Part shown: positions 1-64,000 of the stretch, piece after piece
Layout: every line of letters starts with the position of its first letter
How positions within the stretch are numbered: the stretch's first letter is position 1
Source of the DNA: a virus
Lineage: Duplodnaviria; Caudoviricetes
DNA: 64,000 bases
IMG/VR virus record: IMGVR_UViG_3300035208_006521
Span: 17,413-81,412 of that record
Reading direction: 5' to 3' (one strand)
Notes under the pieces: generated by a model
Told to the model about the DNA's origin: nothing
Databases searched by the model: none
The model's input: the letters and a program-made list of their open reading frames with translations, nothing else
Translations under genes and position numbers: made by a program

Positions 1-1094
1 TTAAGACTAGAAGATAACTCCATACTTCTATCGGCATCTATTTTTAGGATATTTGATTTTGTCGTCCCGTCAAACTGATCTATTACAAAAGCCCTGAAAG
101 AACCCGTCCCCCTTTTCTGTATCCTTATACCGAATTGTCTTTCCGAATTATATCCATTGTTATAAAAATCAACAAATTCTTGATTTGGTTCATTACCTCT
201 AACAAGGCTAATGGTTGCTTCTCTTTCTTGTGTCAAATCTCCAGGGGGGGACCATATACTCAAAATAGAATATTGTTGATTGTAGTTTCTCAAAATTAGA
301 AAATCAGTTCCTCCCCTATACATTACTAATCTTGGGTCTACTTCTGGGCCAAATCCTATTCCGCCATTTTTCATTTTTAGATCAGTGTATAAATCCATAC
401 CTGCCAAAGTTTTCATAAGTCCTGAAAATTCTGTTGGGCCTAGAATTTTTCCTCCATATAACCTTAAATCAGAAATATCCTCTTTTATATAGGTAATGTC
501 TTTTTCAGTAGTCCAGTCTGCTGTCTCGCATCCATCGTAGTTGGCTGTACAATTCTTTATATAAGAATTTAGTATATTGGTTGATTGATAAGCGGGTACT
601 TGAATTTCAGCTATTTTAATCCATCCCGATGTTTTTGTAGGAGCAACTCCAGAACCTGGTGTGCCAGCTATTACTTGAGCTTCTATTTTTATTTCATTTG
701 TAGTATATACGGATGAATAGGATATCGCACCTGTTATAGGGTCCTTAAAAGCTCTTGTATCTTGATCCCCGGGAACTTCATAAAGCCTAATTTCTACCGT
801 ATCTATTCTCAAAGAAGAGACTCCATTTGTTACAGCAATAGGACCCAAGAGCTCTTTGTTATAGGCCATTCTAATGGTTGAATTACACACACCTAGCCCT
901 AGGGTGATGTCAATGTTCATAGAAGGTGTCGATCTTTGTTGTGCTTTTAATCCAAAAAAGATCAAATCCTTCGACATACTTCTGCTTATCATACGAAAAG
1001 CAGCCTCTAAATTTTTGACCTCTCTTTCGTTTATAAGTTCAAGGTCATTTGACTTCATTATTTCATTAGCTTGAAGTTTAGTTGTTTTTATCAT
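1..1094 (-). CDS. Tail fibre / receptor-binding protein, N-terminal part (runs off the left edge)
   Basis: Not in the ORF track. Manual translation from ATG at 1094 gives MIKTTKLQANEIMKSNDLELINERE...WIKIAEIQVPA..., open to base 1. Lies directly downstream of the baseplate genes. Confidence 0.65.
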   Translation of the reverse strand, partial: MIKTTKLQANEIMKSNDLELINEREVKNLEAAFRMISRSMSKDLIFFGLKAQQRSTPSMNIDITLGLGVCNSTIRMAYNKELLGPIAVTNGVSSLRIDTVEIRLYEVPGDQDTRAFKDPITGAISYSSVYTTNEIKIEAQVIAGTPGSGVAPTKTSGWIKIAEIQVPAYQSTNILNSYIKNCTANYDGCETADWTTEKDITYIKEDISDLRLYGGKILGPTEFSGLMKTLAGMDLYTDLKMKNGGIGFGPEVDPRLVMYRGGTDFLILRNYNQQYSILSIWSPPGDLTQEREATISLVRGNEPNQEFVDFYNNGYNSERQFGIRIQKRGTGSFRAFVIDQFDGTTKSNILKIDADRSMELSSSL

Positions 1095-1100
1095 ATAGTT

Positions 1101-2270
1101 TTAGCCTCCATATCTTGATACTACTTCTACAACAGATTTTATTCCAGCTGTCTTTACCTTATCCAAAAGCTCATTGAGAAAATCTAAAGGATAAGAACTG
1201 CCGGGTCCTGATAAAAAATCATTATCTAAAAAAGATGCATTTTCATAATCATAAGTGGCAATAGGGTCCGAGCCAGCTGGCCATAAATTGGAATAACTAC
1301 CCGGTAAATAATTTGATGCTATAAAAACTTTTACTGATGGATTTTCGGGCCAAATACCAAATCTAACTTTATCCACTCTCACCTTATAATTGTTTTCTGA
1401 GGATAAAAATGTAGATTCTGAAGCAATTATAAAAGTCAAATCCCTAGAATCAGGGCAGACTACATATACTTCATAGTAGACATAATTCAAACCTTTTTTT
1501 GGTATTAGTATCTTTGCTCCACTTATCCATGTATTTGTCTTTGCATCATATTGTTTTGAGTCTCCTGATCTTCTTATTGTTAGAGTTAATATATTATCCC
1601 CTGTACAGTTTCCATCATCTTTATAAAACATAGAAAACTTATAAATACCTGTCCCGACACTATTAACATTTTGTAGTATGTATGAACTATCTATGTCTTC
1701 GCTTATCTGAAATTCAACTGCTCTGGATTGTTCCAAATGTTCCGTTTTTGTTTCAACAATATGTGAATCCCCACTCTCATACTCATCCCAATTATCAAAA
1801 TCATTTCCTGTACCGTCTTCAAAATCACCGTTTAATATTACATCGCCTGTTTCTATATAATCATTTATGACAAATATATCTTTTTCATCAAAGAAATACG
1901 AGAAGACTTTTTTGATTGATAATGGTACCATCCATTTAGGAAATAATTTTCTTCTTATTATAGAAAAGAATCTGTTAATCAGATTAACATCGGTCTCTTC
2001 TTCGATCCTTTTCATATTAAGAAAAAAATCGGTTACTACATCAATCCATTCATTCTCTGACTTTCCTAAATCATAAGCTGATAGTGTATAAATTATAAAT
2101 AATTTCAAGAATTCTAATTCATTTGATATTGCCCCGCAGTTTATATCAGAACTCTGGTTTATTACTGTATTTGGAACAGAATTAACATCCCCATAAACAA
2201 CTTTATATCCTTTCTCTTGTTTATTTATAAGAGAAGGCATTCTTTCATTTAGTGATTTTATTATACTCAT
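1101..2270 (-). CDS. Baseplate wedge/tail protein with an inserted carbohydrate-binding-module-like domain
   Basis: 389 aa, follows baseplate J. The central ILNGDFEDG..FDNW segment resembles a CBM jelly-roll start. Confidence 0.55.
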   Translation of the reverse strand: MSIIKSLNERMPSLINKQEKGYKVVYGDVNSVPNTVINQSSDINCGAISNELEFLKLFIIYTLSAYDLGKSENEWIDVVTDFFLNMKRIEEETDVNLINRFFSIIRRKLFPKWMVPLSIKKVFSYFFDEKDIFVINDYIETGDVILNGDFEDGTGNDFDNWDEYESGDSHIVETKTEHLEQSRAVEFQISEDIDSSYILQNVNSVGTGIYKFSMFYKDDGNCTGDNILTLTIRRSGDSKQYDAKTNTWISGAKILIPKKGLNYVYYEVYVVCPDSRDLTFIIASESTFLSSENNYKVRVDKVRFGIWPENPSVKVFIASNYLPGSYSNLWPAGSDPIATYDYENASFLDNDFLSGPGSSYPLDFLNELLDKVKTAGIKSVVEVVSRYGG

Positions 2271-2271
2271 A

Positions 2272-3345
2272 TTAAGATACCGTTATAGACATTGTTCCTG
2301 GTTTTGCTATTTGGTTACTTCCTATAGATACATTTGAAGCCGGTTCGCTTACTGTACAATCTACAATTCCATTAACAGACATTATAGCTGATTCTATCTT
2401 CTTCTTTATAATATCTTCCCCAAGTGTCAATGAATTTATATAATCAGAAATTGCTTTCTTTGTTGTAAACTCTATTAAAGATTCAGACAATCTTCCGTCG
2501 CTATATGCTGTCGCTACTACGTCCTGGGTTACTTTTACTGGGGCTAATACTCTAACATGAATTCCTGCAGCCCTTTCGCCTGGGTTGGTTTCTGAATCAT
2601 TTCCAACAACTGCAAGGGTTACGGCTTCTATCATTGAATCTGGGGCATTGCCGGCCCCATCTTCTACATATAAAGAAAAATGATAAGTATCGGATGGAGG
2701 AAAATGTTCTATTATTTGTGCTGATCTTACCCCGTATACTTTCTTAGCAGTAGCCAATATCCCCGCTTTGTTGGCATTTCCTAATCCTTCTACATATTCC
2801 TGGAATCTTTTTATATGTTGAGTGGGAGATTCTTCGTCTACTCCTCCCGAAGTTTTATTTGGATTGTTTACAGTTTCTATTCCGTCAAGTGAAGTTTCTA
2901 GTACAGTTATCGTGTTTTCCAGAACATTACCCGCTTTACCCACTTCTATAGCTTCTATGGAAATGGCTGAAGAAGAATCCGAGCCATCCAATATTTGCCC
3001 ATCTTCTGTAGTTTGAAATCTTATACCATCCGCCGTTGTTACAATAGTTGTAGATGGTATTGGTATTGTACCAATAGTGCCTGTTCTTCCGAAAATAACA
3101 CTACCTGCCGACTTTTTCGAAATTCCTTTTATAAATCCGAATATAGTGACAGGAATATCCCTCATGGATTCCTTAAATCCTATTTTTGTCTTTATGTAGA
3201 GTTGTTCTATTTCCAGACTTAGTGCTTCACAAATTGAAGCTACTATAGAACCTTCATTGAAATCCGTTAATTTTTCCTGGTTAGCAATTATCCAGGTCAA
3301 CATATCTGAATAAACATTATCAAATTTCTTTATTTCAAATTCCAT
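2272..3345 (-). CDS. Baseplate J-like wedge protein
   Basis: 357 aa. Motifs AIEVGKAGNV..NTIT and GGVDEES match the baseplate J family. Confidence 0.85.
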   Translation of the reverse strand: MEFEIKKFDNVYSDMLTWIIANQEKLTDFNEGSIVASICEALSLEIEQLYIKTKIGFKESMRDIPVTIFGFIKGISKKSAGSVIFGRTGTIGTIPIPSTTIVTTADGIRFQTTEDGQILDGSDSSSAISIEAIEVGKAGNVLENTITVLETSLDGIETVNNPNKTSGGVDEESPTQHIKRFQEYVEGLGNANKAGILATAKKVYGVRSAQIIEHFPPSDTYHFSLYVEDGAGNAPDSMIEAVTLAVVGNDSETNPGERAAGIHVRVLAPVKVTQDVVATAYSDGRLSESLIEFTTKKAISDYINSLTLGEDIIKKKIESAIMSVNGIVDCTVSEPASNVSIGSNQIAKPGTMSITVS

Positions 3346-5009
3346 TAAATTTCTCCTGAATAAGGTATATAATCACCTTCTTTTATAGTGGTAAAATTTA
3401 AACTAATTTCTATTGCATCCCCAGACATATTCATCGTTATTCCTTCTATTCTGGAAATTCTTGGGTCTTGAATCAGGGTATCCTTTATATTAACCACTGC
3501 ATAAGAAAGTGGGGTTAGATCAGACATATTACCACCAACGGAAGTTCTTAACCCGTACATGATAAGTCTTAGTCTTCTTCCTAGAGTTTCGTTTAACCTC
3601 AAATTCACCGCTTGTATTATATTTTTTATCCCACTTACAATTGCATAATCTCCATTGGCTGATATTACCATATTACCATCAGCATCCAGTCTTATATCAG
3701 AACCGTAGACATCAACAAGTTCAGTTGAATATACAAGGTTTGAGAAAACACTTTCCCCTTTAACAAGAGATGGAATTTTTACGGTTTGTCCTACTACTAA
3801 ATCATCATCCCCTGCTAAACCATTAAAGTCTGCCAATAAGCTTTGGTATATAGGATCGCCAAGATAGTTGGCCGCTAAATTTTCCAAGGTCGTTGTTTCT
3901 GTTATAGTTACTGTTTTGTAGCCATAAGTTACATATTCACTAGATTCATTTATATCTTTATCCATAAATTCATCAATAGCTGGAGCGTCTTCTTCTATGG
4001 AAAAATCTTCTGTCCTTAATATTAAGTCATCTACGTTAGATTGTCCGGATTTTTCGGTATATCTTTTATAACCAGCAGACCCCATGGTCTTACCATTGAC
4101 TACAAGGGAACAAAATAAAGTATTCACACTAGTTGAAGTAATTAAAATTTTATAATAGTCCATTTGGTCCGAGAAAAAAGCTTTTTCTTGTTCGGTAAGA
4201 TTCCTTATATCTTGAACTATTTCTCTGGATAAGTTTTTACATTTTTCAATGAGAGTCCTGGGATAATTCACTAAATTATTAACCTGGTTGACAAAACTTA
4301 TAAATTGGTCTTCGAGATCATCAACTAGATCAATAAGATTATCAATCTTATCCATTACATTTTTTATTGATGTAAGAGTTCTTTTGATAACATTTACTGC
4401 CTTCCTTATAGCCCCAAGTACTGTGAAAGGGTCTTTAATAGCTACGGGATTTTTTACCTCGTATGTAGCTGTACCCAATTCCCTGATAGCCGTTAATTCA
4501 AGGTCATAACTAAAGAATAAAGGTTTATCTTTATTCCTAGAAGATTTGAATTTATCCAATTGGCAAACATATCCTTCCGTTGCTATCTCAAGCGGAACTC
4601 CTGCTACCATCGCCCTTTCATTTGCTGTACTAAGATCATATAATCTTAAATCATATTTAAGATAATCATCCTTTAACCACTTTTTGTATCTTATTATTTT
4701 ATCCCTGAAATAATAAAAAGCTTTTCTGCCGTCAAACTTTTCATTATTGATAGATGCTCCTTTGGAAGTACTATAAGTATTCCGAGCAGTCATACCCCCT
4801 GTATTACCTGATATTGAAATGACTTGATTGTCAGGACCATAATCATCTATGAATATTCCACCAAAGGTTTTTTTCTTTGATACCCTTTGTGGTTCTTCAA
4901 CGTTGAAACTCTCGGGTGGTATAGTAAGAGTAAAAGCTTCTTTTACTCTCCCGGTTGTTCTGTCGAGTAATTCAAATAATATAGATTTTTTATATAATGA
5001 TTCTGCCAT
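3345..5009 (-). CDS. Baseplate protein: tube-initiator-like N-terminus, LysM-like domain and gp25-like C-terminus
   Basis: 554 aa. Contains TLENLAANYLGD...LVVGQTVKIP (LysM-like) and C-terminal IIQAVNLRL...TLIQDPRI (gp25-like). Confidence 0.7.
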   Translation of the reverse strand: MAESLYKKSILFELLDRTTGRVKEAFTLTIPPESFNVEEPQRVSKKKTFGGIFIDDYGPDNQVISISGNTGGMTARNTYSTSKGASINNEKFDGRKAFYYFRDKIIRYKKWLKDDYLKYDLRLYDLSTANERAMVAGVPLEIATEGYVCQLDKFKSSRNKDKPLFFSYDLELTAIRELGTATYEVKNPVAIKDPFTVLGAIRKAVNVIKRTLTSIKNVMDKIDNLIDLVDDLEDQFISFVNQVNNLVNYPRTLIEKCKNLSREIVQDIRNLTEQEKAFFSDQMDYYKILITSTSVNTLFCSLVVNGKTMGSAGYKRYTEKSGQSNVDDLILRTEDFSIEEDAPAIDEFMDKDINESSEYVTYGYKTVTITETTTLENLAANYLGDPIYQSLLADFNGLAGDDDLVVGQTVKIPSLVKGESVFSNLVYSTELVDVYGSDIRLDADGNMVISANGDYAIVSGIKNIIQAVNLRLNETLGRRLRLIMYGLRTSVGGNMSDLTPLSYAVVNIKDTLIQDPRISRIEGITMNMSGDAIEISLNFTTIKEGDYIPYSGEI

Positions 5010-5010
5010 T

Positions 5011-5400
5011 CTATTCTCCTATCACTTTCGACTGACCCGCAGATGATATTTTGACAGGTTGGTTACCCAAGCTAACCGGATTGCCACTTAGAGTACCTTG
5101 AAAAGGACCTGTTATTGTTTCATCATCTAATCTCATCACATATTTTGAGCTGGTCGAATTATCCCTATTTTTTGTGCTAGAAGCCAATACTGATCCCGAA
5201 CCCATGACAGTACCTGGATCGCAACCTGAAGCATTACCACCTGAAAAAGTAAAATCTACTTTTTCAAAAAAAACTCCTCCGCCCTCTGCTTTAACCTTCA
5301 AACTCGGGACGGAAGTTATCACAAAAACTCCTAAAGTTACCAAGGAGCCAGTACCATGTCCTAATGAACCATTCATATTCATTAGAGCTTTTTTGCTCAT
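5011..5400 (-). CDS. Putative spike-tip (PAAR-like) protein
   Basis: 129 aa, Gly/Ser-rich beta protein immediately after the spike gene. No literal PAAR motif. Confidence 0.45.
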   Translation of the reverse strand: MSKKALMNMNGSLGHGTGSLVTLGVFVITSVPSLKVKAEGGGVFFEKVDFTFSGGNASGCDPGTVMGSGSVLASSTKNRDNSTSSKYVMRLDDETITGPFQGTLSGNPVSLGNQPVKISSAGQSKVIGE

Positions 5401-6053
5401 TGTAATATCTCCAGATTGTCATTTATTACAATACTTGATGTTCCCATTACAAATGTATTTGAATTTTTATCTGTCAATGTTATCCCATCTGAATTCATTT
5501 GTACAATATTATTATCCTTACTCTGGATTGTTATATCATTTGTAGGGTCCAGAATTATTTTATTTCCTTCCTTATCTTCTATTGTCCAAACCCCTGTTGA
5601 TCTGTCATAGGTTTCTTTTAGCCCGCCTTTTCTTATTTTTAAATCTATATCTTCCTGGCCCGATTTTATCAATTCAGTTTTTAATTTGTCCCCTAAACCA
5701 CCGAGTAAACTTAATACAGAACATATTACTATTGCATTCTCTATTATGCCATCCGGAAATAATATGAGTACCTTGGATTTTTCTGATGGCAATCTTCTTT
5801 CGCCATATCCTCTTTCTGATTCAAAACCCACCCATTCAAGACTAGCAACTTCACAATTTCTTATTATCATTCCTGTAGATAATCTTACATCAACCATCAT
5901 TGTTGATGAATTTCTGCTACCTGGTACAATAGTGCCCCAAGTTATATAAAGTGGCTTATCGTAGCTATTATCCCTGGCAAAGGATTCTTTAGCTGCGGCT
6001 ATAGGAGCCTGATCATAATAACCTTCTTCTATTATTTCTATTTCTTCTGGCAT
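5397..6053 (-). CDS. Baseplate central spike (gpV/gp45-like)
   Basis: 218 aa. OB-fold-like N-terminus and C-terminal beta-helix repeats (DKEGNKIIL, SKDNNIVQM, DKNSNTFVM). Confidence 0.7.
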   Translation of the reverse strand: MPEEIEIIEEGYYDQAPIAAAKESFARDNSYDKPLYITWGTIVPGSRNSSTMMVDVRLSTGMIIRNCEVASLEWVGFESERGYGERRLPSEKSKVLILFPDGIIENAIVICSVLSLLGGLGDKLKTELIKSGQEDIDLKIRKGGLKETYDRSTGVWTIEDKEGNKIILDPTNDITIQSKDNNIVQMNSDGITLTDKNSNTFVMGTSSIVINDNLEILQ

Positions 6054-6054
6054 A

Positions 6055-6095
6055 ATATTGTCCTTATAAACCCATCTTATTATATTGTCCTTATA
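6055..6095. repeat. 14-bp direct repeat ATATTGTCCTTATA (6055-6068, 6082-6095)
   Basis: Two exact copies in the intergenic gap, overlapping the promoter and RBS of the spike gene. Confidence 0.8.
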
Positions 6096-6102
6096 TTGTA
6101 AA
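6074..6102 (-). promoter_or_regulatory. Putative sigma70-like promoter TTTACA-17-TAAGAT
   Basis: Has the same GTTTAC -35 element as four other intergenic sites. Confidence 0.4.
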
Positions 6103-7596
6103 CTACTTTTTATTAAAGTCAGGTTCTAGTGATATTCTGGCTACATTTTCCAGTTTTCCTATCATATTACCGGATGAATCATATCTATATCCCCGGGAAA
6201 CACCAATTCTAGTTGTCATTGCTCCCATATAACTCCAGGAATGATCTACGCTTTCTACATAAAATTCTCCATCCAGAAATGATATTCTTTCCCCTATTTT
6301 TGGGTCTTGAATTTGTGAATAATTTTTGTCTTCTGTACCTTGCCAATCAGCATTATTTATAGTGTGTATTGAAATACTGCCGCTATACATTTCATCATTG
6401 TGCTGATACCATCTTTTCATCATCCTCGAAAATTCTTTCATTAAAGAATAGGCTTCGGAAAATTGTTCTATTTTGCTCCTGTTAAAAAATCTGAATTCTG
6501 TTATTAAGGGTCTGTATCCAAACTTTCTTAATTTTTCATCATCTATCTCATATAATTTACCTTTCTTTTCGCCAGGTCCCAATTCTACATCCATAACCAT
6601 AGCTTTAGTTCTATCTATAACAGAACCAGGCAGGGTACATAAATAAAAACTAAATACATCACTTATAGATGTATTCAAATCAAATTCTTGTATAACAACA
6701 GGCGGAAGAAGGTTAGTTTTTAATAGCTTCCAATCTTGTGGTTCAAAAGGAGCCTGTCTGAAAATTATTTCATAGCCTCCGTCGGATGATTTTGCGCTCT
6801 TTGGATTCCATCTACCGTACATTTCATTTATTGGAGGTTGAGCAAGCCCTTGCCATAACTCCCATATGCTGTTTTCTCCCCTCTGATATAAAGACAGAGT
6901 CATGGGATATTTTATGATAAAATTATTTGGGATTCCGGTTTCCAGATCAACAAACTTATCTAATATGGCTCTAACACCTATACCGGCTGAGTTGCCGGCT
7001 GAATCACTTTCCCCTATTTTAAGAGCAAGACCCATGAAGCTTTGATATATTGGCAACAATATAGTTGGTCCCACTTTCGCGCCTTCATCCTGGGCCGATG
7101 CTAATTTCTTCTGTAGATTTGAGGCTAAGGTGACGGCTGATGGTTGTCCTTGATAGATAGCAGCGTCTATTACCATTTTAAAGGCTGATAATAATCCACC
7201 TATATTGCTTCCTGTCATAACTATGTTTCTATCGGGTTTTCCATCTTCTGACATTGAAGCAGAATATCCCCTTTGGGTTATATATCCCACATATCTCACT
7301 ACACCAAATTCGATAAAAAATACAAGGTCCATTTCTTTTAATTTATCCATCCAAGTCATTCCTCTATCATCTCTAGAAGGTACTAGTGACAGAGTAAAAG
7401 AACCTTCTACTGAGGAAATATTCTCTGAAAAATTATAAGATATTAAATCCGTCGATAGCTCGTATTCGGAACCTTTTTTTAATTTAGTAGAACTGGAAGT
7501 AAAACCCACTATATATTTACCATCATAAGAAGCACTTTTAAAATTTGGCCTCCATATTTTTATCTCGAAATCTACTACTCTCCTTTTATATTTCAT
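6103..7596 (-). CDS. Baseplate hub / tail protein
   Basis: 497 aa, between tape measure and spike. Contains EFYVESVDHSWS...TTRIGVSRG, typical of a hub C-terminus. Confidence 0.65.
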   Translation of the reverse strand: MKYKRRVVDFEIKIWRPNFKSASYDGKYIVGFTSSSTKLKKGSEYELSTDLISYNFSENISSVEGSFTLSLVPSRDDRGMTWMDKLKEMDLVFFIEFGVVRYVGYITQRGYSASMSEDGKPDRNIVMTGSNIGGLLSAFKMVIDAAIYQGQPSAVTLASNLQKKLASAQDEGAKVGPTILLPIYQSFMGLALKIGESDSAGNSAGIGVRAILDKFVDLETGIPNNFIIKYPMTLSLYQRGENSIWELWQGLAQPPINEMYGRWNPKSAKSSDGGYEIIFRQAPFEPQDWKLLKTNLLPPVVIQEFDLNTSISDVFSFYLCTLPGSVIDRTKAMVMDVELGPGEKKGKLYEIDDEKLRKFGYRPLITEFRFFNRSKIEQFSEAYSLMKEFSRMMKRWYQHNDEMYSGSISIHTINNADWQGTEDKNYSQIQDPKIGERISFLDGEFYVESVDHSWSYMGAMTTRIGVSRGYRYDSSGNMIGKLENVARISLEPDFNKK

Positions 7597-9338
7597 TTTT
7601 TGGTCCTCGGAACTTTTATCACTGTCTTTGAGTTATTTTTTCTTCTCAATTCTTCTGTGTTCCTGTTAATAGCATCCACTAACGGACTAGTTGCTAATAC
7701 ATCAAAAGGTGGAATTTTCATTTTACTTTTTTCTTCAGGAGTCATTTCCGGGGGACCTAATATATTTTCCTTAGCCTGATTTAATCCTTCTCCCATATCT
7801 TTTTTCCAGTTTTCAAATCCACCTTTTCCTACATATCTATCAACTTTTAAAGAATAGGCTACTCCTTTTTGCATAACATCATAAGCCCCTTTTGAGAGGT
7901 CGTTTTTTAATGGTACTATTGTCTCTGCTATTTTACGGACATCGTTCATTATAGTTTCCTGGGTTCTTAACATACTCATTTCTGGAGTACCCATTATGCC
8001 CCTGGCTTTTTCTTCAACGTCCTTTTTTGATTTTATTGAGAGTGCTTTCATTTCTTCCCTACCAAATTTATCGGTGGGTACTTTCATCATTCTTTCGGAA
8101 GTTTCTGCAGTCCATCCAAAATATTCTTCCATTGTTTGTTGTATAAGGTCTTTGTCCCCTATTAAGCCGGTCAACATTTCTCTGTATTTACCAAACAATT
8201 CCGGAGTCATTCCTCTTTGTAGTCTCTTTGTTATTTGTGACCTGGAAGCCGTCCCCGCTTCTCCTTTTTTTCTCATCTCATCCTGTTCGAGACTTTGCGC
8301 CGCTCTCCACATTATAACATCTTCTTCTCTCCCCAATTTGGCAGCACCAATTGCAACACCTTCCATTTTTTTGTATTGTTCAACGCCATATTGTCCTTTG
8401 AACATAGGACCTGCTTGTGATAACCAAGCTAGACTCTGAGCAGCTTCATCAGCTCCAACTTCTACACCCCTAGCAACACCTGCTTGTATTATGTCAGCTA
8501 ATCCTTCTAGAGCTTCCATAAACTGGCCTTCTTTTAATCCTGAGGCTTTAGTAACTGCACCTCCAAGACCTAGCATATTTTCAGCCCAACCAAACCTCAT
8601 TCCCATTGCTTCAAATCTAGCAAGCTCTGATGGAGATTTTCCATATGCTCTACCGTACATTTCCACATTAAGGGCGGATTTTTCTAACTCTCTTCTTTCC
8701 CCTTTTGAAGTAAGACTTGCTCCCCCTATCTCTGCCAATTTTCTATATACAGACATACCTTCTTCCAAAGTATACCCATATTTGCTTGCTGTGTTTGAAA
8801 TCATGTTCATTGTTCCCCCGAAATTTCTTCCGAAAGAACTCATAGAAGAGGTTAGTTCAGCCAATCCTTTTAGATGTTTTTCATACTGCATTTCAACGGC
8901 ATTTAGGGCTATAGCAGTTGCTCCACCAACTAAGAGAATTTCTCCAACTACTTTTGGCAATTTTTCAACCATCTTACTAGTGGAGCTTAATATATCCCCC
9001 GTTGCTGCCATTACATCTCCTTCTCCCAAATCTGTGGCTACCCTGCCAACTTCATGAACTCCATGTGCGGCTTCTTTTAAAGGTCTTTCTCCTTGACTTT
9101 TTTTTCTACTATCCTTTTCATCTTCTTTTCTTTCCTGATTCCTCATTTTGTTCTGGGTATCGTGGAATTTATCTACTCTATCTGCAAAGGATTTGTATTT
9201 TTGCTCCAAATCCCCAAGCTGCAGGGCATCTTTCATGTCCCCTGCAGCATCTGAGATATTCCTAAAACCTTCTTCGACCCTGGAAGCAACCGGCGTTACT
9301 TCCTCTGTCATTGTTAAATTTAATCCTATCTGTGGCAT
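7593..9338 (-). CDS. Tape measure protein
   Basis: 581 aa, helical and Ala/Gly/Met-rich. Follows the tube and chaperone genes. Confidence 0.8.
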   Translation of the reverse strand: MPQIGLNLTMTEEVTPVASRVEEGFRNISDAAGDMKDALQLGDLEQKYKSFADRVDKFHDTQNKMRNQERKEDEKDSRKKSQGERPLKEAAHGVHEVGRVATDLGEGDVMAATGDILSSTSKMVEKLPKVVGEILLVGGATAIALNAVEMQYEKHLKGLAELTSSMSSFGRNFGGTMNMISNTASKYGYTLEEGMSVYRKLAEIGGASLTSKGERRELEKSALNVEMYGRAYGKSPSELARFEAMGMRFGWAENMLGLGGAVTKASGLKEGQFMEALEGLADIIQAGVARGVEVGADEAAQSLAWLSQAGPMFKGQYGVEQYKKMEGVAIGAAKLGREEDVIMWRAAQSLEQDEMRKKGEAGTASRSQITKRLQRGMTPELFGKYREMLTGLIGDKDLIQQTMEEYFGWTAETSERMMKVPTDKFGREEMKALSIKSKKDVEEKARGIMGTPEMSMLRTQETIMNDVRKIAETIVPLKNDLSKGAYDVMQKGVAYSLKVDRYVGKGGFENWKKDMGEGLNQAKENILGPPEMTPEEKSKMKIPPFDVLATSPLVDAINRNTEELRRKNNSKTVIKVPRTKK

Positions 9339-9340
9339 TT

Positions 9341-9655
9341 CTACCTACCTCTACTAAGAATATCCTTTGATATTTTTTCAATATCCTCTTCGGAATATCC
9401 CATGGATTTTAGGGATTCTTTTGGTATTTTATTTTCTTCTGTTTCCTTTCTTTTCCTCTTTATATAAGCATCTTTAAATATTTCAACAGATGGTATCTGT
9501 ACAGGAATTATAAAAAGAAGCTCTATAAGTTCATCAGAAATTGATTTGAATCTTTTGTCAGTCGGTAATATTCGATAGCGATCCATTACCCATAATTTCA
9601 TCTTCATCTCCGGACTGCTCTTTTCTACTGTCTCCGACAAATCTTGATTCTCCAA
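9341..9655 (-). CDS. Tail assembly chaperone 2 (likely true start ATG at 9601 or 9607)
   Basis: KLWVMDRYRILPTDKRF motif and position just before the tape measure gene. Confidence 0.65.
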   Translation of the reverse strand: MENQDLSETVEKSSPEMKMKLWVMDRYRILPTDKRFKSISDELIELLFIIPVQIPSVEIFKDAYIKRKRKETEENKIPKESLKSMGYSEEDIEKISKDILSRGR

Positions 9656-10031
9656 TTTTCTTTTGTGTCTTTTTACGAAGTTGAAGATACCTCCCGTAAA
9701 GCTTTGCTATGAATTCGGTATCAGGACAATGTTCCGAAGAAGATAATTTATTCCACCACTCCGGGGCCTCAACAATAACATAATCAAGGACTGCATATAC
9801 TCTGAATTCTCTTATCTGTTCGGGAGTAAATGCTTCCGTTGGCATACCTTCAAGTCTCTGGGCTAGAGATACTTCTATCCTTCTCAAATCATAGGGAAGA
9901 GGGAACTTTATAATAAAGTTCCCCCTCTTTGTCTTTACTGTTTCACTAATTTGTTTACCAGACAATATTCTCTCCAGAATATCATCACTTTCTTTTTCTG
10001 CTCTCGTCATTTTGTTTCCTTCTGTTGACAT
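9558..10031 (-). CDS. Tail assembly chaperone 1
   Basis: 157 aa after the tail tube gene. Contains YAVLDYVIVEAPEWW, a Twort/SPO1-like chaperone pattern. Confidence 0.7.
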   Translation of the reverse strand: MSTEGNKMTRAEKESDDILERILSGKQISETVKTKRGNFIIKFPLPYDLRRIEVSLAQRLEGMPTEAFTPEQIREFRVYAVLDYVIVEAPEWWNKLSSSEHCPDTEFIAKLYGRYLQLRKKTQKKIGESRFVGDSRKEQSGDEDEIMGNGSLSNITD

Positions 10032-10069
10032 ATACTTCTCCTTTTTTATTATTTAAAAACATCCGTTAT

Positions 10070-10555
10070 TTATACGGGTGCTGCCGTACCTGAATCAGCT
10101 TTTCTATCTCTCTTAAGAGCCAGGAAGCGCATGTTTTCTGTAACATAAGCGTTAGGTGAAACCTGTTCTCCGTTTGAAGCTACTACAACCCCTGAAAAGC
10201 TTCTTAGTGGTTTGCCTGTAGCGGTATTTTGAAATACCAATTGTTCAAACTCCCTACCCTTACCATCTTCTTGAACATCGTCTCTGTAAGGTAACAAATC
10301 TTCAATTGTTATTTCTCCTCCGTCTTTGTACAAAGTCGTGGTTTTTTCGGGTACGAATGTACTCATGGTTATGCTACATGTGTAGCCGTGGCTATCTAAA
10401 GAGATAGGTCCTAAATAATTAAGGACATTGCCAGGTTGTATGTTCCAATCTTCATCGTAACTTACTCCTGAAGCTAATCCTATGGCTTTCAATGCTCCAT
10501 CCACTTTGATCATTACTTGCACCCAAGCGCCACCTGCAATAAGTTTCTCTGACAT
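10070..10555 (-). CDS. Tail tube protein
   Basis: 161 aa directly after the sheath gene. Contains IGLASGVSYDEDW...NVLNYLGP. Confidence 0.8.
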   Translation of the reverse strand: MSEKLIAGGAWVQVMIKVDGALKAIGLASGVSYDEDWNIQPGNVLNYLGPISLDSHGYTCSITMSTFVPEKTTTLYKDGGEITIEDLLPYRDDVQEDGKGREFEQLVFQNTATGKPLRSFSGVVVASNGEQVSPNAYVTENMRFLALKRDRKADSGTAAPV

Positions 10556-10570
10556 TTTATTCCTCCTTTA

Positions 10571-12289
10571 TTATGCTCCAGTTATTGATGCATATACATG
10601 CATATGAGAAGTAACAAAGACAAAGTTTGTGGGAGGTGTCAAATTGGCATCATAGTCAATCTGAATAACATCTCCGTTTATTGTCTTTCTAAATCCCCAA
10701 TAAGGTGGATTCCCATTAAATATTCCCAAATCAAAATATTGGGAAAGTTTACCTTCAACTACTGCATCAACTTTACCTAGCATGGTATTTGACATAGCAT
10801 GCCCGATAAAAGTTTCTTCTACTGCAGTCCTCAAGTCCCTAGATGCAAATAGAGCTTCTCTTACCATGCTGAATTCACATCTTTGTAGTTCACTACCCTG
10901 ATACGTGGTAACTGTTCTCGCCGTAACAAATCTCCCGGCTTTGTTTATTATACCACAACATACTCCCCCGGCAATAAGTTTCTCGGCATCTGAGATTGAT
11001 AGTTTCTTTTCCCAAGATAATACGTCCACATCTTTATTCGTGGCGGGTTCGTTCAAGGATAGACACACCATTGCTCCTATCAACTTGGCTGCATAATAAG
11101 CCGGGCTGTAATCTTTCAACTTTGTAGCATCATCAAGGTCGAAATTTTTGAAACCAGGATAAGCTACTATCCCTGAATCTGAATTAAGATTCTGGGCCCT
11201 TGTTATAGCCTGCTCAACAGACTCGCCTAAAGCACCTCCAACTATGAATTGTCTTTCTGCTTTTCCTGTTTCTGAATTACAATCCACACAATGTTGTTTT
11301 ATCAGAGCATGAATGCCGGCAGATTCACTTGACGTACTGATGAATTGGATATCCTCTTTTTTTGCCATTGCGAGTGATTCTTCCCATTCGGGATTACCAT
11401 AAGCGCCATGTACTGCCCCGGAGAGATATACAAAATTGGCATTGTTATCAGGCAATATTCTCTCTGTTATTGAAGAATGAAGCTCAGCTGAAACCCATGA
11501 GCTCCTATTGTAAACATCAAGAAGCGCCTGCAGATTGCTTGTTACCATATAAGAAGCTGTCTTTATATCCTGAGGAGATACACTGTCCAATTCCGCTGAT
11601 TTATCGCTTCCGATAAACGTGCTCATAGAGCATGTATAAGAAGGATGGGAACTAATAAAATCAACAATCTCCTGAATTGTAGGAAATTCCAAGAATGATA
11701 AGGATAAGTTATCTTCTTCGGCTCCTGTAACAACTACATCCAGACTGTCCTGATCTATAGACATAACAGCCGCACTACCAACTCCCATATATTGGATTTG
11801 AAAACTGTTTTTGCCTACATTGTCGTAGACTTCAGGCGTCTGACTCTTATACTGTATTGTTATCTTCTTACCTGATACTGTTCCGGCTTCTTGTTTCTTC
11901 CTGATTTGATTTGATGCTGTACCAAATATCCTGGAAGTTATTGATATAATCGGATCCGTGGAATTCATATCCATATATTCCGATTGTGTACCGGGATTTA
12001 CTCTACAAGCCCCTATCTTCTGAGGTCTTAAATCCCCACCCGGACTAAATGCATGTCTTACTGCTTCAAGCAATTCTCCGGAGATTAACACATCTTTGGC
12101 TTCAGAGGCATTTCCAAACCATAATATTTTATTTGGTTCCCCGCCTCTGGCTTCCCCAAAGATAACAGCATTGTTGATGCTGACCAAGCCATTGTTGTTT
12201 CTAACATAATCTATCCTGGAATAAGCTCCAGGAAGAAGATGCTGAGTGGCTCTGCCGGCACTAGAAAATGTTGCCGCTTTGACTCCCAT
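10571..12289 (-). CDS. Tail sheath protein
   Basis: 572 aa. N-terminal PGAYSRID..GEARGGEPN; C-terminal sheath domain ending PPTNFVFVT. Confidence 0.9.
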   Translation of the reverse strand: MGVKAATFSSAGRATQHLLPGAYSRIDYVRNNNGLVSINNAVIFGEARGGEPNKILWFGNASEAKDVLISGELLEAVRHAFSPGGDLRPQKIGACRVNPGTQSEYMDMNSTDPIISITSRIFGTASNQIRKKQEAGTVSGKKITIQYKSQTPEVYDNVGKNSFQIQYMGVGSAAVMSIDQDSLDVVVTGAEEDNLSLSFLEFPTIQEIVDFISSHPSYTCSMSTFIGSDKSAELDSVSPQDIKTASYMVTSNLQALLDVYNRSSWVSAELHSSITERILPDNNANFVYLSGAVHGAYGNPEWEESLAMAKKEDIQFISTSSESAGIHALIKQHCVDCNSETGKAERQFIVGGALGESVEQAITRAQNLNSDSGIVAYPGFKNFDLDDATKLKDYSPAYYAAKLIGAMVCLSLNEPATNKDVDVLSWEKKLSISDAEKLIAGGVCCGIINKAGRFVTARTVTTYQGSELQRCEFSMVREALFASRDLRTAVEETFIGHAMSNTMLGKVDAVVEGKLSQYFDLGIFNGNPPYWGFRKTINGDVIQIDYDANLTPPTNFVFVTSHMHVYASITGA

Positions 12290-12304
12290 AATTTTTTCCT
12301 CCTA

Positions 12305-13036
12305 TTATGGATTGTGAATGTTTTCTTTATAATGATCTACGGCTTCTAATACGCCGACGTCACTATCTATTATATATTGTCTGGTGGAAAAATCTACATC
12401 AAATCTTAAAATTCCTCCAAACAACATTTTTCCAAAATCATAATTAAAATTACCCCCCTTTTGTCCTCTAATACTTCCTTCTACTACTACTATATTATAT
12501 TTATCCTTTATTGTAAATCTTTTTTCTCCGAAGAAGAAATTTACCATCAAATCAAATATTCTATTCTTTATAATCATATTCTCGTCCCAAATTTCCATTA
12601 CCATATTAGCTGTTCTATATTTTGTATATCCGGTGGCTAATATTTTATTTCCTGGGGCTTCGTTCACCATATCTTTCAATATTAGTAAATCATCATCTGA
12701 AATTATATATAGTTTTTTTCTCAAATCCGTATTTTCTATTTCTGATATTTCAGAAATAGTTATTGTATTCTCTTCTGGATTAACAGGCATTTCCAATCTT
12801 GCGTTATTGCCATCACTTTCATTCACTAGAGTAATTGAAGGGAATAAACCTGTTGGCATATTACCTCCATTTACATTCTGATCTAGAACGTAGGCCATTG
12901 GATGTATGCTACTTATCTTTATATTGCCAAAATTCTTGTATATCTTTTGGAATTTTATTTCATTCATGAGATAATTCTTTATTTCATCAATGAATATTTC
13001 CTCAACGTCTGGTACTGCGCTTATTATGTATCTCAT
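12305..13036 (-). CDS. Tail completion / terminator protein
   Basis: 243 aa, immediately upstream of the sheath gene. Confidence 0.5.
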   Translation of the reverse strand: MRYIISAVPDVEEIFIDEIKNYLMNEIKFQKIYKNFGNIKISSIHPMAYVLDQNVNGGNMPTGLFPSITLVNESDGNNARLEMPVNPEENTITISEISEIENTDLRKKLYIISDDDLLILKDMVNEAPGNKILATGYTKYRTANMVMEIWDENMIIKNRIFDLMVNFFFGEKRFTIKDKYNIVVVEGSIRGQKGGNFNYDFGKMLFGGILRFDVDFSTRQYIIDSDVGVLEAVDHYKENIHNP

Positions 13037-13839
13037 TTTGATAACCCCAAATCTTTTCTTAATCCGTCTGCTATCATATCTTCTATTATCTCCTTAGTAT
13101 TTTCACCAACACTACGTGTAATATGTTTGCCCGTGGAACCAGGATGAATCCACTTATGTCCGGGACTATTTTGTGATATAACCCTGAAAGTTACATACTC
13201 GGTTCTGACTGAAGCGGGTGTTGACACATCAAAGGCTAACATCCCCTCCAAATTTTTTACCCCTGTACCTGTTATCCTGCTACCATATTCATAACTTTTT
13301 CTTGGTATCAATTCTCCCTTATAATTTTTTTCTACTTTTCTTCCCTTTACAACATGACTTAATTGTATTTGGCCCTCTTTTATCCCTGTTCTTATAGCAT
13401 TATACACTTGCTCCGGCATAGCTGGGTAACTTTTTGTACCTGGTGCTCCATGACGGAAAGGAACTATCAAATAAGGAACACCATCTTTTGACATTCTTGA
13501 TCTGCTCCCAATAGTATGAGTCTTTTTCATATCATAAGGTTCCGTACCATTTTCTATATATTCCGCATAATGACTATCACTGTATATAAAATAGTTAAAA
13601 GGTGATAACATTCTCTCTTTAATAGATTTGGCATAAGACCCTGTTGGTTTATCCACTTTGTTGGGATTATTTTTCATTTCTGCACCAAGAGCATAACATT
13701 TCCAGGTATAAGCTATCAAGGAAGAAGACATTTTAAAAGCCTTATAAGTATTTGGCATGATTCTACTAGATACCATTTCCAGGGAATTAACTAATTGGCC
13801 TAGACTTTCATCTTCAGGAGTTATTGCTATTTTTATCAT
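13033..13839 (-). CDS. Neck / virion morphogenesis protein
   Basis: 268 aa. Contains YAEYIENGTEPYDMKK..YLIVPFRH and FRVISQNSPGHKWIHPG, resembling Twort/SPO1-like neck genes. Confidence 0.6.
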   Translation of the reverse strand: MIKIAITPEDESLGQLVNSLEMVSSRIMPNTYKAFKMSSSLIAYTWKCYALGAEMKNNPNKVDKPTGSYAKSIKERMLSPFNYFIYSDSHYAEYIENGTEPYDMKKTHTIGSRSRMSKDGVPYLIVPFRHGAPGTKSYPAMPEQVYNAIRTGIKEGQIQLSHVVKGRKVEKNYKGELIPRKSYEYGSRITGTGVKNLEGMLAFDVSTPASVRTEYVTFRVISQNSPGHKWIHPGSTGKHITRSVGENTKEIIEDMIADGLRKDLGLSK

Positions 13840-13895
13840 TTTCTACTATTTCCTGTTGTTTTTAAACTTTCAATTTTGCTCACCGTGCTTTCAAT

Positions 13896-15005
13896 CTAAT
13901 AGATGTTTTGTTGGCTACTAACCATTGCCATTTGTGGTCTTATGTTTGCTCTTTCTTCGACATCCCATTTCTTTAATGTGAGTTTTTTCGGTAATATTTT
14001 ATCTTCTGAATATCTTAAATTCGGAATATCATCATCAACCCTATAAGTTGGCGAATATGTGAAGGAAAGAGAAAAATTGCCGTGTGGCTTTCTGCTGTTC
14101 CATAATATTTCATTATTTCTTATTATCTTAGCATCCTCTATCAGTCCCAAATCATCTTCTATTCTTAATATTTCTCTTGCCTTGAAAACCGGGAGTCTAT
14201 ATGGTTCATTTAGTTTGCCAACTATGGACATTCTTTGTACTGGCTTTAATAGAGTAATAGTATCAGAACTACCCATGATATATTCCCCCGGGATTGTTAT
14301 TTGCATTTCTCCTGTTTGATTCAAGAGCATTCTTTCATGTTTTTGTTTCATTGTCAAACCCTGCAAGAGAAATTTAAAAGGCAGAAGATAAGTGCACTTT
14401 ACTTCTATATCGTCATCTTCAGTCATGTTGGAGTCTGTGAGTATCATATTGTCCCAAATATCCAATACATTCATTTCATTTCCACGAGTGTTATTTCTAG
14501 CATACTCCACCTTTATTATTTCCCCCAAAAATTCACCTTCTTCACTACTTATTGGTGGAATATTTACTCTTATTATTCCCCTTTCTTCGCAAATACCTTG
14601 ACCTGTAAAACTATTTCTTAAATCCTGTTTATATTCTACAATATATTCTTTTCCTGGTATTAAACTGCTCCTGAGTACGATTCTTGATCCATTAAAGTCT
14701 TGATAGGATAATGTGTTGTCGTCTACTATTATTTTATTTATAGAATAAATCTTACCTGTAGTAGTTATGACACTTCCGCCTTTGGAATATCCTGTTTCTT
14801 TTCGTGTTACATATTCTATGGGATAAAGAATAAAACCTCTTCCAAAACATTTTTTACATGCAGGATCGGCTATTCCTCTTTCACCTATACAATAACAAGG
14901 AATACCACTTTTCCATCTAACATATTGGCCTTGTCTAATTATAGCGGAATCATATAACTCTTTGTGCTGTTCGATACCTTTTAGATTTTCTACTGAAATT
15001 TTCAT
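13896..15005 (-). CDS. Head-closure / neck protein with Cys cluster
   Basis: 369 aa. Contains RQGQYVRW..IPCYC...ACKKCFGRG. Confidence 0.6.
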   Translation of the reverse strand: MKISVENLKGIEQHKELYDSAIIRQGQYVRWKSGIPCYCIGERGIADPACKKCFGRGFILYPIEYVTRKETGYSKGGSVITTTGKIYSINKIIVDDNTLSYQDFNGSRIVLRSSLIPGKEYIVEYKQDLRNSFTGQGICEERGIIRVNIPPISSEEGEFLGEIIKVEYARNNTRGNEMNVLDIWDNMILTDSNMTEDDDIEVKCTYLLPFKFLLQGLTMKQKHERMLLNQTGEMQITIPGEYIMGSSDTITLLKPVQRMSIVGKLNEPYRLPVFKAREILRIEDDLGLIEDAKIIRNNEILWNSRKPHGNFSLSFTYSPTYRVDDDIPNLRYSEDKILPKKLTLKKWDVEERANIRPQMAMVSSQQNIY

Positions 15006-16120
15006 CCTGTTATCATCCCCATATTTATATTGGAATATTTTGCCCTGTTCCTGTTAATAAAATCTTTTATCAAATCAAGATATTGTTTTACTCTTGCCCC
15101 ATATAAAGTAGAACTACTTGACTGAGTCAAGCTTATGGATTCGGATAAACCATCAAGGCCAACTGAAGTAGATGCGAGCCCCGGATGTTTTCCTCCTCCG
15201 GCATATTCTAGAACATAAACAGAAGCCAACAGGCCAATTGCATTTCTTAAGTCGCTCGGAATATAGTCACTATTTTTATATCCGGTGGTATAATCTATTT
15301 TAAAAGCCTGTGGAAAATCTCCTGAGAATAATTGTGGAGCCACTGCCATTAAACCATTTCCAACATAGCCTTTTCCAAACAAAGTTGAACCTTTAGGATA
15401 AATATGAATTTGTCCTGATTTTTTATACATTCTTATCCAGTCTAATATCTCGAGCACTAAAGTATTCCAGGCTGAGTAAAAACCGGCTTTTTCTATAGAT
15501 AATAAAGGCCTGTGTCTCAATTGTAAAAATCCGTAATTAACCCATTGTATCTTTTTGAAGTCATAAGCATCTTCTTCATCCGTATAATCCACTCCTTGCT
15601 GCCATTGTGGGGCCTGGACAAGAAGCGGGTCTGGTTCTGTTTTTCTTATTTTTATCCTCATATCCATGTCAAAATATTTTTCAAACTGTTCCAAGGCTAC
15701 TTCTATCTGGTATCTTAATTGCTGATCTGTTACTGAATTCCCATCCTGTGTTCTCAAATCCAATCCCATGAGATAAGTATGTCTTATATCGTCTGCTGTT
15801 AAAGCTTCCCCCCAAGTTCCTTTTGGTGGCGAATAATTTCTGAAAGTATATCCTATCTTGTCCTCTGTACCCACTCTGAAGGCTTCTGAAAATTCAGAAT
15901 ATGTCATTGTTTCTGAATTATAAAAAGCGCTCTTGTACCAACTAGAAGAAGTTCCCTCCTCGTCATAATATATATATGTGTCCCTACCTGGTTGTAGCGG
16001 TATTAGAGCGAGTTGTGTATATGTACCTGTTTCAGTAGCCGCTCTTTGTATAGATATTTGGTCCCATTTATCCAAAATCTCTGGGATTTTATCTAATTCT
16101 ACATCTATTGTAATTTTCAT
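15002..16120 (-). CDS. Head-tail adaptor (neck) protein
   Basis: 372 aa. Contains LRHRPLLSI, IDYTTGY, GLASTSVGLDGLSESIS. Confidence 0.7.
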   Translation of the reverse strand: MKITIDVELDKIPEILDKWDQISIQRAATETGTYTQLALIPLQPGRDTYIYYDEEGTSSSWYKSAFYNSETMTYSEFSEAFRVGTEDKIGYTFRNYSPPKGTWGEALTADDIRHTYLMGLDLRTQDGNSVTDQQLRYQIEVALEQFEKYFDMDMRIKIRKTEPDPLLVQAPQWQQGVDYTDEEDAYDFKKIQWVNYGFLQLRHRPLLSIEKAGFYSAWNTLVLEILDWIRMYKKSGQIHIYPKGSTLFGKGYVGNGLMAVAPQLFSGDFPQAFKIDYTTGYKNSDYIPSDLRNAIGLLASVYVLEYAGGGKHPGLASTSVGLDGLSESISLTQSSSSTLYGARVKQYLDLIKDFINRNRAKYSNINMGMITG

Positions 16121-18039
16121 TATTCCGCTCCTTCTATCTTAGGTGATTTGTATTTTGTGATATTCATTTTAATATATCCAAGGACTTTTTCTTTTATGAA
16201 ATTTATAAGATATTCATCCGTAAACTTTCCTCTTTCTATTAAAGACACTCTTGAAAATAGTTGTTTCAATTCATCAGAAGAAATAGCAACATCTTCTATA
16301 ACAAACTTAATCAAATTTCTTATTTCATCGGAAGAATATATTTCATCAGCCACAAGCAAGGATGTTACTACCATATGTAATATGGCTTCATCCGATCCAA
16401 CTCCGTTATCAGATTCAGACAATAAACTCCTTGTAAAAATTAAATCTTCCGAAAAGCCTGGATCGTAAATGAATATTCTTGCATCTTCGGGACCTATAGG
16501 TAAAGAAATAAAATCCGGTGTTTCAGAAGAAGTAAATATATCATATATAACTGCTTTTATAACTAATTCTACAAAGTCAATACCAGAAAAACTATCCAAG
16601 ACATTCATTCTCTTTATAAAGTTTAATATATCACTTCCTAAAGCTGAGTCTTGGGATATTATTTTCATCAATAAACCGTAAATCAAATCTTGCATAGAAC
16701 CAGATTCTTCTATTACTTTATTCATCAAATATGAAAATATATCCTCAGAAATTCCATTATCTGCGATGGATGTTCTCATTTTTTTTAATACATTGTCTGT
16801 AGAGTTTATAACATCATCAACGTCCATTTTTCCTTTTAATATTATTTCATCATTACCGGCAAATAGGTCGACAATCATTATTTTAAGGAAAGGAGAAATT
16901 ATTTCCATAACAGAAGAAGAATCAGCCACAACTATTAGCTTTGATATAATATCCGCTAATTCAGAAGAAATTCCATTTTCTCCAACTTCTTTTTTATCCA
17001 CTTTCAAAATAGATTCTAATGAGTTTGCTATATCCTGTACTACCTTTCCATATAAAATAGATTGAACACTATCCTGGCCTATTCCTCCTTCCTGTGCTTC
17101 AATAATAAGTTTAGCACTAGCGGCTAATAATTCCAGGGCATGTATTATTTCTGGGATTAAAATTATGTAAATTCTTTCTATCTCTTCCCCAACTGATAAT
17201 GCAATTGAGTCAGTGAGAGATAAGTTGGCTTTTAGAGCAAATGAATCAATACCGAAGGAAGTTTCTCCTGTTTGAATAAAAAAAGTTTTTTTCCCTAAAC
17301 TATAATTTCTAAATATTGAACCTGGGTCGTGGCCTATTATATTTAATTCCTGTACATCTAATTCCCTATTCCATATATACATAAACTGCATACAACCACC
17401 AAGCGCTCCTGGCATTCCTCCGGGGTCTATAGTATTTATAAACATATTACCGCTTGCCGATAATAATTGGGAATTTGTATTATTTTTAAAATTTCTACTA
17501 TTTAAAATAAATCTAAATCTCTCAATACTGTGGCGGTTATAACTAGTGGCGGCTATTATTTTTTTATTTTTTCCATCAAAAGAATTACTTGGAATATCAC
17601 CGTTGCCGGAACTAATTACAAAATAACTATTTAGGTCTATGTTGCTGTATTCTTCGCCTTTGCTCCAATAATGGCTATATATAAATCTACGGGAATAATT
17701 CCAATAATAGAAACTGCCATAAACTGCGTCCGCTTCATCAGGATATACTTTATCAAATATAAAACCTATAAGTAGGGTCCAAATACTAACATTACCTAAT
17801 TCAGCTTCTGATGGCCCTTCTATTCCTTGGGTATAATCAAAAATATTCGGACTATGTAGACCAAACTGTGTCCAATAACAACTATTTATTGGATATAATC
17901 TACCAACAGCGTGATCGTATACATTTCTACTTCCATATTCATTTAATGGTAAACAGACAATAAGCCCCCTGCACATTGGGTTATTTCGATTGAGTATCGT
18001 CCCCCTGTCGGGCTTTCTATAAAGAGATTCAATTTTCAT
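16120..18039 (-). CDS. LamG/concanavalin-A-like domain virion protein with a repetitive C-terminal stalk
   Basis: 639 aa. The N-terminal ~245 aa end in FMYIWNRELDVQEL (LamG-like). The C-terminus has ~20-aa acidic/hydrophobic periodicity. Confidence 0.6.
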   Translation of the reverse strand: MKIESLYRKPDRGTILNRNNPMCRGLIVCLPLNEYGSRNVYDHAVGRLYPINSCYWTQFGLHSPNIFDYTQGIEGPSEAELGNVSIWTLLIGFIFDKVYPDEADAVYGSFYYWNYSRRFIYSHYWSKGEEYSNIDLNSYFVISSGNGDIPSNSFDGKNKKIIAATSYNRHSIERFRFILNSRNFKNNTNSQLLSASGNMFINTIDPGGMPGALGGCMQFMYIWNRELDVQELNIIGHDPGSIFRNYSLGKKTFFIQTGETSFGIDSFALKANLSLTDSIALSVGEEIERIYIILIPEIIHALELLAASAKLIIEAQEGGIGQDSVQSILYGKVVQDIANSLESILKVDKKEVGENGISSELADIISKLIVVADSSSVMEIISPFLKIMIVDLFAGNDEIILKGKMDVDDVINSTDNVLKKMRTSIADNGISEDIFSYLMNKVIEESGSMQDLIYGLLMKIISQDSALGSDILNFIKRMNVLDSFSGIDFVELVIKAVIYDIFTSSETPDFISLPIGPEDARIFIYDPGFSEDLIFTRSLLSESDNGVGSDEAILHMVVTSLLVADEIYSSDEIRNLIKFVIEDVAISSDELKQLFSRVSLIERGKFTDEYLINFIKEKVLGYIKMNITKYKSPKIEGAE

Positions 18040-18406
18040 TATGAAGCCTTTCTATAATTTGCATGTACTGTTATAGTATCCGTTGTACCACTCGATCTAA
18101 CACCAAGACGTATTTTATATTTGTTGAATATAGCATAAGATTTTTTATTTGGGTCTTTGGCGGCCCCGAACATATCCTCATAATCTATTTCATCAACAAA
18201 AAAAGCAGTATCGTCCCAATTTCGGAAGAATCATCTAAAGTTGCATAAAAGGATACAATTAGTGTATCCGTGGGGGTTGCTGGAAAATCAGCCTCCACTT
18301 CTACCTCCGCTCTTTCTGATGGTTCTAGAGAAAATGGTGATGAAAAAACTTCTGTATTTGTTACTGCCGCCGATGCTATTATGGATGTTTTACTTCCCCA
18401 AGCCAT
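18039..18406 (-). pseudogene. Small virion protein interrupted by a 1-nt deletion (or a sequencing error)
   Basis: Frame 1 stops at 18185. The -1 frame continues NWDDTAFFVDE...HANYRKAS to a TAA at 18039-18041 that overlaps the next ATG (TAATG). Adding one A at 18220-18222 gives a 122-aa ORF. Confidence 0.7.
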
Positions 18407-18407
18407 G

Positions 18408-18653
18408 TTATTTTTCCTCCGTATGATTTTTTAATTCTACTATTTTCTGGCCTACTTTTGCGGCAAGGCCTAAACCTAACATTGTTCCTATCAGACCCGT
18501 TATTCCCGATATCTCTATATAACCGTTGTTAAGCACTTTAATAGCCCATACAACAGTCACTGTGAGGGCTATTATCAGAGCTACAATCACAACCAGGAAA
18601 GATGCTACTCTCATCATTGATGATTGAGAATCCATCCTTATAAAATCCATCAT
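18408..18653 (-). CDS. Putative holin (2 TM helices)
   Basis: Two hydrophobic segments and a charged C-terminus, directly after the endolysin. GGAGG RBS before ATG 18653. Confidence 0.55.
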   Translation of the reverse strand: MMDFIRMDSQSSMMRVASFLVVIVALIIALTVTVVWAIKVLNNGYIEISGITGLIGTMLGLGLAAKVGQKIVELKNHTEEK

Positions 18654-18654
18654 A

Positions 18655-19287
18655 TCAACCTCCGAGAATAATTTCTGAGGAATCTTTAATGTCAAATAAT
18701 TCTTTATGATCAAACAACATATATGAGAATGTTGTGTTTTTATTTTTCTTATATTTATTACTGGAGATAATAATATCCATAAATATCGAAAAATCTTTCC
18801 ATTCTTTAGTTACCTGACACCCGGCACTCCAAGGGCCTATATCTTCTACTCCTTCGATTTTACCAGTACCATGGAAATTTATTCCGAAATATCCTTTATA
18901 TATTTTCTCTTTACCGTTAAACAACCCGTCCTTGTTTGAATCTCTCCATATTTTTATAGTATTGCCGGTTTGAACAAGGGCCTGATGTTCACTTCTTTTA
19001 CCTTTACTATGAGTTCCTACCTGCCATATTGCACGATGATATCCCAAACAAACATGGGCGCATCCTAGACTATTCATAGGACTTAGAGTATAGGCCCAAG
19101 AAGGGTCTGTTGTGCCTTTAGCCATCAAAACTTTCCCCTCTTCCAGGGTCATACCTAGGATATCGTTGAACTTACTTTCCTTTTGATTTTCTTCCCAACG
19201 AATTCCAAAGATGTTAGGGCCTTGTTCATCATACTCTAAACCTCTTTTGGTGTACTCTTTTCTTAAATCAAAATCCCTGGTTATCAT
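18655..19287 (-). CDS. Putative endolysin, YkuD/L,D-peptidase-like
   Basis: 210 aa. GINFHG...DIGPWSAGCQV matches the His...S-x-G-C catalytic pattern. Adjacent to a holin-like gene. Confidence 0.6.
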   Translation of the reverse strand: MITRDFDLRKEYTKRGLEYDEQGPNIFGIRWEENQKESKFNDILGMTLEEGKVLMAKGTTDPSWAYTLSPMNSLGCAHVCLGYHRAIWQVGTHSKGKRSEHQALVQTGNTIKIWRDSNKDGLFNGKEKIYKGYFGINFHGTGKIEGVEDIGPWSAGCQVTKEWKDFSIFMDIIISSNKYKKNKNTTFSYMLFDHKELFDIKDSSEIILGG

Positions 19288-19297
19288 TTTTTTCTCC

Positions 19298-19834
19298 TTA
19301 AGACAGGCTTATCTGCAACGTTAATTCCCAAGTATCCCCTGCTTGTTTGGTCCCTTTTGCTGTGACTTTCCTATTAAGATTAACCGATGCATCACTGGAG
19401 CCGTTTGCTACTGTGAATTCTTCCCAAGCAAAGTTTGCTTCAGAACCTCCGAAGGTTGCTCTCCATACTGCCATCTGGGAAGTGCCAAATGTTGGAAAAC
19501 CTGTGTCCATCGGCTTATAAAGTTTGTTTGTTGTTGCTTGAAGTCCCGTCTGAGATGCTGATTCTGCGGCATTTGAATCTCCAACTCCCAAATAAGCGTT
19601 GGTTGCATCAAATTTTATTCCACTAGAACTACAGAGTACCGTAAACAGCTCATTAATCCCCTCATTCAGCAGAAGATTGAAATCCCAACGACGTTCTTCA
19701 TAAGGATTCCCCACTTTTTCTCCGTGCCATTTACGTATTCCCCAACTGGCTTTCATTTTGCCTTTATCCAAGGAAGATATTCCCATGGCAGAGGCTAGGG
19801 CTTTTATGAGTTTTTCTTTTAATTCTTCTTTCAT
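19298..19834 (-). CDS. Virion structural protein (beta-rich)
   Basis: 178 aa. Contains NLLLNEG, YLGVGD, ATFGGSEANFAWEE, a common phage structural pattern. Confidence 0.55.
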   Translation of the reverse strand: MKEELKEKLIKALASAMGISSLDKGKMKASWGIRKWHGEKVGNPYEERRWDFNLLLNEGINELFTVLCSSSGIKFDATNAYLGVGDSNAAESASQTGLQATTNKLYKPMDTGFPTFGTSQMAVWRATFGGSEANFAWEEFTVANGSSDASVNLNRKVTAKGTKQAGDTWELTLQISLS

Positions 19835-19980
19835 TTATACTCTTCTCCCTTGTTTTCTTTTTCATTTAGTTTAGCCGACACTTTGTCGGCATATTCTAAA
19901 TATTTTTTTGCTTCTTCTTCGCTCATAGAAACCTCTCTCAGAGATTTGGCTATGGGATCGAAAATTACATACTTTTTCAT
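19831..19980 (-). CDS. Small hypothetical protein (49 aa)
   Basis: Manual translation MKKYVIFDPIAKSLREVSMSEEEAKKY...; fills the gap and its stop overlaps the next ATG. Confidence 0.55.
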   Translation of the reverse strand: MKKYVIFDPIAKSLREVSMSEEEAKKYLEYADKVSAKLNEKENKGEEYK

Positions 19981-19981
19981 G

Positions 19982-20305
19982 TTAACTACCCCATACAATG
20001 ATATTTACTGATGCTCCCGCTACATCCAGACAACTAACAGAAAGGGCTGATAAACTATTCAATTCGGTGAATAGAGTCTTTGCTACTGCTAAATCCGCTC
20101 CGCTGTTTAATTTCACACTGATTTGTTTGTCAGTGGAAATATACAGGGCTTTTATAACTCCTAGACCCGTTAGTGGAATAGAAACTTCACCATCCGCATT
20201 TTTTATGTTTTTGGTAAAAACTCCCCTATAGTTGAATACTATAGAGGAGTTGTTTATCGAAGTATCTATCATAGGGTCTTTTAATGCGACCGAATAATAT
20301 AGCAT
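19982..20305 (-). CDS. Hypothetical virion protein
   Basis: 107 aa beta-rich ORF within the head operon. Confidence 0.55.
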   Translation of the reverse strand: MLYYSVALKDPMIDTSINNSSIVFNYRGVFTKNIKNADGEVSIPLTGLGVIKALYISTDKQISVKLNSGADLAVAKTLFTELNSLSALSVSCLDVAGASVNIIVWGS

Positions 20306-20314
20306 CTCGTTCTC

Positions 20315-21235
20315 CTATCTTTCATCCAGTGTAGGTATTGGGGCATACGACATTTCCTTGACAGTTGATATATGGTCCATATATGCTGCCTTTATTGCAT
20401 TTGCCAACAACCTTGCTGTTACAAGACTAGTAGCATTCGCCGCTGTTATCTGCATATTGTCCACCAGGGTGTTGTGACTGGTAAGATTCAACATATGAGC
20501 ATTCAGATCCCCTTTCATTTCTGTTAAAAAAGTATTAACAGAAGTCTGAACCGAACCTACTGCACTAACTGCCATTGCATTTGTAGCATCAGCGCCTCCG
20601 TGAACAGAAGCAGTTACATTTACCCTGTGTGCTTCATATTTGGTTCTGATATCATCCAGGAGAGCTTGTATTTGTTCCCAAGTTGCTTCTGGAAGAAGAT
20701 CATCCAAAGTTACCAGATTTGCCGTGTCAACTGCTCCGTGACAAGAAGTGATATTGTTAAGGTGCAGATTGAACATAGTCTTTATCTGGTTAGCAAGGGT
20801 TATAGCCGTTGCTTTATCCGAAACTGCAGGTTCTGTAACTGTATTCGGGTCGTCGGAACCTGCATGGACACTGCCTGTGATGAAAACATGATGGGCATTG
20901 TACTTGGCTTTTAAATCATCAGCCAAGGCTTTTACCTTCTCATATACACTTGAAGCAGTTATCACATTAGTTGAATCCGCAGCCTTGTGATAAGTGGTGG
21001 ATGCTATGTGGGTTTCATAAGCTGATTGTAGTTCCTTCTCCAAGTCAGCTATTACATCCAGGCTACCAGCATCTTTTGCGGATACAACATTCGTTGAATC
21101 GTTGACTTTGTGTGGATTCATGTCCTGAAATACCACTGAAGCCAAATTATTCACGAGATTTATCATTTTGTCCATCCTATCAATCATATCACTCCAGGCT
21201 GGACAAGAATGATTTAATTTATCCCTTAATTTCAT
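20315..21235 (-). CDS. His-repeat protein, putative capsid decoration/fibre
   Basis: 306 aa directly after MCP, with about six repeats of [YFL]xxH-x6-8-H..D..N. Confidence 0.55.
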   Translation of the reverse strand: MKLRDKLNHSCPAWSDMIDRMDKMINLVNNLASVVFQDMNPHKVNDSTNVVSAKDAGSLDVIADLEKELQSAYETHIASTTYHKAADSTNVITASSVYEKVKALADDLKAKYNAHHVFITGSVHAGSDDPNTVTEPAVSDKATAITLANQIKTMFNLHLNNITSCHGAVDTANLVTLDDLLPEATWEQIQALLDDIRTKYEAHRVNVTASVHGGADATNAMAVSAVGSVQTSVNTFLTEMKGDLNAHMLNLTSHNTLVDNMQITAANATSLVTARLLANAIKAAYMDHISTVKEMSYAPIPTLDER

Positions 21236-21247
21236 TTATACTACCTC

Positions 21248-22630
21248 CTAAAACCAATCAAGGTTTGATGGGGATATATTGATGATCCTTACCTGTTGTT
21301 CTCTTTTCTTTAATCCCAATGCTCCAAAGAGTAACATCAAGAAGGGATAAACTGCCGCGTTTGTCGGATATAAATCGAATTTCATCATCGGCAAGAATTG
21401 TTCCCATTCTATCGCATCATACATTGGATTCAGATTCAATGCATACACTGTTGAAGTACCCGGTAAGTATGCGTTAGTGTCGGAAACAACCTGCGGAGAA
21501 CCTGTTCTTTTCGTCTGGAAGCATTTTTTATGTCCAGTTGTTTCTCCTTTTTTGGCTCTGTAAATTACCCAACCTGTGCCTGCTGTTGAACCATCTGTGA
21601 TGGTTATATCAACTTGTTCTCCCACACCTACTGCAATTTCTGAATTTGCTGAAGGTATAGATTCCCCGAATTTGTTAACAGCACATACTATATAGCTGTA
21701 TGTTCCTTCATCACCTGATCCAAACTCGGAAGATGTTCCGGATACTGCAAGGCTTATTGTTGGTGCAGAAGGCCTGGAAGCTACTATTACAGAAGCTCTT
21801 GGTACTGCTTTTTCCTGGATGAAGATATCATCTACCAGTTTAGGCGTCCCGAATGGAGTTGGATATTCTGTGAATATTGCTCCTCCTAGAACTTCTCTTT
21901 TTGCTTCAAAACGGATTCTGTTTCTCAAAAGAGCCTGAACGTCCTTCATTACCATTAAGGAGCAATAAAGATCGGTTATTATACCGAAGTTTGCTCTGAT
22001 GATTCTCGCTGCTTCCGTCATGGCTTCTTCGAATTCTGTTGTGTTGGCTGTTTTGCCTCTGAGGTCAATAACATTGACAGTGCCCTGTGAAGTCGGAGCT
22101 GCTGTAATGAGTTTATCTAATCCATCTGGCTGTTCTACTATTACATCAGAATCGCCATTGAATAGGATTTTTTCGACCTGTTTTATAATCCAGAGTGTGC
22201 CGGCCTGTTTTTCGAGTGCAACCGCATCTTCGATCATATTTGCTATCGAAGCCTGCAAGGTAACTTTCCTCAGAGTCTGCAAATATTTCATCAAGACGAA
22301 TGATCTTTCTATCGTCTGATCTTTTTCTACAGAATCACCACCTTCTGGAACCCATGCACCATCCTCGTCACCAACTTCTGTTCTCCTTACCCACTGATGA
22401 GCAACTGATTTGACGGGCTGCTTTTTAAGTGCTTTAAAAAGCTTTGCTTCATCCTGGCTCCAGAGAACGTTGACGAGAGTTGTATCCAGGGATTCAGGCT
22501 GAAGTGCACGCCCTCCTGTGAAAGAAGCAGCATCAACACCTGTGCCTCCTTCTAAGGCTTTTAAAAGGGAATCCATCATTTCTGAATTACCCTGGTGAAA
22601 ACCTTCACTTAAGTCTTTTAAAAGGTCCAT
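21248..22630 (-). CDS. Major capsid protein (Twort/SPO1-like)
   Basis: 460 aa. Contains GGRALQPESLDTTL, FNGDS...QPDGL, PFLMLLFGAL. Predicted maturation site LLK24-A25. Confidence 0.92.
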   Translation of the reverse strand: MDLLKDLSEGFHQGNSEMMDSLLKALEGGTGVDAASFTGGRALQPESLDTTLVNVLWSQDEAKLFKALKKQPVKSVAHQWVRRTEVGDEDGAWVPEGGDSVEKDQTIERSFVLMKYLQTLRKVTLQASIANMIEDAVALEKQAGTLWIIKQVEKILFNGDSDVIVEQPDGLDKLITAAPTSQGTVNVIDLRGKTANTTEFEEAMTEAARIIRANFGIITDLYCSLMVMKDVQALLRNRIRFEAKREVLGGAIFTEYPTPFGTPKLVDDIFIQEKAVPRASVIVASRPSAPTISLAVSGTSSEFGSGDEGTYSYIVCAVNKFGESIPSANSEIAVGVGEQVDITITDGSTAGTGWVIYRAKKGETTGHKKCFQTKRTGSPQVVSDTNAYLPGTSTVYALNLNPMYDAIEWEQFLPMMKFDLYPTNAAVYPFLMLLFGALGLKKREQQVRIINISPSNLDWF

Positions 22631-22649
22631 TTATTTCCTCCTTTCCTTT

Positions 22650-23360
22650 TTACATTAAAGTCATTACATCATTCGGCAGCGGAATACCTTTTTGTATTCT
22701 ACTTTCGAATTTGATGGAATCTTGAATACTTATTTTCCCTTCATTTACCAATTTAGGTAATTTTGAAAGGGCTTCTGATTTGGTCAGAGATGCTCTCTCT
22801 TCTCCGCCTTCAATGGATTTTCTCATTATCTGAATTTTATCCCCTAAAAGGCTTTTCCTGGGTAGAACTGTACCCCCAATAGCTTCCATTCTTGTGCTGA
22901 TTGATTTTACCAGCTTAGCCTGGGCTACTTCCATACCTTCTTTTTTCCTTAAAGATTTTCTCAAATCTTTAATTTCTTCTGCCTGATATACCATTGCTTT
23001 TGTCAAATCAGTTATCTGATCATCAAGCCTTCTTACCAGACTTTTTAAGAAAGGTGTCACTTCCAGAACATCAGAAGAATCCGGGTCGGAATTCAGACTG
23101 TCTTCGATGGATTTGGAAAGGGCTTCATATTCAGGCTCCCCTGATTTTTGATACTCTTCCTCTTCTTCATCATCTTCATCCTCGTCAAATTCTTCATCAT
23201 CTTCTTCGTTTTCATCTTCGTCGAAGTCTTTTTTGACAACTTTCTTTTTTTTCTTGTCAGCTTTAGAGAGGTCTTCTAAAGCCACATCCAGAGCCTTTTC
23301 CAGCTCTTCACTAGTGGCTTCTTCTAACTCTTCTCCAGCCAATTTCTTTAGTTTGTCCAT
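22650..23360 (-). CDS. Capsid scaffolding protein
   Basis: 236 aa between protease and MCP, with an acidic tract and many L-x-K-[AS] sites. Confidence 0.7.
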   Translation of the reverse strand: MDKLKKLAGEELEEATSEELEKALDVALEDLSKADKKKKKVVKKDFDEDENEEDDEEFDEDEDDEEEEEYQKSGEPEYEALSKSIEDSLNSDPDSSDVLEVTPFLKSLVRRLDDQITDLTKAMVYQAEEIKDLRKSLRKKEGMEVAQAKLVKSISTRMEAIGGTVLPRKSLLGDKIQIMRKSIEGGEERASLTKSEALSKLPKLVNEGKISIQDSIKFESRIQKGIPLPNDVMTLM

Positions 23361-23380
23361 TTTCTCCTCCTATAGACAAA

Positions 23381-24151
23381 TTAGTTTTTAAAAAGAAACT
23401 TTTGAACCATTAAATTTTTTAGTGGTTTATACAAATGAGTTGCTCCTTGAAATTCAAGGTAATCCTGAAAATCATCTTCGCTTCTTATATCCCCGCTTTT
23501 AATTCTCATCAGAAGTTCATTTATTACGGGCTGGACTTCAACATTGTTTGCTCCCTGTAGGCTTTCAGGACTTAACGCTCTACCCCCTGTAAACATGGAA
23601 GAATCAACTCCGGAACCTAACATCAGAGCTTTAGTAAAAGCTCCAAAAGGGATAAGACTCACTTTACCCAAAGTTGATGCATTTGTCGGTTTATAAGTGA
23701 CTGCTGTTTCATCCCATATAACCTGGGTTATCCCAGATAGGGCTTTATTCAATGATACCCTTTTCTTTACATAACCACCAATTGAAGCTCCTAGGCGAGA
23801 TGATTGAGCTTTTAGTAATCTTACAACCGCATCTGCAAATTCTACTCCTTTGTAAAGTTTGCCTTTTACAAATGTCCTGTTTTCCTTGAAACCTACGTCC
23901 TGTGGTTCACCTATTATATACTTTGGTGACTTTTCCAATTTATGTAAATGGTCCCAAGAAATAACTCCACCCTTCAAATAATCTTCAGCCTGTTCCTGTA
24001 ATGCTTTCATGAATACTATTTCCCTGGATTTATCTCTTTCCTCGTTTGAGGCTTCCAGAAATACAGTGTAAGCATCGTTGGGGTCTGACTTAATGATGAT
24101 TTGTCCCATTGGAGAATAAAAAGGGTCAAAGTTTTCTAGATTTTCTCTCAT
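23381..24151 (-). CDS. Prohead protease
   Basis: 256 aa. Contains ASNEERDKSREIV, ISWDHLH, LGASIGG, as in HK97/Twort-type prohead proteases. Confidence 0.85.
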   Translation of the reverse strand: MRENLENFDPFYSPMGQIIIKSDPNDAYTVFLEASNEERDKSREIVFMKALQEQAEDYLKGGVISWDHLHKLEKSPKYIIGEPQDVGFKENRTFVKGKLYKGVEFADAVVRLLKAQSSRLGASIGGYVKKRVSLNKALSGITQVIWDETAVTYKPTNASTLGKVSLIPFGAFTKALMLGSGVDSSMFTGGRALSPESLQGANNVEVQPVINELLMRIKSGDIRSEDDFQDYLEFQGATHLYKPLKNLMVQKFLFKN

Positions 24152-24172
24152 TTGTTTTACCTGTATGTACCT

Positions 24173-24201
24173 ATAATATATTCATAAGGATAAAAAGTAA
24201 A
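24173..24201 (-). promoter_or_regulatory. sigma70-like promoter TTTACT-17-TATTAT upstream of the protease-scaffold-MCP operon
   Basis: Exact 17-nt spacing in an intergenic gap. Confidence 0.6.
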
Positions 24202-24229
24202 CAATTTTTTTCCTATAGTTCACGTAACT

Positions 24230-24433
24230 TTACGGCCTTAATACTTCTTTGACTTCCGAAGGCCTTAATGGAACACAACCAACGCTAAATTTGAGCTTAC
24301 CGGTTGAGTTGCTACACTCAACTCTAAATACCATTAGCAACATTATAATCAATATTACTATCCACTTAGAGTCCTTTAAGAAATTTAATCCTTTGCTTAT
24401 ATCTACTCTTATACTGTGATTTTTATTTGACAT
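24230..24433 (-). CDS. Small membrane protein
   Basis: 67 aa with one TM segment. Confidence 0.55.
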   Translation of the reverse strand: MSNKNHSIRVDISKGLNFLKDSKWIVILIIMLLMVFRVECSNSTGKLKFSVGCVPLRPSEVKEVLRP

Positions 24434-24453
24434 TATTTTCTCCGACTTTTATA

Positions 24454-26016
24454 TTACCACTTATTCCCGTCCGGGTCGTTTCCCTTCATCCATTTTAAAC
24501 TTATCCCGTTGGCTATATCTTTCATAGTTCCAAAATCACTTGCGTCGCATTCACCTGCTTCGACATCGGTTTTATAGCCCTGGGCCAATGCCTTCATTGT
24601 TCCTTCATCCGTCTTTTTGAAAAATACTGTGAATCCTTTTTTGTTTGTTACAAGCAAATTGTTTCCATCCACTTCTACATCTTTAAAGCCCGCTTTTTTG
24701 AATTTATCACTAATATCTGTAATGCTGGTTTTTTTATCTTTTTCAGCTTTATCTTTTTTGGCAGGCATTTTTTTCGACCTGAGTTGGCTATCAGGATATT
24801 GGGGGTTGGATATAAATTTGTCATCTTTCTTTTTGTCTTGTTGCATAAATTCACTTGCATCCATCAACATAGCATTTAACACCATATCTTTTTCTTCTTT
24901 TAAAAAGTTTTCTTCGCCGCCATAAACCATTTTCATATACTTCCCAAAACTTACATCATCCACATCCATTGAATCCGGGTCTGTAAAAATTTCTAATAAC
25001 TCTTTCCTTTTATCCTCTGTACTCATGTTGTCAGATTTTCCTTCTTCTCCCGCATCTGAATAGAATTCTTTATATTCTTTTTCTACCTTTTTATCCGACC
25101 ATCCTCTTATTTTTGTCTCTTCTTCGGCCGCCGTCAATTCTTTTATGGCTTCTTTTTCATATTCTTTTAGATTTTTCGGTCTCCAGCCTGCTTTTAAGGC
25201 ATTCTGGATGCTTGATCTTTCTTCTTTACTTGCTTTTCCTGCTCCCAAAAATGAAGCCAATTCAATTCCGGACATACCTGATCCTTTCTTACTTAAACCA
25301 CTTCCATCAGCCCTGCCCTTACCAGGACCTGCACCTCTGCCATAAGGACCCGTTCCATCCCGTTTTTCTACGCCGAATTTTTTACTTTCTGTTTCTTTAC
25401 TACCGGATGTTCTTCCTTTTTTCTCCTTGTATACATATTTATAATTGCCCTTGGTACCTTCCCTGCGGAGATATTTTGCTTTTAGCATTTCTCCTTCTGA
25501 CATATTTTTTGTTCTGATTTTTAAAGCTTTTTTTAAGCTACTCAATTTATTCTCCCAATTTATCCCTGTGCTTATACTAGTCAGTTCTATCAATTTTAGA
25601 ACTTTTGCGACACGTCCTCTCCACGCATCCTTTCCATAAGTTTCATCTAACCTATTTTTTAGATATCTCTTCCACTTATCCTCAAAATGATTATCCACAA
25701 GATTTTTATAACCATGTCTTACATATGCTGGCAGACTTTTGAATTCTTCGGAAGCCATAACACCCTGGGCTACTTTTCTCATGGCCATTACTTTGCTCCC
25801 AAAATCTTCTTCATATTGACGGTCACTATCACCATTCCCCTTATTTCTAGTCCCAACCCTGTTGGCGGTATTTTTTTGTTCTTTGATATCCTCTTTTGAT
25901 AAATGTTTTTCTCCCGATCCCTTATAAGTATACTTATAATGACCAGGTCCACCTTCTCTCTTGATATATTTAGCTTTTAATAATCTCTCCTCTAAAGCCT
26001 CTTTTAAGTTATTCAT
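24454..26016 (-). CDS. Putative internal head (cargo) protein with two leader/module-B copies
   Basis: 520 aa. Contains LLKA-KYIKREGGPGHYKYTY and an internal MLKA-KYLRREGTKGNYKYVY. Confidence 0.7.
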   Translation of the reverse strand: MNNLKEALEERLLKAKYIKREGGPGHYKYTYKGSGEKHLSKEDIKEQKNTANRVGTRNKGNGDSDRQYEEDFGSKVMAMRKVAQGVMASEEFKSLPAYVRHGYKNLVDNHFEDKWKRYLKNRLDETYGKDAWRGRVAKVLKLIELTSISTGINWENKLSSLKKALKIRTKNMSEGEMLKAKYLRREGTKGNYKYVYKEKKGRTSGSKETESKKFGVEKRDGTGPYGRGAGPGKGRADGSGLSKKGSGMSGIELASFLGAGKASKEERSSIQNALKAGWRPKNLKEYEKEAIKELTAAEEETKIRGWSDKKVEKEYKEFYSDAGEEGKSDNMSTEDKRKELLEIFTDPDSMDVDDVSFGKYMKMVYGGEENFLKEEKDMVLNAMLMDASEFMQQDKKKDDKFISNPQYPDSQLRSKKMPAKKDKAEKDKKTSITDISDKFKKAGFKDVEVDGNNLLVTNKKGFTVFFKKTDEGTMKALAQGYKTDVEAGECDASDFGTMKDIANGISLKWMKGNDPDGNKW

Positions 26017-26354
26017 TCTGTTTCTCCTAAATGGTTTAATTTGGCGGCTTCAACAGATTCGGAAGCCATATTGATAGTATTCTCTAACAATGATCTATCA
26101 TGTAACAACTTCATATAACTGAATTTTTTATCCTCATATTCTTCATCCATTTCTTTGCCTGAAGTATAAGGCTCTAATTCTCTTCCCTTTTTTTCTATCC
26201 TACCTTTTAATATTTTCAAATGCTTCTGGGCAGCTTCCATTATTGCTTCTTGTTCTTTTATTATCCCCCTTATATAAACTTTTCCTTTTGCATAAGCATT
26301 ATTGAGTTTGTTTATATCTTTCTCTGTTATTCTTTTTGTTGATTGTAAGTTCAT
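26013..26354 (-). CDS. Hypothetical helical protein
   Basis: 113 aa, translationally coupled on both sides. Confidence 0.65.
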   Translation of the reverse strand: MNLQSTKRITEKDINKLNNAYAKGKVYIRGIIKEQEAIMEAAQKHLKILKGRIEKKGRELEPYTSGKEMDEEYEDKKFSYMKLLHDRSLLENTINMASESVEAAKLNHLGETE

Positions 26355-28111
26355 TTGTTTTCTTCCTTTGCAAATTTTTTATAAAATCTTATTTCACTAC
26401 CCATTTTGGAATAATCATACCATTCTCCTGTATGATAATCCATTGCTTTTTTATCCCGCTTTATTTTAATTTTCGTATTTGCCAAGGGCCCGTGTTCAAA
26501 TTCAATTATATCCCCCACTTTCGGATCAGAGTCGTGGAGTTTGAATATAGGTGTTTCTTTTCCGGGTTTTGCTTCCTCCGCATAAACCTGTACCCAGTCA
26601 TCATTATAATCCCCAGTCTGTTGGGTATATATATTTGTCAGCTTGTCTAACCCTTTTTGTTTTATATAGCTTCTTACCCATGCTTCTGCTGATTTTTCAG
26701 ACGTACTCTTGAATGTAAAAGCCATACTACCTTCTCCGGCGTCTATATAATCGGGTATATTGCTTCTTGGTACTCTATCACTATCGCCTCTTTTTTGATA
26801 GTCATCATTAGCATACTGGGAATAATCCGTCTTTTTAGATTCTTTCTTCGATTCTGTTTTAACTACTAGCTTAGGCTGTTCGATTGGTGCTGGGGTTAAA
26901 TTATTTATATCCCTGTTTTCTGAATTGAATTCACCCAACTCTATAGAACCATAACCTCCACCGCCCATTACTTTAGAAGGTGGGGTTAATTCCTTAACAC
27001 TAAACCCACTTCCTCTTAAATCATTAACGATTGAATTAAATCTATCGGTTGATATACCGTGAAATCCTATCCTTTTGGGGTTATATTTATCTATTTCATA
27101 ACTATTGCCGGAAGAATGTGTCCAGCCTCTTATAGCGGTCCCCGTGACTTTAGTCACTTCCAGTCCATATTTATGAAATATATCCTTTGCGAGTTTCAGA
27201 TTCAAATCTTCGTACTTCATTTTTCTCTCGAATTTTTCAAGCTCTCTCCTGGCATTTTCAAAAACTTTTAATCCTTGTTTTTTTCTTCTTGCTGGAATTT
27301 CCATATAAAATTTCCGGGCACTTTCTATTCTATCATTAAGCATTTTCCTTTGTCTTTCCCTTTCATCTTCGCCTGTCTTTTTTATCACTAGTTTTTTTTC
27401 TTTTGGTTTTTGTATGTCGCCTGCAGCCGGTACTCCAATCTGGGGTGTTGCTTGATAATTACTTATATATTCCCTTGCCTTTACATACTGGGTTCCTTCA
27501 GGTCCTAGCATTATCTCTTTTGCTTTTTCTACTCCCATTTCTTTCACATATTCATGGAAATTTTCTTTCGCTTTTTTGACTGCTTCTATTTCCCTCTGAC
27601 TGAGTGACTTTTTTTCAGCTAATTCATCGATTTTACTTTGGTAATATTCAACTCTTTCCCATGCATGTTTTTTATTATCTTCTGTTTCCCCGGTATCATT
27701 TGCTATGTTCCTGAAATGTTCTTTCTTTTCTTCCCATGGTTTTATCTGTTCATCGAAAGAAAGTTCTTTTGACGCTAAATTTGCTTCAGTCCATCCTGCA
27801 AGCCATTCTTTCATCATCCCTGCGGAGCTACTTCCTACTTTTTTACCTTTTATCTGTTCCATCAAATCATAATCTCTGGCAGGAATTGCCATTTTTCCTT
27901 CCTTAAATGCTTTTCTACCCATTTCCCTGGCTTGCTGGGTTGATATATTCTTTGTTGTACCCTGTTCCTTCTTGTCACTACCGGTTTTCGCTTTTTGTCC
28001 TGCTTTACCGACATATTTCCATCCAGTGGCAGTTTTCTGATATTTTCTACCACTATATTCTTTTATTGTTCCGTTGGGTACTGCTTTTGCTTTTAATAAT
28101 ATGAGTCTCAT
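26351..28111 (-). CDS. Putative internal head (cargo) multidomain protein
   Basis: 586 aa. Leader MRLILLKA-KAVPNGTIKEYSGRKYQKTATGW. Confidence 0.7.
   Translation of the reverse strand: MRLILLKAKAVPNGTIKEYSGRKYQKTATGWKYVGKAGQKAKTGSDKKEQGTTKNISTQQAREMGRKAFKEGKMAIPARDYDLMEQIKGKKVGSSSAGMMKEWLAGWTEANLASKELSFDEQIKPWEEKKEHFRNIANDTGETEDNKKHAWERVEYYQSKIDELAEKKSLSQREIEAVKKAKENFHEYVKEMGVEKAKEIMLGPEGTQYVKAREYISNYQATPQIGVPAAGDIQKPKEKKLVIKKTGEDERERQRKMLNDRIESARKFYMEIPARRKKQGLKVFENARRELEKFERKMKYEDLNLKLAKDIFHKYGLEVTKVTGTAIRGWTHSSGNSYEIDKYNPKRIGFHGISTDRFNSIVNDLRGSGFSVKELTPPSKVMGGGGYGSIELGEFNSENRDINNLTPAPIEQPKLVVKTESKKESKKTDYSQYANDDYQKRGDSDRVPRSNIPDYIDAGEGSMAFTFKSTSEKSAEAWVRSYIKQKGLDKLTNIYTQQTGDYNDDWVQVYAEEAKPGKETPIFKLHDSDPKVGDIIEFEHGPLANTKIKIKRDKKAMDYHTGEWYDYSKMGSEIRFYKKFAKEENK
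28080..28103. repeat. 24-bp direct repeat copy 1 (ACTGCTTTTGCTTTTAATAATATG), encodes ILLKAKAV
   Basis: Identical to 30433-30456. Confidence 0.9.
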
Positions 28112-28172
28112 GTTTTCCTCACATAAATTTTCTTATCCTGCTACTACATCCAATTCTTCTCAAAAAATTCTT

Positions 28173-28475
28173 TCAAATTTTTTGCTTCACCTTTTCCGGG
28201 TTTTTACTCTTTGTTGCAGCCTTCTTTTTTCTATCTGACAATATCTTATTTGCTTTATATTCATTCTGGAACATCTTCGCTTCCTGTTTTACTTTTGCTG
28301 AGGGTTTATAGGTCTTTGTTTTGCTTTTTGCTTTGCTTTTTCTTCCGCTAGGAACAAACACCCAACCATTCTTTGTTTTTTTGTACTTCTTACCGCTGTA
28401 AGTTTTCACCGTACCAATGGCAAGTTTTTCGGCTTTCATAAGCCTGTCAAGTAAAGCTTCTTTCAAATTGTTCAT
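28173..28475 (-). CDS. Small basic putative internal head protein
   Basis: 100 aa. Leader MNNLKEALLDRLMKA-EKLAIGTVKTYSGKKYKKTKNGW. Confidence 0.7.
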   Translation of the reverse strand: MNNLKEALLDRLMKAEKLAIGTVKTYSGKKYKKTKNGWVFVPSGRKSKAKSKTKTYKPSAKVKQEAKMFQNEYKANKILSDRKKKAATKSKNPEKVKQKI

Positions 28476-28744
28476 TTTATTTCTCCTTTTTTTATTACAA
28501 GTTTTGTTTCTTTTAATAATCTCCTAGGATTATCTTTTACTACTTCTATCAACTTATTACTTCCGTTATCAAACTTACACTCTACCACTGCTTCTATATC
28601 GCCCCCTGAAGCAAATCCTGCAAAGTATTTACAATCTCTGCAATTGTTATCATAGAATTCTACACCCCATTCAACCAGCTCATTATTCTTTCTACAATAT
28701 ATCCTACCCATAGAATCCGGTATCATTTGAAATGTTGTTTTCAT
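28472..28744 (-). CDS. Hypothetical protein with CxxC
   Basis: 90 aa, with an upstream RBS and a promoter-like element. Confidence 0.6.
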   Translation of the reverse strand: MKTTFQMIPDSMGRIYCRKNNELVEWGVEFYDNNCRDCKYFAGFASGGDIEAVVECKFDNGSNKLIEVVKDNPRRLLKETKLVIKKGEIK

Positions 28745-28756
28745 TTTCTTTCCCCT

Positions 28757-28785
28757 ATATTATATCCCTTTTGTTAAATTGTAAA
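28757..28785 (-). promoter_or_regulatory. Putative promoter GTTTACA ... TATAAT/TAATAT
   Basis: Intergenic. Spacer is 15 nt to TATAAT or 17 nt to TAATAT. Confidence 0.4.
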
Positions 28786-28790
28786 CCTTT

Positions 28791-30467
28791 TTATTTATTC
28801 AACCATTCATTATCTATTTCTTGAACTTTATCCCTGGTTCTTTCTATATCTATCCACAACATCGGCAATACTGCTTTTGGATTTTTGACACAAAATTCAT
28901 CATTAAGTAATCTGCCTTGTCCTTTTTTTGCATATACTGTATCGTGCCCATTTGGAAGGTTATGATCGGAATATTTAACATTGCCCATGGCTGCTTTGCA
29001 TACAAACATTACTCCCCTGTCATCACTTCTGCCATAATCCCCTGCATATTGGATCGACTTAGAGCTTACATCCGTCAAATATATACCATCTCCCAACATT
29101 CTACCTGTTCTGGCTTTTCTTAATTCAAAACCCCCTTTTGCTATCTTTGATGCATTCTCGAAAGTTGTAGCATGGTATCCTATCTTCACATTACCTTTTT
29201 CTTTTTCTATTGACTTCCATTTTTCATAATAACCGGCTTCTTCTATCTTGTATATACCTTTTATTCTAAAACCAAATCCTCCATGCTGTGTCTTGTCAAA
29301 ACTATTTTTTAGATATTCGAGTACTCTCTGACATCTACCTCTATCAAGGCTTCTCAATGCTATTTTCTGGGAGTATTCTCTACCTTCCCTTGAAAGTTTC
29401 TTTCTTATTGCTTTCTGTGAAGCTTCAGACATACCCCCAATTCTTTTATCCATTATCATTTTTTCCATAACCGAATTTGTATATGAAGGTGATCTATTAG
29501 CCATAGTCATAATATCATAAACTTCTTTTGAGGTTAGTAATGGAGTTTGTTGTTTTTTTTCTTTGTTTGCTTTACTATAAAGTGTTGAATTTAATTTAAA
29601 AGTACTATACAGAGCGGCCAATTTGTTGGCCGCATCCTTATCCATATTTTTGCCTTTTTCTCTATTCTTCCTCCATTTCTTCGTAAAATTTCTAAATTCC
29701 CTTTCCGAGTTTAACGCCTCATTTCCCATTTCATTGGCCTTTCTTTGCCATTCTGCTTCTTCTGGAGTTGGGTTTTCTCTTATTAGTTTATGTTCATCTT
29801 TCGCTTTTTCCCTTTTTTCTGTCCATTCTTTATAAAGAATGTCATCACCTTTCATTCTTGCTTCATTCTGTTCTGCGGCCAATGTTTCTATTCTCTCATA
29901 AAATTCATCACCCCTTCGACTTGCATTTTTTTCATATTCACTTTTCTTTTCATAGACTTCTTTTAAATTTTCTGCACGCCCTGTAAAACCTCTTTTAAAA
30001 TCTTCATCTAAACCATCAAAAATATCAATTCTATCTTTATAATTTTTCAACCAACTATCAACAGCTCCCCATATAACCATAAAACTACTCATTTTTTTGA
30101 GATTGAATCTCTCAAAATCCAAAGAACATTCCCTAACCGCTCTTTTTATATATTTGGGGGCTTCCTGAGAAGGTTCAAATATATGCAATTGATCTGATAC
30201 ATATTCCTCGGCTTTTCTATCGAGACATTTTATACCCGTGGTTTCCATTATTTCTTTTGCTTTGGGCGAGAGTTCTTTTGTTGTCTTATCCATTGCTGGC
30301 TTAGTTGCAACGTTTGTTTGTATTGCTGTTATATCTTTGGTCACTTGCTTATCACCTTTGCCATGAAACTTCCAGCCATTGGCTGTCTTGATATAATCTC
30401 TGCCACTATATGTCTTTATTGTTCCAATTGGCACTGCTTTTGCTTTTAATAATATGGCCAATTTCAT
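28791..30467 (-). CDS. Cargo-leader protein with C-terminal PARP-like ADP-ribosyltransferase (H-Y-E)
   Basis: 558 aa. Contains GYHAT, GRMLGDGIYLTDVSSKSIQY, GVMFVCKAAMG, LLNDEFCV. Confidence 0.85.
   Translation of the reverse strand: MKLAILLKAKAVPIGTIKTYSGRDYIKTANGWKFHGKGDKQVTKDITAIQTNVATKPAMDKTTKELSPKAKEIMETTGIKCLDRKAEEYVSDQLHIFEPSQEAPKYIKRAVRECSLDFERFNLKKMSSFMVIWGAVDSWLKNYKDRIDIFDGLDEDFKRGFTGRAENLKEVYEKKSEYEKNASRRGDEFYERIETLAAEQNEARMKGDDILYKEWTEKREKAKDEHKLIRENPTPEEAEWQRKANEMGNEALNSEREFRNFTKKWRKNREKGKNMDKDAANKLAALYSTFKLNSTLYSKANKEKKQQTPLLTSKEVYDIMTMANRSPSYTNSVMEKMIMDKRIGGMSEASQKAIRKKLSREGREYSQKIALRSLDRGRCQRVLEYLKNSFDKTQHGGFGFRIKGIYKIEEAGYYEKWKSIEKEKGNVKIGYHATTFENASKIAKGGFELRKARTGRMLGDGIYLTDVSSKSIQYAGDYGRSDDRGVMFVCKAAMGNVKYSDHNLPNGHDTVYAKKGQGRLLNDEFCVKNPKAVLPMLWIDIERTRDKVQEIDNEWLNK
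30433..30456. repeat. 24-bp direct repeat copy 2
   Basis: Identical to 28080-28103. Confidence 0.9.
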
Positions 30468-30468
30468 T

Positions 30469-31146
30469 CTATAACTCCTTCAAATATTTTTCCGGGTAAT
30501 GATCTAGCGGATTGCCTACTATCTTCAACCATGGGAGCAATAATAATTCCCAACCAAAAGTTGCTCCTAGTCTTAATGTCTTGCTTATATGCATAAAACC
30601 CATCCATAATGTTGGGACTTTTGTTACCATGTCTTCTTTATATACAAATCTTCTGGAAATTATTCTTCTTCTCCTAAAATCTCTTACAAATGATCTATTA
30701 CCCACTCTTGGAGAACCAAAAGTGATACAGATCACTTCCTTGCCCCCTGCAGTTATCATGGAATAGAAATAAGCATGAAGAACCGCAAGGGCTGCCCCTA
30801 AACTATGGCCCGTAAAGATAACACTTTCTTTACCCCTTTTGATTATTTTTTCGAATACTTCTATTTTTGAAACTTGATACTGTCTAAAAAAACCTTCATG
30901 AACTTTTATCCTTTTTTCGGTTGTTCTTATCTTCTTGAAATTCAAATTATCATACCAATCAAGCTTGCCATGAGAGCCCTGGAAGACAACTACTGTATGT
31001 TTTCCGTAATCTCCTATCATGTATTCTGTGTGTCCTATTTTACAAACTTCAACATTTTCCATAACTTCTTTGACTTTTCCATGATGGCCGTTATAAGAAT
31101 TTACGCATGCCTGGCACATATTCCTTATTGTCATTGCTGTTAACAT
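30469..31146 (-). CDS. Class 3 lipase (alpha/beta hydrolase)
   Basis: 225 aa. Contains VVFQGS..DW, VHEGF, TGHSLG, TFGSPRVGN, DMVTKVP and C-terminal DHY. Confidence 0.9.
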   Translation of the reverse strand: MLTAMTIRNMCQACVNSYNGHHGKVKEVMENVEVCKIGHTEYMIGDYGKHTVVVFQGSHGKLDWYDNLNFKKIRTTEKRIKVHEGFFRQYQVSKIEVFEKIIKRGKESVIFTGHSLGAALAVLHAYFYSMITAGGKEVICITFGSPRVGNRSFVRDFRRRRIISRRFVYKEDMVTKVPTLWMGFMHISKTLRLGATFGWELLLLPWLKIVGNPLDHYPEKYLKEL

Positions 31147-31220
31147 AAGCTTTTTCTCCTTTTAAACTATAGTTTTTTACAATTTTACGTTGCACGTACC
31201 AATGCACGCCAGCTGTGTTT

Positions 31221-32180
31221 CTACATCTTTAATATCTTTATTAGCTTTGAAATTGTTGTTTTAGCATCAGAATGTTTTACACCAACACCCCCTGCATGCT
31301 CCCATTTTTTGAGATTTTTATCCATATCATCAATCAGTATATTCCCATTGCCTGCATATTTCTCTTTATTGTGATCTATTATAATTTCTATTCCTTTACC
31401 TATGTTTTTATGTATCCAGAATTTTTTATCTTCCTTATAATCTTTTACTTGGGCTGTTGATGTTAATATCTTCACTATATACCCTTTGTTCTTTAATTCT
31501 GCTAAATAACCCCATAACTTCAATGCATCTTTTTTTCTGGGCATACTACGCCACCAATGAGGTTTCGATTTTATTCTTGCAAAGATATCATCAGAGTTTT
31601 TATCATCATCAGGATGTATCCCAAAAGATGATATATAATGAGCATCAAAATCAGATAATACCCCATCACAATCACAATATATTTTCGGTTTAATTATATC
31701 CGATTTTATAAATAATCTCATACCCGACTTTTTTAACCTCTTCTCAAAATCTACACCTTTTACAACTACATCATGGATATATTTACCATCTTTTATAACT
31801 ATCTCTTCTTCCATATTTTCAAATTCATTATTTCTGTCTAGAGTATCTTCAAAGGATATACCTTCTTTGCCTATAGTTGCTGAAATAACCACTCCATCTT
31901 CTCCGGCAAAATCATCAGCTATTGAAAAATTAGTAGTCCAGCTTATACCTGGATTATTAACATCTATATCTGTATCTTTTGAACCTCTATATATTTTAAG
32001 TGGAAATTTTAAGTTATCCACAAAATCATTACCTGTATTTTTAAAACTTTCTGTTTCGTTGGAAGTTTTTGTTTTGGCATTATTTATTCTTCTCCACTTC
32101 CCTTCAGAAACTTTTTTATACTTGCCATGAATAGTTCCTACTGGTACTTTTCTTGCTTTTATCATGACTACTAGTTTCAT
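31221..32180 (-). CDS. Cargo-leader + ART-like domain + HAD 5'(3')-deoxyribonucleotidase fusion
   Basis: 319 aa. Contains IYRG...GISWT...EEEIVI, then YCDCDGVLSDF...ILT...ILIDD. Confidence 0.75.
   Translation of the reverse strand: MKLVVMIKARKVPVGTIHGKYKKVSEGKWRRINNAKTKTSNETESFKNTGNDFVDNLKFPLKIYRGSKDTDIDVNNPGISWTTNFSIADDFAGEDGVVISATIGKEGISFEDTLDRNNEFENMEEEIVIKDGKYIHDVVVKGVDFEKRLKKSGMRLFIKSDIIKPKIYCDCDGVLSDFDAHYISSFGIHPDDDKNSDDIFARIKSKPHWWRSMPRKKDALKLWGYLAELKNKGYIVKILTSTAQVKDYKEDKKFWIHKNIGKGIEIIIDHNKEKYAGNGNILIDDMDKNLKKWEHAGGVGVKHSDAKTTISKLIKILKM
31682..31707. repeat. 26-bp direct repeat copy 1 (TTTTCGGTTTAATTATATCCGATTTT), encodes KSDIIKPK
   Basis: Identical to 32870-32895. Confidence 0.92.
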
Positions 32181-32181
32181 A

Positions 32182-32382
32182 TTATGCTACCTTTAACTTT
32201 CTTCCATTTAATTTGCCTTCTTTCTTTGCTAATTTTTCCATTGCTATCAGCCAATCATAATAATCTGGAATCTCATCCAAATGGTCTTTAGCAATCAATT
32301 CAGCTTCAGCATCATCGCTTGTGTGTTCTCTTTCAATCTTTATACCAAGCTTTAATTGTCTGGGGTCGTATTTCTTTTCCAT
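32182..32382 (-). CDS. DUF5661-like small protein
   Basis: Contains QLKLGIKIEREHT...IAKDHLDEIPDYY. RBS before ATG 32382. Confidence 0.7.
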   Translation of the reverse strand: MEKKYDPRQLKLGIKIEREHTSDDAEAELIAKDHLDEIPDYYDWLIAMEKLAKKEGKLNGRKLKVA

Positions 32383-32401
32383 TTTTATTCTCCTATATAA
32401 A

Positions 32402-32918
32402 TTAAGCAAGAAATAATTCACTACCTTCACTTCTTGCCATTGGGTGCTTATTTGCTTCTGTTGTCTCTTCTATCTCTTTCATTTTGTCTTCTATTTCTTT
32501 CGAACTTCTTTTCTTAGTTTTATTTCCAAGCCACTTTTCTCTTTTTTCTTCAAGTTCTTCTTCTACTTTTGATGTATCTTTATCAGGCCTGCTATCCAAT
32601 CCATCTTTTAACCTTTTGCTCCTTTCAATTGGTGGCTGGTATGTACCTTTTATTATTCTTTCCAGACCTATGAACTCTCTGGGTAATTCACTAAACATAA
32701 ATTCTTCTTGTGTCTTTATTAAATCACCCATTCTCATTGCAATGGCTTTTTGTATTGCTACACCTCTACCTTTCTTTTCGCTTTCTATTGAGTTCAATAT
32801 CCTTGCCAATCCAGTTTCATCATGGGCTGCTATATCATCTATACTGCCAAGGATATTCATTTCTTTTTCTTTTCGGTTTAATTATATCCGATTTTCTTAA
32901 TCTAATTATTAACTTCAT
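32402..32918 (-). pseudogene. Leader MKLIIRLRKSDIIKPK joined out of frame to a 152-aa ORF (32402-32860) that resembles the helicase C-terminus
   Basis: ATG 32918 overlaps the upstream stop (TAATG). The leader frame stops at 32835. The +1 frame reads RKEKEMNILG...HDETGLARILNSIE. Confidence 0.6.
32870..32895. repeat. 26-bp direct repeat copy 2
   Basis: Identical to 31682-31707. Confidence 0.92.
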
Positions 32919-33367
32919 TATGCTGTCATTCTCTTATCTGGGTAATGTCTTTCCATCGTGCTTACGAATCTACTATAAACTGCCCTTGCCATTTGTTTGT
33001 CCGGCATGTTCAGATTTACTAACTTTTTAACATAATTATATGCGTCATCATGTGAAGCACCTGCCACTTTTTTCTTTCTGAAAACTTTAAACATTAAATC
33101 TTCATGGGCTGAATACTCTCTATCTACTGTTTTGTTTTCCCCTGTCTTACCTGTTACTCCTATTTCAGCCCCCTTTCTTTCAGGCTTTTCATCAGCCGAG
33201 CCTTTCTTGCTTCCAACGGGCTCTTTGTATATGTATTTGTTACCCTCCTTTCTTATATATTTAGCTTTTAGAAGACTTTCCCTTAAATCTTTTCTCATTG
33301 CTTTCTCAAGACTTTCAGTCCAGTTGATTCTTTCACATAATGCTTTTTCCAACTTATTCATATCCAA
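32918..33367 (-). CDS. Putative internal head protein
   Basis: 149 aa. Contains LEKA, LEKA, then LLKA-KYIRKEGNKYIYKE. Confidence 0.7.
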   Translation of the reverse strand: MDMNKLEKALCERINWTESLEKAMRKDLRESLLKAKYIRKEGNKYIYKEPVGSKKGSADEKPERKGAEIGVTGKTGENKTVDREYSAHEDLMFKVFRKKKVAGASHDDAYNYVKKLVNLNMPDKQMARAVYSRFVSTMERHYPDKRMTA

Positions 33368-33391
33368 TCTCCTTTTTTCATTTTTTGCTTC

Positions 33392-33691
33392 CTATTTTCT
33401 GACAACTAACTTCTTATATTCTTTAACGCCTTTTTTGTAAAGCTCTTTTTCTTCCGGGGCTATTTCTAATAAAAGTCCTTGTAATTCCCCAACATGCACT
33501 ACTTCTTCATCCGAAATAGACTTAAGTGTTTTCTTTGCCTTATCATTACTTATTGATTCAGCCAATTGCATGTATAGTTGTATAGCTTCATACTCCGCGG
33601 CTATTGCAAATCTTATTGCTCTTATTGTCTCTTCTTTTGTGAGCTTTCTATCTGCTTTCATACCTGAGAATGGGTTTTCAAATTTTGGCAT
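33392..33691 (-). CDS. Ferritin-like (rubrerythrin / encapsulin-cargo-type) protein
   Basis: 99 aa. Contains IRAIRFAIAAEYEAIQLY...ISDEEVVHVGE (ExxAxxxY / EExxH di-iron pattern). Confidence 0.8.
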   Translation of the reverse strand: MPKFENPFSGMKADRKLTKEETIRAIRFAIAAEYEAIQLYMQLAESISNDKAKKTLKSISDEEVVHVGELQGLLLEIAPEEKELYKKGVKEYKKLVVRK

Positions 33692-33703
33692 ATTATTTCT
33701 CCT

Positions 33704-36700
33704 TTATATCATTACTCTTTCTTTTAAATCTTCCGATCTTCCATCTATTTCTCTCATGTGTCTTTCCATACAATCAGGGCACATTCTACCAACCACACTC
33801 TGTGCATCATAATTTTCAAATCTCTCTGGAATATCATTCACCCATTTATCATCCTCCCTATATTTTTTGCATACTCTACATTGATATAATACTTCTCTTC
33901 CACTTTCAAGTTCTTTCTTCTTAATGTGTGGAGTTGTATCCAGATTATCTTCCAATTCCATTGCATTCTTTTTTGTTACATCTTTTGCTTTTTGAAATGG
34001 TGATTCCTTATATATTGATCTATCTTCCCAAATGGCTTTTTCCAGTGATTGTAATAATGATTCGGCTGCGGATATTTCATCAACTTTTCTACCCAATCTT
34101 TCCAGCGCTATTGTTAGTGCCTTTTTCATTGCTTTACCTGGTGCCCCTTTTTCCTTTTCTATTGAATTTAATATCCCGAGCAAACCTGTTTCATCATGCC
34201 CTTCTATTTCTCTTGGGTTACCTAGTATATCCATTTCCCTTTCCTTTCTATCTAGGATATCCCTTTTACTCATATCAAAGGGAGAATTACTTTCCAAAAC
34301 ATAAGTTGCTACATCCTTATTTTGACCCTTTCTAAATATTCTTTTATTCCTTTGGTCAAATGATGCAAAGGTGGGTGGAATATCATAATGAAATGTTACT
34401 GTACCCCCAAACTGAAGATTATGCCCAGCTTCTAGAGACTTGGTTCCTATTATGAATCTTACTTTTGATTCTGGGTTATTAAATTCAGCTTTTGCCGAGT
34501 CAGCTTCTTTTTTCGCTGTGTCGCCATTTATGGCTACAACACTACCTTTTCCATATTTGGCTTCCAGGGTTGTTTTAATCGTATCCATTGCTTTTCTACC
34601 CTGTAAATGTATGACCGCTTTTTCTCCTTTATGATCATTTTCCATTATATCAAGTATTTTCTGAGCTTTGGAATTATTTTGTGGGTCCCCATTATGGAGT
34701 ATTTGATAATTTCTCGCGTCTCTTCTACTTGCTGCCCCTATTTTTTCTCCTTCATTTGCCCTTTCCTGGGCATATTTGGCTTCCGATTCTTTATATGCTT
34801 TTCTTTGTGCTTTTGTTAAATCTACTTTTATCCTCTTTATGTTATTTTTCACCGGCAATTGAGTCCTCTGTGAATATACCCATTGACCTATTTCTCTCCT
34901 AAACGCGTCATTTGCACCTTCCTGCACTGCTGTTGTACCTTGATTTAATCCTTCATATCTTCTTTCAAAATCTTTCATACTACCGAGTGTATGATTTGGG
35001 TCCACAAAATCTATTTTCTTCCACAATTCCCTTTTTGAATTTTTTATGTTTGTTCCTGTCATTGCTATCTTATAAGGGATTATTTTACCCAATGATTGTA
35101 ATCCTTTCATTCTACCCGAGGATTCATCGCTTGCATAATTTGGATTTGTTAACTCATGAGCTTCATCTACTACCATCATATCAAAGCCAGCTTTTTCCAA
35201 TAGTTCTTTATCTGTTCTTAATTGGTCATGACCTATGATTATTATTCCATCTTTTTTATAATTTTGCTCTCTTTGTTTTGGTCCCTTATCATTTAAAGTC
35301 ACAAGTTTTTGTCTATCCGGTGTTAAAAACTTCTCCCTTTCCTGAAAGAATTGGCTTCTTAATTTTGCAGGTGTTACTACTAAACATTTTTTAGCCCCTT
35401 TATTATTCATTGCTTCCAGACAGGCTGCATATCCTAGTGGAGTTTTACCTATACCTGCTTCAAAATCTAATACTGCTTTACCCGTTTCTTTAAAGAATCT
35501 CAAACCAGCTTCCTGGGAAGCATCTAGCTTTATTTTACTTTGCATACCCTCTGGTTTATATCCATCATTCATTTTATGGGCTTTTATCTTTTCTATTATA
35601 TTTTCTTTCTCCCTCGCCTTGACATTTGTATTAAAGAATTTACCTAGACTATCTTTTGGTATTTCCATTACTATTCTTTTATCTTTAGTTTTCAAAGAAT
35701 AATCATCCCTACCAAGTCCCATTATTCTCGCTTTCTTTCTAGCTTCAAATAAATCATGACCCATATCTACCTGGACGGAATCTACCGGTCCTTCTTCCAA
35801 TGCATTTATTAAGTGAGCTGTTGCTCTTAAACTACCTACTGCTGAACCTAAATTCTTTTGGCCAGCTACGAGTTGTCTCAATGCATACCCATTAGCCGAA
35901 GCTTTAGAAAGTATTGCTTCTACGTCATCACTATCTTCGGCTAATTTTCTTATCTCATCCGCATTTGCAAATCTTTCCTCGGATTCTTTTAATGCTTTAT
36001 CAACTACCTTCATATTATTTTCTTTTGCAAATCTGTGAAGGGCTTCTTTCACTTCCTCTGTTCTACCATCAGCATGTATTTTAGCTGCCACTATCCTGGA
36101 ACAAGATTCTATTCCCATCGTTTGAATAACATCTTGATTAAATATTCCTTTTACCTTGAATATATCACCACCTACTCCATTTAGTGTTGCTAAACCACCT
36201 TCATCTATATGCTTTTGGGCTGCTAATCCTTGTGCATTCAACTTCTCATACAATTGCACGTTCTTTTGTGTTTCAACGTGTTGCTTTACTTCTTTAACTA
36301 TATCATCATCAATGCTACTTGAATCTTCCGCAAATGTTGTACCTATTTTAATCTCTGGTTCTTCTCCAATTCTACCCCTGGTAATATCTTTTAACTTTTG
36401 ACGAAATTCTCTCCTTGCTTTTAATATTTCTTTTGCCTTTTCCACGTTCAAAAGGTCCTGCATATTTTGTTTCTTATCTGGTGGTATTTCATCTCCAAAA
36501 TAATCTGTTGCTAGTGCGTTTAATGCCCTTGATTCTAATTGCTTTATCTTTTTTTCTTCCATTCTTACCCTGGCGGCTTCTTCTTCTTTTTTATATTCTT
36601 CGGGTTTTTCTTCCATCAACTTGGCTATTTTTTCTTCACCTACTTTATTCTTTTTGGCCATTCTTTTCTTCGCAACTTCACTTATCTCTTCCAGGTCTTT

Positions 36701-37780
36701 GGTTGTTAATATCGTTTTGTATTCCTCGCCCATTATCGTTTTCACTTTTTCTTCATAGGAGGCTCTTTCTCCTTTCTTGGCTTCTATCTCTTCCTTCTTC
36801 AGCTTGGTTTGTTCTTTTCTTTCTTCTGGGGTTATGTCCTTTAGCTTGGCTTCTTTCTTCTCCTTGAGTTGCTTTCTATACTCATCTTCTGGTAACAATT
36901 TATCGATCTTGAAGTGGTTTAATTTACCGCCTGCACCTCCTACTACCACATAACCTCCTTCTTCTACCCCTTGCACCAATACGTGTTGTCCCCTTACTGT
37001 CACCCATCTCAATCCCTTTCCTTTGAGGTCTTCTTTTTTATAATGCTCTTTGTCTGACTTCCTCATCTCCATATCCGGGCCGGATATCTTACCCTTCTTG
37101 CTCTTTACCTTGCTCTTGAAGTCATCTATCTTGAACTCTTCCATACTACCAAAGAATTTTTCTGGGTTGTCATAATGATCACAATATGCTTTCTTCGCTT
37201 CTTTATCATTATTAAATCCCAACATCACTTTATCTTCATCGTATTTCCCTGTTAGTGGATTATTCTGATGTATTACATATACCCTTTTACTTTCTTCATC
37301 TTCTCCTATGAAGCAATCTACGCAATCTCCGTCAGCCCCTTCCGTTAGTCTTATGTACCCATATGGTATTTTCATCTTTGTTTTCCATTCGTTACCATCT
37401 GGGTCTTTTCCTCTTCTTATACTGCCAGGTTTATTTTCTATACTTATATCCATGCCCTGGAATTTTCTTTTACCTTGTAATTTGTAGTTTGCCTTTTCCA
37501 TATTCTCAAAATGATTTTTTAACAGGTAATAATTCTCTATGGAAAATTCTCGCACATCCAAGTCCTCAACACCAGGGCACAAAAAAGAGAGCTCAACGGC
37601 TTTTTTCATAAGACCTAAATCTACCGTTGAGCTTTTATTCATACCGCTATATATACTGTTTACTAACTTCCAGAAGCTTTCATCTTCTTCCGTATAATTT
37701 GGATACTGCCTATGTACTATCTTTTTGGCTTTATCCCACTTCTTTTCGTCTTGCTTATCTTTTACTAATCCTTTTGGCAT
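33704..37780 (-). CDS. Polyvalent protein: InPase-like domain, coiled coil, SNF2/SF2 helicase, C-terminal Zn finger
   Basis: 1358 aa. Contains ISIEN..GSIRRG...YGYI..TEGADGD.VDCFIG...DEDKVMLGF; FEAGIGKT; VVDEAH; MTGT; LEAGHNLQ; QRNKRIFRKGQ; CxxC...CxxC. Confidence 0.85.
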   Translation of the reverse strand: MPKGLVKDKQDEKKWDKAKKIVHRQYPNYTEEDESFWKLVNSIYSGMNKSSTVDLGLMKKAVELSFLCPGVEDLDVREFSIENYYLLKNHFENMEKANYKLQGKRKFQGMDISIENKPGSIRRGKDPDGNEWKTKMKIPYGYIRLTEGADGDCVDCFIGEDEESKRVYVIHQNNPLTGKYDEDKVMLGFNNDKEAKKAYCDHYDNPEKFFGSMEEFKIDDFKSKVKSKKGKISGPDMEMRKSDKEHYKKEDLKGKGLRWVTVRGQHVLVQGVEEGGYVVVGGAGGKLNHFKIDKLLPEDEYRKQLKEKKEAKLKDITPEERKEQTKLKKEEIEAKKGERASYEEKVKTIMGEEYKTILTTKDLEEISEVAKKRMAKKNKVGEEKIAKLMEEKPEEYKKEEEAARVRMEEKKIKQLESRALNALATDYFGDEIPPDKKQNMQDLLNVEKAKEILKARREFRQKLKDITRGRIGEEPEIKIGTTFAEDSSSIDDDIVKEVKQHVETQKNVQLYEKLNAQGLAAQKHIDEGGLATLNGVGGDIFKVKGIFNQDVIQTMGIESCSRIVAAKIHADGRTEEVKEALHRFAKENNMKVVDKALKESEERFANADEIRKLAEDSDDVEAILSKASANGYALRQLVAGQKNLGSAVGSLRATAHLINALEEGPVDSVQVDMGHDLFEARKKARIMGLGRDDYSLKTKDKRIVMEIPKDSLGKFFNTNVKAREKENIIEKIKAHKMNDGYKPEGMQSKIKLDASQEAGLRFFKETGKAVLDFEAGIGKTPLGYAACLEAMNNKGAKKCLVVTPAKLRSQFFQEREKFLTPDRQKLVTLNDKGPKQREQNYKKDGIIIIGHDQLRTDKELLEKAGFDMMVVDEAHELTNPNYASDESSGRMKGLQSLGKIIPYKIAMTGTNIKNSKRELWKKIDFVDPNHTLGSMKDFERRYEGLNQGTTAVQEGANDAFRREIGQWVYSQRTQLPVKNNIKRIKVDLTKAQRKAYKESEAKYAQERANEGEKIGAASRRDARNYQILHNGDPQNNSKAQKILDIMENDHKGEKAVIHLQGRKAMDTIKTTLEAKYGKGSVVAINGDTAKKEADSAKAEFNNPESKVRFIIGTKSLEAGHNLQFGGTVTFHYDIPPTFASFDQRNKRIFRKGQNKDVATYVLESNSPFDMSKRDILDRKEREMDILGNPREIEGHDETGLLGILNSIEKEKGAPGKAMKKALTIALERLGRKVDEISAAESLLQSLEKAIWEDRSIYKESPFQKAKDVTKKNAMELEDNLDTTPHIKKKELESGREVLYQCRVCKKYREDDKWVNDIPERFENYDAQSVVGRMCPDCMERHMREIDGRSEDLKERVMI

Positions 37781-37801
37781 TTTGTTACCTCTTTATTTTA
37801 A

Positions 37802-38011
37802 TTACTCATTTCTTACTATACCCGCATTTGCCCACATTATACATTCTTCCAGCTTAGTTAACGCTATAGATTTTTCTCTTGATTGTGGGACTTTTTCGTC
37901 TATCATTGTTGCTAATACTTTTCCTTCCTTTCTTATCATCTTTAATTGGTCTATTTTATATCTATCTGGTTCATGATAAGTAAAATTATTTTCTATCTGT
38001 GGATTGTGCAT
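37802..38011 (-). CDS. Acb2/Tad1-hairpin-like putative immune-signal sponge
   Basis: 69 aa. Contains FTYH..., SREKSIALTKLEECIMWANAGI. Confidence 0.65.
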   Translation of the reverse strand: MHNPQIENNFTYHEPDRYKIDQLKMIRKEGKVLATMIDEKVPQSREKSIALTKLEECIMWANAGIVRNE

Positions 38012-38023
38012 TTGCTATCTCTC

Positions 38024-38239
38024 TTATTTTTTTAGAATATCCTCTTTTATATAAAGAGGATATCCATTAAGTCTTCCGGCCAAAAAGAATATATCATATT
38101 CCAACTCTATGGGCGACGAGTCTATTTCCTCTACTACCATAGGTGTATATTGCGGTCTCACAAACTTTAGAAAAGGACCTTCGATATTTCCCACCGCCAT
38201 CATTTTTATTCTTCTACCGTTGTCAACTAATACTTCCAT
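38024..38239 (-). CDS. Hypothetical protein
   Basis: 71 aa ORF in the co-oriented operon. Confidence 0.55.
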   Translation of the reverse strand: MEVLVDNGRRIKMMAVGNIEGPFLKFVRPQYTPMVVEEIDSSPIELEYDIFFLAGRLNGYPLYIKEDILKK

Positions 38240-38246
38240 CGCCTTT

Positions 38247-38444
38247 TTATTCCTTATTGGCTATATTTGTTTTTTTTGATGCTAGCGATTTTGTTTCCTT
38301 CCTTATAGCATCTTCAAATATTTTTGTGTTGTATCCTTTCAACAACAGGTTGTGTCTTTTTATCTGTTTCTTATACTGATCATAAAGTTCCTTATCTACA
38401 AAGAAACTTAATGATGATTTTTTGTTGTTTGTTGCTTCCTTCAT
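38247..38444 (-). CDS. Small DNA-binding (ribbon-helix-helix-like) protein
   Basis: 65 aa, basic, with SLSFFVDKELYDQYK strand-helix pattern. Confidence 0.5.
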   Translation of the reverse strand: MKEATNNKKSSLSFFVDKELYDQYKKQIKRHNLLLKGYNTKIFEDAIRKETKSLASKKTNIANKE

Positions 38445-38498
38445 TTTTTATTCTCCTTCTTATTTATTTAATCCCCATAATGGAGGTAATTCACTATG

Positions 38499-38663
38499 CT
38501 ACATTTTCCATCTCAATTCAGAATTACATTCTGGGCATTTCTTTTCTGACATTTCTACATATTCATATCCACATATTGGGCAAGTAAAAAATCTTATCAT
38601 ATTTCTTAAATTTAGGGGCAAGAAATTCACATTTTGCATCATCACTTTATAGCCAACTTTCAT
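38499..38663 (-). CDS. Small zinc-ribbon protein (54 aa)
   Basis: Manual translation: ...FTCPICGYEY...KKCPECNSEL. Confidence 0.55.
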   Translation of the reverse strand: MKVGYKVMMQNVNFLPLNLRNMIRFFTCPICGYEYVEMSEKKCPECNSELRWKM

Positions 38664-38674
38664 ATTTTTTCTAT

Positions 38675-38983
38675 TCATTGATCCCGCTCTCTCAACTTTT
38701 TAAACAAACTATGATATGCTCCCTGAACTATTAAAGGATATTTTTTAATTTGAAAAGCTGAAATATTATTATTTGTTACCCTTAATAATTTTTTATGGGG
38801 ATGATTTACTCCAGACCTTTCTTTCATCAGTCTTCTACCAAGTTTGTCATATTGTTCATCGGTCATTATTGGGTTGTCCGCTATATAGTATCCATAACTT
38901 GCAATTAGATACCAGGATAAGCATCTATCTATGCCCCATTCCGTCATCAATTTCTTAAAAGTTTCACTTTTTATTCTTTTCAT
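38675..38983 (-). CDS. Stand-alone NAD-dependent ligase subdomain Ia-like protein
   Basis: 102 aa. Contains YGYYIADNPIMTDEQYDKL, matching LigA domain Ia YY..D.P...D..YD. Confidence 0.7.
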   Translation of the reverse strand: MKRIKSETFKKLMTEWGIDRCLSWYLIASYGYYIADNPIMTDEQYDKLGRRLMKERSGVNHPHKKLLRVTNNNISAFQIKKYPLIVQGAYHSLFKKLRERDQ

Positions 38984-38998
38984 TGTCTTCTTCCAACA

Positions 38999-39027
38999 AT
39001 TATATTACTTTATATTCTTATTGTAAA
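38999..39027 (-). promoter_or_regulatory. sigma70-like promoter TTTACA-17-TATAAT
   Basis: Near-consensus match in an intergenic gap. Confidence 0.7.
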
Positions 39028-39058
39028 CTATTTTTTTAATTCTTCTTTAAACCCCATC

Positions 39059-39406
39059 TTATCCCTCCTGTTCTCCTGATAACAAAATAACTGTTTCATA
39101 ATCAGGATAATATGCTTTAGCGGTTTGTTTATCATTCCATGTTTTAATAAATTTATAGAGTTCCTCTATTTCTACTATGTCATCAAAATCCTCATACATT
39201 TGTTCTACTGCGTCCTCCAAAGCAGAATCAATATCAAGTTTAAATTGATACTCGGAACATCCCCAGACCCATTTCGGAATATCATTGTCATTGTTTGATT
39301 CATAAAATTCAAGCAAGTCTTCATAATCCTTAAAATATTTGTCATATCTGTCATCATATAAATATTCTAATTTATAATCAGAGTATTTAATTTTTTTTGG
39401 GTTCAT
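39059..39406 (-). CDS. Hypothetical acidic phage protein
   Basis: 115 aa ORF. Confidence 0.6.
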   Translation of the reverse strand: MNPKKIKYSDYKLEYLYDDRYDKYFKDYEDLLEFYESNNDNDIPKWVWGCSEYQFKLDIDSALEDAVEQMYEDFDDIVEIEELYKFIKTWNDKQTAKAYYPDYETVILLSGEQEG

Positions 39407-39407
39407 A

Positions 39408-39689
39408 TCATTCCCCTTCTATTATAAATTTTTTTTCTTTTCTGGATATTCTTATTCTTCCGATTTTCTTTATATACTTGAAACTACTTAAATTACATTC
39501 TATAAATTCTTCCCTCTTTTTTCCTCTCAACTTAGCTACTCTTACCCATATAATTATATCCCTCAATAAAGGATGAATTTTTGTTCTTATACAAATATTT
39601 AGAATCACAAATTCACTTTTTCCATCCGCGTTTATCATTTCTACTATATCACCTGGTCTTATAAAAGAATCTACTTTTATCTTTTTCAT
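39408..39689 (-). CDS. Hypothetical protein
   Basis: 93 aa ORF. Confidence 0.55.
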   Translation of the reverse strand: MKKIKVDSFIRPGDIVEMINADGKSEFVILNICIRTKIHPLLRDIIIWVRVAKLRGKKREEFIECNLSSFKYIKKIGRIRISRKEKKFIIEGE

Positions 39690-39770
39690 TTGTTTTATAC
39701 CTTTGTTTTACTATGTTTTTATTGTTTATACCATTGCACGTTTGTGCACGTTGCTTAGTGATTTATTGTC

Positions 39771-40001
39771 TTAGATTCTTTTCTTTCTTTCAAAATATCT
39801 ACAATAATATGTTTTTTCTGTTGGGCTAATTAGAAGTGGAGATAGTCTGCAACATTCCCCATTCTTGTAATATCTACAATTACTACATTCCTCTTTTCTG
39901 CGGGCTTCAATTACCATTACAACTATTAAAGCTATACAGAATAAAAATAAGATAATTAAAATTCCTGATATTCTCATCATTTCTTTTCTCCTATAATCCA
40001 C
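39771..40001 (-). CDS. Small membrane protein with Cys cluster
   Basis: TM helix followed by CSNC..CC...C. Confidence 0.55.
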   Translation of the reverse strand: MDYRRKEMMRISGILIILFLFCIALIVVMVIEARRKEECSNCRYYKNGECCRLSPLLISPTEKTYYCRYFERKKRI

Positions 40002-40533
40002 ATGCAGTACTTTTTATTTCATCGAGTATTTCATCTATTTTTTCCTGTACTCTTTCTTCCGCCATTGTAGCGACAATACTCTCTATTGGGTCATTTTCAC
40101 TGCTTACTCTCTCTTTTACTTCTGTTTTTATTTCATCTTCATCTACTTCTAAATCTATACTTTCTAATTCTGAAATCCAAATATTAAGAGCTTCAATTCT
40201 TTCCGGAAGAATGCTACTTTCTTGTAATTGCTCTGGCATATTTTCTAGATTCTGTTCTGTTTCTTCTTTTAGTTCCATTATCCTGTCTATGTATTCCTGG
40301 ACAATTGTTTCTAAATCTTCCGCATTTTCTGCCTCTATCTCTTGTAAATCATCTTCTATATCCCACAAAGTTGAATTGAAACTGCTTTGAGTTAATCTTG
40401 ACCTACGTGGCTTTTCCTTGCTTATATGTTTGCCCCCATTTCTAAAGGTCCACCAATAATATGAATCCCCTTTTGCTATCCTATAATCAGGATAATCTTT
40501 TCTTGCTCTTTTTACAAAGTTTAGTCTTGGCAT
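39991..40533 (-). CDS. Conserved hypothetical phage protein
   Basis: 180 aa. Contains KGDSYYWWTF..RLTQS and an acidic coiled coil. Confidence 0.65.
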   Translation of the reverse strand: MPRLNFVKRARKDYPDYRIAKGDSYYWWTFRNGGKHISKEKPRRSRLTQSSFNSTLWDIEDDLQEIEAENAEDLETIVQEYIDRIMELKEETEQNLENMPEQLQESSILPERIEALNIWISELESIDLEVDEDEIKTEVKERVSSENDPIESIVATMAEERVQEKIDEILDEIKSTACGL

Positions 40534-40700
40534 TTTAACTCCTCCGCTGGTTTTATATAAATATTATTCCTTTCTAAATCTAAAATAACATTGTCTATTG
40601 ACACATAGTTAACACCTCCGTATGAATCTTTAACTTGTATGATCAATTCCTTTTCTTGATTCATAAGATTTAAAGACTTTATAACTTCCTTTATCCTCAT
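40521..40700 (-). CDS. Small hypothetical protein (59 aa)
   Basis: Manual translation MRIKEVIKSLNLMNQEKELIIQV...; fills the gap. Confidence 0.5.
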   Translation of the reverse strand: MRIKEVIKSLNLMNQEKELIIQVKDSYGGVNYVSIDNVILDLERNNIYIKPAEELKCQD

Positions 40701-40702
40701 TT

Positions 40703-41167
40703 TTATTCTCCTAGTTCTTCTCTTATTTTTGAATCATTTTTCAAATGCAACCTATTATATCCCCCGTATCCTTCCACTTGATTAAAAGAACTCTGGATAC
40801 TGGAATAGCCATTAGCTACCAACTCTGCAAACCCTTTAAATTTAGTACCAATAATATTCATTATGTTCTCTAAATCCTGCTCCCGTAGTTTTATATAATT
40901 AAAGAGTTCCTTATTTTTGTCGAATTTATTTTCCAACTCTTTTATTTTGTTTTCCCTTTCTTCTATTTCCCTCCTATATTTCTTTTCTATCGTGTCTGAT
41001 TGCTTCCTTAAACTTTTTTCAAAGAAATGAATTAACTCTTCTTTTTCTTCTTCTACCCTCTTTTCCCTTTCTTCTAATTTTCCCTTATAATATTCCCTGT
41101 ATTCTTTTCGAATGTTTACTATCATGAGAGCTTTTTGCTTCTTTTTTCTATTTTTTATAACTTTCAT
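40703..41167 (-). CDS. Coiled-coil hypothetical protein
   Basis: 154 aa, Glu/Lys-rich. Confidence 0.6.
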   Translation of the reverse strand: MKVIKNRKKKQKALMIVNIRKEYREYYKGKLEEREKRVEEEKEELIHFFEKSLRKQSDTIEKKYRREIEERENKIKELENKFDKNKELFNYIKLREQDLENIMNIIGTKFKGFAELVANGYSSIQSSFNQVEGYGGYNRLHLKNDSKIREELGE

Positions 41168-41366
41168 TTTCTTCTCCCTTGCAAATTACATAAAATCCTG
41201 TTGACCCGAATAATAGGTTTTCTGAACCATGACTTTCAATATATGGACAAAAATTCTTACAATATGCGGAACCTATCATCTGTCCTTTAACAACTGGGCA
41301 AATATCATTACACCTAAAACCTATACCTGAGATACATGTTCTGGTATAATATCTTTTGGTTGTCAT
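41148..41366 (-). CDS. Small Cys-rich protein
   Basis: 72 aa with several Cys. Confidence 0.55.
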   Translation of the reverse strand: MTTKRYYTRTCISGIGFRCNDICPVVKGQMIGSAYCKNFCPYIESHGSENLLFGSTGFYVICKGEENESYKK

Positions 41367-41375
41367 TTTCTTACC

Positions 41376-41576
41376 TCACATTAAAACAAATTTATTATTT
41401 TTATTTTCAAAGAATTTAAACATGGAGGATTGTGGCAATAGAAAACCCTCAAATTCAAATAATCTCTTACCTATATTATCCTTATGTATTTCTTTTATCA
41501 TCTTATTTTCTTTTCCTCTCTTGCTATATAGGACATCACCTTTACATAATTCTACTAAATTTTTGGATTTACTCAT
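41376..41576 (-). CDS. Hypothetical protein
   Basis: 66 aa ORF. Confidence 0.5.
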   Translation of the reverse strand: MSKSKNLVELCKGDVLYSKRGKENKMIKEIHKDNIGKRLFEFEGFLLPQSSMFKFFENKNNKFVLM

Positions 41577-42213
41577 ACAAATTTACCCTATTAGCTACAT
41601 AATATATTTCTTTGACTATTTGTTTAATTGTCCTGTTTGTTGTATCTATCCTGTAACTATTTATATGTAAATGTGATTTAAGTATGACAAGGGCTTCTTC
41701 ATAGTATTGAATCATTCTGCGAGAATTTTCCGAGCTCCATTTATCAAAGCCGGAAGGATCATCAGTATTTTTCCTTTCATTTATTCTTCTTGACATTTCT
41801 TCGGGATTTACTTCTAAATAAAAATAGAATATTTGATTCCAAAATTCCAAATATCTATTCTTAAAATCCACCATATCGGATATAACACTATATTTTTCCA
41901 TGGAATTTTTCAAAAGATATTGGTAAACATAAGTTGAAGTGATAAATCTCTCGAGCAATACTACCTTATTTAATTTCAAAGCCGGGATTATAACTGTATC
42001 AAACATTTGATAAAAGTCTGCCCATATCATATGATATTGCGCTCTGTGTGATGTTTTTTCATCGAACATCATTAGTCGCAATCCTTTACATACACTGGAA
42101 TATTCACTACCTGGGCATCTAGTTGCTAACAAATTGTCTTTTGATTGTTTTCTTATTTCATCTGCTATTGTTGTCTTTCCACAACCATCTGGTCCTTCTA
42201 ATATTATTATCAT
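41569..42213 (-). CDS. tmk: Thymidylate (dNMP) kinase
   Basis: Contains IILEGPDGCGKTT, TRCPG, LLERFITSTYVYQ. Confidence 0.88.
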   Translation of the reverse strand: MIIILEGPDGCGKTTIADEIRKQSKDNLLATRCPGSEYSSVCKGLRLMMFDEKTSHRAQYHMIWADFYQMFDTVIIPALKLNKVVLLERFITSTYVYQYLLKNSMEKYSVISDMVDFKNRYLEFWNQIFYFYLEVNPEEMSRRINERKNTDDPSGFDKWSSENSRRMIQYYEEALVILKSHLHINSYRIDTTNRTIKQIVKEIYYVANRVNLYE

Positions 42214-42389
42214 TTTATTTCCTCCAATGCTTTATTCATAGACTCCTTATCTATTTCTTCCCCGCATGTTGAGCAATAATTGTCATCTTCCATCACAACA
42301 CCCTCACAAGAAGTACAACCAAAAGCTGCCATATTACCCCAAGGGAGAATAATTATTTGAATAAAATCTTTTTTCGTTACTTTTATCAT
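42210..42389 (-). CDS. Small zinc-ribbon protein (59 aa)
   Basis: Manual translation: ...GCTSCEG...NYCSTCGEEI. Confidence 0.55.
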   Translation of the reverse strand: MIKVTKKDFIQIIILPWGNMAAFGCTSCEGVVMEDDNYCSTCGEEIDKESMNKALEEIK

Positions 42390-42682
42390 TTTAACTCCCG
42401 GATTATATCTTCTATTAGTCCTGTCATTATCTTTTGACTTATTTCTTCCGCTATTTCTTTTGCTCTTAACTGTATACTATCGATATATTTTATTGCTGGC
42501 CAATCTCCTCTTAAAGCTTCTCTTAAAAAGAAATCTGATTTTCCTTCCTGTCCTATTCTTAAACATCTGCCCATTTTATTATTTAAGACAATTCTTCTGA
42601 ATTCATCATACTCTTCTTGAGCTTTTTTTACGGCTTTGTCCCAAATTAAATCTGACAAACCTATAAAACCTGGATTTATCAT
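42386..42682 (-). CDS. Hypothetical protein
   Basis: 98 aa ORF. Confidence 0.6.
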   Translation of the reverse strand: MINPGFIGLSDLIWDKAVKKAQEEYDEFRRIVLNNKMGRCLRIGQEGKSDFFLREALRGDWPAIKYIDSIQLRAKEIAEEISQKIMTGLIEDIIRELK

Positions 42683-42692
42683 ATGTTTTCTC

Positions 42693-43379
42693 CTAACTTA
42701 AATATTTATGAAGATTAAATATATTTATTTTAACTTCTATTTTATGTCCATTCAATTTCCAAAGACAGTGCCTGGCTATATTTAGAAAATACCATATATC
42801 ATATAATAAAAATTCTATGTCGCATGATCTTATCAGGACTGTGAAAGTTATATTGTCGAAGATATCCTGCTCTATATGAAATCCCAACAGACTTGGCACC
42901 ATCCTATCAAGATTATAATTATCATCTGGATACCATATGGGTATATACCCGTGTCTGGAATTTTTACTGTTTACTAAATGGGATAAAGTTGTCTCTAAAT
43001 GCTGTTTGACTCTATCCTTGGTCAAATATCTTAGCTGATATTTATTTTTATTTCTGCCTTTGGATAAAAAAATAAAATATCTAGCAATTATCCCCGGTAA
43101 TTTTTCGAATTCTTTTTGACCTATAATATATTCTGTTATTTCATCTCCTATTGAATAATTATAAATATAATTAAATACTTTCTCTGTGGCCCTATCCCCA
43201 AATATTATGTCTTCTAGCTTCTCTAGATAAGATGAAATATCTATCATTGACTTTTTACCGGTACTCAAATGTACGTTGTTTGTTTCCTGTATTCTGATTC
43301 TATTTTTAGTCCCTAATCTGGGTCTATCCACTATGGGACCCTGATTGATTCTTTCTCTAAGCTCTTTCATAAACTTCAT
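42693..43379 (-). CDS. Divergent thymidylate-synthase / pyrimidine hydroxymethylase-fold protein
   Basis: Contains TVLIRSCD..LLYDIWYF (TS RSxD motif). The PC nucleophile motif appears as PS (MVPSLLGFH). Confidence 0.55.
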   Translation of the reverse strand: MKFMKELRERINQGPIVDRPRLGTKNRIRIQETNNVHLSTGKKSMIDISSYLEKLEDIIFGDRATEKVFNYIYNYSIGDEITEYIIGQKEFEKLPGIIARYFIFLSKGRNKNKYQLRYLTKDRVKQHLETTLSHLVNSKNSRHGYIPIWYPDDNYNLDRMVPSLLGFHIEQDIFDNITFTVLIRSCDIEFLLYDIWYFLNIARHCLWKLNGHKIEVKINIFNLHKYLS

Positions 43380-44161
43380 GATATTATCTCCTTTTCATCT
43401 AATTTTTGAATATTATACTCCCATAAGGATAATATATCCCTGAAAAAATTTTCTGTTGATCTTGGTTTGTTTCTTATTACTAGAAACACACTACAAAGAT
43501 ATTGTGGCCTTATTAGTCTGCCTGTTACCTCTTCTTCCTTTAACCATTGTAAATCAAATCCTAAAAAATCCTTGACTATCGGCGCCAATAATACTCCTGA
43601 TCTTTCCATGCTAAATATAGGGCGTCTTCTTACACATTTTTCTCCATTACAGCTTTTGCAGAATCTACAAGGCCCAAAACAGAAAATTTCATCATTGAAT
43701 GGTTCTTTCAGCAAGGTTCTTATTATATCCCATAACAAGGTATCCTCTACATGTAATTTTTTATATATACTACTCTTTCTGGCCTTTTTTCCTTCTTCAA
43801 AAACTTCATGAAAATGTTTGTTGTCATAATCCTTGTTAAAGGAAAGTCTACAACATATCAAAATCGGATTTTCTTTGTCGATATTGTCGGAAATATACGG
43901 GGGTACTTCTTTGCAACTTATATATGTCTGATTTGCGGGACATCCTGTTAAATTATCCCCATATGGTTCATAACACTTCTTTAACCCAAAAGCCCTATCA
44001 ATATACTTCTTGCTGGAACTATGCATGGATTCTTTCGGAATTTCTTTTATCATTATCTGATAGGAATGAATATCCTTCTTATAATTAAATTTACCTCCAA
44101 ATGTAAAATATCCTTCCTTTCTGAAAGAAGTATCTATGTTTGTATCCAATTCCCTCTTCAT
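43376..44161 (-). CDS. DUF2284-like Cys-rich metal-binding protein
   Basis: Contains KKC..YG...GCP; GPCRFCKSC...C...PIFSMERSGV. Confidence 0.6.
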   Translation of the reverse strand: MKRELDTNIDTSFRKEGYFTFGGKFNYKKDIHSYQIMIKEIPKESMHSSSKKYIDRAFGLKKCYEPYGDNLTGCPANQTYISCKEVPPYISDNIDKENPILICCRLSFNKDYDNKHFHEVFEEGKKARKSSIYKKLHVEDTLLWDIIRTLLKEPFNDEIFCFGPCRFCKSCNGEKCVRRRPIFSMERSGVLLAPIVKDFLGFDLQWLKEEEVTGRLIRPQYLCSVFLVIRNKPRSTENFFRDILSLWEYNIQKLDEKEIIS

Positions 44162-44484
44162 TTTACTACTCCTTTATTATATTCTTCATATAGTTTCAAC
44201 GCCCTTGTTCTTACTTCTATTGGATATATATCCCTGAAAAATATTATCTTTTTTTCTTTTCTTCTGATATATTTTTTATGAGAATTGTCCAACTTATTCC
44301 AATTCTTATTTATAAGAATGGCCAGTTTGTTTTTCTGCCTTTCTGTCAAGGGATGTTTATTGTAAAATTCTGCTAAATATTCTTCTATCATGAAAAGAAT
44401 CGCGGCTTCGTTTGTGCTTTTTTTAGCTTCTTTTATTATTGGAAGCATATATTTTTCTATTGTAATAATTTTGCTTTTATTCAT
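44158..44484 (-). CDS. Hypothetical protein
   Basis: 108 aa ORF. Confidence 0.6.
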   Translation of the reverse strand: MNKSKIITIEKYMLPIIKEAKKSTNEAAILFMIEEYLAEFYNKHPLTERQKNKLAILINKNWNKLDNSHKKYIRRKEKKIIFFRDIYPIEVRTRALKLYEEYNKGVVK

Positions 44485-44510
44485 ATCTTCCTTCTTTTGT
44501 TTTAGAACAT

Positions 44511-44538
44511 AACAGGGGAGAATTTAATCTCCCCTGTT
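44511..44538. terminator. Stem-loop AACAGGGGAG-8nt-CTCCCCTGTT, likely intrinsic terminator
   Basis: Perfect 10-bp inverted repeat in an intergenic gap. Confidence 0.65.
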
Positions 44539-44545
44539 TTGCTTT

Positions 44546-44752
44546 TTATATAAATGATTTTAGGAATTCTTCCTTTTTTACTTCTTCCTTTTTTACTTCT
44601 TCCTTTTTATCTTTCGATCTAATAACTATTTTAACCTCCTTGGTATTATTTTTTAAATAATGTATCATTGCTCTTAGATTCCTATTAGTGTATATGTGGG
44701 AAATATTATTACTGATAAATAATTCATACCATTTGTTCATATTTATCCTCAA
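44546..44752 (-). CDS. Hypothetical protein
   Basis: 68 aa ORF downstream of a conserved motif. Confidence 0.55.
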   Translation of the reverse strand: MRINMNKWYELFISNNISHIYTNRNLRAMIHYLKNNTKEVKIVIRSKDKKEEVKKEEVKKEEFLKSFI

Positions 44753-44793
44753 TATCTATATAATATGAATTTATAGTATTTGAATTTTCCCTT

Positions 44794-44810
44794 TCATATA
44801 ATACAAGAGC
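44794..44810 (-). promoter_or_regulatory. Conserved intergenic motif GCTCTTGTATTATATGA
   Basis: 16/17 identical to 62391-62407. Both copies lie upstream of gene starts. Confidence 0.5.
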
Positions 44811-44872
44811 TTTGAGTAAATTATCCTTGGTTTTATTTAAGCAGTTAGCAAACATTTTTATTTTCCTTTTTT

Positions 44873-45088
44873 CTATTTCATCGGTGTCCATTTCAAACCC
44901 AATGCTTTATTATCCCTGGGCTTCTTAGCCACCCAATAAACCAAACCCCTGTCGTCCCTGTATCCATTTCCCTTATAACCTGCTTCCTTTAAAATCGGCA
45001 ATACTTCATTTTTCCAGCTTCTCGATTTTCCTACAGACCTAAATATTCTTCTGTTTAGTCTCACCCTCCTGTTGTCTACTAACAACAT
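44873..45088 (-). CDS. Hypothetical basic protein
   Basis: 71 aa ORF. Confidence 0.5.
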   Translation of the reverse strand: MLLVDNRRVRLNRRIFRSVGKSRSWKNEVLPILKEAGYKGNGYRDDRGLVYWVAKKPRDNKALGLKWTPMK

Positions 45089-45242
45089 ATGATTCCTCCT
45101 TTAAATTATTCAAAATAGATTCGGAAGAAAATTCATGTCTTTCCCTGAATTCTTCCTTCTTCCCTTCATTCCAATTTTTTACCGGTCTGAAATAACCTAC
45201 TACCCTTGAATATATTTCTGTGGGAACTTTTCTATCAGTCAT
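45039..45242 (-). CDS. Stand-alone NrdD C-terminal glycyl-radical-domain protein
   Basis: Contains EIYSRVVGYFRPVKNWNEGKKEEFRER. Confidence 0.8.
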   Translation of the reverse strand: MTDRKVPTEIYSRVVGYFRPVKNWNEGKKEEFRERHEFSSESILNNLKEESYVVSRQQEGETKQKNI

Positions 45243-45486
45243 ATAATCTGCTCCTCAATTTGTTTATATTATTTCCTTCGTTTGCTCCCAATTTAAAAAC
45301 AAGATTGTCGAGAAAAGGAATTATTATTGTTTTGTTAACATGTAAGGGGTTATAATCTTTAAAGCAATCAATACATATAAATTTTGATTGCTTACCATCT
45401 TCGTATCTCACTTCTATCATTTCTTCTTTTTTATGATATTTCCCACATTTTCCAAAACACTTATGTTTTCCTTTTTCTCCCCTCAT
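45235..45486 (-). CDS. Small Zn-finger protein
   Basis: Contains C...C ... CIDC. Confidence 0.55.
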   Translation of the reverse strand: MRGEKGKHKCFGKCGKYHKKEEMIEVRYEDGKQSKFICIDCFKDYNPLHVNKTIIIPFLDNLVFKLGANEGNNINKLRSRLYD

Positions 45487-45490
45487 TGTT

Positions 45491-45916
45491 TTATTTCTTA
45501 AGCTCCTTATATATTTTTACCGCTCCATAACCTATACCTACAGTCAATGCTGCCCCTATACCGATTCCTAATCCTATTTTCCATCTACCGGATTTAATCG
45601 TATATCTTACCTCGGCACTTTGAGTAAATTCCCTTTGATATAAATTCCCCTTTATTTCCATATTCAAAGTATTTCCTTTCTGCTCTAATGTTTTCCACTC
45701 TATCTTGAAAGGGTCATTATCATAATGCCATAAATGTATTTTCATTTCTTCGCAGGTAACATCTACGGGTCTTTTGACTGGTTTTGAAACAACAGGTTTT
45801 GGAGCTGGGGGAATAACAGGCTTATTCATATAATTATATACGGCCGCTCCACCTAAAAGAGCGGCCAATATAATTGAAGCAAACCAACTTAATGCTATCA
45901 CCCCATTTTTTGTCAT
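45491..45916 (-). CDS. Membrane protein (N- and C-terminal TM)
   Basis: 141 aa with two hydrophobic segments flanking a soluble region. Confidence 0.6.
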   Translation of the reverse strand: MTKNGVIALSWFASIILAALLGGAAVYNYMNKPVIPPAPKPVVSKPVKRPVDVTCEEMKIHLWHYDNDPFKIEWKTLEQKGNTLNMEIKGNLYQREFTQSAEVRYTIKSGRWKIGLGIGIGAALTVGIGYGAVKIYKELKK

Positions 45917-46257
45917 TGTATTACCTGTATATACTTTCTTAAATATTCAATTTCTTTTTCTGATGTAAAATGGGAAGAAATACCTAGCTCTATTCTTTCC
46001 CTGATATACCCAAGGTCTTTCCTAAGCCTTTCCGTTATAATGGGCCTCAGAAGAATCCTCTCTATTATATTTAGAGCTTCGTAACTGGCTCCTAGATTGC
46101 CTTTATACTTCTTCCAATTGACTGTTATGCAACTTCCTTCTGATCTGCTTTCCATCCTCTGCTTTATTTGTTTTTTTTCTCCTTCAATCTTTCTGAGTTC
46201 CTCCTTTTGTTTTGCTCTCTTTTTTTTGTCATTTACTACTTCTGATAATTTTTTCAT
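45913..46257 (-). CDS. Hypothetical basic protein
   Basis: 114 aa ORF. Confidence 0.55.
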   Translation of the reverse strand: MKKLSEVVNDKKKRAKQKEELRKIEGEKKQIKQRMESRSEGSCITVNWKKYKGNLGASYEALNIIERILLRPIITERLRKDLGYIRERIELGISSHFTSEKEIEYLRKYIQVIQ

Positions 46258-46324
46258 TTAAAGCCTCCTGTTTATTATTGTTAATAATATATTTTGTAAT
46301 TGTGTAACTTAAATTTGGGCAATA

Positions 46325-47377
46325 TTACTTTTCTATTATCCTTTTTATGTATTTTTCTAATTCTGGATAATATCTTTCCCAAGTGCATCTACAATAAGGG
46401 TGAATAGTAACAGCAGGGATATAATCTTTAGGCTTTCTCCCGTAATTTGACAAACCTGGGTATATGACGTTATATTCTACTCCCTCTATTCTTATTTTAT
46501 CTCCTGGCTTGCCTGTGTCTTTTAATACTACTATTTTTTCACTTACTAAGTCCAGACAATAAGGACATGCATCTGGAGATGATATTCCTTTCATAAATAT
46601 ATTTTCTTCTTCCGGCTCACTTCTTAGTTGGGACAAGAATAGGCCATTGTTACAATTTATTGCTGTTTCAGTTCTTACCACTCTATCCCAATCTCTGTTT
46701 ATATCTTCTTCTTGATCCCACAAATCCTGAAAAACTTCATATTTATTTTTCCTTTGTTTTATATCATTTATTATTATTGCCGATATTTTATTACGGGCTC
46801 TTTCTGTTATATTTTGGATATATATTCCACATTCCAATTCAGCCATTTCTATCATATCCATGTCTTGATTATTATAACCATATTCCTTAAAATCCCTTTT
46901 ATCAAATTTCTTACCGAATTCATCCAGTTTCTTTTTAACTCTTTGCTCTTTATCCAACCTTTGGATTAAATTACCCAACCAGAAACTATCCTCTACCATT
47001 TTCTTTTCAACTTGATTCTTTTCAATTTTAAGATACTTTACTATGGCTTCTTCTAACTTCTTCCATTCAGCTTTTTTTATTGGTTTTCCTGTATTTGGAT
47101 TGTATTGTATTCTTCCCTTAAATATCAATAAATCTTCTGCTTTCATAAGTTGATTGTCTGATAATAAATCAATTGCAATACTGTTAGCTATATCCTCTAT
47201 ACTATCCATACTTTTATGGATATATCCCAATCCTAAAGACTTACAAACGGAAGAAAGTAATATTTTGGTTATCCTGTGAGTATATTTTTCCCATCTTTTT
47301 ATCAATTCATTTATACTAGTATAAGGACTTAATTCCTGATGGTTGTGGGATTCCGATTTTAATAATTCATCATACAT
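46325..47377 (-). CDS. Head morphogenesis protein (MuF / SPP1 gp7 family)
   Basis: Contains RVVRTET, ACPYC, IHPYCRC. Adjacent to portal. Confidence 0.88.
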   Translation of the reverse strand: MYDELLKSESHNHQELSPYTSINELIKRWEKYTHRITKILLSSVCKSLGLGYIHKSMDSIEDIANSIAIDLLSDNQLMKAEDLLIFKGRIQYNPNTGKPIKKAEWKKLEEAIVKYLKIEKNQVEKKMVEDSFWLGNLIQRLDKEQRVKKKLDEFGKKFDKRDFKEYGYNNQDMDMIEMAELECGIYIQNITERARNKISAIIINDIKQRKNKYEVFQDLWDQEEDINRDWDRVVRTETAINCNNGLFLSQLRSEPEEENIFMKGISSPDACPYCLDLVSEKIVVLKDTGKPGDKIRIEGVEYNVIYPGLSNYGRKPKDYIPAVTIHPYCRCTWERYYPELEKYIKRIIEK

Positions 47378-47386
47378 TTATTTTAC

Positions 47387-48928
47387 CTAAAAATAACTTT
47401 CTATATCATGTCCGGCTTTCTTAAGTTCTTCAATGTGGGTTCTCAGTGATTTTTCAATTTCTTCCGGAGCCTCAATTTCTTCTGGCTCTTGCCATTCTCC
47501 GGAATCATCAGGCTCTTGCCATTCTCCGGAATCTTCTGAATTTTTTTCGCCGCGATCACTACCTTCTTCTTGGCTCCCTTGGCCGCCAAATTGTGGCATT
47601 TGCATAGCCTGTAGTAAAGATGGATTGAGTGGTAAATCCATCGGGTCTTCTATTTCGGAAATTTTAATTTTATCCAACCCAATGTCATCTCTTACTTCAT
47701 TCATTGATTTTACGGAGCCTACTGCTTTTGAGGCTACTTCGTATTTCTTCAATTCATCTTTGGGATTTATTCCTACAAATGCAAATTCATAATCTTCATC
47801 TATTTGCGACAATATTTTCCCATTTATGCTCTGCAAATAAGTCAACAATGTCTTTAATCCCCTGTCTTTAGAATAAAACTGTCTTCCTTCTATATTTTCT
47901 CCTAGAGCCTGTTGTGTGTTATCCGTCCTTATACCTAACTCTGCTAAATCCATGGAAAATACACCTGCAAACAAAGAGAGGAAAAAAGTCATTAGTTTAT
48001 AATATTCCAAATCTTTATTAGATTGTCCCAAGGATTTAAAATCCATGGAAACTCCTTCTCTGCCTGTTGGTAATATCGGAATAGAAAATTTAGCTCCTAC
48101 CCCGCTCATAGCCATATACCAATACCTTTCTATTGTTTCTATCGTCTCTCTGTCTGCGTCCCCTTGCAAAGCTATAAACCCTTTTGGCACTTTGTCCTTT
48201 GTGAATTGGTCCCTATTGTGCGATATCCCCAAAATCAATGCTGTAACTAAGTCTACCGCTTGCTCTAATGGAGAATAACCATATCCTCTGTGTCTCAAAT
48301 CAACCCTTTTAAACATACAATCAAATACAAGTTCATCCCTGGTATAAGCCGCCATTATCTGTGACCTTATTTCCTGTACATAGGCTAGATCGGGGTTTTC
48401 TTCATATCCTCTGGAAGTACATCTACTTATTGTAGCCCCGTCTATTAACCAAAAAGCCCCAACTTCGCCAGAGCGAGTTTTTTGTAATTCAACGGCTATT
48501 TGATCTATTGTCAAAACTTCCCTTACCTGCATCTTACTATAATCTATAAAATCATCTTCTCTTTCGGGGTCTTTATCATATCCTGTTTTATGAAAAAATT
48601 CCTCTAATTCTTCCGCTCTTTTATCTTTTCCCCTGAATCTATTTTTTCCTCTCTTTTGAATAACAAATCCCGGTTCTCCTGGCTCTCTGGCTATCTTAAA
48701 AAAAGGAGTGCATTGTTGCTCTCTGGTATTTATTATTAAACTTGCTACTGATAATCTTTCTGCCATTCTCCGGAGGACATCATAAGTTATTCCCATCACT
48801 CTTTGTCTTACCTGTGAAACGGTACTACTCATACCAAAGTAAAGTAAATTATCCTCAAATACTGACTTTATTTTGTTCAGAGTGCTATTATCAAGATGAT
48901 TTTCCTTTGTCTTTATTATCCTCGACAT
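47387..48928 (-). CDS. Portal protein (Twort/SPO1-like)
   Basis: 513 aa. Contains IDGATI, GYGYSPLE, PKGFIAL, SNKDLEY, MNEVRDDIGL. Confidence 0.9.
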   Translation of the reverse strand: MSRIIKTKENHLDNSTLNKIKSVFEDNLLYFGMSSTVSQVRQRVMGITYDVLRRMAERLSVASLIINTREQQCTPFFKIAREPGEPGFVIQKRGKNRFRGKDKRAEELEEFFHKTGYDKDPEREDDFIDYSKMQVREVLTIDQIAVELQKTRSGEVGAFWLIDGATISRCTSRGYEENPDLAYVQEIRSQIMAAYTRDELVFDCMFKRVDLRHRGYGYSPLEQAVDLVTALILGISHNRDQFTKDKVPKGFIALQGDADRETIETIERYWYMAMSGVGAKFSIPILPTGREGVSMDFKSLGQSNKDLEYYKLMTFFLSLFAGVFSMDLAELGIRTDNTQQALGENIEGRQFYSKDRGLKTLLTYLQSINGKILSQIDEDYEFAFVGINPKDELKKYEVASKAVGSVKSMNEVRDDIGLDKIKISEIEDPMDLPLNPSLLQAMQMPQFGGQGSQEEGSDRGEKNSEDSGEWQEPDDSGEWQEPEEIEAPEEIEKSLRTHIEELKKAGHDIESYF

Positions 48929-48967
48929 ATTGTTTTTTCTCCTGCATATTTATGTATTTATGATCTT

Positions 48968-48996
48968 ATTATATATTCGATATATCAAACTGTAAA
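48968..48996 (-). promoter_or_regulatory. sigma70-like promoter TTTACA-17-TATAAT upstream of portal
   Basis: Near-consensus match in an intergenic gap. Confidence 0.7.
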
Positions 48997-48999
48997 CTA

Positions 49000-50862
49000 T
49001 TATTTTTTTCTTAAAATATCTTCTGTATGCATTGATAAATTTCTTAAAAAAGAGTCTGCACTATACATTTCTAATTCTTCTATATTTTTAACTATCTTCT
49101 TTTTTTGTCCATTTTCTTCTATTTCTTCTATTTCTACTTTTGGTAAAAAAGGTCTATTTTTAGATTCTGAGGCTTCTATTTCTTCTTTTGTATACTCGGA
49201 ATATTCTTTTACTTTAGAAGAATAATAATTTAATATCTGTGGATTTATTAACTGCGCCATTTTACAATAAGCTTCCGCGTGAAAATAATGGTCTGGTCCT
49301 GACTCTCTCCAAACATATCTCCCACTTCTATCCCTACCAAGATTTTCACCGAATACCCTGCTCGAACTCATTATTTGTTGATAATATAAACCATAATCTT
49401 CTTGATCTTCATTATCTATATCTCTCGCATTTACAGGATTTATCATTATGCCCTTAGTAAAATCACTCTTTACCTCATCCAAAATAAAAGTTCTATCTAT
49501 GGCTATTTTTCTTTCCCTTCTGTATTTCTTTTCTTCTTTTTTTATACTGAGCAATGTATGTCCTTGAAGATAATCACAAGAATAAACTTTTGGTAATAAT
49601 TTTTTAATACTTTCTACTTCCCTAGTTTCCGGCTCTTGATCAATCACTATTATTGAGCTCTTTATTTTATCCCTCAAAAATGAAATTAGTTCCGAAGTCT
49701 GTTCTATTCTACCGGCAAATATCAACTTTCTATGTCCAGTACTGAGTAGCTCTCTAGCTACTACATGATAATAAGTTGGTCCAACATCTATACCCACATA
49801 AATATTGGAACTACCTTTTAACAATTTGGGTTCTAACGTATATCTTAATTTCTGGGAAGCTTGATCCAAAAGAAACAATGTCACTTTGTTTGAGGAATCG
49901 GAATACGGTAAACCTAATTTTGAATTATAAAATAATTGCGTCTTTGTATTATTTCCTATCGCTTTTGAATATGTATTTATAAGAGATTTTATAGAAACAT
50001 TGGCGGAAAATAATTGACTTACTCTTCTTCCTGCCCTGTCTTTGTTTGGGAATTCTTCAACCCATTCTCCCATCTTCATTCTATTTATTGGTCTATGACA
50101 TTTTTTACATACACAACCCCATCCATCTTTTCTTAAAATATCAAAAGTCAGTGGTCCTGTTTTTATTACAACATTCTCAAAAAAATCTAATGTCTGAACT
50201 GTATTGCAACTATCACACTTTACCATCCATATTCCTCTTGTTGAATCCTGATAATAAGCATCTATACCCCAATTCTCGACACTTGGATTCCCTATTCTTC
50301 TATCATATTTATAATCAGAACCATCAAGCCTATCTGGTGCCATTTCTAGATTTTTTTGGTCACATTGATCTACTTCATCCACATATAAAGAATCCGCTGG
50401 AGTTGAAACAAAATCTGCTGGGGAATTAGAACCTACATAATTCAAAACACCCTTGCCAAAAGTTTTTAAACCTATACTTTCAGATGAACCTATCGACGCT
50501 TTTAGGGCTTCCTGATAATAAGGAACTAATTTGATAGGTCTGTCTACTCTATCTTTTACAAACTTACCCCTGAAATCAGTGTTTGGTGTTACGTATAATA
50601 TCCTTAATCCTCTTATAGCTTCTTCAAAGGAAGAAACTATGAATAATTCAGAAATTCCCGATTGCACTGCTTTTTCCATTGCCAATCTCTCGGGGAGATT
50701 TTTATATAATTCTATGAGGAATCTATATCTATCCCCGAACTCCATTTTTCTACCATGTACGTTGAGATGATGCTCTCTGGCAAGCCATAGTTTTGGATAT
50801 TCCCTCTTTAATATTTCTTTTTTTAATAATATCTTTTTTTTTAATATTTCAATGTCACTCAT
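49000..50862 (-). CDS. terL: Terminase large subunit (gpA-like)
   Basis: Contains KAVQSGISE, YVDEVD, CDSC/CKKC Zn site, GIDVG nuclease and DHYFHAE. Confidence 0.9.
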   Translation of the reverse strand: MSDIEILKKKILLKKEILKREYPKLWLAREHHLNVHGRKMEFGDRYRFLIELYKNLPERLAMEKAVQSGISELFIVSSFEEAIRGLRILYVTPNTDFRGKFVKDRVDRPIKLVPYYQEALKASIGSSESIGLKTFGKGVLNYVGSNSPADFVSTPADSLYVDEVDQCDQKNLEMAPDRLDGSDYKYDRRIGNPSVENWGIDAYYQDSTRGIWMVKCDSCNTVQTLDFFENVVIKTGPLTFDILRKDGWGCVCKKCHRPINRMKMGEWVEEFPNKDRAGRRVSQLFSANVSIKSLINTYSKAIGNNTKTQLFYNSKLGLPYSDSSNKVTLFLLDQASQKLRYTLEPKLLKGSSNIYVGIDVGPTYYHVVARELLSTGHRKLIFAGRIEQTSELISFLRDKIKSSIIVIDQEPETREVESIKKLLPKVYSCDYLQGHTLLSIKKEEKKYRRERKIAIDRTFILDEVKSDFTKGIMINPVNARDIDNEDQEDYGLYYQQIMSSSRVFGENLGRDRSGRYVWRESGPDHYFHAEAYCKMAQLINPQILNYYSSKVKEYSEYTKEEIEASESKNRPFLPKVEIEEIEENGQKKKIVKNIEELEMYSADSFLRNLSMHTEDILRKK

Positions 50863-51587
50863 TCTTCTATCTCCGGAGGACTATATGTTACTTTGCCTTC
50901 TAATATTTCTAAGTCGGCTAACTCTTTTTTTAAATCCTCTTCTGACATATTATAAATAGAATTATTCACAACAGAAGTTGAATTAGAATTAGAGCCTGCA
51001 ACAGCGTTAACATCATTTCTCACACTTACTCTGGAACCAATATTTTTATTCTGGTAGCCTGCATATCCTAATATATCATTAGCGGCCTTTCTTTTTTCCG
51101 CCAAATCTTCTTTATTCTTGGCGACTTTTATAAGCTGTTCTACCGCAAACTCCCCACTTTGTATTATTTTTTCTACTACCCTTTCCTGTATACTATGCAT
51201 ATACTTATCAATCTGGGTCCTTATATCTGGCCATGTGAGCCAATGTAAGATGATGGACTCTGTTAGATTATGTTCTTTAGCAAAAGATTTTACTGTCTTT
51301 ATATTTGGGGCTGCTGCGTAAGCAAGGCAAAATCTTTTCATTCTGTGAGTAAGTTCATGTGGGACAATTCTTCTTTCTGCCCATGTTTTAGTCAAATCTT
51401 TATGGGGTGGTTTTTCTCCCTTGGCTACACACAAAACATTTTCTATTATTTCTGATTTTTTTAATCCCCAATAAGGTATTTTAGCCTTCTTATACCCTTG
51501 ACATATTTTTATTATATCCACCTTATTTATTTTTTGAAGGGAATCTAGATTGTATTTAGCCATGTTTATTTCCTTCTTCTTTTTCAT
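50859..51587 (-). CDS. Terminase small subunit (putative)
   Basis: 242 aa with an HTH-like segment and KAANDILGYAG. Coupled to terL. Confidence 0.65.
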   Translation of the reverse strand: MKKKKEINMAKYNLDSLQKINKVDIIKICQGYKKAKIPYWGLKKSEIIENVLCVAKGEKPPHKDLTKTWAERRIVPHELTHRMKRFCLAYAAAPNIKTVKSFAKEHNLTESIILHWLTWPDIRTQIDKYMHSIQERVVEKIIQSGEFAVEQLIKVAKNKEDLAEKRKAANDILGYAGYQNKNIGSRVSVRNDVNAVAGSNSNSTSVVNNSIYNMSEEDLKKELADLEILEGKVTYSPPEIEE

Positions 51588-51850
51588 TGTATTTTTTCCA
51601 ACGGACTTTCTAATAAATTATAAACCAATGCTGTGCCACATTCTAAAAGAAATTCCAACACCTCATTCTCGGAAAAATTAAATTCTTTTTTAAGTCTTAT
51701 TAGAACTTCAACTGTCTCTGCATTTGCTTTTATGCCTTTTTCCGAAAATATCCTGAATTCTCCAGATTCTTCGTTAAATTTAACACTTTGAACAGTTCCA
51801 ATTTCAATAACTCTTTCTTGAATTTTATCAAATTTTTTCTTTCCTGACAT
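51584..51850 (-). CDS. Hypothetical protein
   Basis: 88 aa ORF. Confidence 0.55.
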   Translation of the reverse strand: MSGKKKFDKIQERVIEIGTVQSVKFNEESGEFRIFSEKGIKANAETVEVLIRLKKEFNFSENEVLEFLLECGTALVYNLLESPLEKIQ

Positions 51851-52632
51851 ATAACTTCCTCCATAATACCATCATCTTTAATCTTCAACAAACCATATCT
51901 TTCCACATTATTCTCTTTTTCTTTTTTGATTGATTCCACCCAACACCTATGCTCCTTTTTAATGGGAATATAACTATATACTTCTTTCAATGTTTTACAA
52001 TTTTTTGCAAATTCTATTGCAAGTTCAATTGGAAAACCTGATATACCTTTTATATGATCTGAAGAATCCCCCGTTAATAATTTATAAATTAGAATTCTAT
52101 CCGGGGGATAACCTAGTTTTTTCTCCAACTTGTCATAGGATATTTCTTTACCGTCTTGAAGAATGCAAAAGTTTTTTCTCAATATCTGACACCAATCCAT
52201 GTCACCAGATATCAATAATGCTTTTCTATATCCTTTTACTACACTACCGGCGACATCATCCGCTTCATATCCCGGTATAAATCTTTGGTCTGCTCCAAAC
52301 ATAGATAACAAATCTCTAAGTCTATTACAGGCCAATTGTAATTCGTCTGGTCTCTTTTTTCTCTGGGATTTATATAGGCTTGACATTTGTTTCCTTACTA
52401 AATGATCCCCCTCATGGGCTATTATCACTTTACTCCTTGGAGATTCTGTTATTTTATTCAATAAACACTGAAAAAATCCATGATATAAACCTGTCTTTTC
52501 CCCATTCCTATTAGAAAGATTTTTCAAACCGTAAAAATATTTGTAACTCATAGACATAAAATCACATACTATAAGATCATATTTATTAGTTACTTGCCCT
52601 TTCTTCACTTTGCTCAGGTTGCTTTCTATCAT
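51730..52632 (-). CDS. 5'-3' exonuclease / RNase H (flap nuclease)
   Basis: Contains YKSQR, GYEADD, SGDMDW, TGDSSDHIKGISG. Confidence 0.9.
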   Translation of the reverse strand: MIESNLSKVKKGQVTNKYDLIVCDFMSMSYKYFYGLKNLSNRNGEKTGLYHGFFQCLLNKITESPRSKVIIAHEGDHLVRKQMSSLYKSQRKKRPDELQLACNRLRDLLSMFGADQRFIPGYEADDVAGSVVKGYRKALLISGDMDWCQILRKNFCILQDGKEISYDKLEKKLGYPPDRILIYKLLTGDSSDHIKGISGFPIELAIEFAKNCKTLKEVYSYIPIKKEHRCWVESIKKEKENNVERYGLLKIKDDGIMEEVICQERKNLIKFKKELLKLELFKVLNLTKNLENSGYFRKKA

Positions 52633-52636
52633 TATG

Positions 52637-53005
52637 CTATACCTTCTGGAAACTATTTATTTTATCTATGAAATCTTTATAATTTAATTCTATGATAATA
52701 TTCTTTTTTTGTAAACTCCTTTTTAATATTTTAAGAAAATCTTTACTTGTGATAAAAACACTCATTTTTTTCTTACCTGGATATTTATGTATTAAGGCTA
52801 ATATTTCTATTTCTCCTTCTCTATATTTTTCGATACTCCTCATTTCTTTTCTTGGGTTCATTACTTTTCTATTCTTAGTATCTATAGCCACTAATCCGTT
52901 ATTTGTTATAACATCAGGAACTGATTCCCCTTTTCTAAGTACTCTTCTTGTACCTAAATCTTTAGCGACTTTCCTTTCAAGGTTTTTCCAGGCTTTGCTT
53001 GACAT
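52637..53005 (-). CDS. Holliday junction resolvase-like PD-(D/E)xK nuclease
   Basis: Contains WKNLERKVAK..PDV...IDTKNR. Confidence 0.7.
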   Translation of the reverse strand: MSSKAWKNLERKVAKDLGTRRVLRKGESVPDVITNNGLVAIDTKNRKVMNPRKEMRSIEKYREGEIEILALIHKYPGKKKMSVFITSKDFLKILKRSLQKKNIIIELNYKDFIDKINSFQKV

Positions 53006-53325
53006 TAGTTTATTACCCTTGTTTTATTAAGTGATGTTATTATTTTCCTGTTTTTTTCTTTTTCAATCAGCTCTTCGACATTCTTGCCGGCTAAGGCAAC
53101 TGTTTCTGTATTGTAAATAAGATTCCGGATAGCCTGAATACAGCTTTTAACCAGTCTTAATTTTTCATCTTCCTTGGGACTCTCATCATGAATCTTATCT
53201 ACTCCATCTTCCATATTGTTCAGTCTTTCCACCATATAGCTGGCTCTTATATAACATTCCTTTTCACCGTCAACTTCTATTATAGTGTAAATATTTTTCT
53301 CTATTCCCGATTTTAATTCTTCCAT
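53005..53325 (-). CDS. Hypothetical protein
   Basis: 106 aa ORF. Confidence 0.55.
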   Translation of the reverse strand: MEELKSGIEKNIYTIIEVDGEKECYIRASYMVERLNNMEDGVDKIHDESPKEDEKLRLVKSCIQAIRNLIYNTETVALAGKNVEELIEKEKNRKIITSLNKTRVIN

Positions 53326-53690
53326 TATTTTATTTCCTCGTATCCAATATCCTGTGATTTAATTACTCCATCTTTTATCTTTTCCAGGATTATCATAACA
53401 TGAATGGTAATTACATTCTTAATTATTAAATCCCTGAAATTTTTATCCTTATCGAACCTATTATGACATTCTCTACACATTGGCAAACCATTTTCTACCA
53501 AATGTCTAGTAGTCATAAATTTTCTGGGTATTATATGGCAGGGGTCATCTGCTGGCCTGCCACAATACACACAATTCCCGTTATTTTTTTCCTTTACTAC
53601 TCTTGACCAACTTCGGTCCTTTCTGTTTATTTCTATTGACAACTCCAGACTCTTTTTCTTCGATAATAATCTTGTTTTCTGTTTCCCCAT
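53325..53690 (-). CDS. HNH / NinG-like endonuclease
   Basis: Contains CVYCG..DDPCHII..ENGLPMCRECH. Start uncertain. Confidence 0.75.
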   Translation of the reverse strand: MGKQKTRLLSKKKSLELSIEINRKDRSWSRVVKEKNNGNCVYCGRPADDPCHIIPRKFMTTRHLVENGLPMCRECHNRFDKDKNFRDLIIKNVITIHVMIILEKIKDGVIKSQDIGYEEIK

Positions 53691-54003
53691 TATCCTTGTC
53701 AATGTCTTTTTCCTCCGCTTCATTCTCAGTTGTTGTATCTTCCGTTGTGTCACTATCCCCGTAAAATTCATCAACTATTTCATCATCTATTATTCCCTCA
53801 TCAACAAAATTTTCATCTTTTTTAGTCGGTTCTATTGTATCCAAAATCAATACAATAATTCCCATTAACATACTTGATATTTCTATCGCTTTCCAGGCCA
53901 ACTCTGGACCCGAGAATTGTCTTTTGTTGTCATTGACATTTTTGACAATATTATTTGCGGCTTTTGCGGCTTCTAAAGCCTTGTAAAATTTTTCTTCATC
54001 CAT
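53581..54003 (-). CDS. Hypothetical protein with acidic C-terminal half
   Basis: 140 aa. Overlaps the HNH ORF. Confidence 0.55.
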   Translation of the reverse strand: MDEEKFYKALEAAKAANNIVKNVNDNKRQFSGPELAWKAIEISSMLMGIIVLILDTIEPTKKDENFVDEGIIDDEIVDEFYGDSDTTEDTTTENEAEEKDIDKDNGETENKIIIEEKESGVVNRNKQKGPKLVKSSKGKK

Positions 54004-54004
54004 A

Positions 54005-56131
54005 TTAAGATATCTCCTTTAATCTTGTTATTCCTTTTCCATCCATCTCAAGATGGATATTGTTTTCAAAACTGTTTTTTAAACTAGTATGAGAAATGGA
54101 AAATATTTGATAAAAATCTTCTTTGAAGAAATTTATGACTGCTATAATTTCTTCCCTGGAAACTTCGTCCAGTGCGGAGAAAATTTCATCTAAAATCATA
54201 AAGTCTATTTTAGAATTCATCCTCAACAATTTATATCTTGCCAAAGAAGCTCTTACTGCAAAACTCACACTATCAAATTCTCCTCCTGATAATCCCACAA
54301 TTGACCTTTTGCCTTTTTCATCCGTCAAGTATATTTCAAGACCATCCAATACCTCCTTTTTTTGATTTTCTTTAAATAGCTCAAAATCTATTTCTTTGCT
54401 AGTAGCACCTATTTGTGAAATTATATTGTTAGATATTTCATCCAATTCTTCGAGTCCATAAGATATTAACTCCATCTTGCATTTTTCAAAAACTTCTTCC
54501 AAAACCACCCTATCAGCTATATTGTCGGTTAACTTTTTTTCTTCTTTCAATAAAGATTTTAATCTGTCTTTATCTTCCAACATATATTCTATCCTGGTTA
54601 TAACCGAGGCTAATTCTGAATTTAATGTCTTTAATTCGCCCAATAAATATCTATTACTGACTCCCAAATCCCTCAATTCACCATTTATATCTTCTATCAA
54701 TTCTTCTAGATCATCATCCTTTATTACTATAGCTTTTATTTTTTCTCCCGTTCTGGTATATTTTGTTTTGAGAGCATCCCTTTCTTCTTTCAACGAGGAG
54801 AGCAAATCTTCTTTTCCTTTTACTATATGTTTATTTTTTTCTATTTCTCTCAGGATATTTTCCAACTTTTCTTTATTCTTGAGATATAAATTTTGTTTTG
54901 TTTTCATGTCCTTGATCAAATTATTTATATCAGACAATTCTTTTTCTTTTATGATTATTGAGGATTCTATTTCTGCCTTAGCCTTATTTTTATCCTTTTC
55001 CAAAACAGTTCTTTTTTGTTCTGTTATTTCCGTATCGCAGACATAACAAGTATTTAGTTTTATATGTTTTATCTGCTCCTCTATATTTTTTAAATTTGTT
55101 TTAGATACTTCTATGTCTAGAATTATCCTATCGGATTTATCTTTCAAGGAATTCAGCTTTTTGTCTTCTTCCGCATTCCATTGAATTTCCAAATCTTTTT
55201 TTATTTTGCTACATTGATTGCTTTTTATTTCATTAGAGTCTTTTATTTCTTTTATTAAAGCTTCCGATTTTTCTATATTGGATTTTAATTCCAATCCTCT
55301 TTTCTTTATTTCCTGATATTCTTTTTCAAGTTCTTTTTTATTTTTCTTTTCTATTATATTCTTTTCTACTTCTATTTTTTTTTCTGTTATTTCTTTATTC
55401 AGAGTTTCAATTTTACGGATATTTAAAGAATAATCTTTGTCTAATTCTTTCTTCTTTTTTTCCAGACTCATTTTAGAAGCTTCCAATTGATTCATATTTT
55501 TATCAGAACCTTTTGTCTTTTCCTCTAAATCTTCTATTCTACCTCTAACTATATCCAGTTTTGTTTTTAATTCTTTCCTTTCTTTTGAGGAAAGGTCTTT
55601 TGCTCTATCAAATATATCTGCTCCAAAAAATTCCTGTAGAAAAGCTATTTTGTCACTTGTCTTGTCCTGTAGAAATTTCTGAAATTTCTTTTGCTGGAAG
55701 AAAAATGAATAAAGAAAATCTCTTGGGGTTATACCTAGAAAATTTTCTATATATTTTTGTCCCTCTTTTACAGAATTTGCTTTTATTTCCCCGTTTAATT
55801 TAACTATCATTGTGGAAAGTGTCGAGTTTAGATTTTTTCTTTTTTTAACTATTCTTTCAATAAATAGTTCCCCATATTTATCATTCAAAGTTATATTTAC
55901 CCGACATGATTCCTGGCCTATTCTTATAATTTCATAATCAGTCTTGAATCTGTGTTCCCCCGTAAATATCCATCCTATACCTTCAGCAATGGAAGTTTTA
56001 CCAGTACCGTTCGAATAACCTTCTTTGTTTTTATATTTACCAGTTATTCCTATGAGTCTTTTATCCTGCAAGTCCTCCAATATAATATGTTCTATTGATA
56101 AGAAATTTTCATACTCAACTCTGGATATCAT
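54005..56131 (-). CDS. sbcC: SbcC/Rad50/gp46-like recombination ATPase
   Basis: Contains SNGTGKTS, a long coiled coil with CYVC hook, LSGGE and ILDE. Confidence 0.92.
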   Translation of the reverse strand: MISRVEYENFLSIEHIILEDLQDKRLIGITGKYKNKEGYSNGTGKTSIAEGIGWIFTGEHRFKTDYEIIRIGQESCRVNITLNDKYGELFIERIVKKRKNLNSTLSTMIVKLNGEIKANSVKEGQKYIENFLGITPRDFLYSFFFQQKKFQKFLQDKTSDKIAFLQEFFGADIFDRAKDLSSKERKELKTKLDIVRGRIEDLEEKTKGSDKNMNQLEASKMSLEKKKKELDKDYSLNIRKIETLNKEITEKKIEVEKNIIEKKNKKELEKEYQEIKKRGLELKSNIEKSEALIKEIKDSNEIKSNQCSKIKKDLEIQWNAEEDKKLNSLKDKSDRIILDIEVSKTNLKNIEEQIKHIKLNTCYVCDTEITEQKRTVLEKDKNKAKAEIESSIIIKEKELSDINNLIKDMKTKQNLYLKNKEKLENILREIEKNKHIVKGKEDLLSSLKEERDALKTKYTRTGEKIKAIVIKDDDLEELIEDINGELRDLGVSNRYLLGELKTLNSELASVITRIEYMLEDKDRLKSLLKEEKKLTDNIADRVVLEEVFEKCKMELISYGLEELDEISNNIISQIGATSKEIDFELFKENQKKEVLDGLEIYLTDEKGKRSIVGLSGGEFDSVSFAVRASLARYKLLRMNSKIDFMILDEIFSALDEVSREEIIAVINFFKEDFYQIFSISHTSLKNSFENNIHLEMDGKGITRLKEIS

Positions 56132-56144
56132 AACAACCTCTTTT

Positions 56145-57248
56145 TTATTTTATTTTCAAAGTGTCTAATATATTTATTCCCAACTTTTCAATTCTCTTCT
56201 TTTTTTCTTCAGATTTTATCACATCTTTGAGGACTTTTGAAAATATTTTATTAAAATTATAACCTTCTCTATTGTCATCCCTGGATTTTTTTAATACTTG
56301 ATTTTTTTCTATATTTATTTTCCTGGATACTATGTGTGCATTAACCTCATCAAATTTATTTATTATTAATCCCCAAGTAAACCGTGCTCTGTTTTCTTTA
56401 CTTGAACTAACTTCTATCCCTACTAAAGAATCTTTATACTTGTTCAACTTATCCGGGGCTATCTTAAACTCCTTTTTATTTATCAGGTCTATTTTTACTT
56501 TATACATTTTCTGACATTTAAGGTTAATTGATTCAATCTTGCCACTATAAGTGTCTAATGTCAAAAACCTTTTTTCTTCCATCCTTTCTCCCATATCGAA
56601 TCTAACTGGGCTCCCTATTATGTGAATATTATCTTTATCTTGTGGTTTATGGACATGACCTGCTATTATTGTCTTTTTACCAAATATTCTGGTATCTACT
56701 ATTCTGGAAGAACCCGCGAACATTTCTTGCTCACTACCTGGTACCGCTCCTATGGGTTGAAAATGTCCTATTACGGCATCATATTTTATATCCTTGAAAA
56801 ATGATTCAATATATTCCGAAAAAGTCGAATTTTGAAACAAATTCTTTTTTATGTGGGGTATTAAAGCAAAATTCATATTTCCTATTTTCTTAGTAATTAA
56901 CTCTTCTATAACTTCTACCCCGCTTTCCTTCATCTTTGAAAGTGGGTGTGTTATGGATTTTAATGCTCCTGTTACATCATGATTGCCAGGGATTATTATT
57001 ATGTCAATGCCTTCATTTGTAAATTTTCTTATATAAGCTAACACTCTAGAGAACCAATAACCATCTACCATGCTCCTGTCAAATAAATCTCCTGCTATAA
57101 CAAGAGTCTGAATAGCTTCATCTATGCAATATTTTAACATTATTTTTATTTGCTTTTCCATATCCAGTTCTCTGTTATTTTTACTACCCACTGGATAAGT
57201 CCCTCTACTACTTCCAACATGCCAATCTGCTGTTATTGCTATCTTCAT
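56145..57248 (-). CDS. sbcD: SbcD/Mre11/gp47-like nuclease
   Basis: Contains TADWH, AGDLFD, PGNHD, GHF, GHVHKPQ, GSP. Confidence 0.92.
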   Translation of the reverse strand: MKIAITADWHVGSSRGTYPVGSKNNRELDMEKQIKIMLKYCIDEAIQTLVIAGDLFDRSMVDGYWFSRVLAYIRKFTNEGIDIIIIPGNHDVTGALKSITHPLSKMKESGVEVIEELITKKIGNMNFALIPHIKKNLFQNSTFSEYIESFFKDIKYDAVIGHFQPIGAVPGSEQEMFAGSSRIVDTRIFGKKTIIAGHVHKPQDKDNIHIIGSPVRFDMGERMEEKRFLTLDTYSGKIESINLKCQKMYKVKIDLINKKEFKIAPDKLNKYKDSLVGIEVSSSKENRARFTWGLIINKFDEVNAHIVSRKINIEKNQVLKKSRDDNREGYNFNKIFSKVLKDVIKSEEKKKRIEKLGINILDTLKIK

Positions 57249-57412
57249 TATTTTTTCTCCGGAAAGGATATTATAATTTTATCTTTGCCTAAAACTCGTA
57301 AAGGTTGTTTGTTGTCAATATATACTTCCACTTTTTCTTTTGATTTATCCGGCACTATTCTTATTTCTAATTCCCTTTCATCTAAGTTTGATACGATATA
57401 TAACTTTGTCAT
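57248..57412 (-). CDS. Small hypothetical protein (54 aa)
   Basis: Manual translation MTKLYIVSNLDERELEIRIV...; coupled to both neighbours. Confidence 0.55.
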   Translation of the reverse strand: MTKLYIVSNLDERELEIRIVPDKSKEKVEVYIDNKQPLRVLGKDKIIISFPEKK

Positions 57413-58368
57413 TTTAACATCCCTAAGAGCTTCTTGGAGAAGCTTTTATCTTTCAATTTTTCTCTGTAAGTTGCGCTGTTCATTTTTTGGAATCCTTTAA
57501 TTGTCAAAGTCTTCCCGGATATTGTGGCCATTCCTTTAGATTCCAAAGCCAGGGCTAAATCTTTTGCTTTATCAATTCCTTTACCATACACAATAGGAAC
57601 TTGACATTTTAAAAAGGGACTGAATACTTTATTCTTGATGCTTTTTGCTACTACTAATTTACCTGTTTCTTTGCTACCTTCCAATACCTTGCCACTTCTC
57701 GGATCCCTTACTTCTAATAATGCTCCTGTCGAAAAAAATCCCATTGCTTTACCACCTGGTCTTGTTTCTGGATTGCCAAACATAACCCCAATTTTCAATC
57801 TTATTTGATTGAGGAATACTATTGTAGTAACCGGCTGAGGGCCTAGTTCACTCAACACTTTTCTTAATCCTTTACCCATCAAAACCCCATGTGCCCCCAT
57901 GTGCTGTTTGTCCATATCATTTTCAATTTCGGCTCTAGGGACTAAGGCTGCAATAGAGTCTACTAAAATATAATCCATATTCATCTTTATCCCTTCTATT
58001 ATCATATCAAAGCCTTCTTCGCCGCATAAAGGTCTGGTTACTATCAATTTATCTAGATTTATTCCTATAGACTCAGCATATTCGGGATTAAATGATTTTT
58101 CAGCATCCACGAACATGGCTTTGCCATTTTTCTTTTGACAATCAACGATACCACACTGTCCTATTGTTGTCTTGCCGCTACCTTCTGGGCCAAATAGTTC
58201 ATAAATTCTTCCCCTGACCCAACCTATTTCTGAATTTCCCGTAAGTATTATATTAAGGTTCCTGGACCCTGAACTTATAAAAGAACCTTCTAATACTCTA
58301 CGGGAAATCTTGGAATAATCCAGAATATTATTCCCGAATTTTTCCTTTAATTCAGATAAATCCGACAT
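57409..58368 (-). CDS. recA: RecA/UvsX recombinase
   Basis: Contains GPEGSGKTT, VDAEKS, VDSIAALVPRAE, FLNQIR, PGGKA. Confidence 0.95.
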   Translation of the reverse strand: MSDLSELKEKFGNNILDYSKISRRVLEGSFISSGSRNLNIILTGNSEIGWVRGRIYELFGPEGSGKTTIGQCGIVDCQKKNGKAMFVDAEKSFNPEYAESIGINLDKLIVTRPLCGEEGFDMIIEGIKMNMDYILVDSIAALVPRAEIENDMDKQHMGAHGVLMGKGLRKVLSELGPQPVTTIVFLNQIRLKIGVMFGNPETRPGGKAMGFFSTGALLEVRDPRSGKVLEGSKETGKLVVAKSIKNKVFSPFLKCQVPIVYGKGIDKAKDLALALESKGMATISGKTLTIKGFQKMNSATYREKLKDKSFSKKLLGMLK

Positions 58369-59331
58369 TTAGAATTCCTCATCTTCTTCTACTTGTCTTT
58401 TAGTTGCTTTCTTTTTATTCTTGGGACTTTCTTTTTTCTTTGGCTTGTAATCGTCTTCTTCTTCTCCGTCTTCTTCTTCCTTTACCCTTGATTTTTTCTT
58501 TTTTGGTTTTTCTTCATCCTCATCCTCCTCATCGTCATAAGCATGCTTTTTATCTTTGAAAAGGTTCTCTTCTTCATATTCTTCGGAATGTTCACTGCCC
58601 TGTGTGTAGAGTTTAACTATCTTATCAATATCGTTTGATTCTTTGAACTCGTCATCTATACTCGGATACTGATCTTCATCAATCTCTATATCCAGGTCTT
58701 TGACTGATTTACTTAATTTTATTTCCGAGAGTTCCGCGTATTTTTTATCACCTTCTTTTTTCTTGACTAAATCCAATATATATTTTGTCAAGTCAGACCC
58801 GCTCTGTATTTGATCCGGGCCTTCTTTTATAAATGAAGCCAATTTTTTAGCCTGGGCTTGTGTTAACCTTAATTTTCCTATCTTGTATTCTTCATCAAGG
58901 TCTGGTACAAATTTCTTCTTTGATTTACCTGTTTTTTTATCCTTTACTTTGATAGCTATCCCTTTGAATTGCACTCCTGGCAGAACTAGGCTATATTGTG
59001 CTCTTAGGCCATTCCCTTTTTTGTTATATGAATCCGCCAGGTCATCATCTCCGTCATTCTTGGCTTCTTTCTTTAAGTCATATTGCTCTTGGGCAAGGGC
59101 ACACAATCCACATTCATCTACTGCCCATCCTCCCCCTTCTAATCCTCCCGAACATGTTCTCCTGTAAGTATTTTCCCCGATTTTTACCCAATGCTCATAA
59201 CCGGCTGCTCCTTCAACGTCTAGGATAAGAATAAAATTATGTCCCTCCCCTAGCTTTAGGAAATCTCCTTTACCGCCCCCTAGATTGAGAATTCCTGATA
59301 AATCTTTTTCATCATCCAGTCTTACTGTCAT
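58369..59331 (-). CDS. Single-stranded DNA-binding protein (gp32-like)
   Basis: 320 aa with CxxC and a long acidic tail ending EEDEEF. Adjacent to recA. Confidence 0.7.
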   Translation of the reverse strand: MTVRLDDEKDLSGILNLGGGKGDFLKLGEGHNFILILDVEGAAGYEHWVKIGENTYRRTCSGGLEGGGWAVDECGLCALAQEQYDLKKEAKNDGDDDLADSYNKKGNGLRAQYSLVLPGVQFKGIAIKVKDKKTGKSKKKFVPDLDEEYKIGKLRLTQAQAKKLASFIKEGPDQIQSGSDLTKYILDLVKKKEGDKKYAELSEIKLSKSVKDLDIEIDEDQYPSIDDEFKESNDIDKIVKLYTQGSEHSEEYEEENLFKDKKHAYDDEEDEDEEKPKKKKSRVKEEEDGEEEDDYKPKKKESPKNKKKATKRQVEEDEEF

Positions 59332-59332
59332 A

Positions 59333-59878
59333 TTAAAATCTCCTCTTTTTAGTATTTTTTAATTCTTCCCCTGTTAATACAGAGTTATCGTTAAAAGAAA
59401 TATCTCTGTCCTTTCTTATATAGGAAGAGATACTTCTTAAAGATTCTGAATTCATTTCCAGGGCTTTCATTATCCTGTGAATTTTTTCATCTATCTTTCG
59501 GACCATTCTTATTTCTTTTTTTCTTTTCATATATTCTTCTGAGTTGTCCAGAAAAGATTTTTCTTTCACTACTCCTTCTGTAGAACGTGGTGGTAAATTA
59601 TTCCTGGACTCATTCATTTTTTTCTTATCAAATTCATCATACTGATCCTCCAGAAAATTTATATAGCTAATTATATCGGCCCTTATTGTGCCAAACTTTG
59701 CATAATTTGCAGAGCAATTAGATAATTTATCTAATACTGCTCCGGGTACCTGATGGTTGACTAATAATAAATCATTCAAATCAACTTCAAAATTACTATT
59801 GTCTGGGAGAACTATTGATACTTTATTGAAATCCAATCCAAAGTCTTTTAATGTTCTCTTATTCTTATTACTGCTCAA
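59333..59878 (-). CDS. UvsY-like recombination mediator
   Basis: 181 aa helical protein next to SSB and recA. Confidence 0.55.
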   Translation of the reverse strand: MSSNKNKRTLKDFGLDFNKVSIVLPDNSNFEVDLNDLLLVNHQVPGAVLDKLSNCSANYAKFGTIRADIISYINFLEDQYDEFDKKKMNESRNNLPPRSTEGVVKEKSFLDNSEEYMKRKKEIRMVRKIDEKIHRIMKALEMNSESLRSISSYIRKDRDISFNDNSVLTGEELKNTKKRRF

Positions 59879-60083
59879 CTTGTTCCTCCCAAAGATTTTT
59901 AATGTCTTCTTTTATTTCTGATTTATATTCCGTTCTTATCTTTGACATGAATACATTAAGTTTTTCTTCTGTCTGTATCATGTCCGTCACATTCCTTGCA
60001 TAAGCTGGATCGTAATGAGAAATTGCCAAATAGCTCAAAATTCCTTTTCCCCCGTTATTACATAAGCGGGAAAGGATTATCAT
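59868..60083 (-). CDS. Hypothetical protein
   Basis: 71 aa ORF. Confidence 0.45.
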   Translation of the reverse strand: MIILSRLCNNGGKGILSYLAISHYDPAYARNVTDMIQTEEKLNVFMSKIRTEYKSEIKEDIKNLWEEQVEQ

Positions 60084-60181
60084 TAAATCTTCTGAATATC
60101 TTTTATAAATAGCTCCCTTCTTGGATTTTCTGAATCCTTTCCCACTTAATAATTTTTTTAAATCAACTTCCGATAAAGGTT

Positions 60182-60634
60182 TTAGAACTCGTCCTCCTCC
60201 TCTTCCTCCTCCAATTCCTCTTCCTCTTCCTCTTCTTCGTCCTCCAGGTCTTCGTCCTCCAGGTCTTCGTCCTCCAGGTCTTCGTCCTCTTCCAAGTCCT
60301 TTTTCTTGTTTACCTTCTTGCCGGATTTTGCCGATTCTTTCTTCGTTGTTTTCTTCACTTCTTTCTTCGAAGATTTTGTTGTGGCTTTTTTTTTATCAGA
60401 ACCGAAACCCAAGTTTCTCATCTGTACTCCTACAATTGCAGAAGCTGACGGACAACCTAGCTCTTTCAGTTTTGCTGTGGCCTTTTCTCTGTCACCTTTT
60501 GTCTTAGTAAGTATCTCGGCCGCAATTTTTGAAAAACTTTTGCCGCCTGTTTTCTTGTTACCTGGCGGTCTTAAGCCTTTTGGGGCTTTCTTCTGATTGT
60601 TTTTGGCTGCTGGTTTTTTAGCTTTTACTGCCAT
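60182..60634 (-). CDS. Histone-like basic protein with a polyacidic tail
   Basis: Lys/Ala-rich N-terminus; C-terminus (EDEDL)n-E-rich-EDEF. Confidence 0.55.
   Translation of the reverse strand: MAVKAKKPAAKNNQKKAPKGLRPPGNKKTGGKSFSKIAAEILTKTKGDREKATAKLKELGCPSASAIVGVQMRNLGFGSDKKKATTKSSKKEVKKTTKKESAKSGKKVNKKKDLEEDEDLEDEDLEDEDLEDEEEEEEEELEEEEEEDEF
60234..60289. repeat. 15-bp tandem repeat TCTTCGTCCTCCAGG, about 3.7 copies
   Basis: Exact copies encoding LEDED units. Confidence 0.9.
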
Positions 60635-60657
60635 ACAATCCTCCTTCTGTTATTTTT

Positions 60658-61638
60658 TTACTCTTCATTGAAGAGCATTTTATCACCTTCCCCTAACCTG
60701 GAAAAACCTTCCTCATCAGGAGTAAAGTTTACATATTTATCCGGGGTTGGTATTCTTATCCCCATATCCAATTCCAAATTCTCCTTATTTGTACAGGTTT
60801 TGTTGAATTCAGAATAATCACTTTTTGAAGGCCATCTACCACATCCTGCGAATAGATTGCCAAAAAGTTCAGTTCCATCTCCTTTTGAATAAAGACATTT
60901 GTGAGCAAAATCACACGCCGGTCTCATTGCATTTGCAATAAGATTCCATTTCAATTTTTTCTGGAAAATGTTCCGTATTTCCCAATGTATTCCTACTATA
61001 AATTCTTCTTCCCCGAAACACATTCTCCTTCTGCATTGACCTAATAAAGCTAACAAGTTTTGGGTGAATACAAATGGATGATGATAAGACATGGGCAATA
61101 CAGACCTTGCCATTTGATAGGATTCTTTCCCTTTGCTTATTATATCTTTGTATATGTCTTTGCATAGCTTCATATAGGTTCTTAATGCAAAGTTTATATC
61201 CTCACTCATTTTCTTATATTCTGAATAAAGGATAAAACTAGAATCTAGTTTTGAATTATCCCTGCATCCTATAGAACCAAAACCAGTACCTATTCTTGCT
61301 CTGGCCATCTGATCAAAACAATGTCTAGGCACTCCTCTTACCGTAAAAGTAAACTGTGGGGATTCTAGAGCTGTTGGCAATGTATTTCCTTTCAATGCAT
61401 TAGAGACTACTATATATCTTTGCAAAGCTCCTACTCTTTTCCATTTATTCCGGTATTGATCATCTCCCCAAGTTGCTGTCGCCATTTCAAATATGGATTT
61501 ATATGGATTGCAGGGCTTATCTATAAGTTCCACTTCCAATATTTCACATCCGAAATAAATATTGCTTACTATAATTTCTTCTCTGTTGGGTAAAGTACCG
61601 CAAGCTTCCCTTAATTTGTCCGTTGATTCTTCTCTCAT
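60658..61638 (-). CDS. Divergent ThyX-fold (flavin-dependent) protein
   Basis: Contains LESPQFTFTVRGVPRHCFDQMARAR...ARSVLP. The canonical RHR..SxR motif is altered. Confidence 0.7.
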   Translation of the reverse strand: MREESTDKLREACGTLPNREEIIVSNIYFGCEILEVELIDKPCNPYKSIFEMATATWGDDQYRNKWKRVGALQRYIVVSNALKGNTLPTALESPQFTFTVRGVPRHCFDQMARARIGTGFGSIGCRDNSKLDSSFILYSEYKKMSEDINFALRTYMKLCKDIYKDIISKGKESYQMARSVLPMSYHHPFVFTQNLLALLGQCRRRMCFGEEEFIVGIHWEIRNIFQKKLKWNLIANAMRPACDFAHKCLYSKGDGTELFGNLFAGCGRWPSKSDYSEFNKTCTNKENLELDMGIRIPTPDKYVNFTPDEEGFSRLGEGDKMLFNEE

Positions 61639-61672
61639 TTTTTTATACTTCCTCCATTGTCTTTTGTTCCTT

Positions 61673-62305
61673 TTAGAAAGGTATATTGTAATCTATATCT
61701 TCAAAAAATTCAGGCAATATTATTTTAAGCTCATCAAGAAAAGGTCTCATTACTCTCCTCATATCAGGATGGGCTGTTGGGGATGTTCTTAGTTTTAGAA
61801 TATGCCTCCACTCCCGAAGGTTAGCTGTTACAACTATTTCTGTTTTTATATCGTTTGGTAAAATTCCTCTTGCTGCCTGTGCAGGCATTCCACTTTCTGT
61901 CCAATTCATATAAAGCCCTTCAATAGTCTCCGCTACCTTTTTCCACTCTCCCTTCTTTATTGGTTCATCTTCATCAAACCAATAAGGTCTTATAAAAGTT
62001 AATTCCCTATTGAATCTATTCTTGGAATAGTTACAATACCTGGTACTTTCTTGTGAAAAAGATGCTAGTCTGTGTCTTACCATTTCATGGCTAAATCCCC
62101 TATTATGGATAAAATTGACAGAAATAAATTCATGTTCTATTACACTTTCATGACCTTTCATTATCCAATTTCTTATTCGATCGCTTTCTTGTTCTTCTGT
62201 TCCTGATTCCGATTTATAACATACTCTGCCCGCTCTCGAGATGTTATAAACAATTTCTTCCCTGTTTATCAGTCTTAATGAAAAATTAGGTTCTATTACT
62301 TTCAT
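61673..62305 (-). CDS. thyX: Flavin-dependent thymidylate synthase ThyX
   Basis: Contains GHESVIEH, HEMVRHRLASFSQESTRY, ARGILP, NLREWRHIL. Confidence 0.95.
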   Translation of the reverse strand: MKVIEPNFSLRLINREEIVYNISRAGRVCYKSESGTEEQESDRIRNWIMKGHESVIEHEFISVNFIHNRGFSHEMVRHRLASFSQESTRYCNYSKNRFNRELTFIRPYWFDEDEPIKKGEWKKVAETIEGLYMNWTESGMPAQAARGILPNDIKTEIVVTANLREWRHILKLRTSPTAHPDMRRVMRPFLDELKIILPEFFEDIDYNIPF

Positions 62306-62334
62306 GCTTCCTCCAATTTGTTTTTTAAAAAATC

Positions 62335-62364
62335 AGGCGTCCTTTTGTTGAAAAGGACGTCCTG
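62335..62364 (-). terminator. Intrinsic terminator after the polymerase gene
   Basis: CAGGCGTCCTTTT-GTTG-AAAAGGACGTCCTG hairpin, followed by a T-run on the minus strand. Confidence 0.6.
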
Positions 62365-62390
62365 TAAAACAGGAGATTATTTTTTTTCTC

Positions 62391-62407
62391 TCATATAATA
62401 TAAGAGC
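62391..62407 (-). promoter_or_regulatory. Conserved intergenic motif GCTCTTATATTATATGA upstream of thyX
   Basis: 16/17 identical to 44794-44810. Confidence 0.5.
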
Positions 62408-62423
62408 AATTCATGTGTGAGTC

Positions 62424-64000
62424 TCAAATATTTTCTAAATCTTTTAACAAAATAAATGCTTTTTTACTTAGGTTGTATTTATGAGCAATAACACTGTTTT
62501 CTTTATTGTATCCTGTCATTAAATAATATTCCCCTTTTTTAAGGAATCCTTTCTTTATTTCCTGAAATATATTGGCGAATACTTTTATTTCCAGTTGATT
62601 ATTCATCCAATCTTTTGCTGATATAAAACACATATCATTGCCATTTTTATCCACCCAATCTTTTATGCTTTCTATCTGGAAACAATAATATTGGTCTTCT
62701 TTTTTATTATTTTCTTGAATGGATACTATTCTCTTTTTATCCGCTAAATATTCTATTTTTCTCCATATATTTTCATCACTGTAAAAAATATTAAAATTAC
62801 ATACCTCGGCTTCTATTTGTATCATTTCTTCTTCTGTCCAATTTCTTATATTTTTATATTTATCCCACATCAATTTCATATCTTGTTTTATTTTTTCTGG
62901 TTTTGCTTTTCTATATTTAGATTTTAAAGGATTCCATTCTTCATAGAATTTATATATAGCCCTCTTATTGTCAAAAAGATTATCAAACGCCCCTGCTTTT
63001 ATAAGGGCCATTATAGAAGTTTTATTAGATTTAAAATTCAATTCTTTTCGGAAGAAATCGGATAAAGATAAAAAGGGTCTGTGTTGTATAATAACTTCAG
63101 AAAGTGATTCACCAATACCTTTTATAAATGTAAGTGGAATTCTTATCTTATTTTTTTCAGGCTCGAACCTACCACTTGATTTATTTATATCTATGGGAAG
63201 AAAATTTACTCCTCTCATTTTAATAAAATTAAAATATTTTGCGGCCTTATTTTCTTTTCTGAAGCCATAATTCTTTTCGGAATTCTCTGCGTGGTTTAAC
63301 AAAGAAGAATAATAAAATAGCGGGAAATATTCTCTCATGTATAATGTTTGCATTGTCACAACACTATATGAAACACTATGGGACTTGTTAAAAGAATATT
63401 CGGCAAACTCGGCTAGCTTATTTATCAATTTATCAACTCTTATTTCCGATATACCTTTTTCCAAGGCCCCTTTCCTGAATCTATCCGCAACCTCTAATAA
63501 TTCCGGGTCTTCTTTCTTGTTCTCCGTTGATGTATTTCTTAAATACAACATCTTAAAAGTTTTTCTGGCTTTGTCCGCTTCTTGTAAAGAAAATCCCCCA
63601 ATTCTATGTAATATTTCTATGAATTGTTCTTGATAAGCAATTATACCATAAGTGGGAGAAAGTATTTCCCTCATTTCTTTACTCTCTCCTTGATAGACTT
63701 TTCCTTGCTCTAATATCTTCTTTCTGTTTTCGAGAAATTTAATATGCTCTCCTGAATTTAATATAGCCGGGCGATACATTGCGTTTATAGCTGATATATC
63801 CTCAAAACAAAATGGCTGTACACTTTTAACATAAGCATCTATTCCCTGATTTTCAAACTGGAACAATCCCATACTTGGATATTTATTTAATGCTTTATAT
63901 AATTTTTTATCTTCTAAATCTATGTTGTCCAGGTCTATCTCTTGTCCCGTATTTTTGAGAGCCATTTCTAAAGCATCCTTTAAAATATTAACCTGATCTA
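62424..64000 (-). CDS. dnaE: DNA polymerase III alpha subunit (family C), C-terminal part; continues beyond the right edge
   Basis: Contains GLFQFE, NAMYRP, TYGIIAYQEQ, YSFNKSHSVSY, PIDINKS, IKGIG. The frame is open to base 64000. Confidence 0.93.
   Translation of the reverse strand, partial: DQVNILKDALEMALKNTGQEIDLDNIDLEDKKLYKALNKYPSMGLFQFENQGIDAYVKSVQPFCFEDISAINAMYRPAILNSGEHIKFLENRKKILEQGKVYQGESKEMREILSPTYGIIAYQEQFIEILHRIGGFSLQEADKARKTFKMLYLRNTSTENKKEDPELLEVADRFRKGALEKGISEIRVDKLINKLAEFAEYSFNKSHSVSYSVVTMQTLYMREYFPLFYYSSLLNHAENSEKNYGFRKENKAAKYFNFIKMRGVNFLPIDINKSSGRFEPEKNKIRIPLTFIKGIGESLSEVIIQHRPFLSLSDFFRKELNFKSNKTSIMALIKAGAFDNLFDNKRAIYKFYEEWNPLKSKYRKAKPEKIKQDMKLMWDKYKNIRNWTEEEMIQIEAEVCNFNIFYSDENIWRKIEYLADKKRIVSIQENNKKEDQYYCFQIESIKDWVDKNGNDMCFISAKDWMNNQLEIKVFANIFQEIKKGFLKKGEYYLMTGYNKENSVIAHKYNLSKKAFILLKDLENI

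Follow-up and report, generated by a model that had tools for sequence, protein, structure and literature searches.

A gene array upstream of the prohead protease gene of an uncultured myovirus (81.4-kb genome) probably encodes proteins that are carried inside the capsid. We analysed a 64,000-nt window of IMGVR_UViG_3300035208_006521 (positions 17,413 to 81,412; Duplodnaviria, Caudoviricetes); all genes with coordinates below are on its minus strand. Seven ORFs, all located between a gene for an InPase-SNF2 protein and the prohead protease gene, begin with a leader that ends in hydrophobic-x-K↓A/S (h-x-K↓A/S, with the arrow at the putative cut). The leader is followed by a small basic beta tag (A or B) and then by an unrelated payload (PARP, NT5C/HAD and others). 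This bears out and extends the original prediction that unrelated ORFs near the protease gene have common N-terminal leaders, as leaders and modules were both relocated at their coordinates. We favor the interpretation, drawn from sequence comparison, that the label forms a cut-and-tag grammar serving both single capsid cargo proteins and cargo polyproteins.

To our knowledge, the loading of diverse enzymes into heads and the splitting of polyvalent proteins are mostly a matter of conjecture outside T4, P1 and phiKZ-like phages. For a large clade of uncultured myoviruses, the rule h-x-K↓A/S followed by tag A or B offers an answer that can be searched for and put to the test. It would allow repertoires of injected proteins (SAM lyase, PARP, other ADP-ribosyltransferases, kinase-like enzymes and helicases) to be predicted from sequence, yielding a shortlist of candidate anti-defence enzymes that would act ahead of all phage gene expression. 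The label, being short and portable, is also a possible tool with which foreign proteins could be brought into HK97-fold capsids. No concept is overturned; the rule extends the ideas of T4 capsid targeting and of polyvalent proteins.

Predicted cut sites in the head proteins

The major capsid protein (460 aa; 21248..22630; PHROG 752, E = 1e-63) matches 458 phage records and is homologous to SPO1 Gp6.1 (E = 9e-36) and the capsid protein of Staphylococcus phage phi812 (E = 3e-18). The full-length phi812 chain (5lii, 463 aa) reads V-V-K24-S25, and chain 9row has 439 aa with S25 as its first residue; we infer from these chain lengths that 9row starts at the mature N-terminus. The residues aligned with phi812 K24↓S25 are L-L-K24-A25 in the window capsid protein and L-N-K-A in SPO1. 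Each of the 97 capsid homologues having the TGGxAL anchor contains L-x-K-A, which lies 13 residues ahead of the anchor in 92 of them. The predicted propeptide of the window capsid protein is residues 1-24 (22559-22630), ending L-L-K↓A, and the position of the cut after lysine is based on homology to one capsid protein (phi812) together with the chain limits given by the PDB depositors. Touem01, the closest cultured capsid relative, has the same site and is without the tagged array.

Site enrichment was assessed with 300 composition-preserving shuffles for 108 ORFs of the genome. The scaffolding protein (236 aa; 22650..23360; PHROG 15087), which has a net charge of -21 with one 40-residue stretch at -23, ranked first with ten L-x-K↓S/A/G sites against 1.5 expected (z = 7.5). 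The prohead protease (256 aa; 23381..24151; PHROG 1028, E = 6e-17), in which His68 and Ser123 are invariant, has 8 sites against 1.6 expected, and its C-terminal tail (23552-23641) copies the cut site and N-arm of the capsid protein. These two, both enriched 5-7-fold, and a protein encoded right after the portal gene (7 sites against 1.5 expected) were the three most enriched ORFs. The latter (350 aa; 46325..47377) is MuF-like by a C-terminal Cys/His motif only and has no Pfam match; it carries a 7-residue leader ending L-L-K↓S, and six of its sites fall within the first 102 residues. Scaffolds of relatives behave likewise, with 10 and 12 sites, and that of Touem01 has 7. The array proteins taken together are only mildly enriched. 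The start M-D/N-x(1,2)-L/N-K was found in just five of 110 ORFs, namely those for the capsid protein, the scaffold and three cargo proteins with helical leaders.

The K-A and K-S dipeptides, noted earlier as recurring sites, fit the prohead-protease rule of the capsid lineage. Because the K↓A/S of the leaders aligns with the phi812 capsid cut, recurs in every anchored homologue and is enriched in scaffold and protease, the leaders are probably prohead-protease propeptides.

The leader-tag unit and its payloads

Leaders close with the motif [LIFMV]-x-K↓A/S/G and take two forms. The first consists of 5-8 mostly hydrophobic residues, M-K/R-L-h-h-h-K-A, and is present as predicted in the ORFs starting at 28111, 30467 and 32180. 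The second is an amphipathic helix with a capsid- or scaffold-like start, M-D/N-x-L-K, found in the ORFs at 26016 and 28475 (the predicted MNNLKEAL type); the supposed third type, at 33367, is present as a longer relative of this M-N-N-L-K form. The original prediction treated leaders and modules as separate labels that could be mixed, but leader plus module A is one conserved unit of ~45 residues, made up of a helix, the cut site and a three-stranded beta tag. Tag A is predicted to be a three-stranded meander and tag B a hairpin; both are small, strongly basic and rich in Lys/Arg and aromatic residues, and neither has a Pfam model. A Lys/Gly-rich linker follows the tag and leads into the variable enzyme. 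The conserved K-G/A-K/R might be needed for what the tag itself does instead of for cleavage.

The candidate cargo gene nearest the protease gene encodes a 520-aa protein (24454..26016) with a leader (25975-26016) and tag B (25921-25974), and a second, internal cut site and tag B at 25423-25503, preceded by M-L-K-A. AF2 modelled residues 2-16 as a helix and residues 17-31 as a hairpin, with low to moderate confidence. In a 586-aa candidate (26351..28111; leader 28091-28111, tag A 28004-28090), AF2 gave a three-stranded meander with pLDDT of about 92. Both proteins have uncharacterised payloads. A 100-aa protein (28173..28475) consists of a leader (28434-28475), tag A (28350-28433) and a Lys-rich tail, with a net charge of +15 over the 50 residues past the cut. 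The 558-aa candidate (28791..30467; leader 30444-30467, tag A 30357-30443; profile match E = 1.4e-17) contains a PARP catalytic domain at 28893-29330 (Pfam PARP, E = 2e-19). A 319-aa two-part protein (31221..32180) has a leader (32157-32180), a shortened tag A (32082-32156) and an uncharacterised domain, then an internal leader-like site, M-R-L-F-I-K-S (31683-31721), just before an NT5C/HAD nucleotidase (PHROG E = 4e-28). The PARP and NT5C/HAD payloads had both been predicted and were upheld; an ART domain, predicted for the 319-aa protein, had no support even at E <= 1. A 149-aa protein (32918..33367) combines a long helical leader with three sites (33266-33367) and tag B (33224-33265).

At the far end of the array, a 1358-aa polyvalent protein (33704..37780) carries InPase (37103-37504) and SNF2 helicase (34325-35518) domains by Pfam. 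It thereby has the at least two effector domains of a polyvalent protein, and the smaller window ORFs are solo versions. This protein had been described as carrying KA/KS sites without a leader. The sites are there (15 against 8.2 expected), but so is a conserved N-terminal module of its own, MPxG (residues 1-49; 37634-37780), which ends M-N-K↓S and is also found in PARP, GNAT and SNF2 proteins of relatives.

Linkage to head genes

Eight related contigs (L002-L005 and L008-L011) have labelled genes upstream of the protease, scaffold and capsid genes with quite different payloads. The gene order, shared with the window, is portal, MuF-like gene, array, protease, scaffold and capsid, and in the window ~8 kb of nucleotide-metabolism genes lie between the portal gene and the array. 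The predicted linkage of the motifs to head genes held in these nine loci: tags mark 24 of the 98 ORFs that lie up to 14.5 kb upstream of the protease gene versus 4 of 158 elsewhere (Fisher p = 6e-8), and those four all lie further upstream. N-terminal sites were distributed similarly (39/98 versus 22/158; p = 4e-6). In a six-frame scan of the whole 81.4-kb genome, module patterns were confined to the array with one exception, a B-like copy outside the window at the N-terminus of a 548-aa protein.

Payloads in the window and its relatives include PARP, nucleotidase, SAM lyase, PI3/PI4-kinase-like proteins, ADP-ribosyltransferases and helicases, and Acb2/Tad1 and Tad2-like genes adjoin the arrays. 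Such payloads and neighbouring genes are consistent with anti-host or anti-defence roles early in infection. Within the array, the label is absent from the DUF5661 protein, the ferritin-like protein, three small ORFs and a class-3 lipase (225 aa; 30469..31146; Pfam, E = 1e-24), the last of which has no leader, tag or site.

Unlabelled accessory genes in the same interval (lipase, Acb2/Tad1) would also be expected if the tags cluster ahead of head genes only because the interval is an accessory-gene hot spot. The tags would then be nucleic-acid- or protein-binding mini-domains on ordinary cytoplasmic enzymes, neither packaged nor cut, with K-A/G-K forming part of the tag. Their composition resembles that of small DNA-binding beta domains, and the internal position of most copies also suits such a role. 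We nevertheless think it unlikely, as h-x-K↓A/S also stands ahead of tag-less sequence (in leader-only ORFs, with a site and no tag, of L002-L004, and before the HAD domain), coincides with the aligned capsid maturation site and is strongly enriched in the tag-less scaffold and protease. Moreover, the conserved K, G/A and K/R fall outside the confidently folded part of the AF2 meander, and tags occur in none of the 83 ORFs downstream of the capsid gene in the nine loci.

Distribution of the unit in other proteins

An exhaustive profile search of 1.84 billion proteins with module A, of the kind proposed earlier for surveying the range of payloads, retrieved 499 protein clusters at E <= 1e-3, of which 39 also passed E <= 1e-10, with matches reaching E = 1e-12 to 1e-27. 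The carriers are polyvalent proteins of the type described by Iyer and colleagues, with ART-PolyVal, RadC, DUF5661, SNF2, UvrD, ParB and GNAT domains. We located 270 copies of the unit in 146 proteins, 48 of them N-terminal, 6 C-terminal and 216 (80%) internal; proteins often have 2-7 copies, with a median copy-to-copy spacing of 275 residues. A full site lies just upstream in 251 of the 270 copies, compared with 7.7% for windows drawn at random from these proteins. The motif was defined after the tag logo had been viewed, and the 251/270 figure is partly circular because the search profile contained the site columns. Tag B behaves in the same way as tag A across proteins. One cultured phage, MA9V-3, carries tags, and the uncultured myovirus clade comprises 260 capsid-protein clusters and 499 tag-bearing clusters.

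Because 80% of copies are inside long proteins, the unit appears to be a grammar for processing polyproteins no less than an address at the N-terminus. The same label in hundreds of large polyvalent proteins is probably a route by which enzymes are loaded into capsids and separated. The earlier idea of an address-label system that loads enzymes into the head is partly and indirectly supported by the cut-site match, the head-gene linkage and the Iyer-type payloads; it loses its separate interchangeable labels and its mainly N-terminal address.

The short hydrophobic N-termini with an M-K/R-L start are reminiscent of secretion or lipoprotein signal peptides, and similarity among them could also come from chance or low-complexity sequence. 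We give this next to no credence: the hydrophobic run is only 4-6 residues and is followed by a highly charged segment, the unit recurs deep within proteins, hundreds of residues from the start, at E-values as low as 1e-27, and the module patterns are missing from other frames and the rest of the genome. A Sec or lipoprotein signal peptide has a hydrophobic core of ~10 or more residues with a signal-peptidase site and occurs at N-termini only. An encapsulin cargo-loading peptide, which is short and C-terminal and docks on the inside of the shell, was likewise rejected for tags that are N-terminal or internal, with 6 of 270 near the C-terminus.

Proposed mechanism and comparison with known systems

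Head-maturation proteases work inside assembled proheads, and a conserved prohead-protease site therefore implies that the labelled proteins are co-assembled into the prohead. We propose that, once there, the leader would be trimmed by the prohead protease, and internal units would be cut to give domain-sized pieces with a tag at each new N-terminus. Like T4 Alt and the T4 internal proteins, the released enzymes would exit together with the DNA and go to work soon after entry into the next cell. The leader, which is cut off, and the tag, which is retained, probably have different roles; our guess is that the tag may first bind the scaffold, which is very acidic, and afterwards the DNA.

The pairing of basic tags with an acidic scaffold would serve equally if the unit targets the prohead through the scaffold, capsid protein or portal and stays uncleaved, its likeness to the capsid cut site being coincidental. 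Some packaged proteins are indeed unprocessed, for example the N4 virion RNA polymerase (PMC5512222). This explanation seems quite improbable to us, for it leaves unaccounted for both the match between the three conserved residues ahead of the tag and the site that the scaffold carries ten times, and the recurrence of this site at the end of tag-less leaders.

The cut-and-tag reading has a more general form, which we regard as possible though tentative. The prohead protease, and not their own metallopeptidases, would cut polyvalent proteins, and the basic tag would hold the enzymes first on the scaffold and then on DNA. Junctions would be cut in the prohead and every freed enzyme would retain a basic N-terminal beta tag; upon degradation of the scaffold the tag would hold the enzyme on the incoming DNA, and the enzyme would leave the head with the genome. 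If this is true, the label could be moved onto any protein and direct its loading into capsids of the same lineage.

In T4, the prohead protease gp21 cuts the capsid-targeting sequence (CTS) off the internal proteins IPI-III and Alt (Mullaney and Black 1996; PMC3012670, PMC9026906). The window ORFs similarly have a short N-terminal leader on seven unrelated head-linked proteins with a putative prohead-protease site at its end, the scaffold proteins share leader features, and the enzymes are putatively loaded into the head for injection. Unlike the L/I-x-E rule of gp21, all leaders here end in h-x-K↓A/S, the capsid belongs to the SPO1/Twort/Felix-like branch (with a homologous capsid protein and Lys plus a small residue aligned with phi812 K24↓S25), a conserved basic beta tag would stay on the product, and most copies are internal, in would-be polyproteins. 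By this analogy the system would work like the CTS without being a member of the T4 family.

The payload kinds seen here were predicted to be packaged by Iyer, Burroughs, Anand, de Souza and Aravind (2017; PMC5512222), who describe polyvalent proteins with InPase, SNF2, ART-PolyVal, DUF5661, RadC, ParB, GNAT and PARP-type ARTs in portal and head-gene neighbourhoods and predict their packaging and injection. They propose processing by an in-built metallopeptidase (MPTase); term searches of that paper brought up neither a recurring unit at the junctions, nor an N-terminal leader, nor processing by the prohead protease. In giant phages of the phiKZ-like kind and in SPN3US, the head protease likewise recognises a simple motif and cleaves many head-internal proteins, ejection and inner-body proteins among them, before they are ejected (PMC5694885, PMC7411985, PMC10052503), but there the rule is of the T4 Glu type, no common tag follows the cut, and capsid lineage and genome size differ. 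The defence-against-restriction proteins DarA, DarB and Hdf of P1 are a further parallel: the P1 head takes up and delivers anti-defence enzymes into the cell, one of them a polyvalent protein of the helicase type (PMC9024508, PMC12810830); incorporation there is instead hierarchical and dependent on partner proteins, with no common cut-and-tag label known.

Repeats within the array

Segments of the leaders and tags are repeated as DNA too: one repeat covers 101 nt at 77% identity, and 46-nt copies occur three times. The sequence MKLIIRLRKS at 32918, predicted to be the leader of a cargo gene, belongs to an orphan ORF of 27 codons (32838..32918) that is out of frame with the next gene; this ORF shares a 32-nt repeat (94%) with 31682-31713, at the internal site of the 319-aa protein. 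The tail of the 1358-aa protein (33929-34234) is duplicated in a 152-aa ORF at 32402-32860 (E = 1e-10).

A conserved label on the array proteins

Translation of the ORFs in the cargo-gene array upstream of the prohead protease (24454–37780, minus strand) confirmed the leaders and the modules A and B, referred to here as tag A and tag B, where the original prediction had placed them. An amphipathic leader of identical type opens the ORFs starting at 26016 and 28475, with a longer version at 33367, and M-K/R-L plus hydrophobic residues opens those starting at 28111, 30467 and 32180. All six leaders end in hydrophobic-x-K-A and are followed by tag A in four ORFs and by tag B in two. The 520-aa protein (24454–26016) has a second, internal M-L-K-A with tag B, and the 319-aa protein (31221–32180) has an internal M-R-L-F-I-K-S immediately ahead of its nucleotidase domain. 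Six-frame scans of the whole genome found the module patterns confined to the array, the sole exception being a 548-aa protein, encoded just outside the window, whose N-terminus has a B-like copy. The DNA segments coding for the labels are repeats, which fits exchange by recombination.

The leader proposed at 32918 turned out to be a 27-codon orphan that has a 32-nt direct repeat (94%; 31682–31713 and 32870–32901) in common with the internal site of the 319-aa gene. This repeat pair ties the orphan to the internal leader of that gene and has the look of a scar left by, or a substrate for, a cassette exchange over 1188 bp. A frameshift-fused reading of the orphan was rejected, as it would require a +1 shift and had nothing in its favour. 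The PARP (558 aa, 28791–30467) and NT5C/HAD (319 aa) payload assignments were both supported; the ART domain assigned to the 319-aa protein was unsupported by Pfam even at E ≤ 1.

The 1358-aa InPase-SNF2 protein (33704–37780), which had been described as leaderless, has its own conserved N-terminal module of 49 residues (37634–37780, minus strand) ending M-N-K|S, where the bar marks the predicted cut. The module, M-P-x-G ... D-E-x-x-W-x-K/R-A-K ..., is shared with PARP, GNAT and SNF2 proteins and one small protein of related phages (contigs L004, 18814–19008; L005, 4014–4208; L008, 3573–3767; L009, 7828–8022). It has no Pfam model, and in the copies from the window, L004 and L008 it extends to a hydrophobic-x-K|S/A site. 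The C-terminal tail of the SNF2 protein (33929–34234, minus strand) is duplicated in a 152-aa ORF (32402–32860, minus strand; 36% identity over 104 residues, E = 1e-10), and both the tail copy and this ORF start M-D/N-I-L-G. The array also encodes a 99-aa ferritin-like protein without a label (33392–33691, minus strand; Rubrerythrin E = 1e-5; EncFtn-like E = 1e-3, below Pfam's cut-off). A ferritin-like protein amid the putative cargo of an HK97-fold shell is reminiscent of encapsulin cargo.

Leader and tag A are conserved as one unit

An HMM search with leader plus tag A as the query (four window copies and two from the related contig L002) retrieved 499 cluster representatives at E ≤ 1e-3, 39 of them at E ≤ 1e-10. 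This search was exhaustive; a word-indexed protein search returned few tag carriers, and the exhaustive one was needed to recover them. Many matches were proteins of 1000–2500 residues with two to seven copies. When the best 150 of the 499 representatives were re-scanned, 270 copies were found in 146 proteins (48 near the N-terminus, 6 near the C-terminus and 216 internal), with a median copy-to-copy spacing of 275 residues.

In a sequence logo numbered from the glycine of the G-T motif (position 0), the preferred residues are L/I/F at −9 (67%), K at −7 (76%), G/A/S at −6 (82%), K/R at −5 (81%), P at −2 (81%), I/V at −1 (81%), G-T at 0 and +1 (G 100% as the anchor, T 82%) and I/V at +2 (83%), followed further downstream by an aromatic residue, K, G and W. 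Leaders and module A had been proposed as separate, combinable elements. Both elements are present, but because the profile search and the logo show them conserved together, we regard them as one unit, which consists of an amphipathic or hydrophobic stretch, a predicted cut site and a small beta domain. A full site lies directly upstream of the tag in 251 of the 270 copies, compared with 7.7% of random windows, a figure that is partly circular because the search profile contained those columns.

AlphaFold2, run on a 33-sequence alignment, modelled tag A as a three-stranded antiparallel meander (residues 16–33, pLDDT ~92) with the K-A-K segment unstructured ahead of it. Tag B, which recurs inside ART-PolyVal/GNAT/ADP-ribosyltransferase proteins, is always preceded by hydrophobic-x-K-A-K and was modelled as a helix and hairpin at moderate to low confidence. 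Pfam holds no model for either tag. A Foldseek search of the PDB with the tag A model gave nothing significant; the best match (E = 1.2), a 34-residue chain of the phiKZ capsid entry 8y6v, was not relied on.

The K-A/K-S dipeptide as a predicted prohead-protease site

Three independent lines point to K-A/K-S as the site of the prohead protease: homology to a solved capsid protein, conservation and enrichment in head proteins. The capsid protein (21248–22630) aligns over its full length with SPO1 Gp6.1 and the capsid protein of Staphylococcus phage phi812. Of the deposited phi812 chains, the full-length one (463 aa) has V-V-K24-S25 at this position, and another, 439 aa long, has S25 as its first residue; the aligned residues are L-L-K24-A25 in this phage and L-N-K-A in SPO1. 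We infer that the 439-aa chain is the mature capsid protein. Twort-like and A511 capsid proteins shed ~23 N-terminal residues, which agrees with this reading. Among the 120 capsid homologues listed, 97 have a TGGxAL anchor; L-x-K-A lies upstream of it in 97/97, at 13 residues in 92/97.

The number of [LIFMV]-x-K-[GAS] sites in each ORF of the genome was compared with that in 300 composition-preserving shuffles. Among 108 ORFs, enrichment was highest in the scaffold (22650–23360; 10 sites vs 1.5 expected, z = 7.5), the protease (23381–24151; 8 vs 1.6) and the post-portal protein (7 vs 1.5). The ten L-x-K|S/A sites of the scaffold are evenly spaced, as expected if it is degraded; there are 10 and 12 sites in scaffolds of related contigs and 7 in the scaffold of Touem01, a cultured phage. 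The C-terminal tail of the protease (23552–23641, minus strand) is a near residue-for-residue copy of the capsid cut site and N-arm (22490–22570, minus strand), with K-A-L ... G-V-D ... F-T-G-G-R-A-L ... P-E-S-L common to both. This tail is kept in six of nine aligned proteases, with a truncated copy in a seventh, and probably shows how the protease itself enters the prohead. Exactly 5 of 110 ORFs start M-D/N-x(1,2)-L/N-K, namely those of the capsid protein, the scaffold and the three helical-leader cargo proteins. A literature search returned no experimental statement on the specificity of this protease.

Tagged genes cluster upstream of the protease in related phages

In all four metagenomic contigs covering the head-gene region, the order is portal, tagged proteins, protease, scaffold, capsid protein; a fifth contig is truncated at its end. 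Payloads on the four include SAM lyase, poly(A)-polymerase-like, PARP, GNAT and helicase domains, with a Tad2-like gene nearby. Four further contigs, obtained via their capsid genes, add PI3/PI4-kinase-like enzymes, ADP-ribosyl exotoxin-like enzymes and SAM lyase; their leaders are of the hydrophobic M-R-L type or the helical M-E-K-L type, followed by tag A or tag B. The PI3/PI4-kinase-like proteins (L009, 3434–5152; L010, 715–4013), an unusual payload for a phage, have the same leader with tag B.

The motifs had been predicted to be linked to head genes, and across the nine loci (the window and eight related contigs) we found this linkage: tags occur in 24/98 ORFs within 14.5 kb upstream of the protease vs 4/158 elsewhere (Fisher p = 6e-8), and N-terminal sites in 39/98 vs 22/158 (p = 4e-6). 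All four tagged ORFs elsewhere lie further upstream, and tags are absent from all 83 ORFs that lie downstream of the capsid gene. The tag carriers are the polyvalent proteins described by Iyer et al. (2017; PMC5512222), with domains that include ART-PolyVal, RadC, DUF5661, SNF2, UvrD with an intein and ParB. One carrier is encoded in a Leptospira genome. The only cultured carrier found is Chryseobacterium phage MA9V-3, a myovirus with tag A in five proteins of its portal–protease interval. Tagged genes of this phage lie at L001 3379–5016, 5683–6129, 6371–7933 (at least two copies) and 14001–14708. One copy is at the N-terminus of an AAA-ATPase-like protein and another at the C-terminus of a Nudix protein; a literature search located no published virion proteomics for this phage.

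Genome setting and relatives

The source of the window is a single 81.4-kb contig and, because of a terminal overlap of ~100 bp, probably a complete phage genome. Nearly all genes lie on the minus strand. In transcription order, the large terminase (49000–50862) is followed by the portal (47387–48928), a 350-aa post-portal protein, ~8 kb of small and nucleotide-metabolism genes, the Acb2/Tad1-hairpin gene, the InPase-SNF2 gene and cargo array, then protease, scaffold and major capsid protein (24151 down to 21248), and finally tail genes including a sheath, which mark the phage as a myovirus. The ~8-kb stretch (38000–46300, minus strand; with a P-loop, kinase-like ORF at 41569–42213) separates the portal/MuF-like genes from the array, whereas in related contigs the array directly follows the portal gene. 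The 69-aa Acb2/Tad1 hairpin protein (37802–38011, minus strand; Pfam E = 6e-18) adjoins the SNF2 gene on its upstream side, has neither leader nor site, and is probably a sponge that counters CBASS or Thoeris signalling. Contig L003 has a Tad2-like gene at the equivalent position.

The top cultured-phage match of the capsid protein is at 30% identity, to Felix-like and SPO1/Twort-like myoviruses. Its 260 metagenomic homologue clusters (53–77% identity, contigs of 77–97 kb) represent a large uncultured clade. No match, and thus no close cultured relative, came up when the head genes were searched by blastn in 50,697 phage records. With the protease as query, IMG/VR yielded no related locus, and tblastn with tag B and two tag A proteins gave no match.

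Proposed mechanism and comparison with known systems

Head-maturation proteases work inside assembled proheads, an established fact for both T4 gp21 and the HK97 family. The conserved site at the N-termini of unrelated proteins and at multi-domain junctions implies that labelled proteins would co-assemble into the prohead and be trimmed there, and that multi-domain proteins would be cut into domain-sized pieces, each with a tag at its new N-terminus. Tags and scaffold are oppositely charged: the 50 residues after the cut have a strongly basic net charge of +4 to +15, and the scaffold a strongly acidic −21, with −23 in one stretch of 40 residues; it is reasonable to propose that the tag is held electrostatically on the scaffold and then on DNA. 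The helical leaders are similar to the N-termini of the capsid protein and the scaffold, and it may be they, as in T4, that actually direct targeting. From the payload types and by analogy with T4 Alt, P1 Dar and the Iyer model, we infer that the cargo would be injected and act early against the host (PMC5512222, PMC9024508). Readings of the leaders as signal peptides, of the labels as chance or low-complexity similarity, and of the system as encapsulin-type C-terminal loading peptides were rejected.

The functionally closest system is the T4 capsid-targeting sequence, but the label, with its different cut rule and capsid lineage, falls outside that family. It does fall within the polyvalent-protein theme of Iyer et al. 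(2017), in which processing by in-built metallopeptidases was proposed; the passages of that article reached by term search make no mention of the junction unit, a leader or prohead-protease processing. A wider literature search turned up no account of the label. The label extends the known ideas of T4 capsid targeting and polyvalent proteins. The significance lies in breadth and direct testability rather than in conceptual surprise.

The 548-aa protein lies 1.7 kb ahead of the window start at the end of the late operon (14055–15701 of the genome contig; 2056–3702, minus strand, of L007, a stretch of that contig outside the window). It had no Pfam match at E ≤ 0.01 and nothing better than E = 0.55 in a PDB sequence search, and a sigma-factor identity was unsupported by either. 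Only its resemblance to the tag was confirmed, the N-terminus having I-K-S and a tag-B-like hairpin motif.

Follow-up and report, generated by a model that had tools for sequence, protein, structure and literature searches.

A 26-bp direct repeat within a restorable deoxyribonucleotidase gene of an uncultured phage, read as a likely recombination scar

In the complete 81,412-bp genome (with DTR) of an uncultured phage found in landfill and groundwater metagenome samples, two exact copies of a 26-bp sequence bracket a block of genes in the same codon phase, and removal of one repeat unit joins an orphaned gene start to a deoxyribonucleotidase in a single open frame. In all likelihood the repeats mark a recombination scar that has become fixed, and signs of active switching were not seen. 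The preferred explanation, to which a probability of roughly 0.5 is assigned, is that one duplicative short-homology recombination inserted the block into an N-terminal part of the nucleotidase gene that lies outside the core. The window, that is, the whole stretch of DNA analysed, comprises 64,000 nt; its features of interest are listed in Table 1. The genome is AT-rich (34% GC), all genes around the repeat pair are encoded on the minus strand, and the pair lies in a row of accessory effector genes located between the portal and prohead protease genes, the products of which are probably packaged in the head.

Table 1. Features at and around the repeat pair (positions in the window)
Feature	Position	Strand	Remarks
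319-aa ORF	31221-32180	-	contains R1
NT5C-type 5′(3′)-deoxyribonucleotidase domain (predicted)	31221..31721	-	own Met (M154), DCDGV motif
Repeat copy 1 (R1)	31682..31707	-	K159-S-D-I-I-K-P-K166 of the 319-aa protein
Inter-repeat block, 1162 bp	31708..32869	-	helicase-tail paralogue, DUF5661 gene, leader-tagged ART-like module, 5 codons (MRLFI)
N-terminal half of the 319-aa protein	31722..32180	-	residues 1-45 leader; 46-143 putative ART-like core; 10-aa linker
DUF5661 gene, 66 aa	32182..32382	-	PF18905, 4.8e-12; good ribosome-binding site
152-aa ORF	32402..32860	-	paralogous to the C-terminal helicase tail of this phage
Orphan 27-codon ORF	32835..32918	-	MKLIIRLRKSDIIKPK + 11 out-of-frame codons
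Repeat copy 2 (R2)	32870..32895	-	K9-K16 of the 27-codon ORF
Upstream 149-aa gene	32918..33367	-	stop overlapped by the orphan ORF start
Tail segment of the 1358-aa InPase-SNF2 helicase	33929..34255	-	paralogous to the 152-aa ORF

The two copies are plus-strand matches with 0 mismatches between them and a spacing of 1188 bp; both begin at codon position 3 and are translated as KSDIIKPK. This agrees with a preliminary description of the sequence, which had also placed the first copy directly before the HAD domain (IYCDCDGV) and the second within a 27-aa leader, as is indeed found in the two ORFs. A third copy is absent from the window even if up to 3 mismatches are allowed, a match at that threshold was obtained in 0 of 100 shuffles, and the whole genome contains the 26-mer twice. 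It is the longest dispersed exact repeat genome-wide, matched or exceeded in length by the terminal repeat and two tandem arrays alone; the second-longest (24 bp) lies in the leader regions of two cargo genes that are not related to each other. The sequences flanking the copies are unrelated on both sides (anchored alignment gave P 0.35 for the 5′ flanks and no similarity between the 3′ flanks), and a longer match of about 41 nt, obtained by allowing a codon indel (ATNAGATTA), was not significant. Within the nucleotidase domain, R1 follows a short strand (RLFI) and precedes β1 (KIYC); pLDDT of the AF2 model is ~60 up to residue 160 and at least 90 from residue 161 onward, and in terms of this model the repeat peptide is outside the confident fold core.

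The preliminary description's reservation that the repeat might be an assembly artefact can be dismissed. The repeat is shorter than a 31-mer assembly word, and two further metagenomes yielded contigs that run through both copies: Logan contigs of one landfill run (X2) and one groundwater run (X3) each span them with 0 mismatches and 0 gaps, and these samples hold the identical allele at both junctions. The junction expected upon deletion (31707 joined to 32896) was not present in any contig of four other runs, Logan contigs being a source from which rare variants drop out; runs X4 and X5 are only partially covered, which carries no meaning. The only joint listed connects 29187 to 31049 (side 20, one contig) and probably stems from another organism.

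In-silico removal of 31708-32895 results in an open 169-aa protein beginning MKLIIRLRKSDIIKPKIYCD, an NT5C-type deoxyribonucleotidase whose start ATG overlaps the stop codon of the gene preceding it; the earlier proposal that loss of the 1188-bp unit rebuilds an in-frame leader-nucleotidase gene is thus borne out. The 16-residue N-terminal extension of the restored protein is within the 14-16-residue class, which is common among stand-alone homologues. The ATG of the orphan ORF overlaps the TAA of the 149-aa gene (TAATG), which, as far as sequence can tell, resembles a genuine gene start. The idea that the orphan leader represents a nucleotidase-type N-terminus was not sustained by comparison with the N-termini of homologues, as the similarity was not significant (rank 0.18 among the N-termini of the genome). 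For the 149-aa protein itself, a word-based protein search returned self matches only and a locus search one unrelated motif match (L003).

The block between the repeats is not of foreign composition, its GC of 0.30-0.34 being the same as that of the surroundings. Transposase or integrase domains were not found in it by domain and profile searches, nor were terminal inverted repeats; insertion of a transposon or IS with target-site duplication was rejected on these grounds and in view of the duplication being 26 bp long. Two of its modules, the leader and the helicase tail, have paralogues in the same genome. The 152-aa ORF matches the tail of the neighbouring 1358-aa protein, in which InPase and SNF2 domains were recognized by profile search, with a BLASTP E of 1e-14 (38% over 111 aa, the alignment beginning LNRKEKEM) and with 72% identity over 100 nt at the DNA level; a word-based protein search with the tail alignment led to self matches only and no further homologue. 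The frame of the ORF is +1 with respect to that of the orphan ORF, and the tail homology reaches 7 codons upstream of its ATG, up to a TAA inside R2; the onset of this homology is no more than 12 nt from the left junction, and that stop codon truncates it. The score of the DUF5661 profile (46.5 bits) is above the Pfam gathering cut-off of 27. The labels “helicase-tail-like” and DUF5661 from the preliminary description can therefore be kept, while “ART module” was confirmed by neither profile nor fold search.

This last label concerns the N-terminal half of the 319-aa protein. Residues 46-143 are putatively ART-like by motif only: they present the ordered R...S...ExE spacing, and the motifs YRG (R65), SWTT (S80) and EEE (124-126) are kept in their sole homologue, a stand-alone 103-aa protein (P0004) that is 62% identical to the core and shows that the core occurs alone elsewhere. 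P0004 is encoded on a 1052-bp Logan contig. An Atlas feature search gave a weak pointer (0.90) to DUF4765, a domain with an ART-like fold (PMC7883292). No Pfam match was obtained for these residues even at E 10 and no sequence match in the PDB, the AF2 model is unusable (pLDDT 30), and tblastn with the core returned only one hypothetical phage protein (E 0.02). Residues 154-319, on the other hand, are an NT5C-type deoxyribonucleotidase by profile, motif and modelled fold, with a predicted dNMP phosphatase activity. Residues 164-315 match phrog_2643 (4.1e-28) and the domain has 3158 homologues, 804 of them at E 1e-10 or better; the score with Pfam PF06941 is 21.8 bits, below the cut-off of 24.8. 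In an alignment of 58 sequences, HAD motif I (D170-C-D172-G-V174) and the C-terminal D284-D285 are invariant or near-invariant, the conserved columns being D170, D172, G173, V174, D284 and D285. Foldseek with the AF2 model (pLDDT at least 90 for residues 161-319) placed cytosolic and mitochondrial deoxyribonucleotidases (cdN/mdN) at the top of the PDB matches (E 2.5e-7). A second fusion of an ART-like core with NT5C was not encountered among the best 150 of the 3158 homologues.

Residues 1-45 of the 319-aa protein constitute a leader common to two neighbouring genes, so that three genes carry the N-terminal leader M[KR]L..KA.VP.GT; the 586-aa and PARP proteins can be aligned over residues 1-42 only (67%). 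In 8 adjacent genes, those for the capsid protein and the protease included, a hydrophobic-hydrophobic-K-[AS] motif is encoded within the first 45 residues. The effector row, flanked by portal, protease, scaffold and capsid genes, thus has the layout of leader-tagged head cargo, with unrelated payloads, a common leader and a location beside head-assembly genes, and its proteins might accordingly be packaged or cleaved.

Relatives of the locus were sought, as had been proposed, for an allele devoid of the block, but neither phages nor IMG/VR or JGI contigs provided a relative in which the site is empty. Blastn against phages gave no match, the 26-mer had no other occurrence in IMG/VR and JGI contigs, and no relative emerged from related-locus searches with the 319-aa protein, the helicase C-terminus, P0004 and the capsid protein, from a metagenome-contig search with the ART-core alignment or from a search with the tail alignment; a circle junction was not found either. 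A word-based protein search with the nucleotidase domain gave one weak match, the 183-aa P0001 (E 7e-5).

According to the preferred explanation, the ancestral gene would have begun at the ATG overlapping the stop of the 149-aa gene and would have encoded the 169-aa NT5C-type enzyme with its 16-residue extension. A 1162-bp block of resident-type modules, consisting of the helicase tail copy, the DUF5661 gene and a leader-tagged ART-like gene lacking its stop codon, would have been placed between codons 16 and 17, with duplication of 26 bp of the target; template switching, short-homology recombination, or integration of a circle carrying the 26 bp would be likely routes. The event would have left the 27-codon ORF as an orphan that reads into the tail paralogue in another frame, and would have joined the ART-like module in frame to a complete nucleotidase. 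The break may have been tolerated since what the repeat encodes is not part of the core and directly precedes the first strand of the HAD fold, at the apparent joint between leader and payload, and the arrangement would by now be fixed in every sample holding the phage. Since no empty-site genome was found, we infer the direction of the event, that is, insertion; the mechanism is likewise a proposal. As a structural reading, the “recent cassette insertion at the leader” of the preliminary description fits best, considering the sharp repeat, the unrelated flanks, the orphaned start, the in-frame restoration and the left junction at the start of the tail homology; the word “recent” is another matter, as its one basis is the 26/26 identity. 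With a DNA identity of 72%, the tail copy is too far from its paralogue for the block to have been copied recently from resident DNA, which counts against the preferred explanation; its parts are old.

Further observations count against an insertion: a target duplication of 26 bp is long and has no named enzyme, the orphan leader lacks significant similarity to homologue N-termini, and MRLFI in front of copy 1 starts with Met, resembles a gene start or mini-leader of its own and would fit the 5′ end of a second nucleotidase. The structure could instead be the remnant of a deletion, in which two nucleotidase starts with the 26 bp, from one lineage or from two recombining relatives, were present, an illegitimate join of codon 16 to the helicase-tail-like gene destroyed one of them, and the other survived behind the ART-like gene; an empty allele would then never have existed. 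M154-RLFI-KS, which resembles the M[KR]L..K[AS] leaders of the neighbours, would be a normal gene start in that case, and a hint of microhomology overlap at the left junction (P 0.03) would suit an illegitimate join as well as the preferred short-homology event. However, paralogous starts that keep 26/26 should also match over the adjacent 15-23 nt, and these do not; the deletion would thus have to account for another abrupt boundary where the repeat ends on its 5′ side, which takes additional events. Sharp identity with unrelated flanks is predicted by one insertion with target duplication and not by decayed paralogues, and a deletion remnant is therefore considered unlikely. Quite improbable is a repeat that still works as a recombination site at the leader-payload joint, with the 1188-bp unit leaving as a circle, disappearing, returning or being amplified at appreciable frequency, so that the population alternates between a state with just the nucleotidase and one with ART-like::nucleotidase and two additional genes. 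As the direct repeats share their phase, the loss would be viable, as the in-silico deletion indicates, the 24-bp repeat likewise resides in leaders of cargo genes, and the PeSL mini-circles of T4-type phages (PMC2839356) are a precedent. Against it stand the lack of a 31707-32896 joint in contigs of four runs (with low-frequency variants liable to drop out), the presence of both filled junctions in two independent samples, and a copy number of two in the genome and none in IMG/VR or JGI contigs; the reversible cargo switching that the preliminary description had raised as its other option is thus unsupported.

A function at the level of DNA or RNA that keeps the copies identical is very improbable. 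Between the leader and the 152-aa ORF the frame changes by +1, and the repeat is followed by two AAA-AGA pairs, which might suggest a frameshift fusing the two, but AGA is the main Arg codon (736/1087) and ordinary genes contain 46 such pairs in frame; a programmed +1 frameshift was discarded as there is no special site. The repeat also contains TATAAT, and at copy 1 ATGAGA-17-TATAAT agrees with a promoter in 10/12 positions; yet copy 2 is without a −35 element, promoter-like sites are not enriched (15 found versus 14 expected) and a terminator was not found, nor does either copy fold better as RNA than shuffles. The AT-richness of the genome raises random similarity, but in light of the shuffles and of the independent contigs from other samples, chance match and assembly artefact are both negligible.

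At present, then, the structure stands as a probable recombination scar, ordinary yet well preserved; its value lies in being a clean example, dated by structure, of how a phage effector array is rebuilt, in a lineage without sequenced relatives. The nearest parallels are known from T4-type phages, where PeSL (promoter-early stem-loop) cassettes and mini-circles have been described (Arbiol et al. 2010, PMC2839356). Common to both are short conserved sequences that flank accessory genes, recombination that deletes or inserts genes, a possible circle, and a cassette without a dedicated recombinase. PeSLs measure about 100 bp, lie between genes, combine a promoter with a terminator and number about 50 per genome, whereas the repeat described here is 26 bp long, coding and present in two copies, has no stem-loop and no promoter enrichment, and splits a gene. 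Assignment to such mobile regulatory cassettes was therefore rejected: promoter plus terminator are not both present and, instead of many intergenic copies, there are two within reading frames. In T4, short-homology recombination also creates and removes kilobase segments (Srikant et al. 2022, PMC9391042); it likewise acts between short direct repeats, and a repeat-unit-repeat arrangement is its natural substrate, but the T4 events used 6-10 bp under laboratory selection, while here there is one fixed structure without copy-number variants.

T-even phages have polymorphic internal-protein loci with a capsid targeting sequence, according to a passage in PMC3012670 citing Repoila et al. 1994; this sequence is MKTYQEFIAE (PMC8442874). 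As far as that passage allows comparison, the loci share a row of unrelated, probably injected proteins near head genes, payloads with common short leaders, and a seam at the joint of leader and payload. They differ in phage type and leader (here M[KR]L..LLKA versus MKTYQEFIAE); for the present locus, other samples carry the identical allele, and phages, IMG/VR and JGI contigs gave no related strain that would show exchange at the seam. It is conceivable, if doubtful, that the DNA of the joint (K|SDIIKPK) is dual, encoding a prohead-protease cut site that would separate the ART-like and nucleotidase enzymes in the capsid and serving as a portable recombination seam through which entire effector cassettes would leave as 1188-bp circles and be put back. 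If so, the phage population would possess a changeable set of injected enzymes with no dedicated recombinase needed, and modular cargo swapping of the T-even type would extend to an unrelated phage group. Phage polyvalent proteins (Iyer et al. 2017, PMC5512222) offer a further comparison, based on those passages of the paper that match the terms concerned; among these, “nucleotidase” occurs once, in the ParB section, and NT5C is not named. Within these limits, the InPase-SNF2 neighbour and the effector domains (PARP, lipase, ART-like, nucleotidase) strung or fused beside virion genes are similar, although in this row the majority of effectors have a gene and a leader each and are not parts of one giant protein. 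The ART-like::NT5C fusion itself would be a small polyvalent architecture; a single short-repeat event may have decapitated one gene and fused two enzymes into such a protein, with in-frame reversion still possible.

The 26-bp sequence TTTTCGGTTTAATTATATCCGATTTT occurs exactly twice, on the same strand, at 31682-31707 (copy 1) and 32870-32895 (copy 2); there is no third copy at up to 3 mismatches, and 100 dinucleotide-preserving shuffles gave no match. The copy number is also two in the whole parent virus record, an 81,412-bp genome with direct terminal repeats of which the window is bases 17413-81412, and when all exact repeats of at least 15 nt were compared this proved to be the longest dispersed one, equalled or exceeded only by the 108-bp terminal repeat and two tandem arrays. 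Both copies begin at a third codon position and are translated as KSDIIKPK, as the preliminary description had it, copy 2 within an orphan ORF of 27 codons and copy 1 within the gene of a 319-aa protein. The coding-sense 5′ flanks resemble each other no more than random segments of the genome do (P 0.35), the 3′ flanks share no similarity whatever, and an extension of the repeat with a codon indel, ATNAGATTA, is not significant. In contrast, the leaders of the 586-aa and PARP genes share an exact 24-bp repeat that is embedded in 101 nt at 77% identity and has the look of diverging paralogues; judged by its sequence context, the 26-bp repeat gives the appearance of a discrete target that was duplicated, or of a shared crossover core.

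Upstream of the window, exact repeats of 17-23 bp cluster at genome bases 11580-13895, some with a ribosome-binding site and ATG (AGGAGAAAAGATTATGAAAAA), ahead of several small + strand genes, as well as a 23-bp inverted pair (12392/13859) and a 24-bp palindrome (12191); the cluster looks like repeated regulatory cassettes. Within the window, a tandem 15-bp repeat, TCTTCGTCCTCCAGG (about 3.7 copies, 60234-60289), lies inside a 150-aa ORF (60182-60634), and another, TTCTTCCTTTTTTAC (about 2.8 copies, 44567-44608), outside ORFs of at least 100 aa.

The genes around the repeats are all on the - strand; flanked by terminase and portal genes and by protease, scaffold and capsid genes, the row lies inside the head-assembly module. 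For InPase-bearing polyvalent proteins at such positions, packaging and injection have been proposed (PMC5512222).

Gene row around the repeats, in the direction of transcription (window coordinates)
Feature	Position	Strand	Remarks
Terminase gene	49000-50862	-	first
Portal gene	47387-48928	-	with terminase, heads the order
1358-aa protein gene	33704-37780	-	InPase, SNF2 and Helicase_C domains; after portal
Rubrerythrin-like 99-aa gene		-	between 1358-aa and 149-aa genes
149-aa gene	32918-33367	-	directly ahead of orphan ORF
Orphan ORF, 27 codons	32835-32918	-	ATG overlaps TAA of 149-aa gene (TAATG)
152-aa ORF	32402-32860	-	+1 frame relative to orphan ORF
DUF5661 gene	ATG at 32382	-	46.5 bits
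319-aa gene	31221-32180	-	after DUF5661 gene
Class-3 lipase gene		-	next after 319-aa gene
558-aa protein gene		-	PARP catalytic domain; past lipase, then further genes
Head-maturation protease, scaffold and major capsid protein genes	21248-24151	-	end of row

The 319-aa protein is a mosaic of a leader-type start, an ART-like core and a nucleotidase domain. Its first 17 residues match the start of the PARP protein. Residues 46-140 share 62% identity with P0004, a stand-alone protein of 103 aa from a 1052-bp contig. Residues 154-319, with a Met of their own, form an NT5C-type deoxyribonucleotidase (phrog_2643 at 4.1e-28) with conserved DCDGV and DD motifs, modelled by AF2 at a pLDDT of at least 90 and with cdN/mdN as top Foldseek matches (E 2.5e-7). 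No other fusion of such a core to a nucleotidase was found among the best 150 of 3158 homologues, where two-stretch matches are tandem nucleotidases. The earlier label "ART module" was not confirmed: it draws on conserved YRG, SWTT and EEE motifs and on an Atlas search that points weakly to DUF4765, whose fold is ART-like (PMC7883292), while Pfam, a PDB sequence search, AF2 and tblastn all gave nothing.

Removal of 31708-32895 in silico leaves an open 169-aa frame starting MKLIIRLRKSDIIKPKIYCD, and the claim that loss of the block would rebuild an in-frame nucleotidase gene thus holds at that level. In the predicted structure the repeat peptide (K159-K166) joins a short strand, RLFI, modelled with moderate confidence, to beta-1 (KIYC) of the HAD fold. 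Stand-alone homologues have either 1-7 residues before beta-1 or a longer stretch, mostly of 14-16; the number would be 16 for the restored gene and 13 for a version starting at M154. As the likeness of the orphan leader to the N-terminal extensions of homologues is not significant (rank 0.18), the fit is one of length and position, not of sequence. Extensions of 14-16 residues are common in stand-alone metagenomic NT5C homologues (e.g., P0139, P0031, P0113, P0010, P0092, P0104, P0043). Some, such as MKSFKHFLAE- or MKTINTFLQE-, look like the capsid targeting sequence of T4, MKTYQEFIAE, a hint that head packaging may be frequent among phage nucleotidases of this family.

The 152-aa ORF is, as labelled before, a paralogue of the phage's own helicase tail (BLASTP E 1e-14, 38% over 111 aa), the only homologue found, and the DUF5661 label of its neighbour was borne out as well. 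The tail alignment sets in at LNRKEKEM (LDRKEREM in the helicase), 7 codons upstream of the ATG of the ORF, and the homologous frame is closed upstream by a TAA within copy 2, so that tail homology sets in right at the block's left junction. Anchored at this onset, the alignment gives a weak hint that homology and repeat overlap (P 0.03 against random genome segments), as would be expected of microhomology at an illegitimate joint.

These features would be explained by insertion of a 1162-bp block between codons 16 and 17 of the nucleotidase gene with duplication of 26 bp; a single event of this kind accounts for both sharp edges, for the orphan start and for a block joined out of frame on its left and in frame on its right. 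The main rival, in which the orphan start is left over from a second nucleotidase gene, gains from MRLFI-KS looking like a gene start or mini-leader in its own right, but needs an additional sharp boundary, and we consider it unlikely. Since neither transposase, integrase nor terminal inverted repeats were found in the block, the insertion would have proceeded by short-homology recombination, template switching or integration of a circle by homologous recombination; in T4-type phages recombination between short homologies is documented (PMC9391042, PMC2839356). Two modules of the block, leader and tail, are paralogous to other parts of this genome, which points to this lineage or a close relative as donor. 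Of the "recent cassette insertion" proposed before, the insertion fits edges and junctions, and the recency draws on the exact identity of the two copies. The tail copy retains only 72% DNA identity to its helicase paralogue (over 100 nt), so the parts of the block are old, however young the joint may be.

Parts of the stretch are present in six public runs, which come from five studies of landfill, groundwater or sediment; four of the runs were aligned to it at 80% likeness. Contigs of a landfill run (30514-31951 and 32425-32968) and of a groundwater run (31397-31925 and 32382-32970) match with 0 mismatches and 0 gaps; two samples besides the probable source thus have contigs that run across each copy into its own flanks, which rules out an assembly artefact. 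No contig in the four runs joins 31707 to 32896, leaving the suggested reversible cargo switching unsupported; since contigs drop rare variants, a deletion allele may still exist as a minority. Nucleotide and protein searches found no sequenced kin of the phage in the collections searched. Wherever the 6 kb at 29000-35000 is covered, the phage is letter-identical between the 2018 landfill and 2022 groundwater runs, from different studies, which points to a shared source in the very recent past or to a population that changes very slowly.

A special +1 frameshift site after the repeat was rejected, because most Arg codons are AGA and ordinary genes contain 46 AAA-AGA pairs in frame. There is no terminator at the repeat, neither copy folds better than shuffles, and promoter-like sites are not enriched. 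Copy 1 contributes a perfect TATAAT, 17 nt past ATGAGA (10/12 matches, 31693-31721), the best site of 3.6 kb, in a class of sites that is overall not enriched.

The 24-bp repeat, which encodes ILLKAKAV, is the second-longest dispersed one (28080-28103 and 30433-30456, within 28003-28103 and 30356-30456); a third, weaker leader copy starts the 319-aa gene (32131-32161). The PARP and 586-aa proteins align over residues 1-42 (67%) and are otherwise unrelated. A hydrophobic-hydrophobic-K-[AS] motif stands within the N-terminal 45 residues encoded by each of 8 adjacent genes, the capsid protein gene and the 149-aa gene being the outermost (21248-33367), five times as LLKA, against 5 of 96 other predicted proteins; it lies at residue 22 of the major capsid protein and, as IIKSD, at residue 19 of the protease, and the residues joining the repeat peptide read LRK-S in one copy and FIK-S in the other. 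The motif is a candidate prohead-protease site or leader, in keeping with a leader/cleavage idea. The 149-aa protein carries K-Y-[IL]-R-K-E-G-N-K-Y-I-Y-K-E (33240-33290; a beta-hairpin in the AF2 model, residues 21-31), found also in an 80-aa ORF (5941-6183) within the structural gene block of an unrelated 97-kb phage (L003); looser forms (Y.K...G.W.Y) follow the leaders of the 520-, 586-, 558-, 319- and 100-aa proteins.

On this reading the locus would belong to a known kind of event, the modular rearrangement of accessory or cargo genes of phages through short repeats. The closest known systems are the PeSL cassettes (PMC2839356), whose defining features, tested here, are absent from this locus, and the T-even internal-protein loci with their CTS (PMC3012670, PMC8442874).
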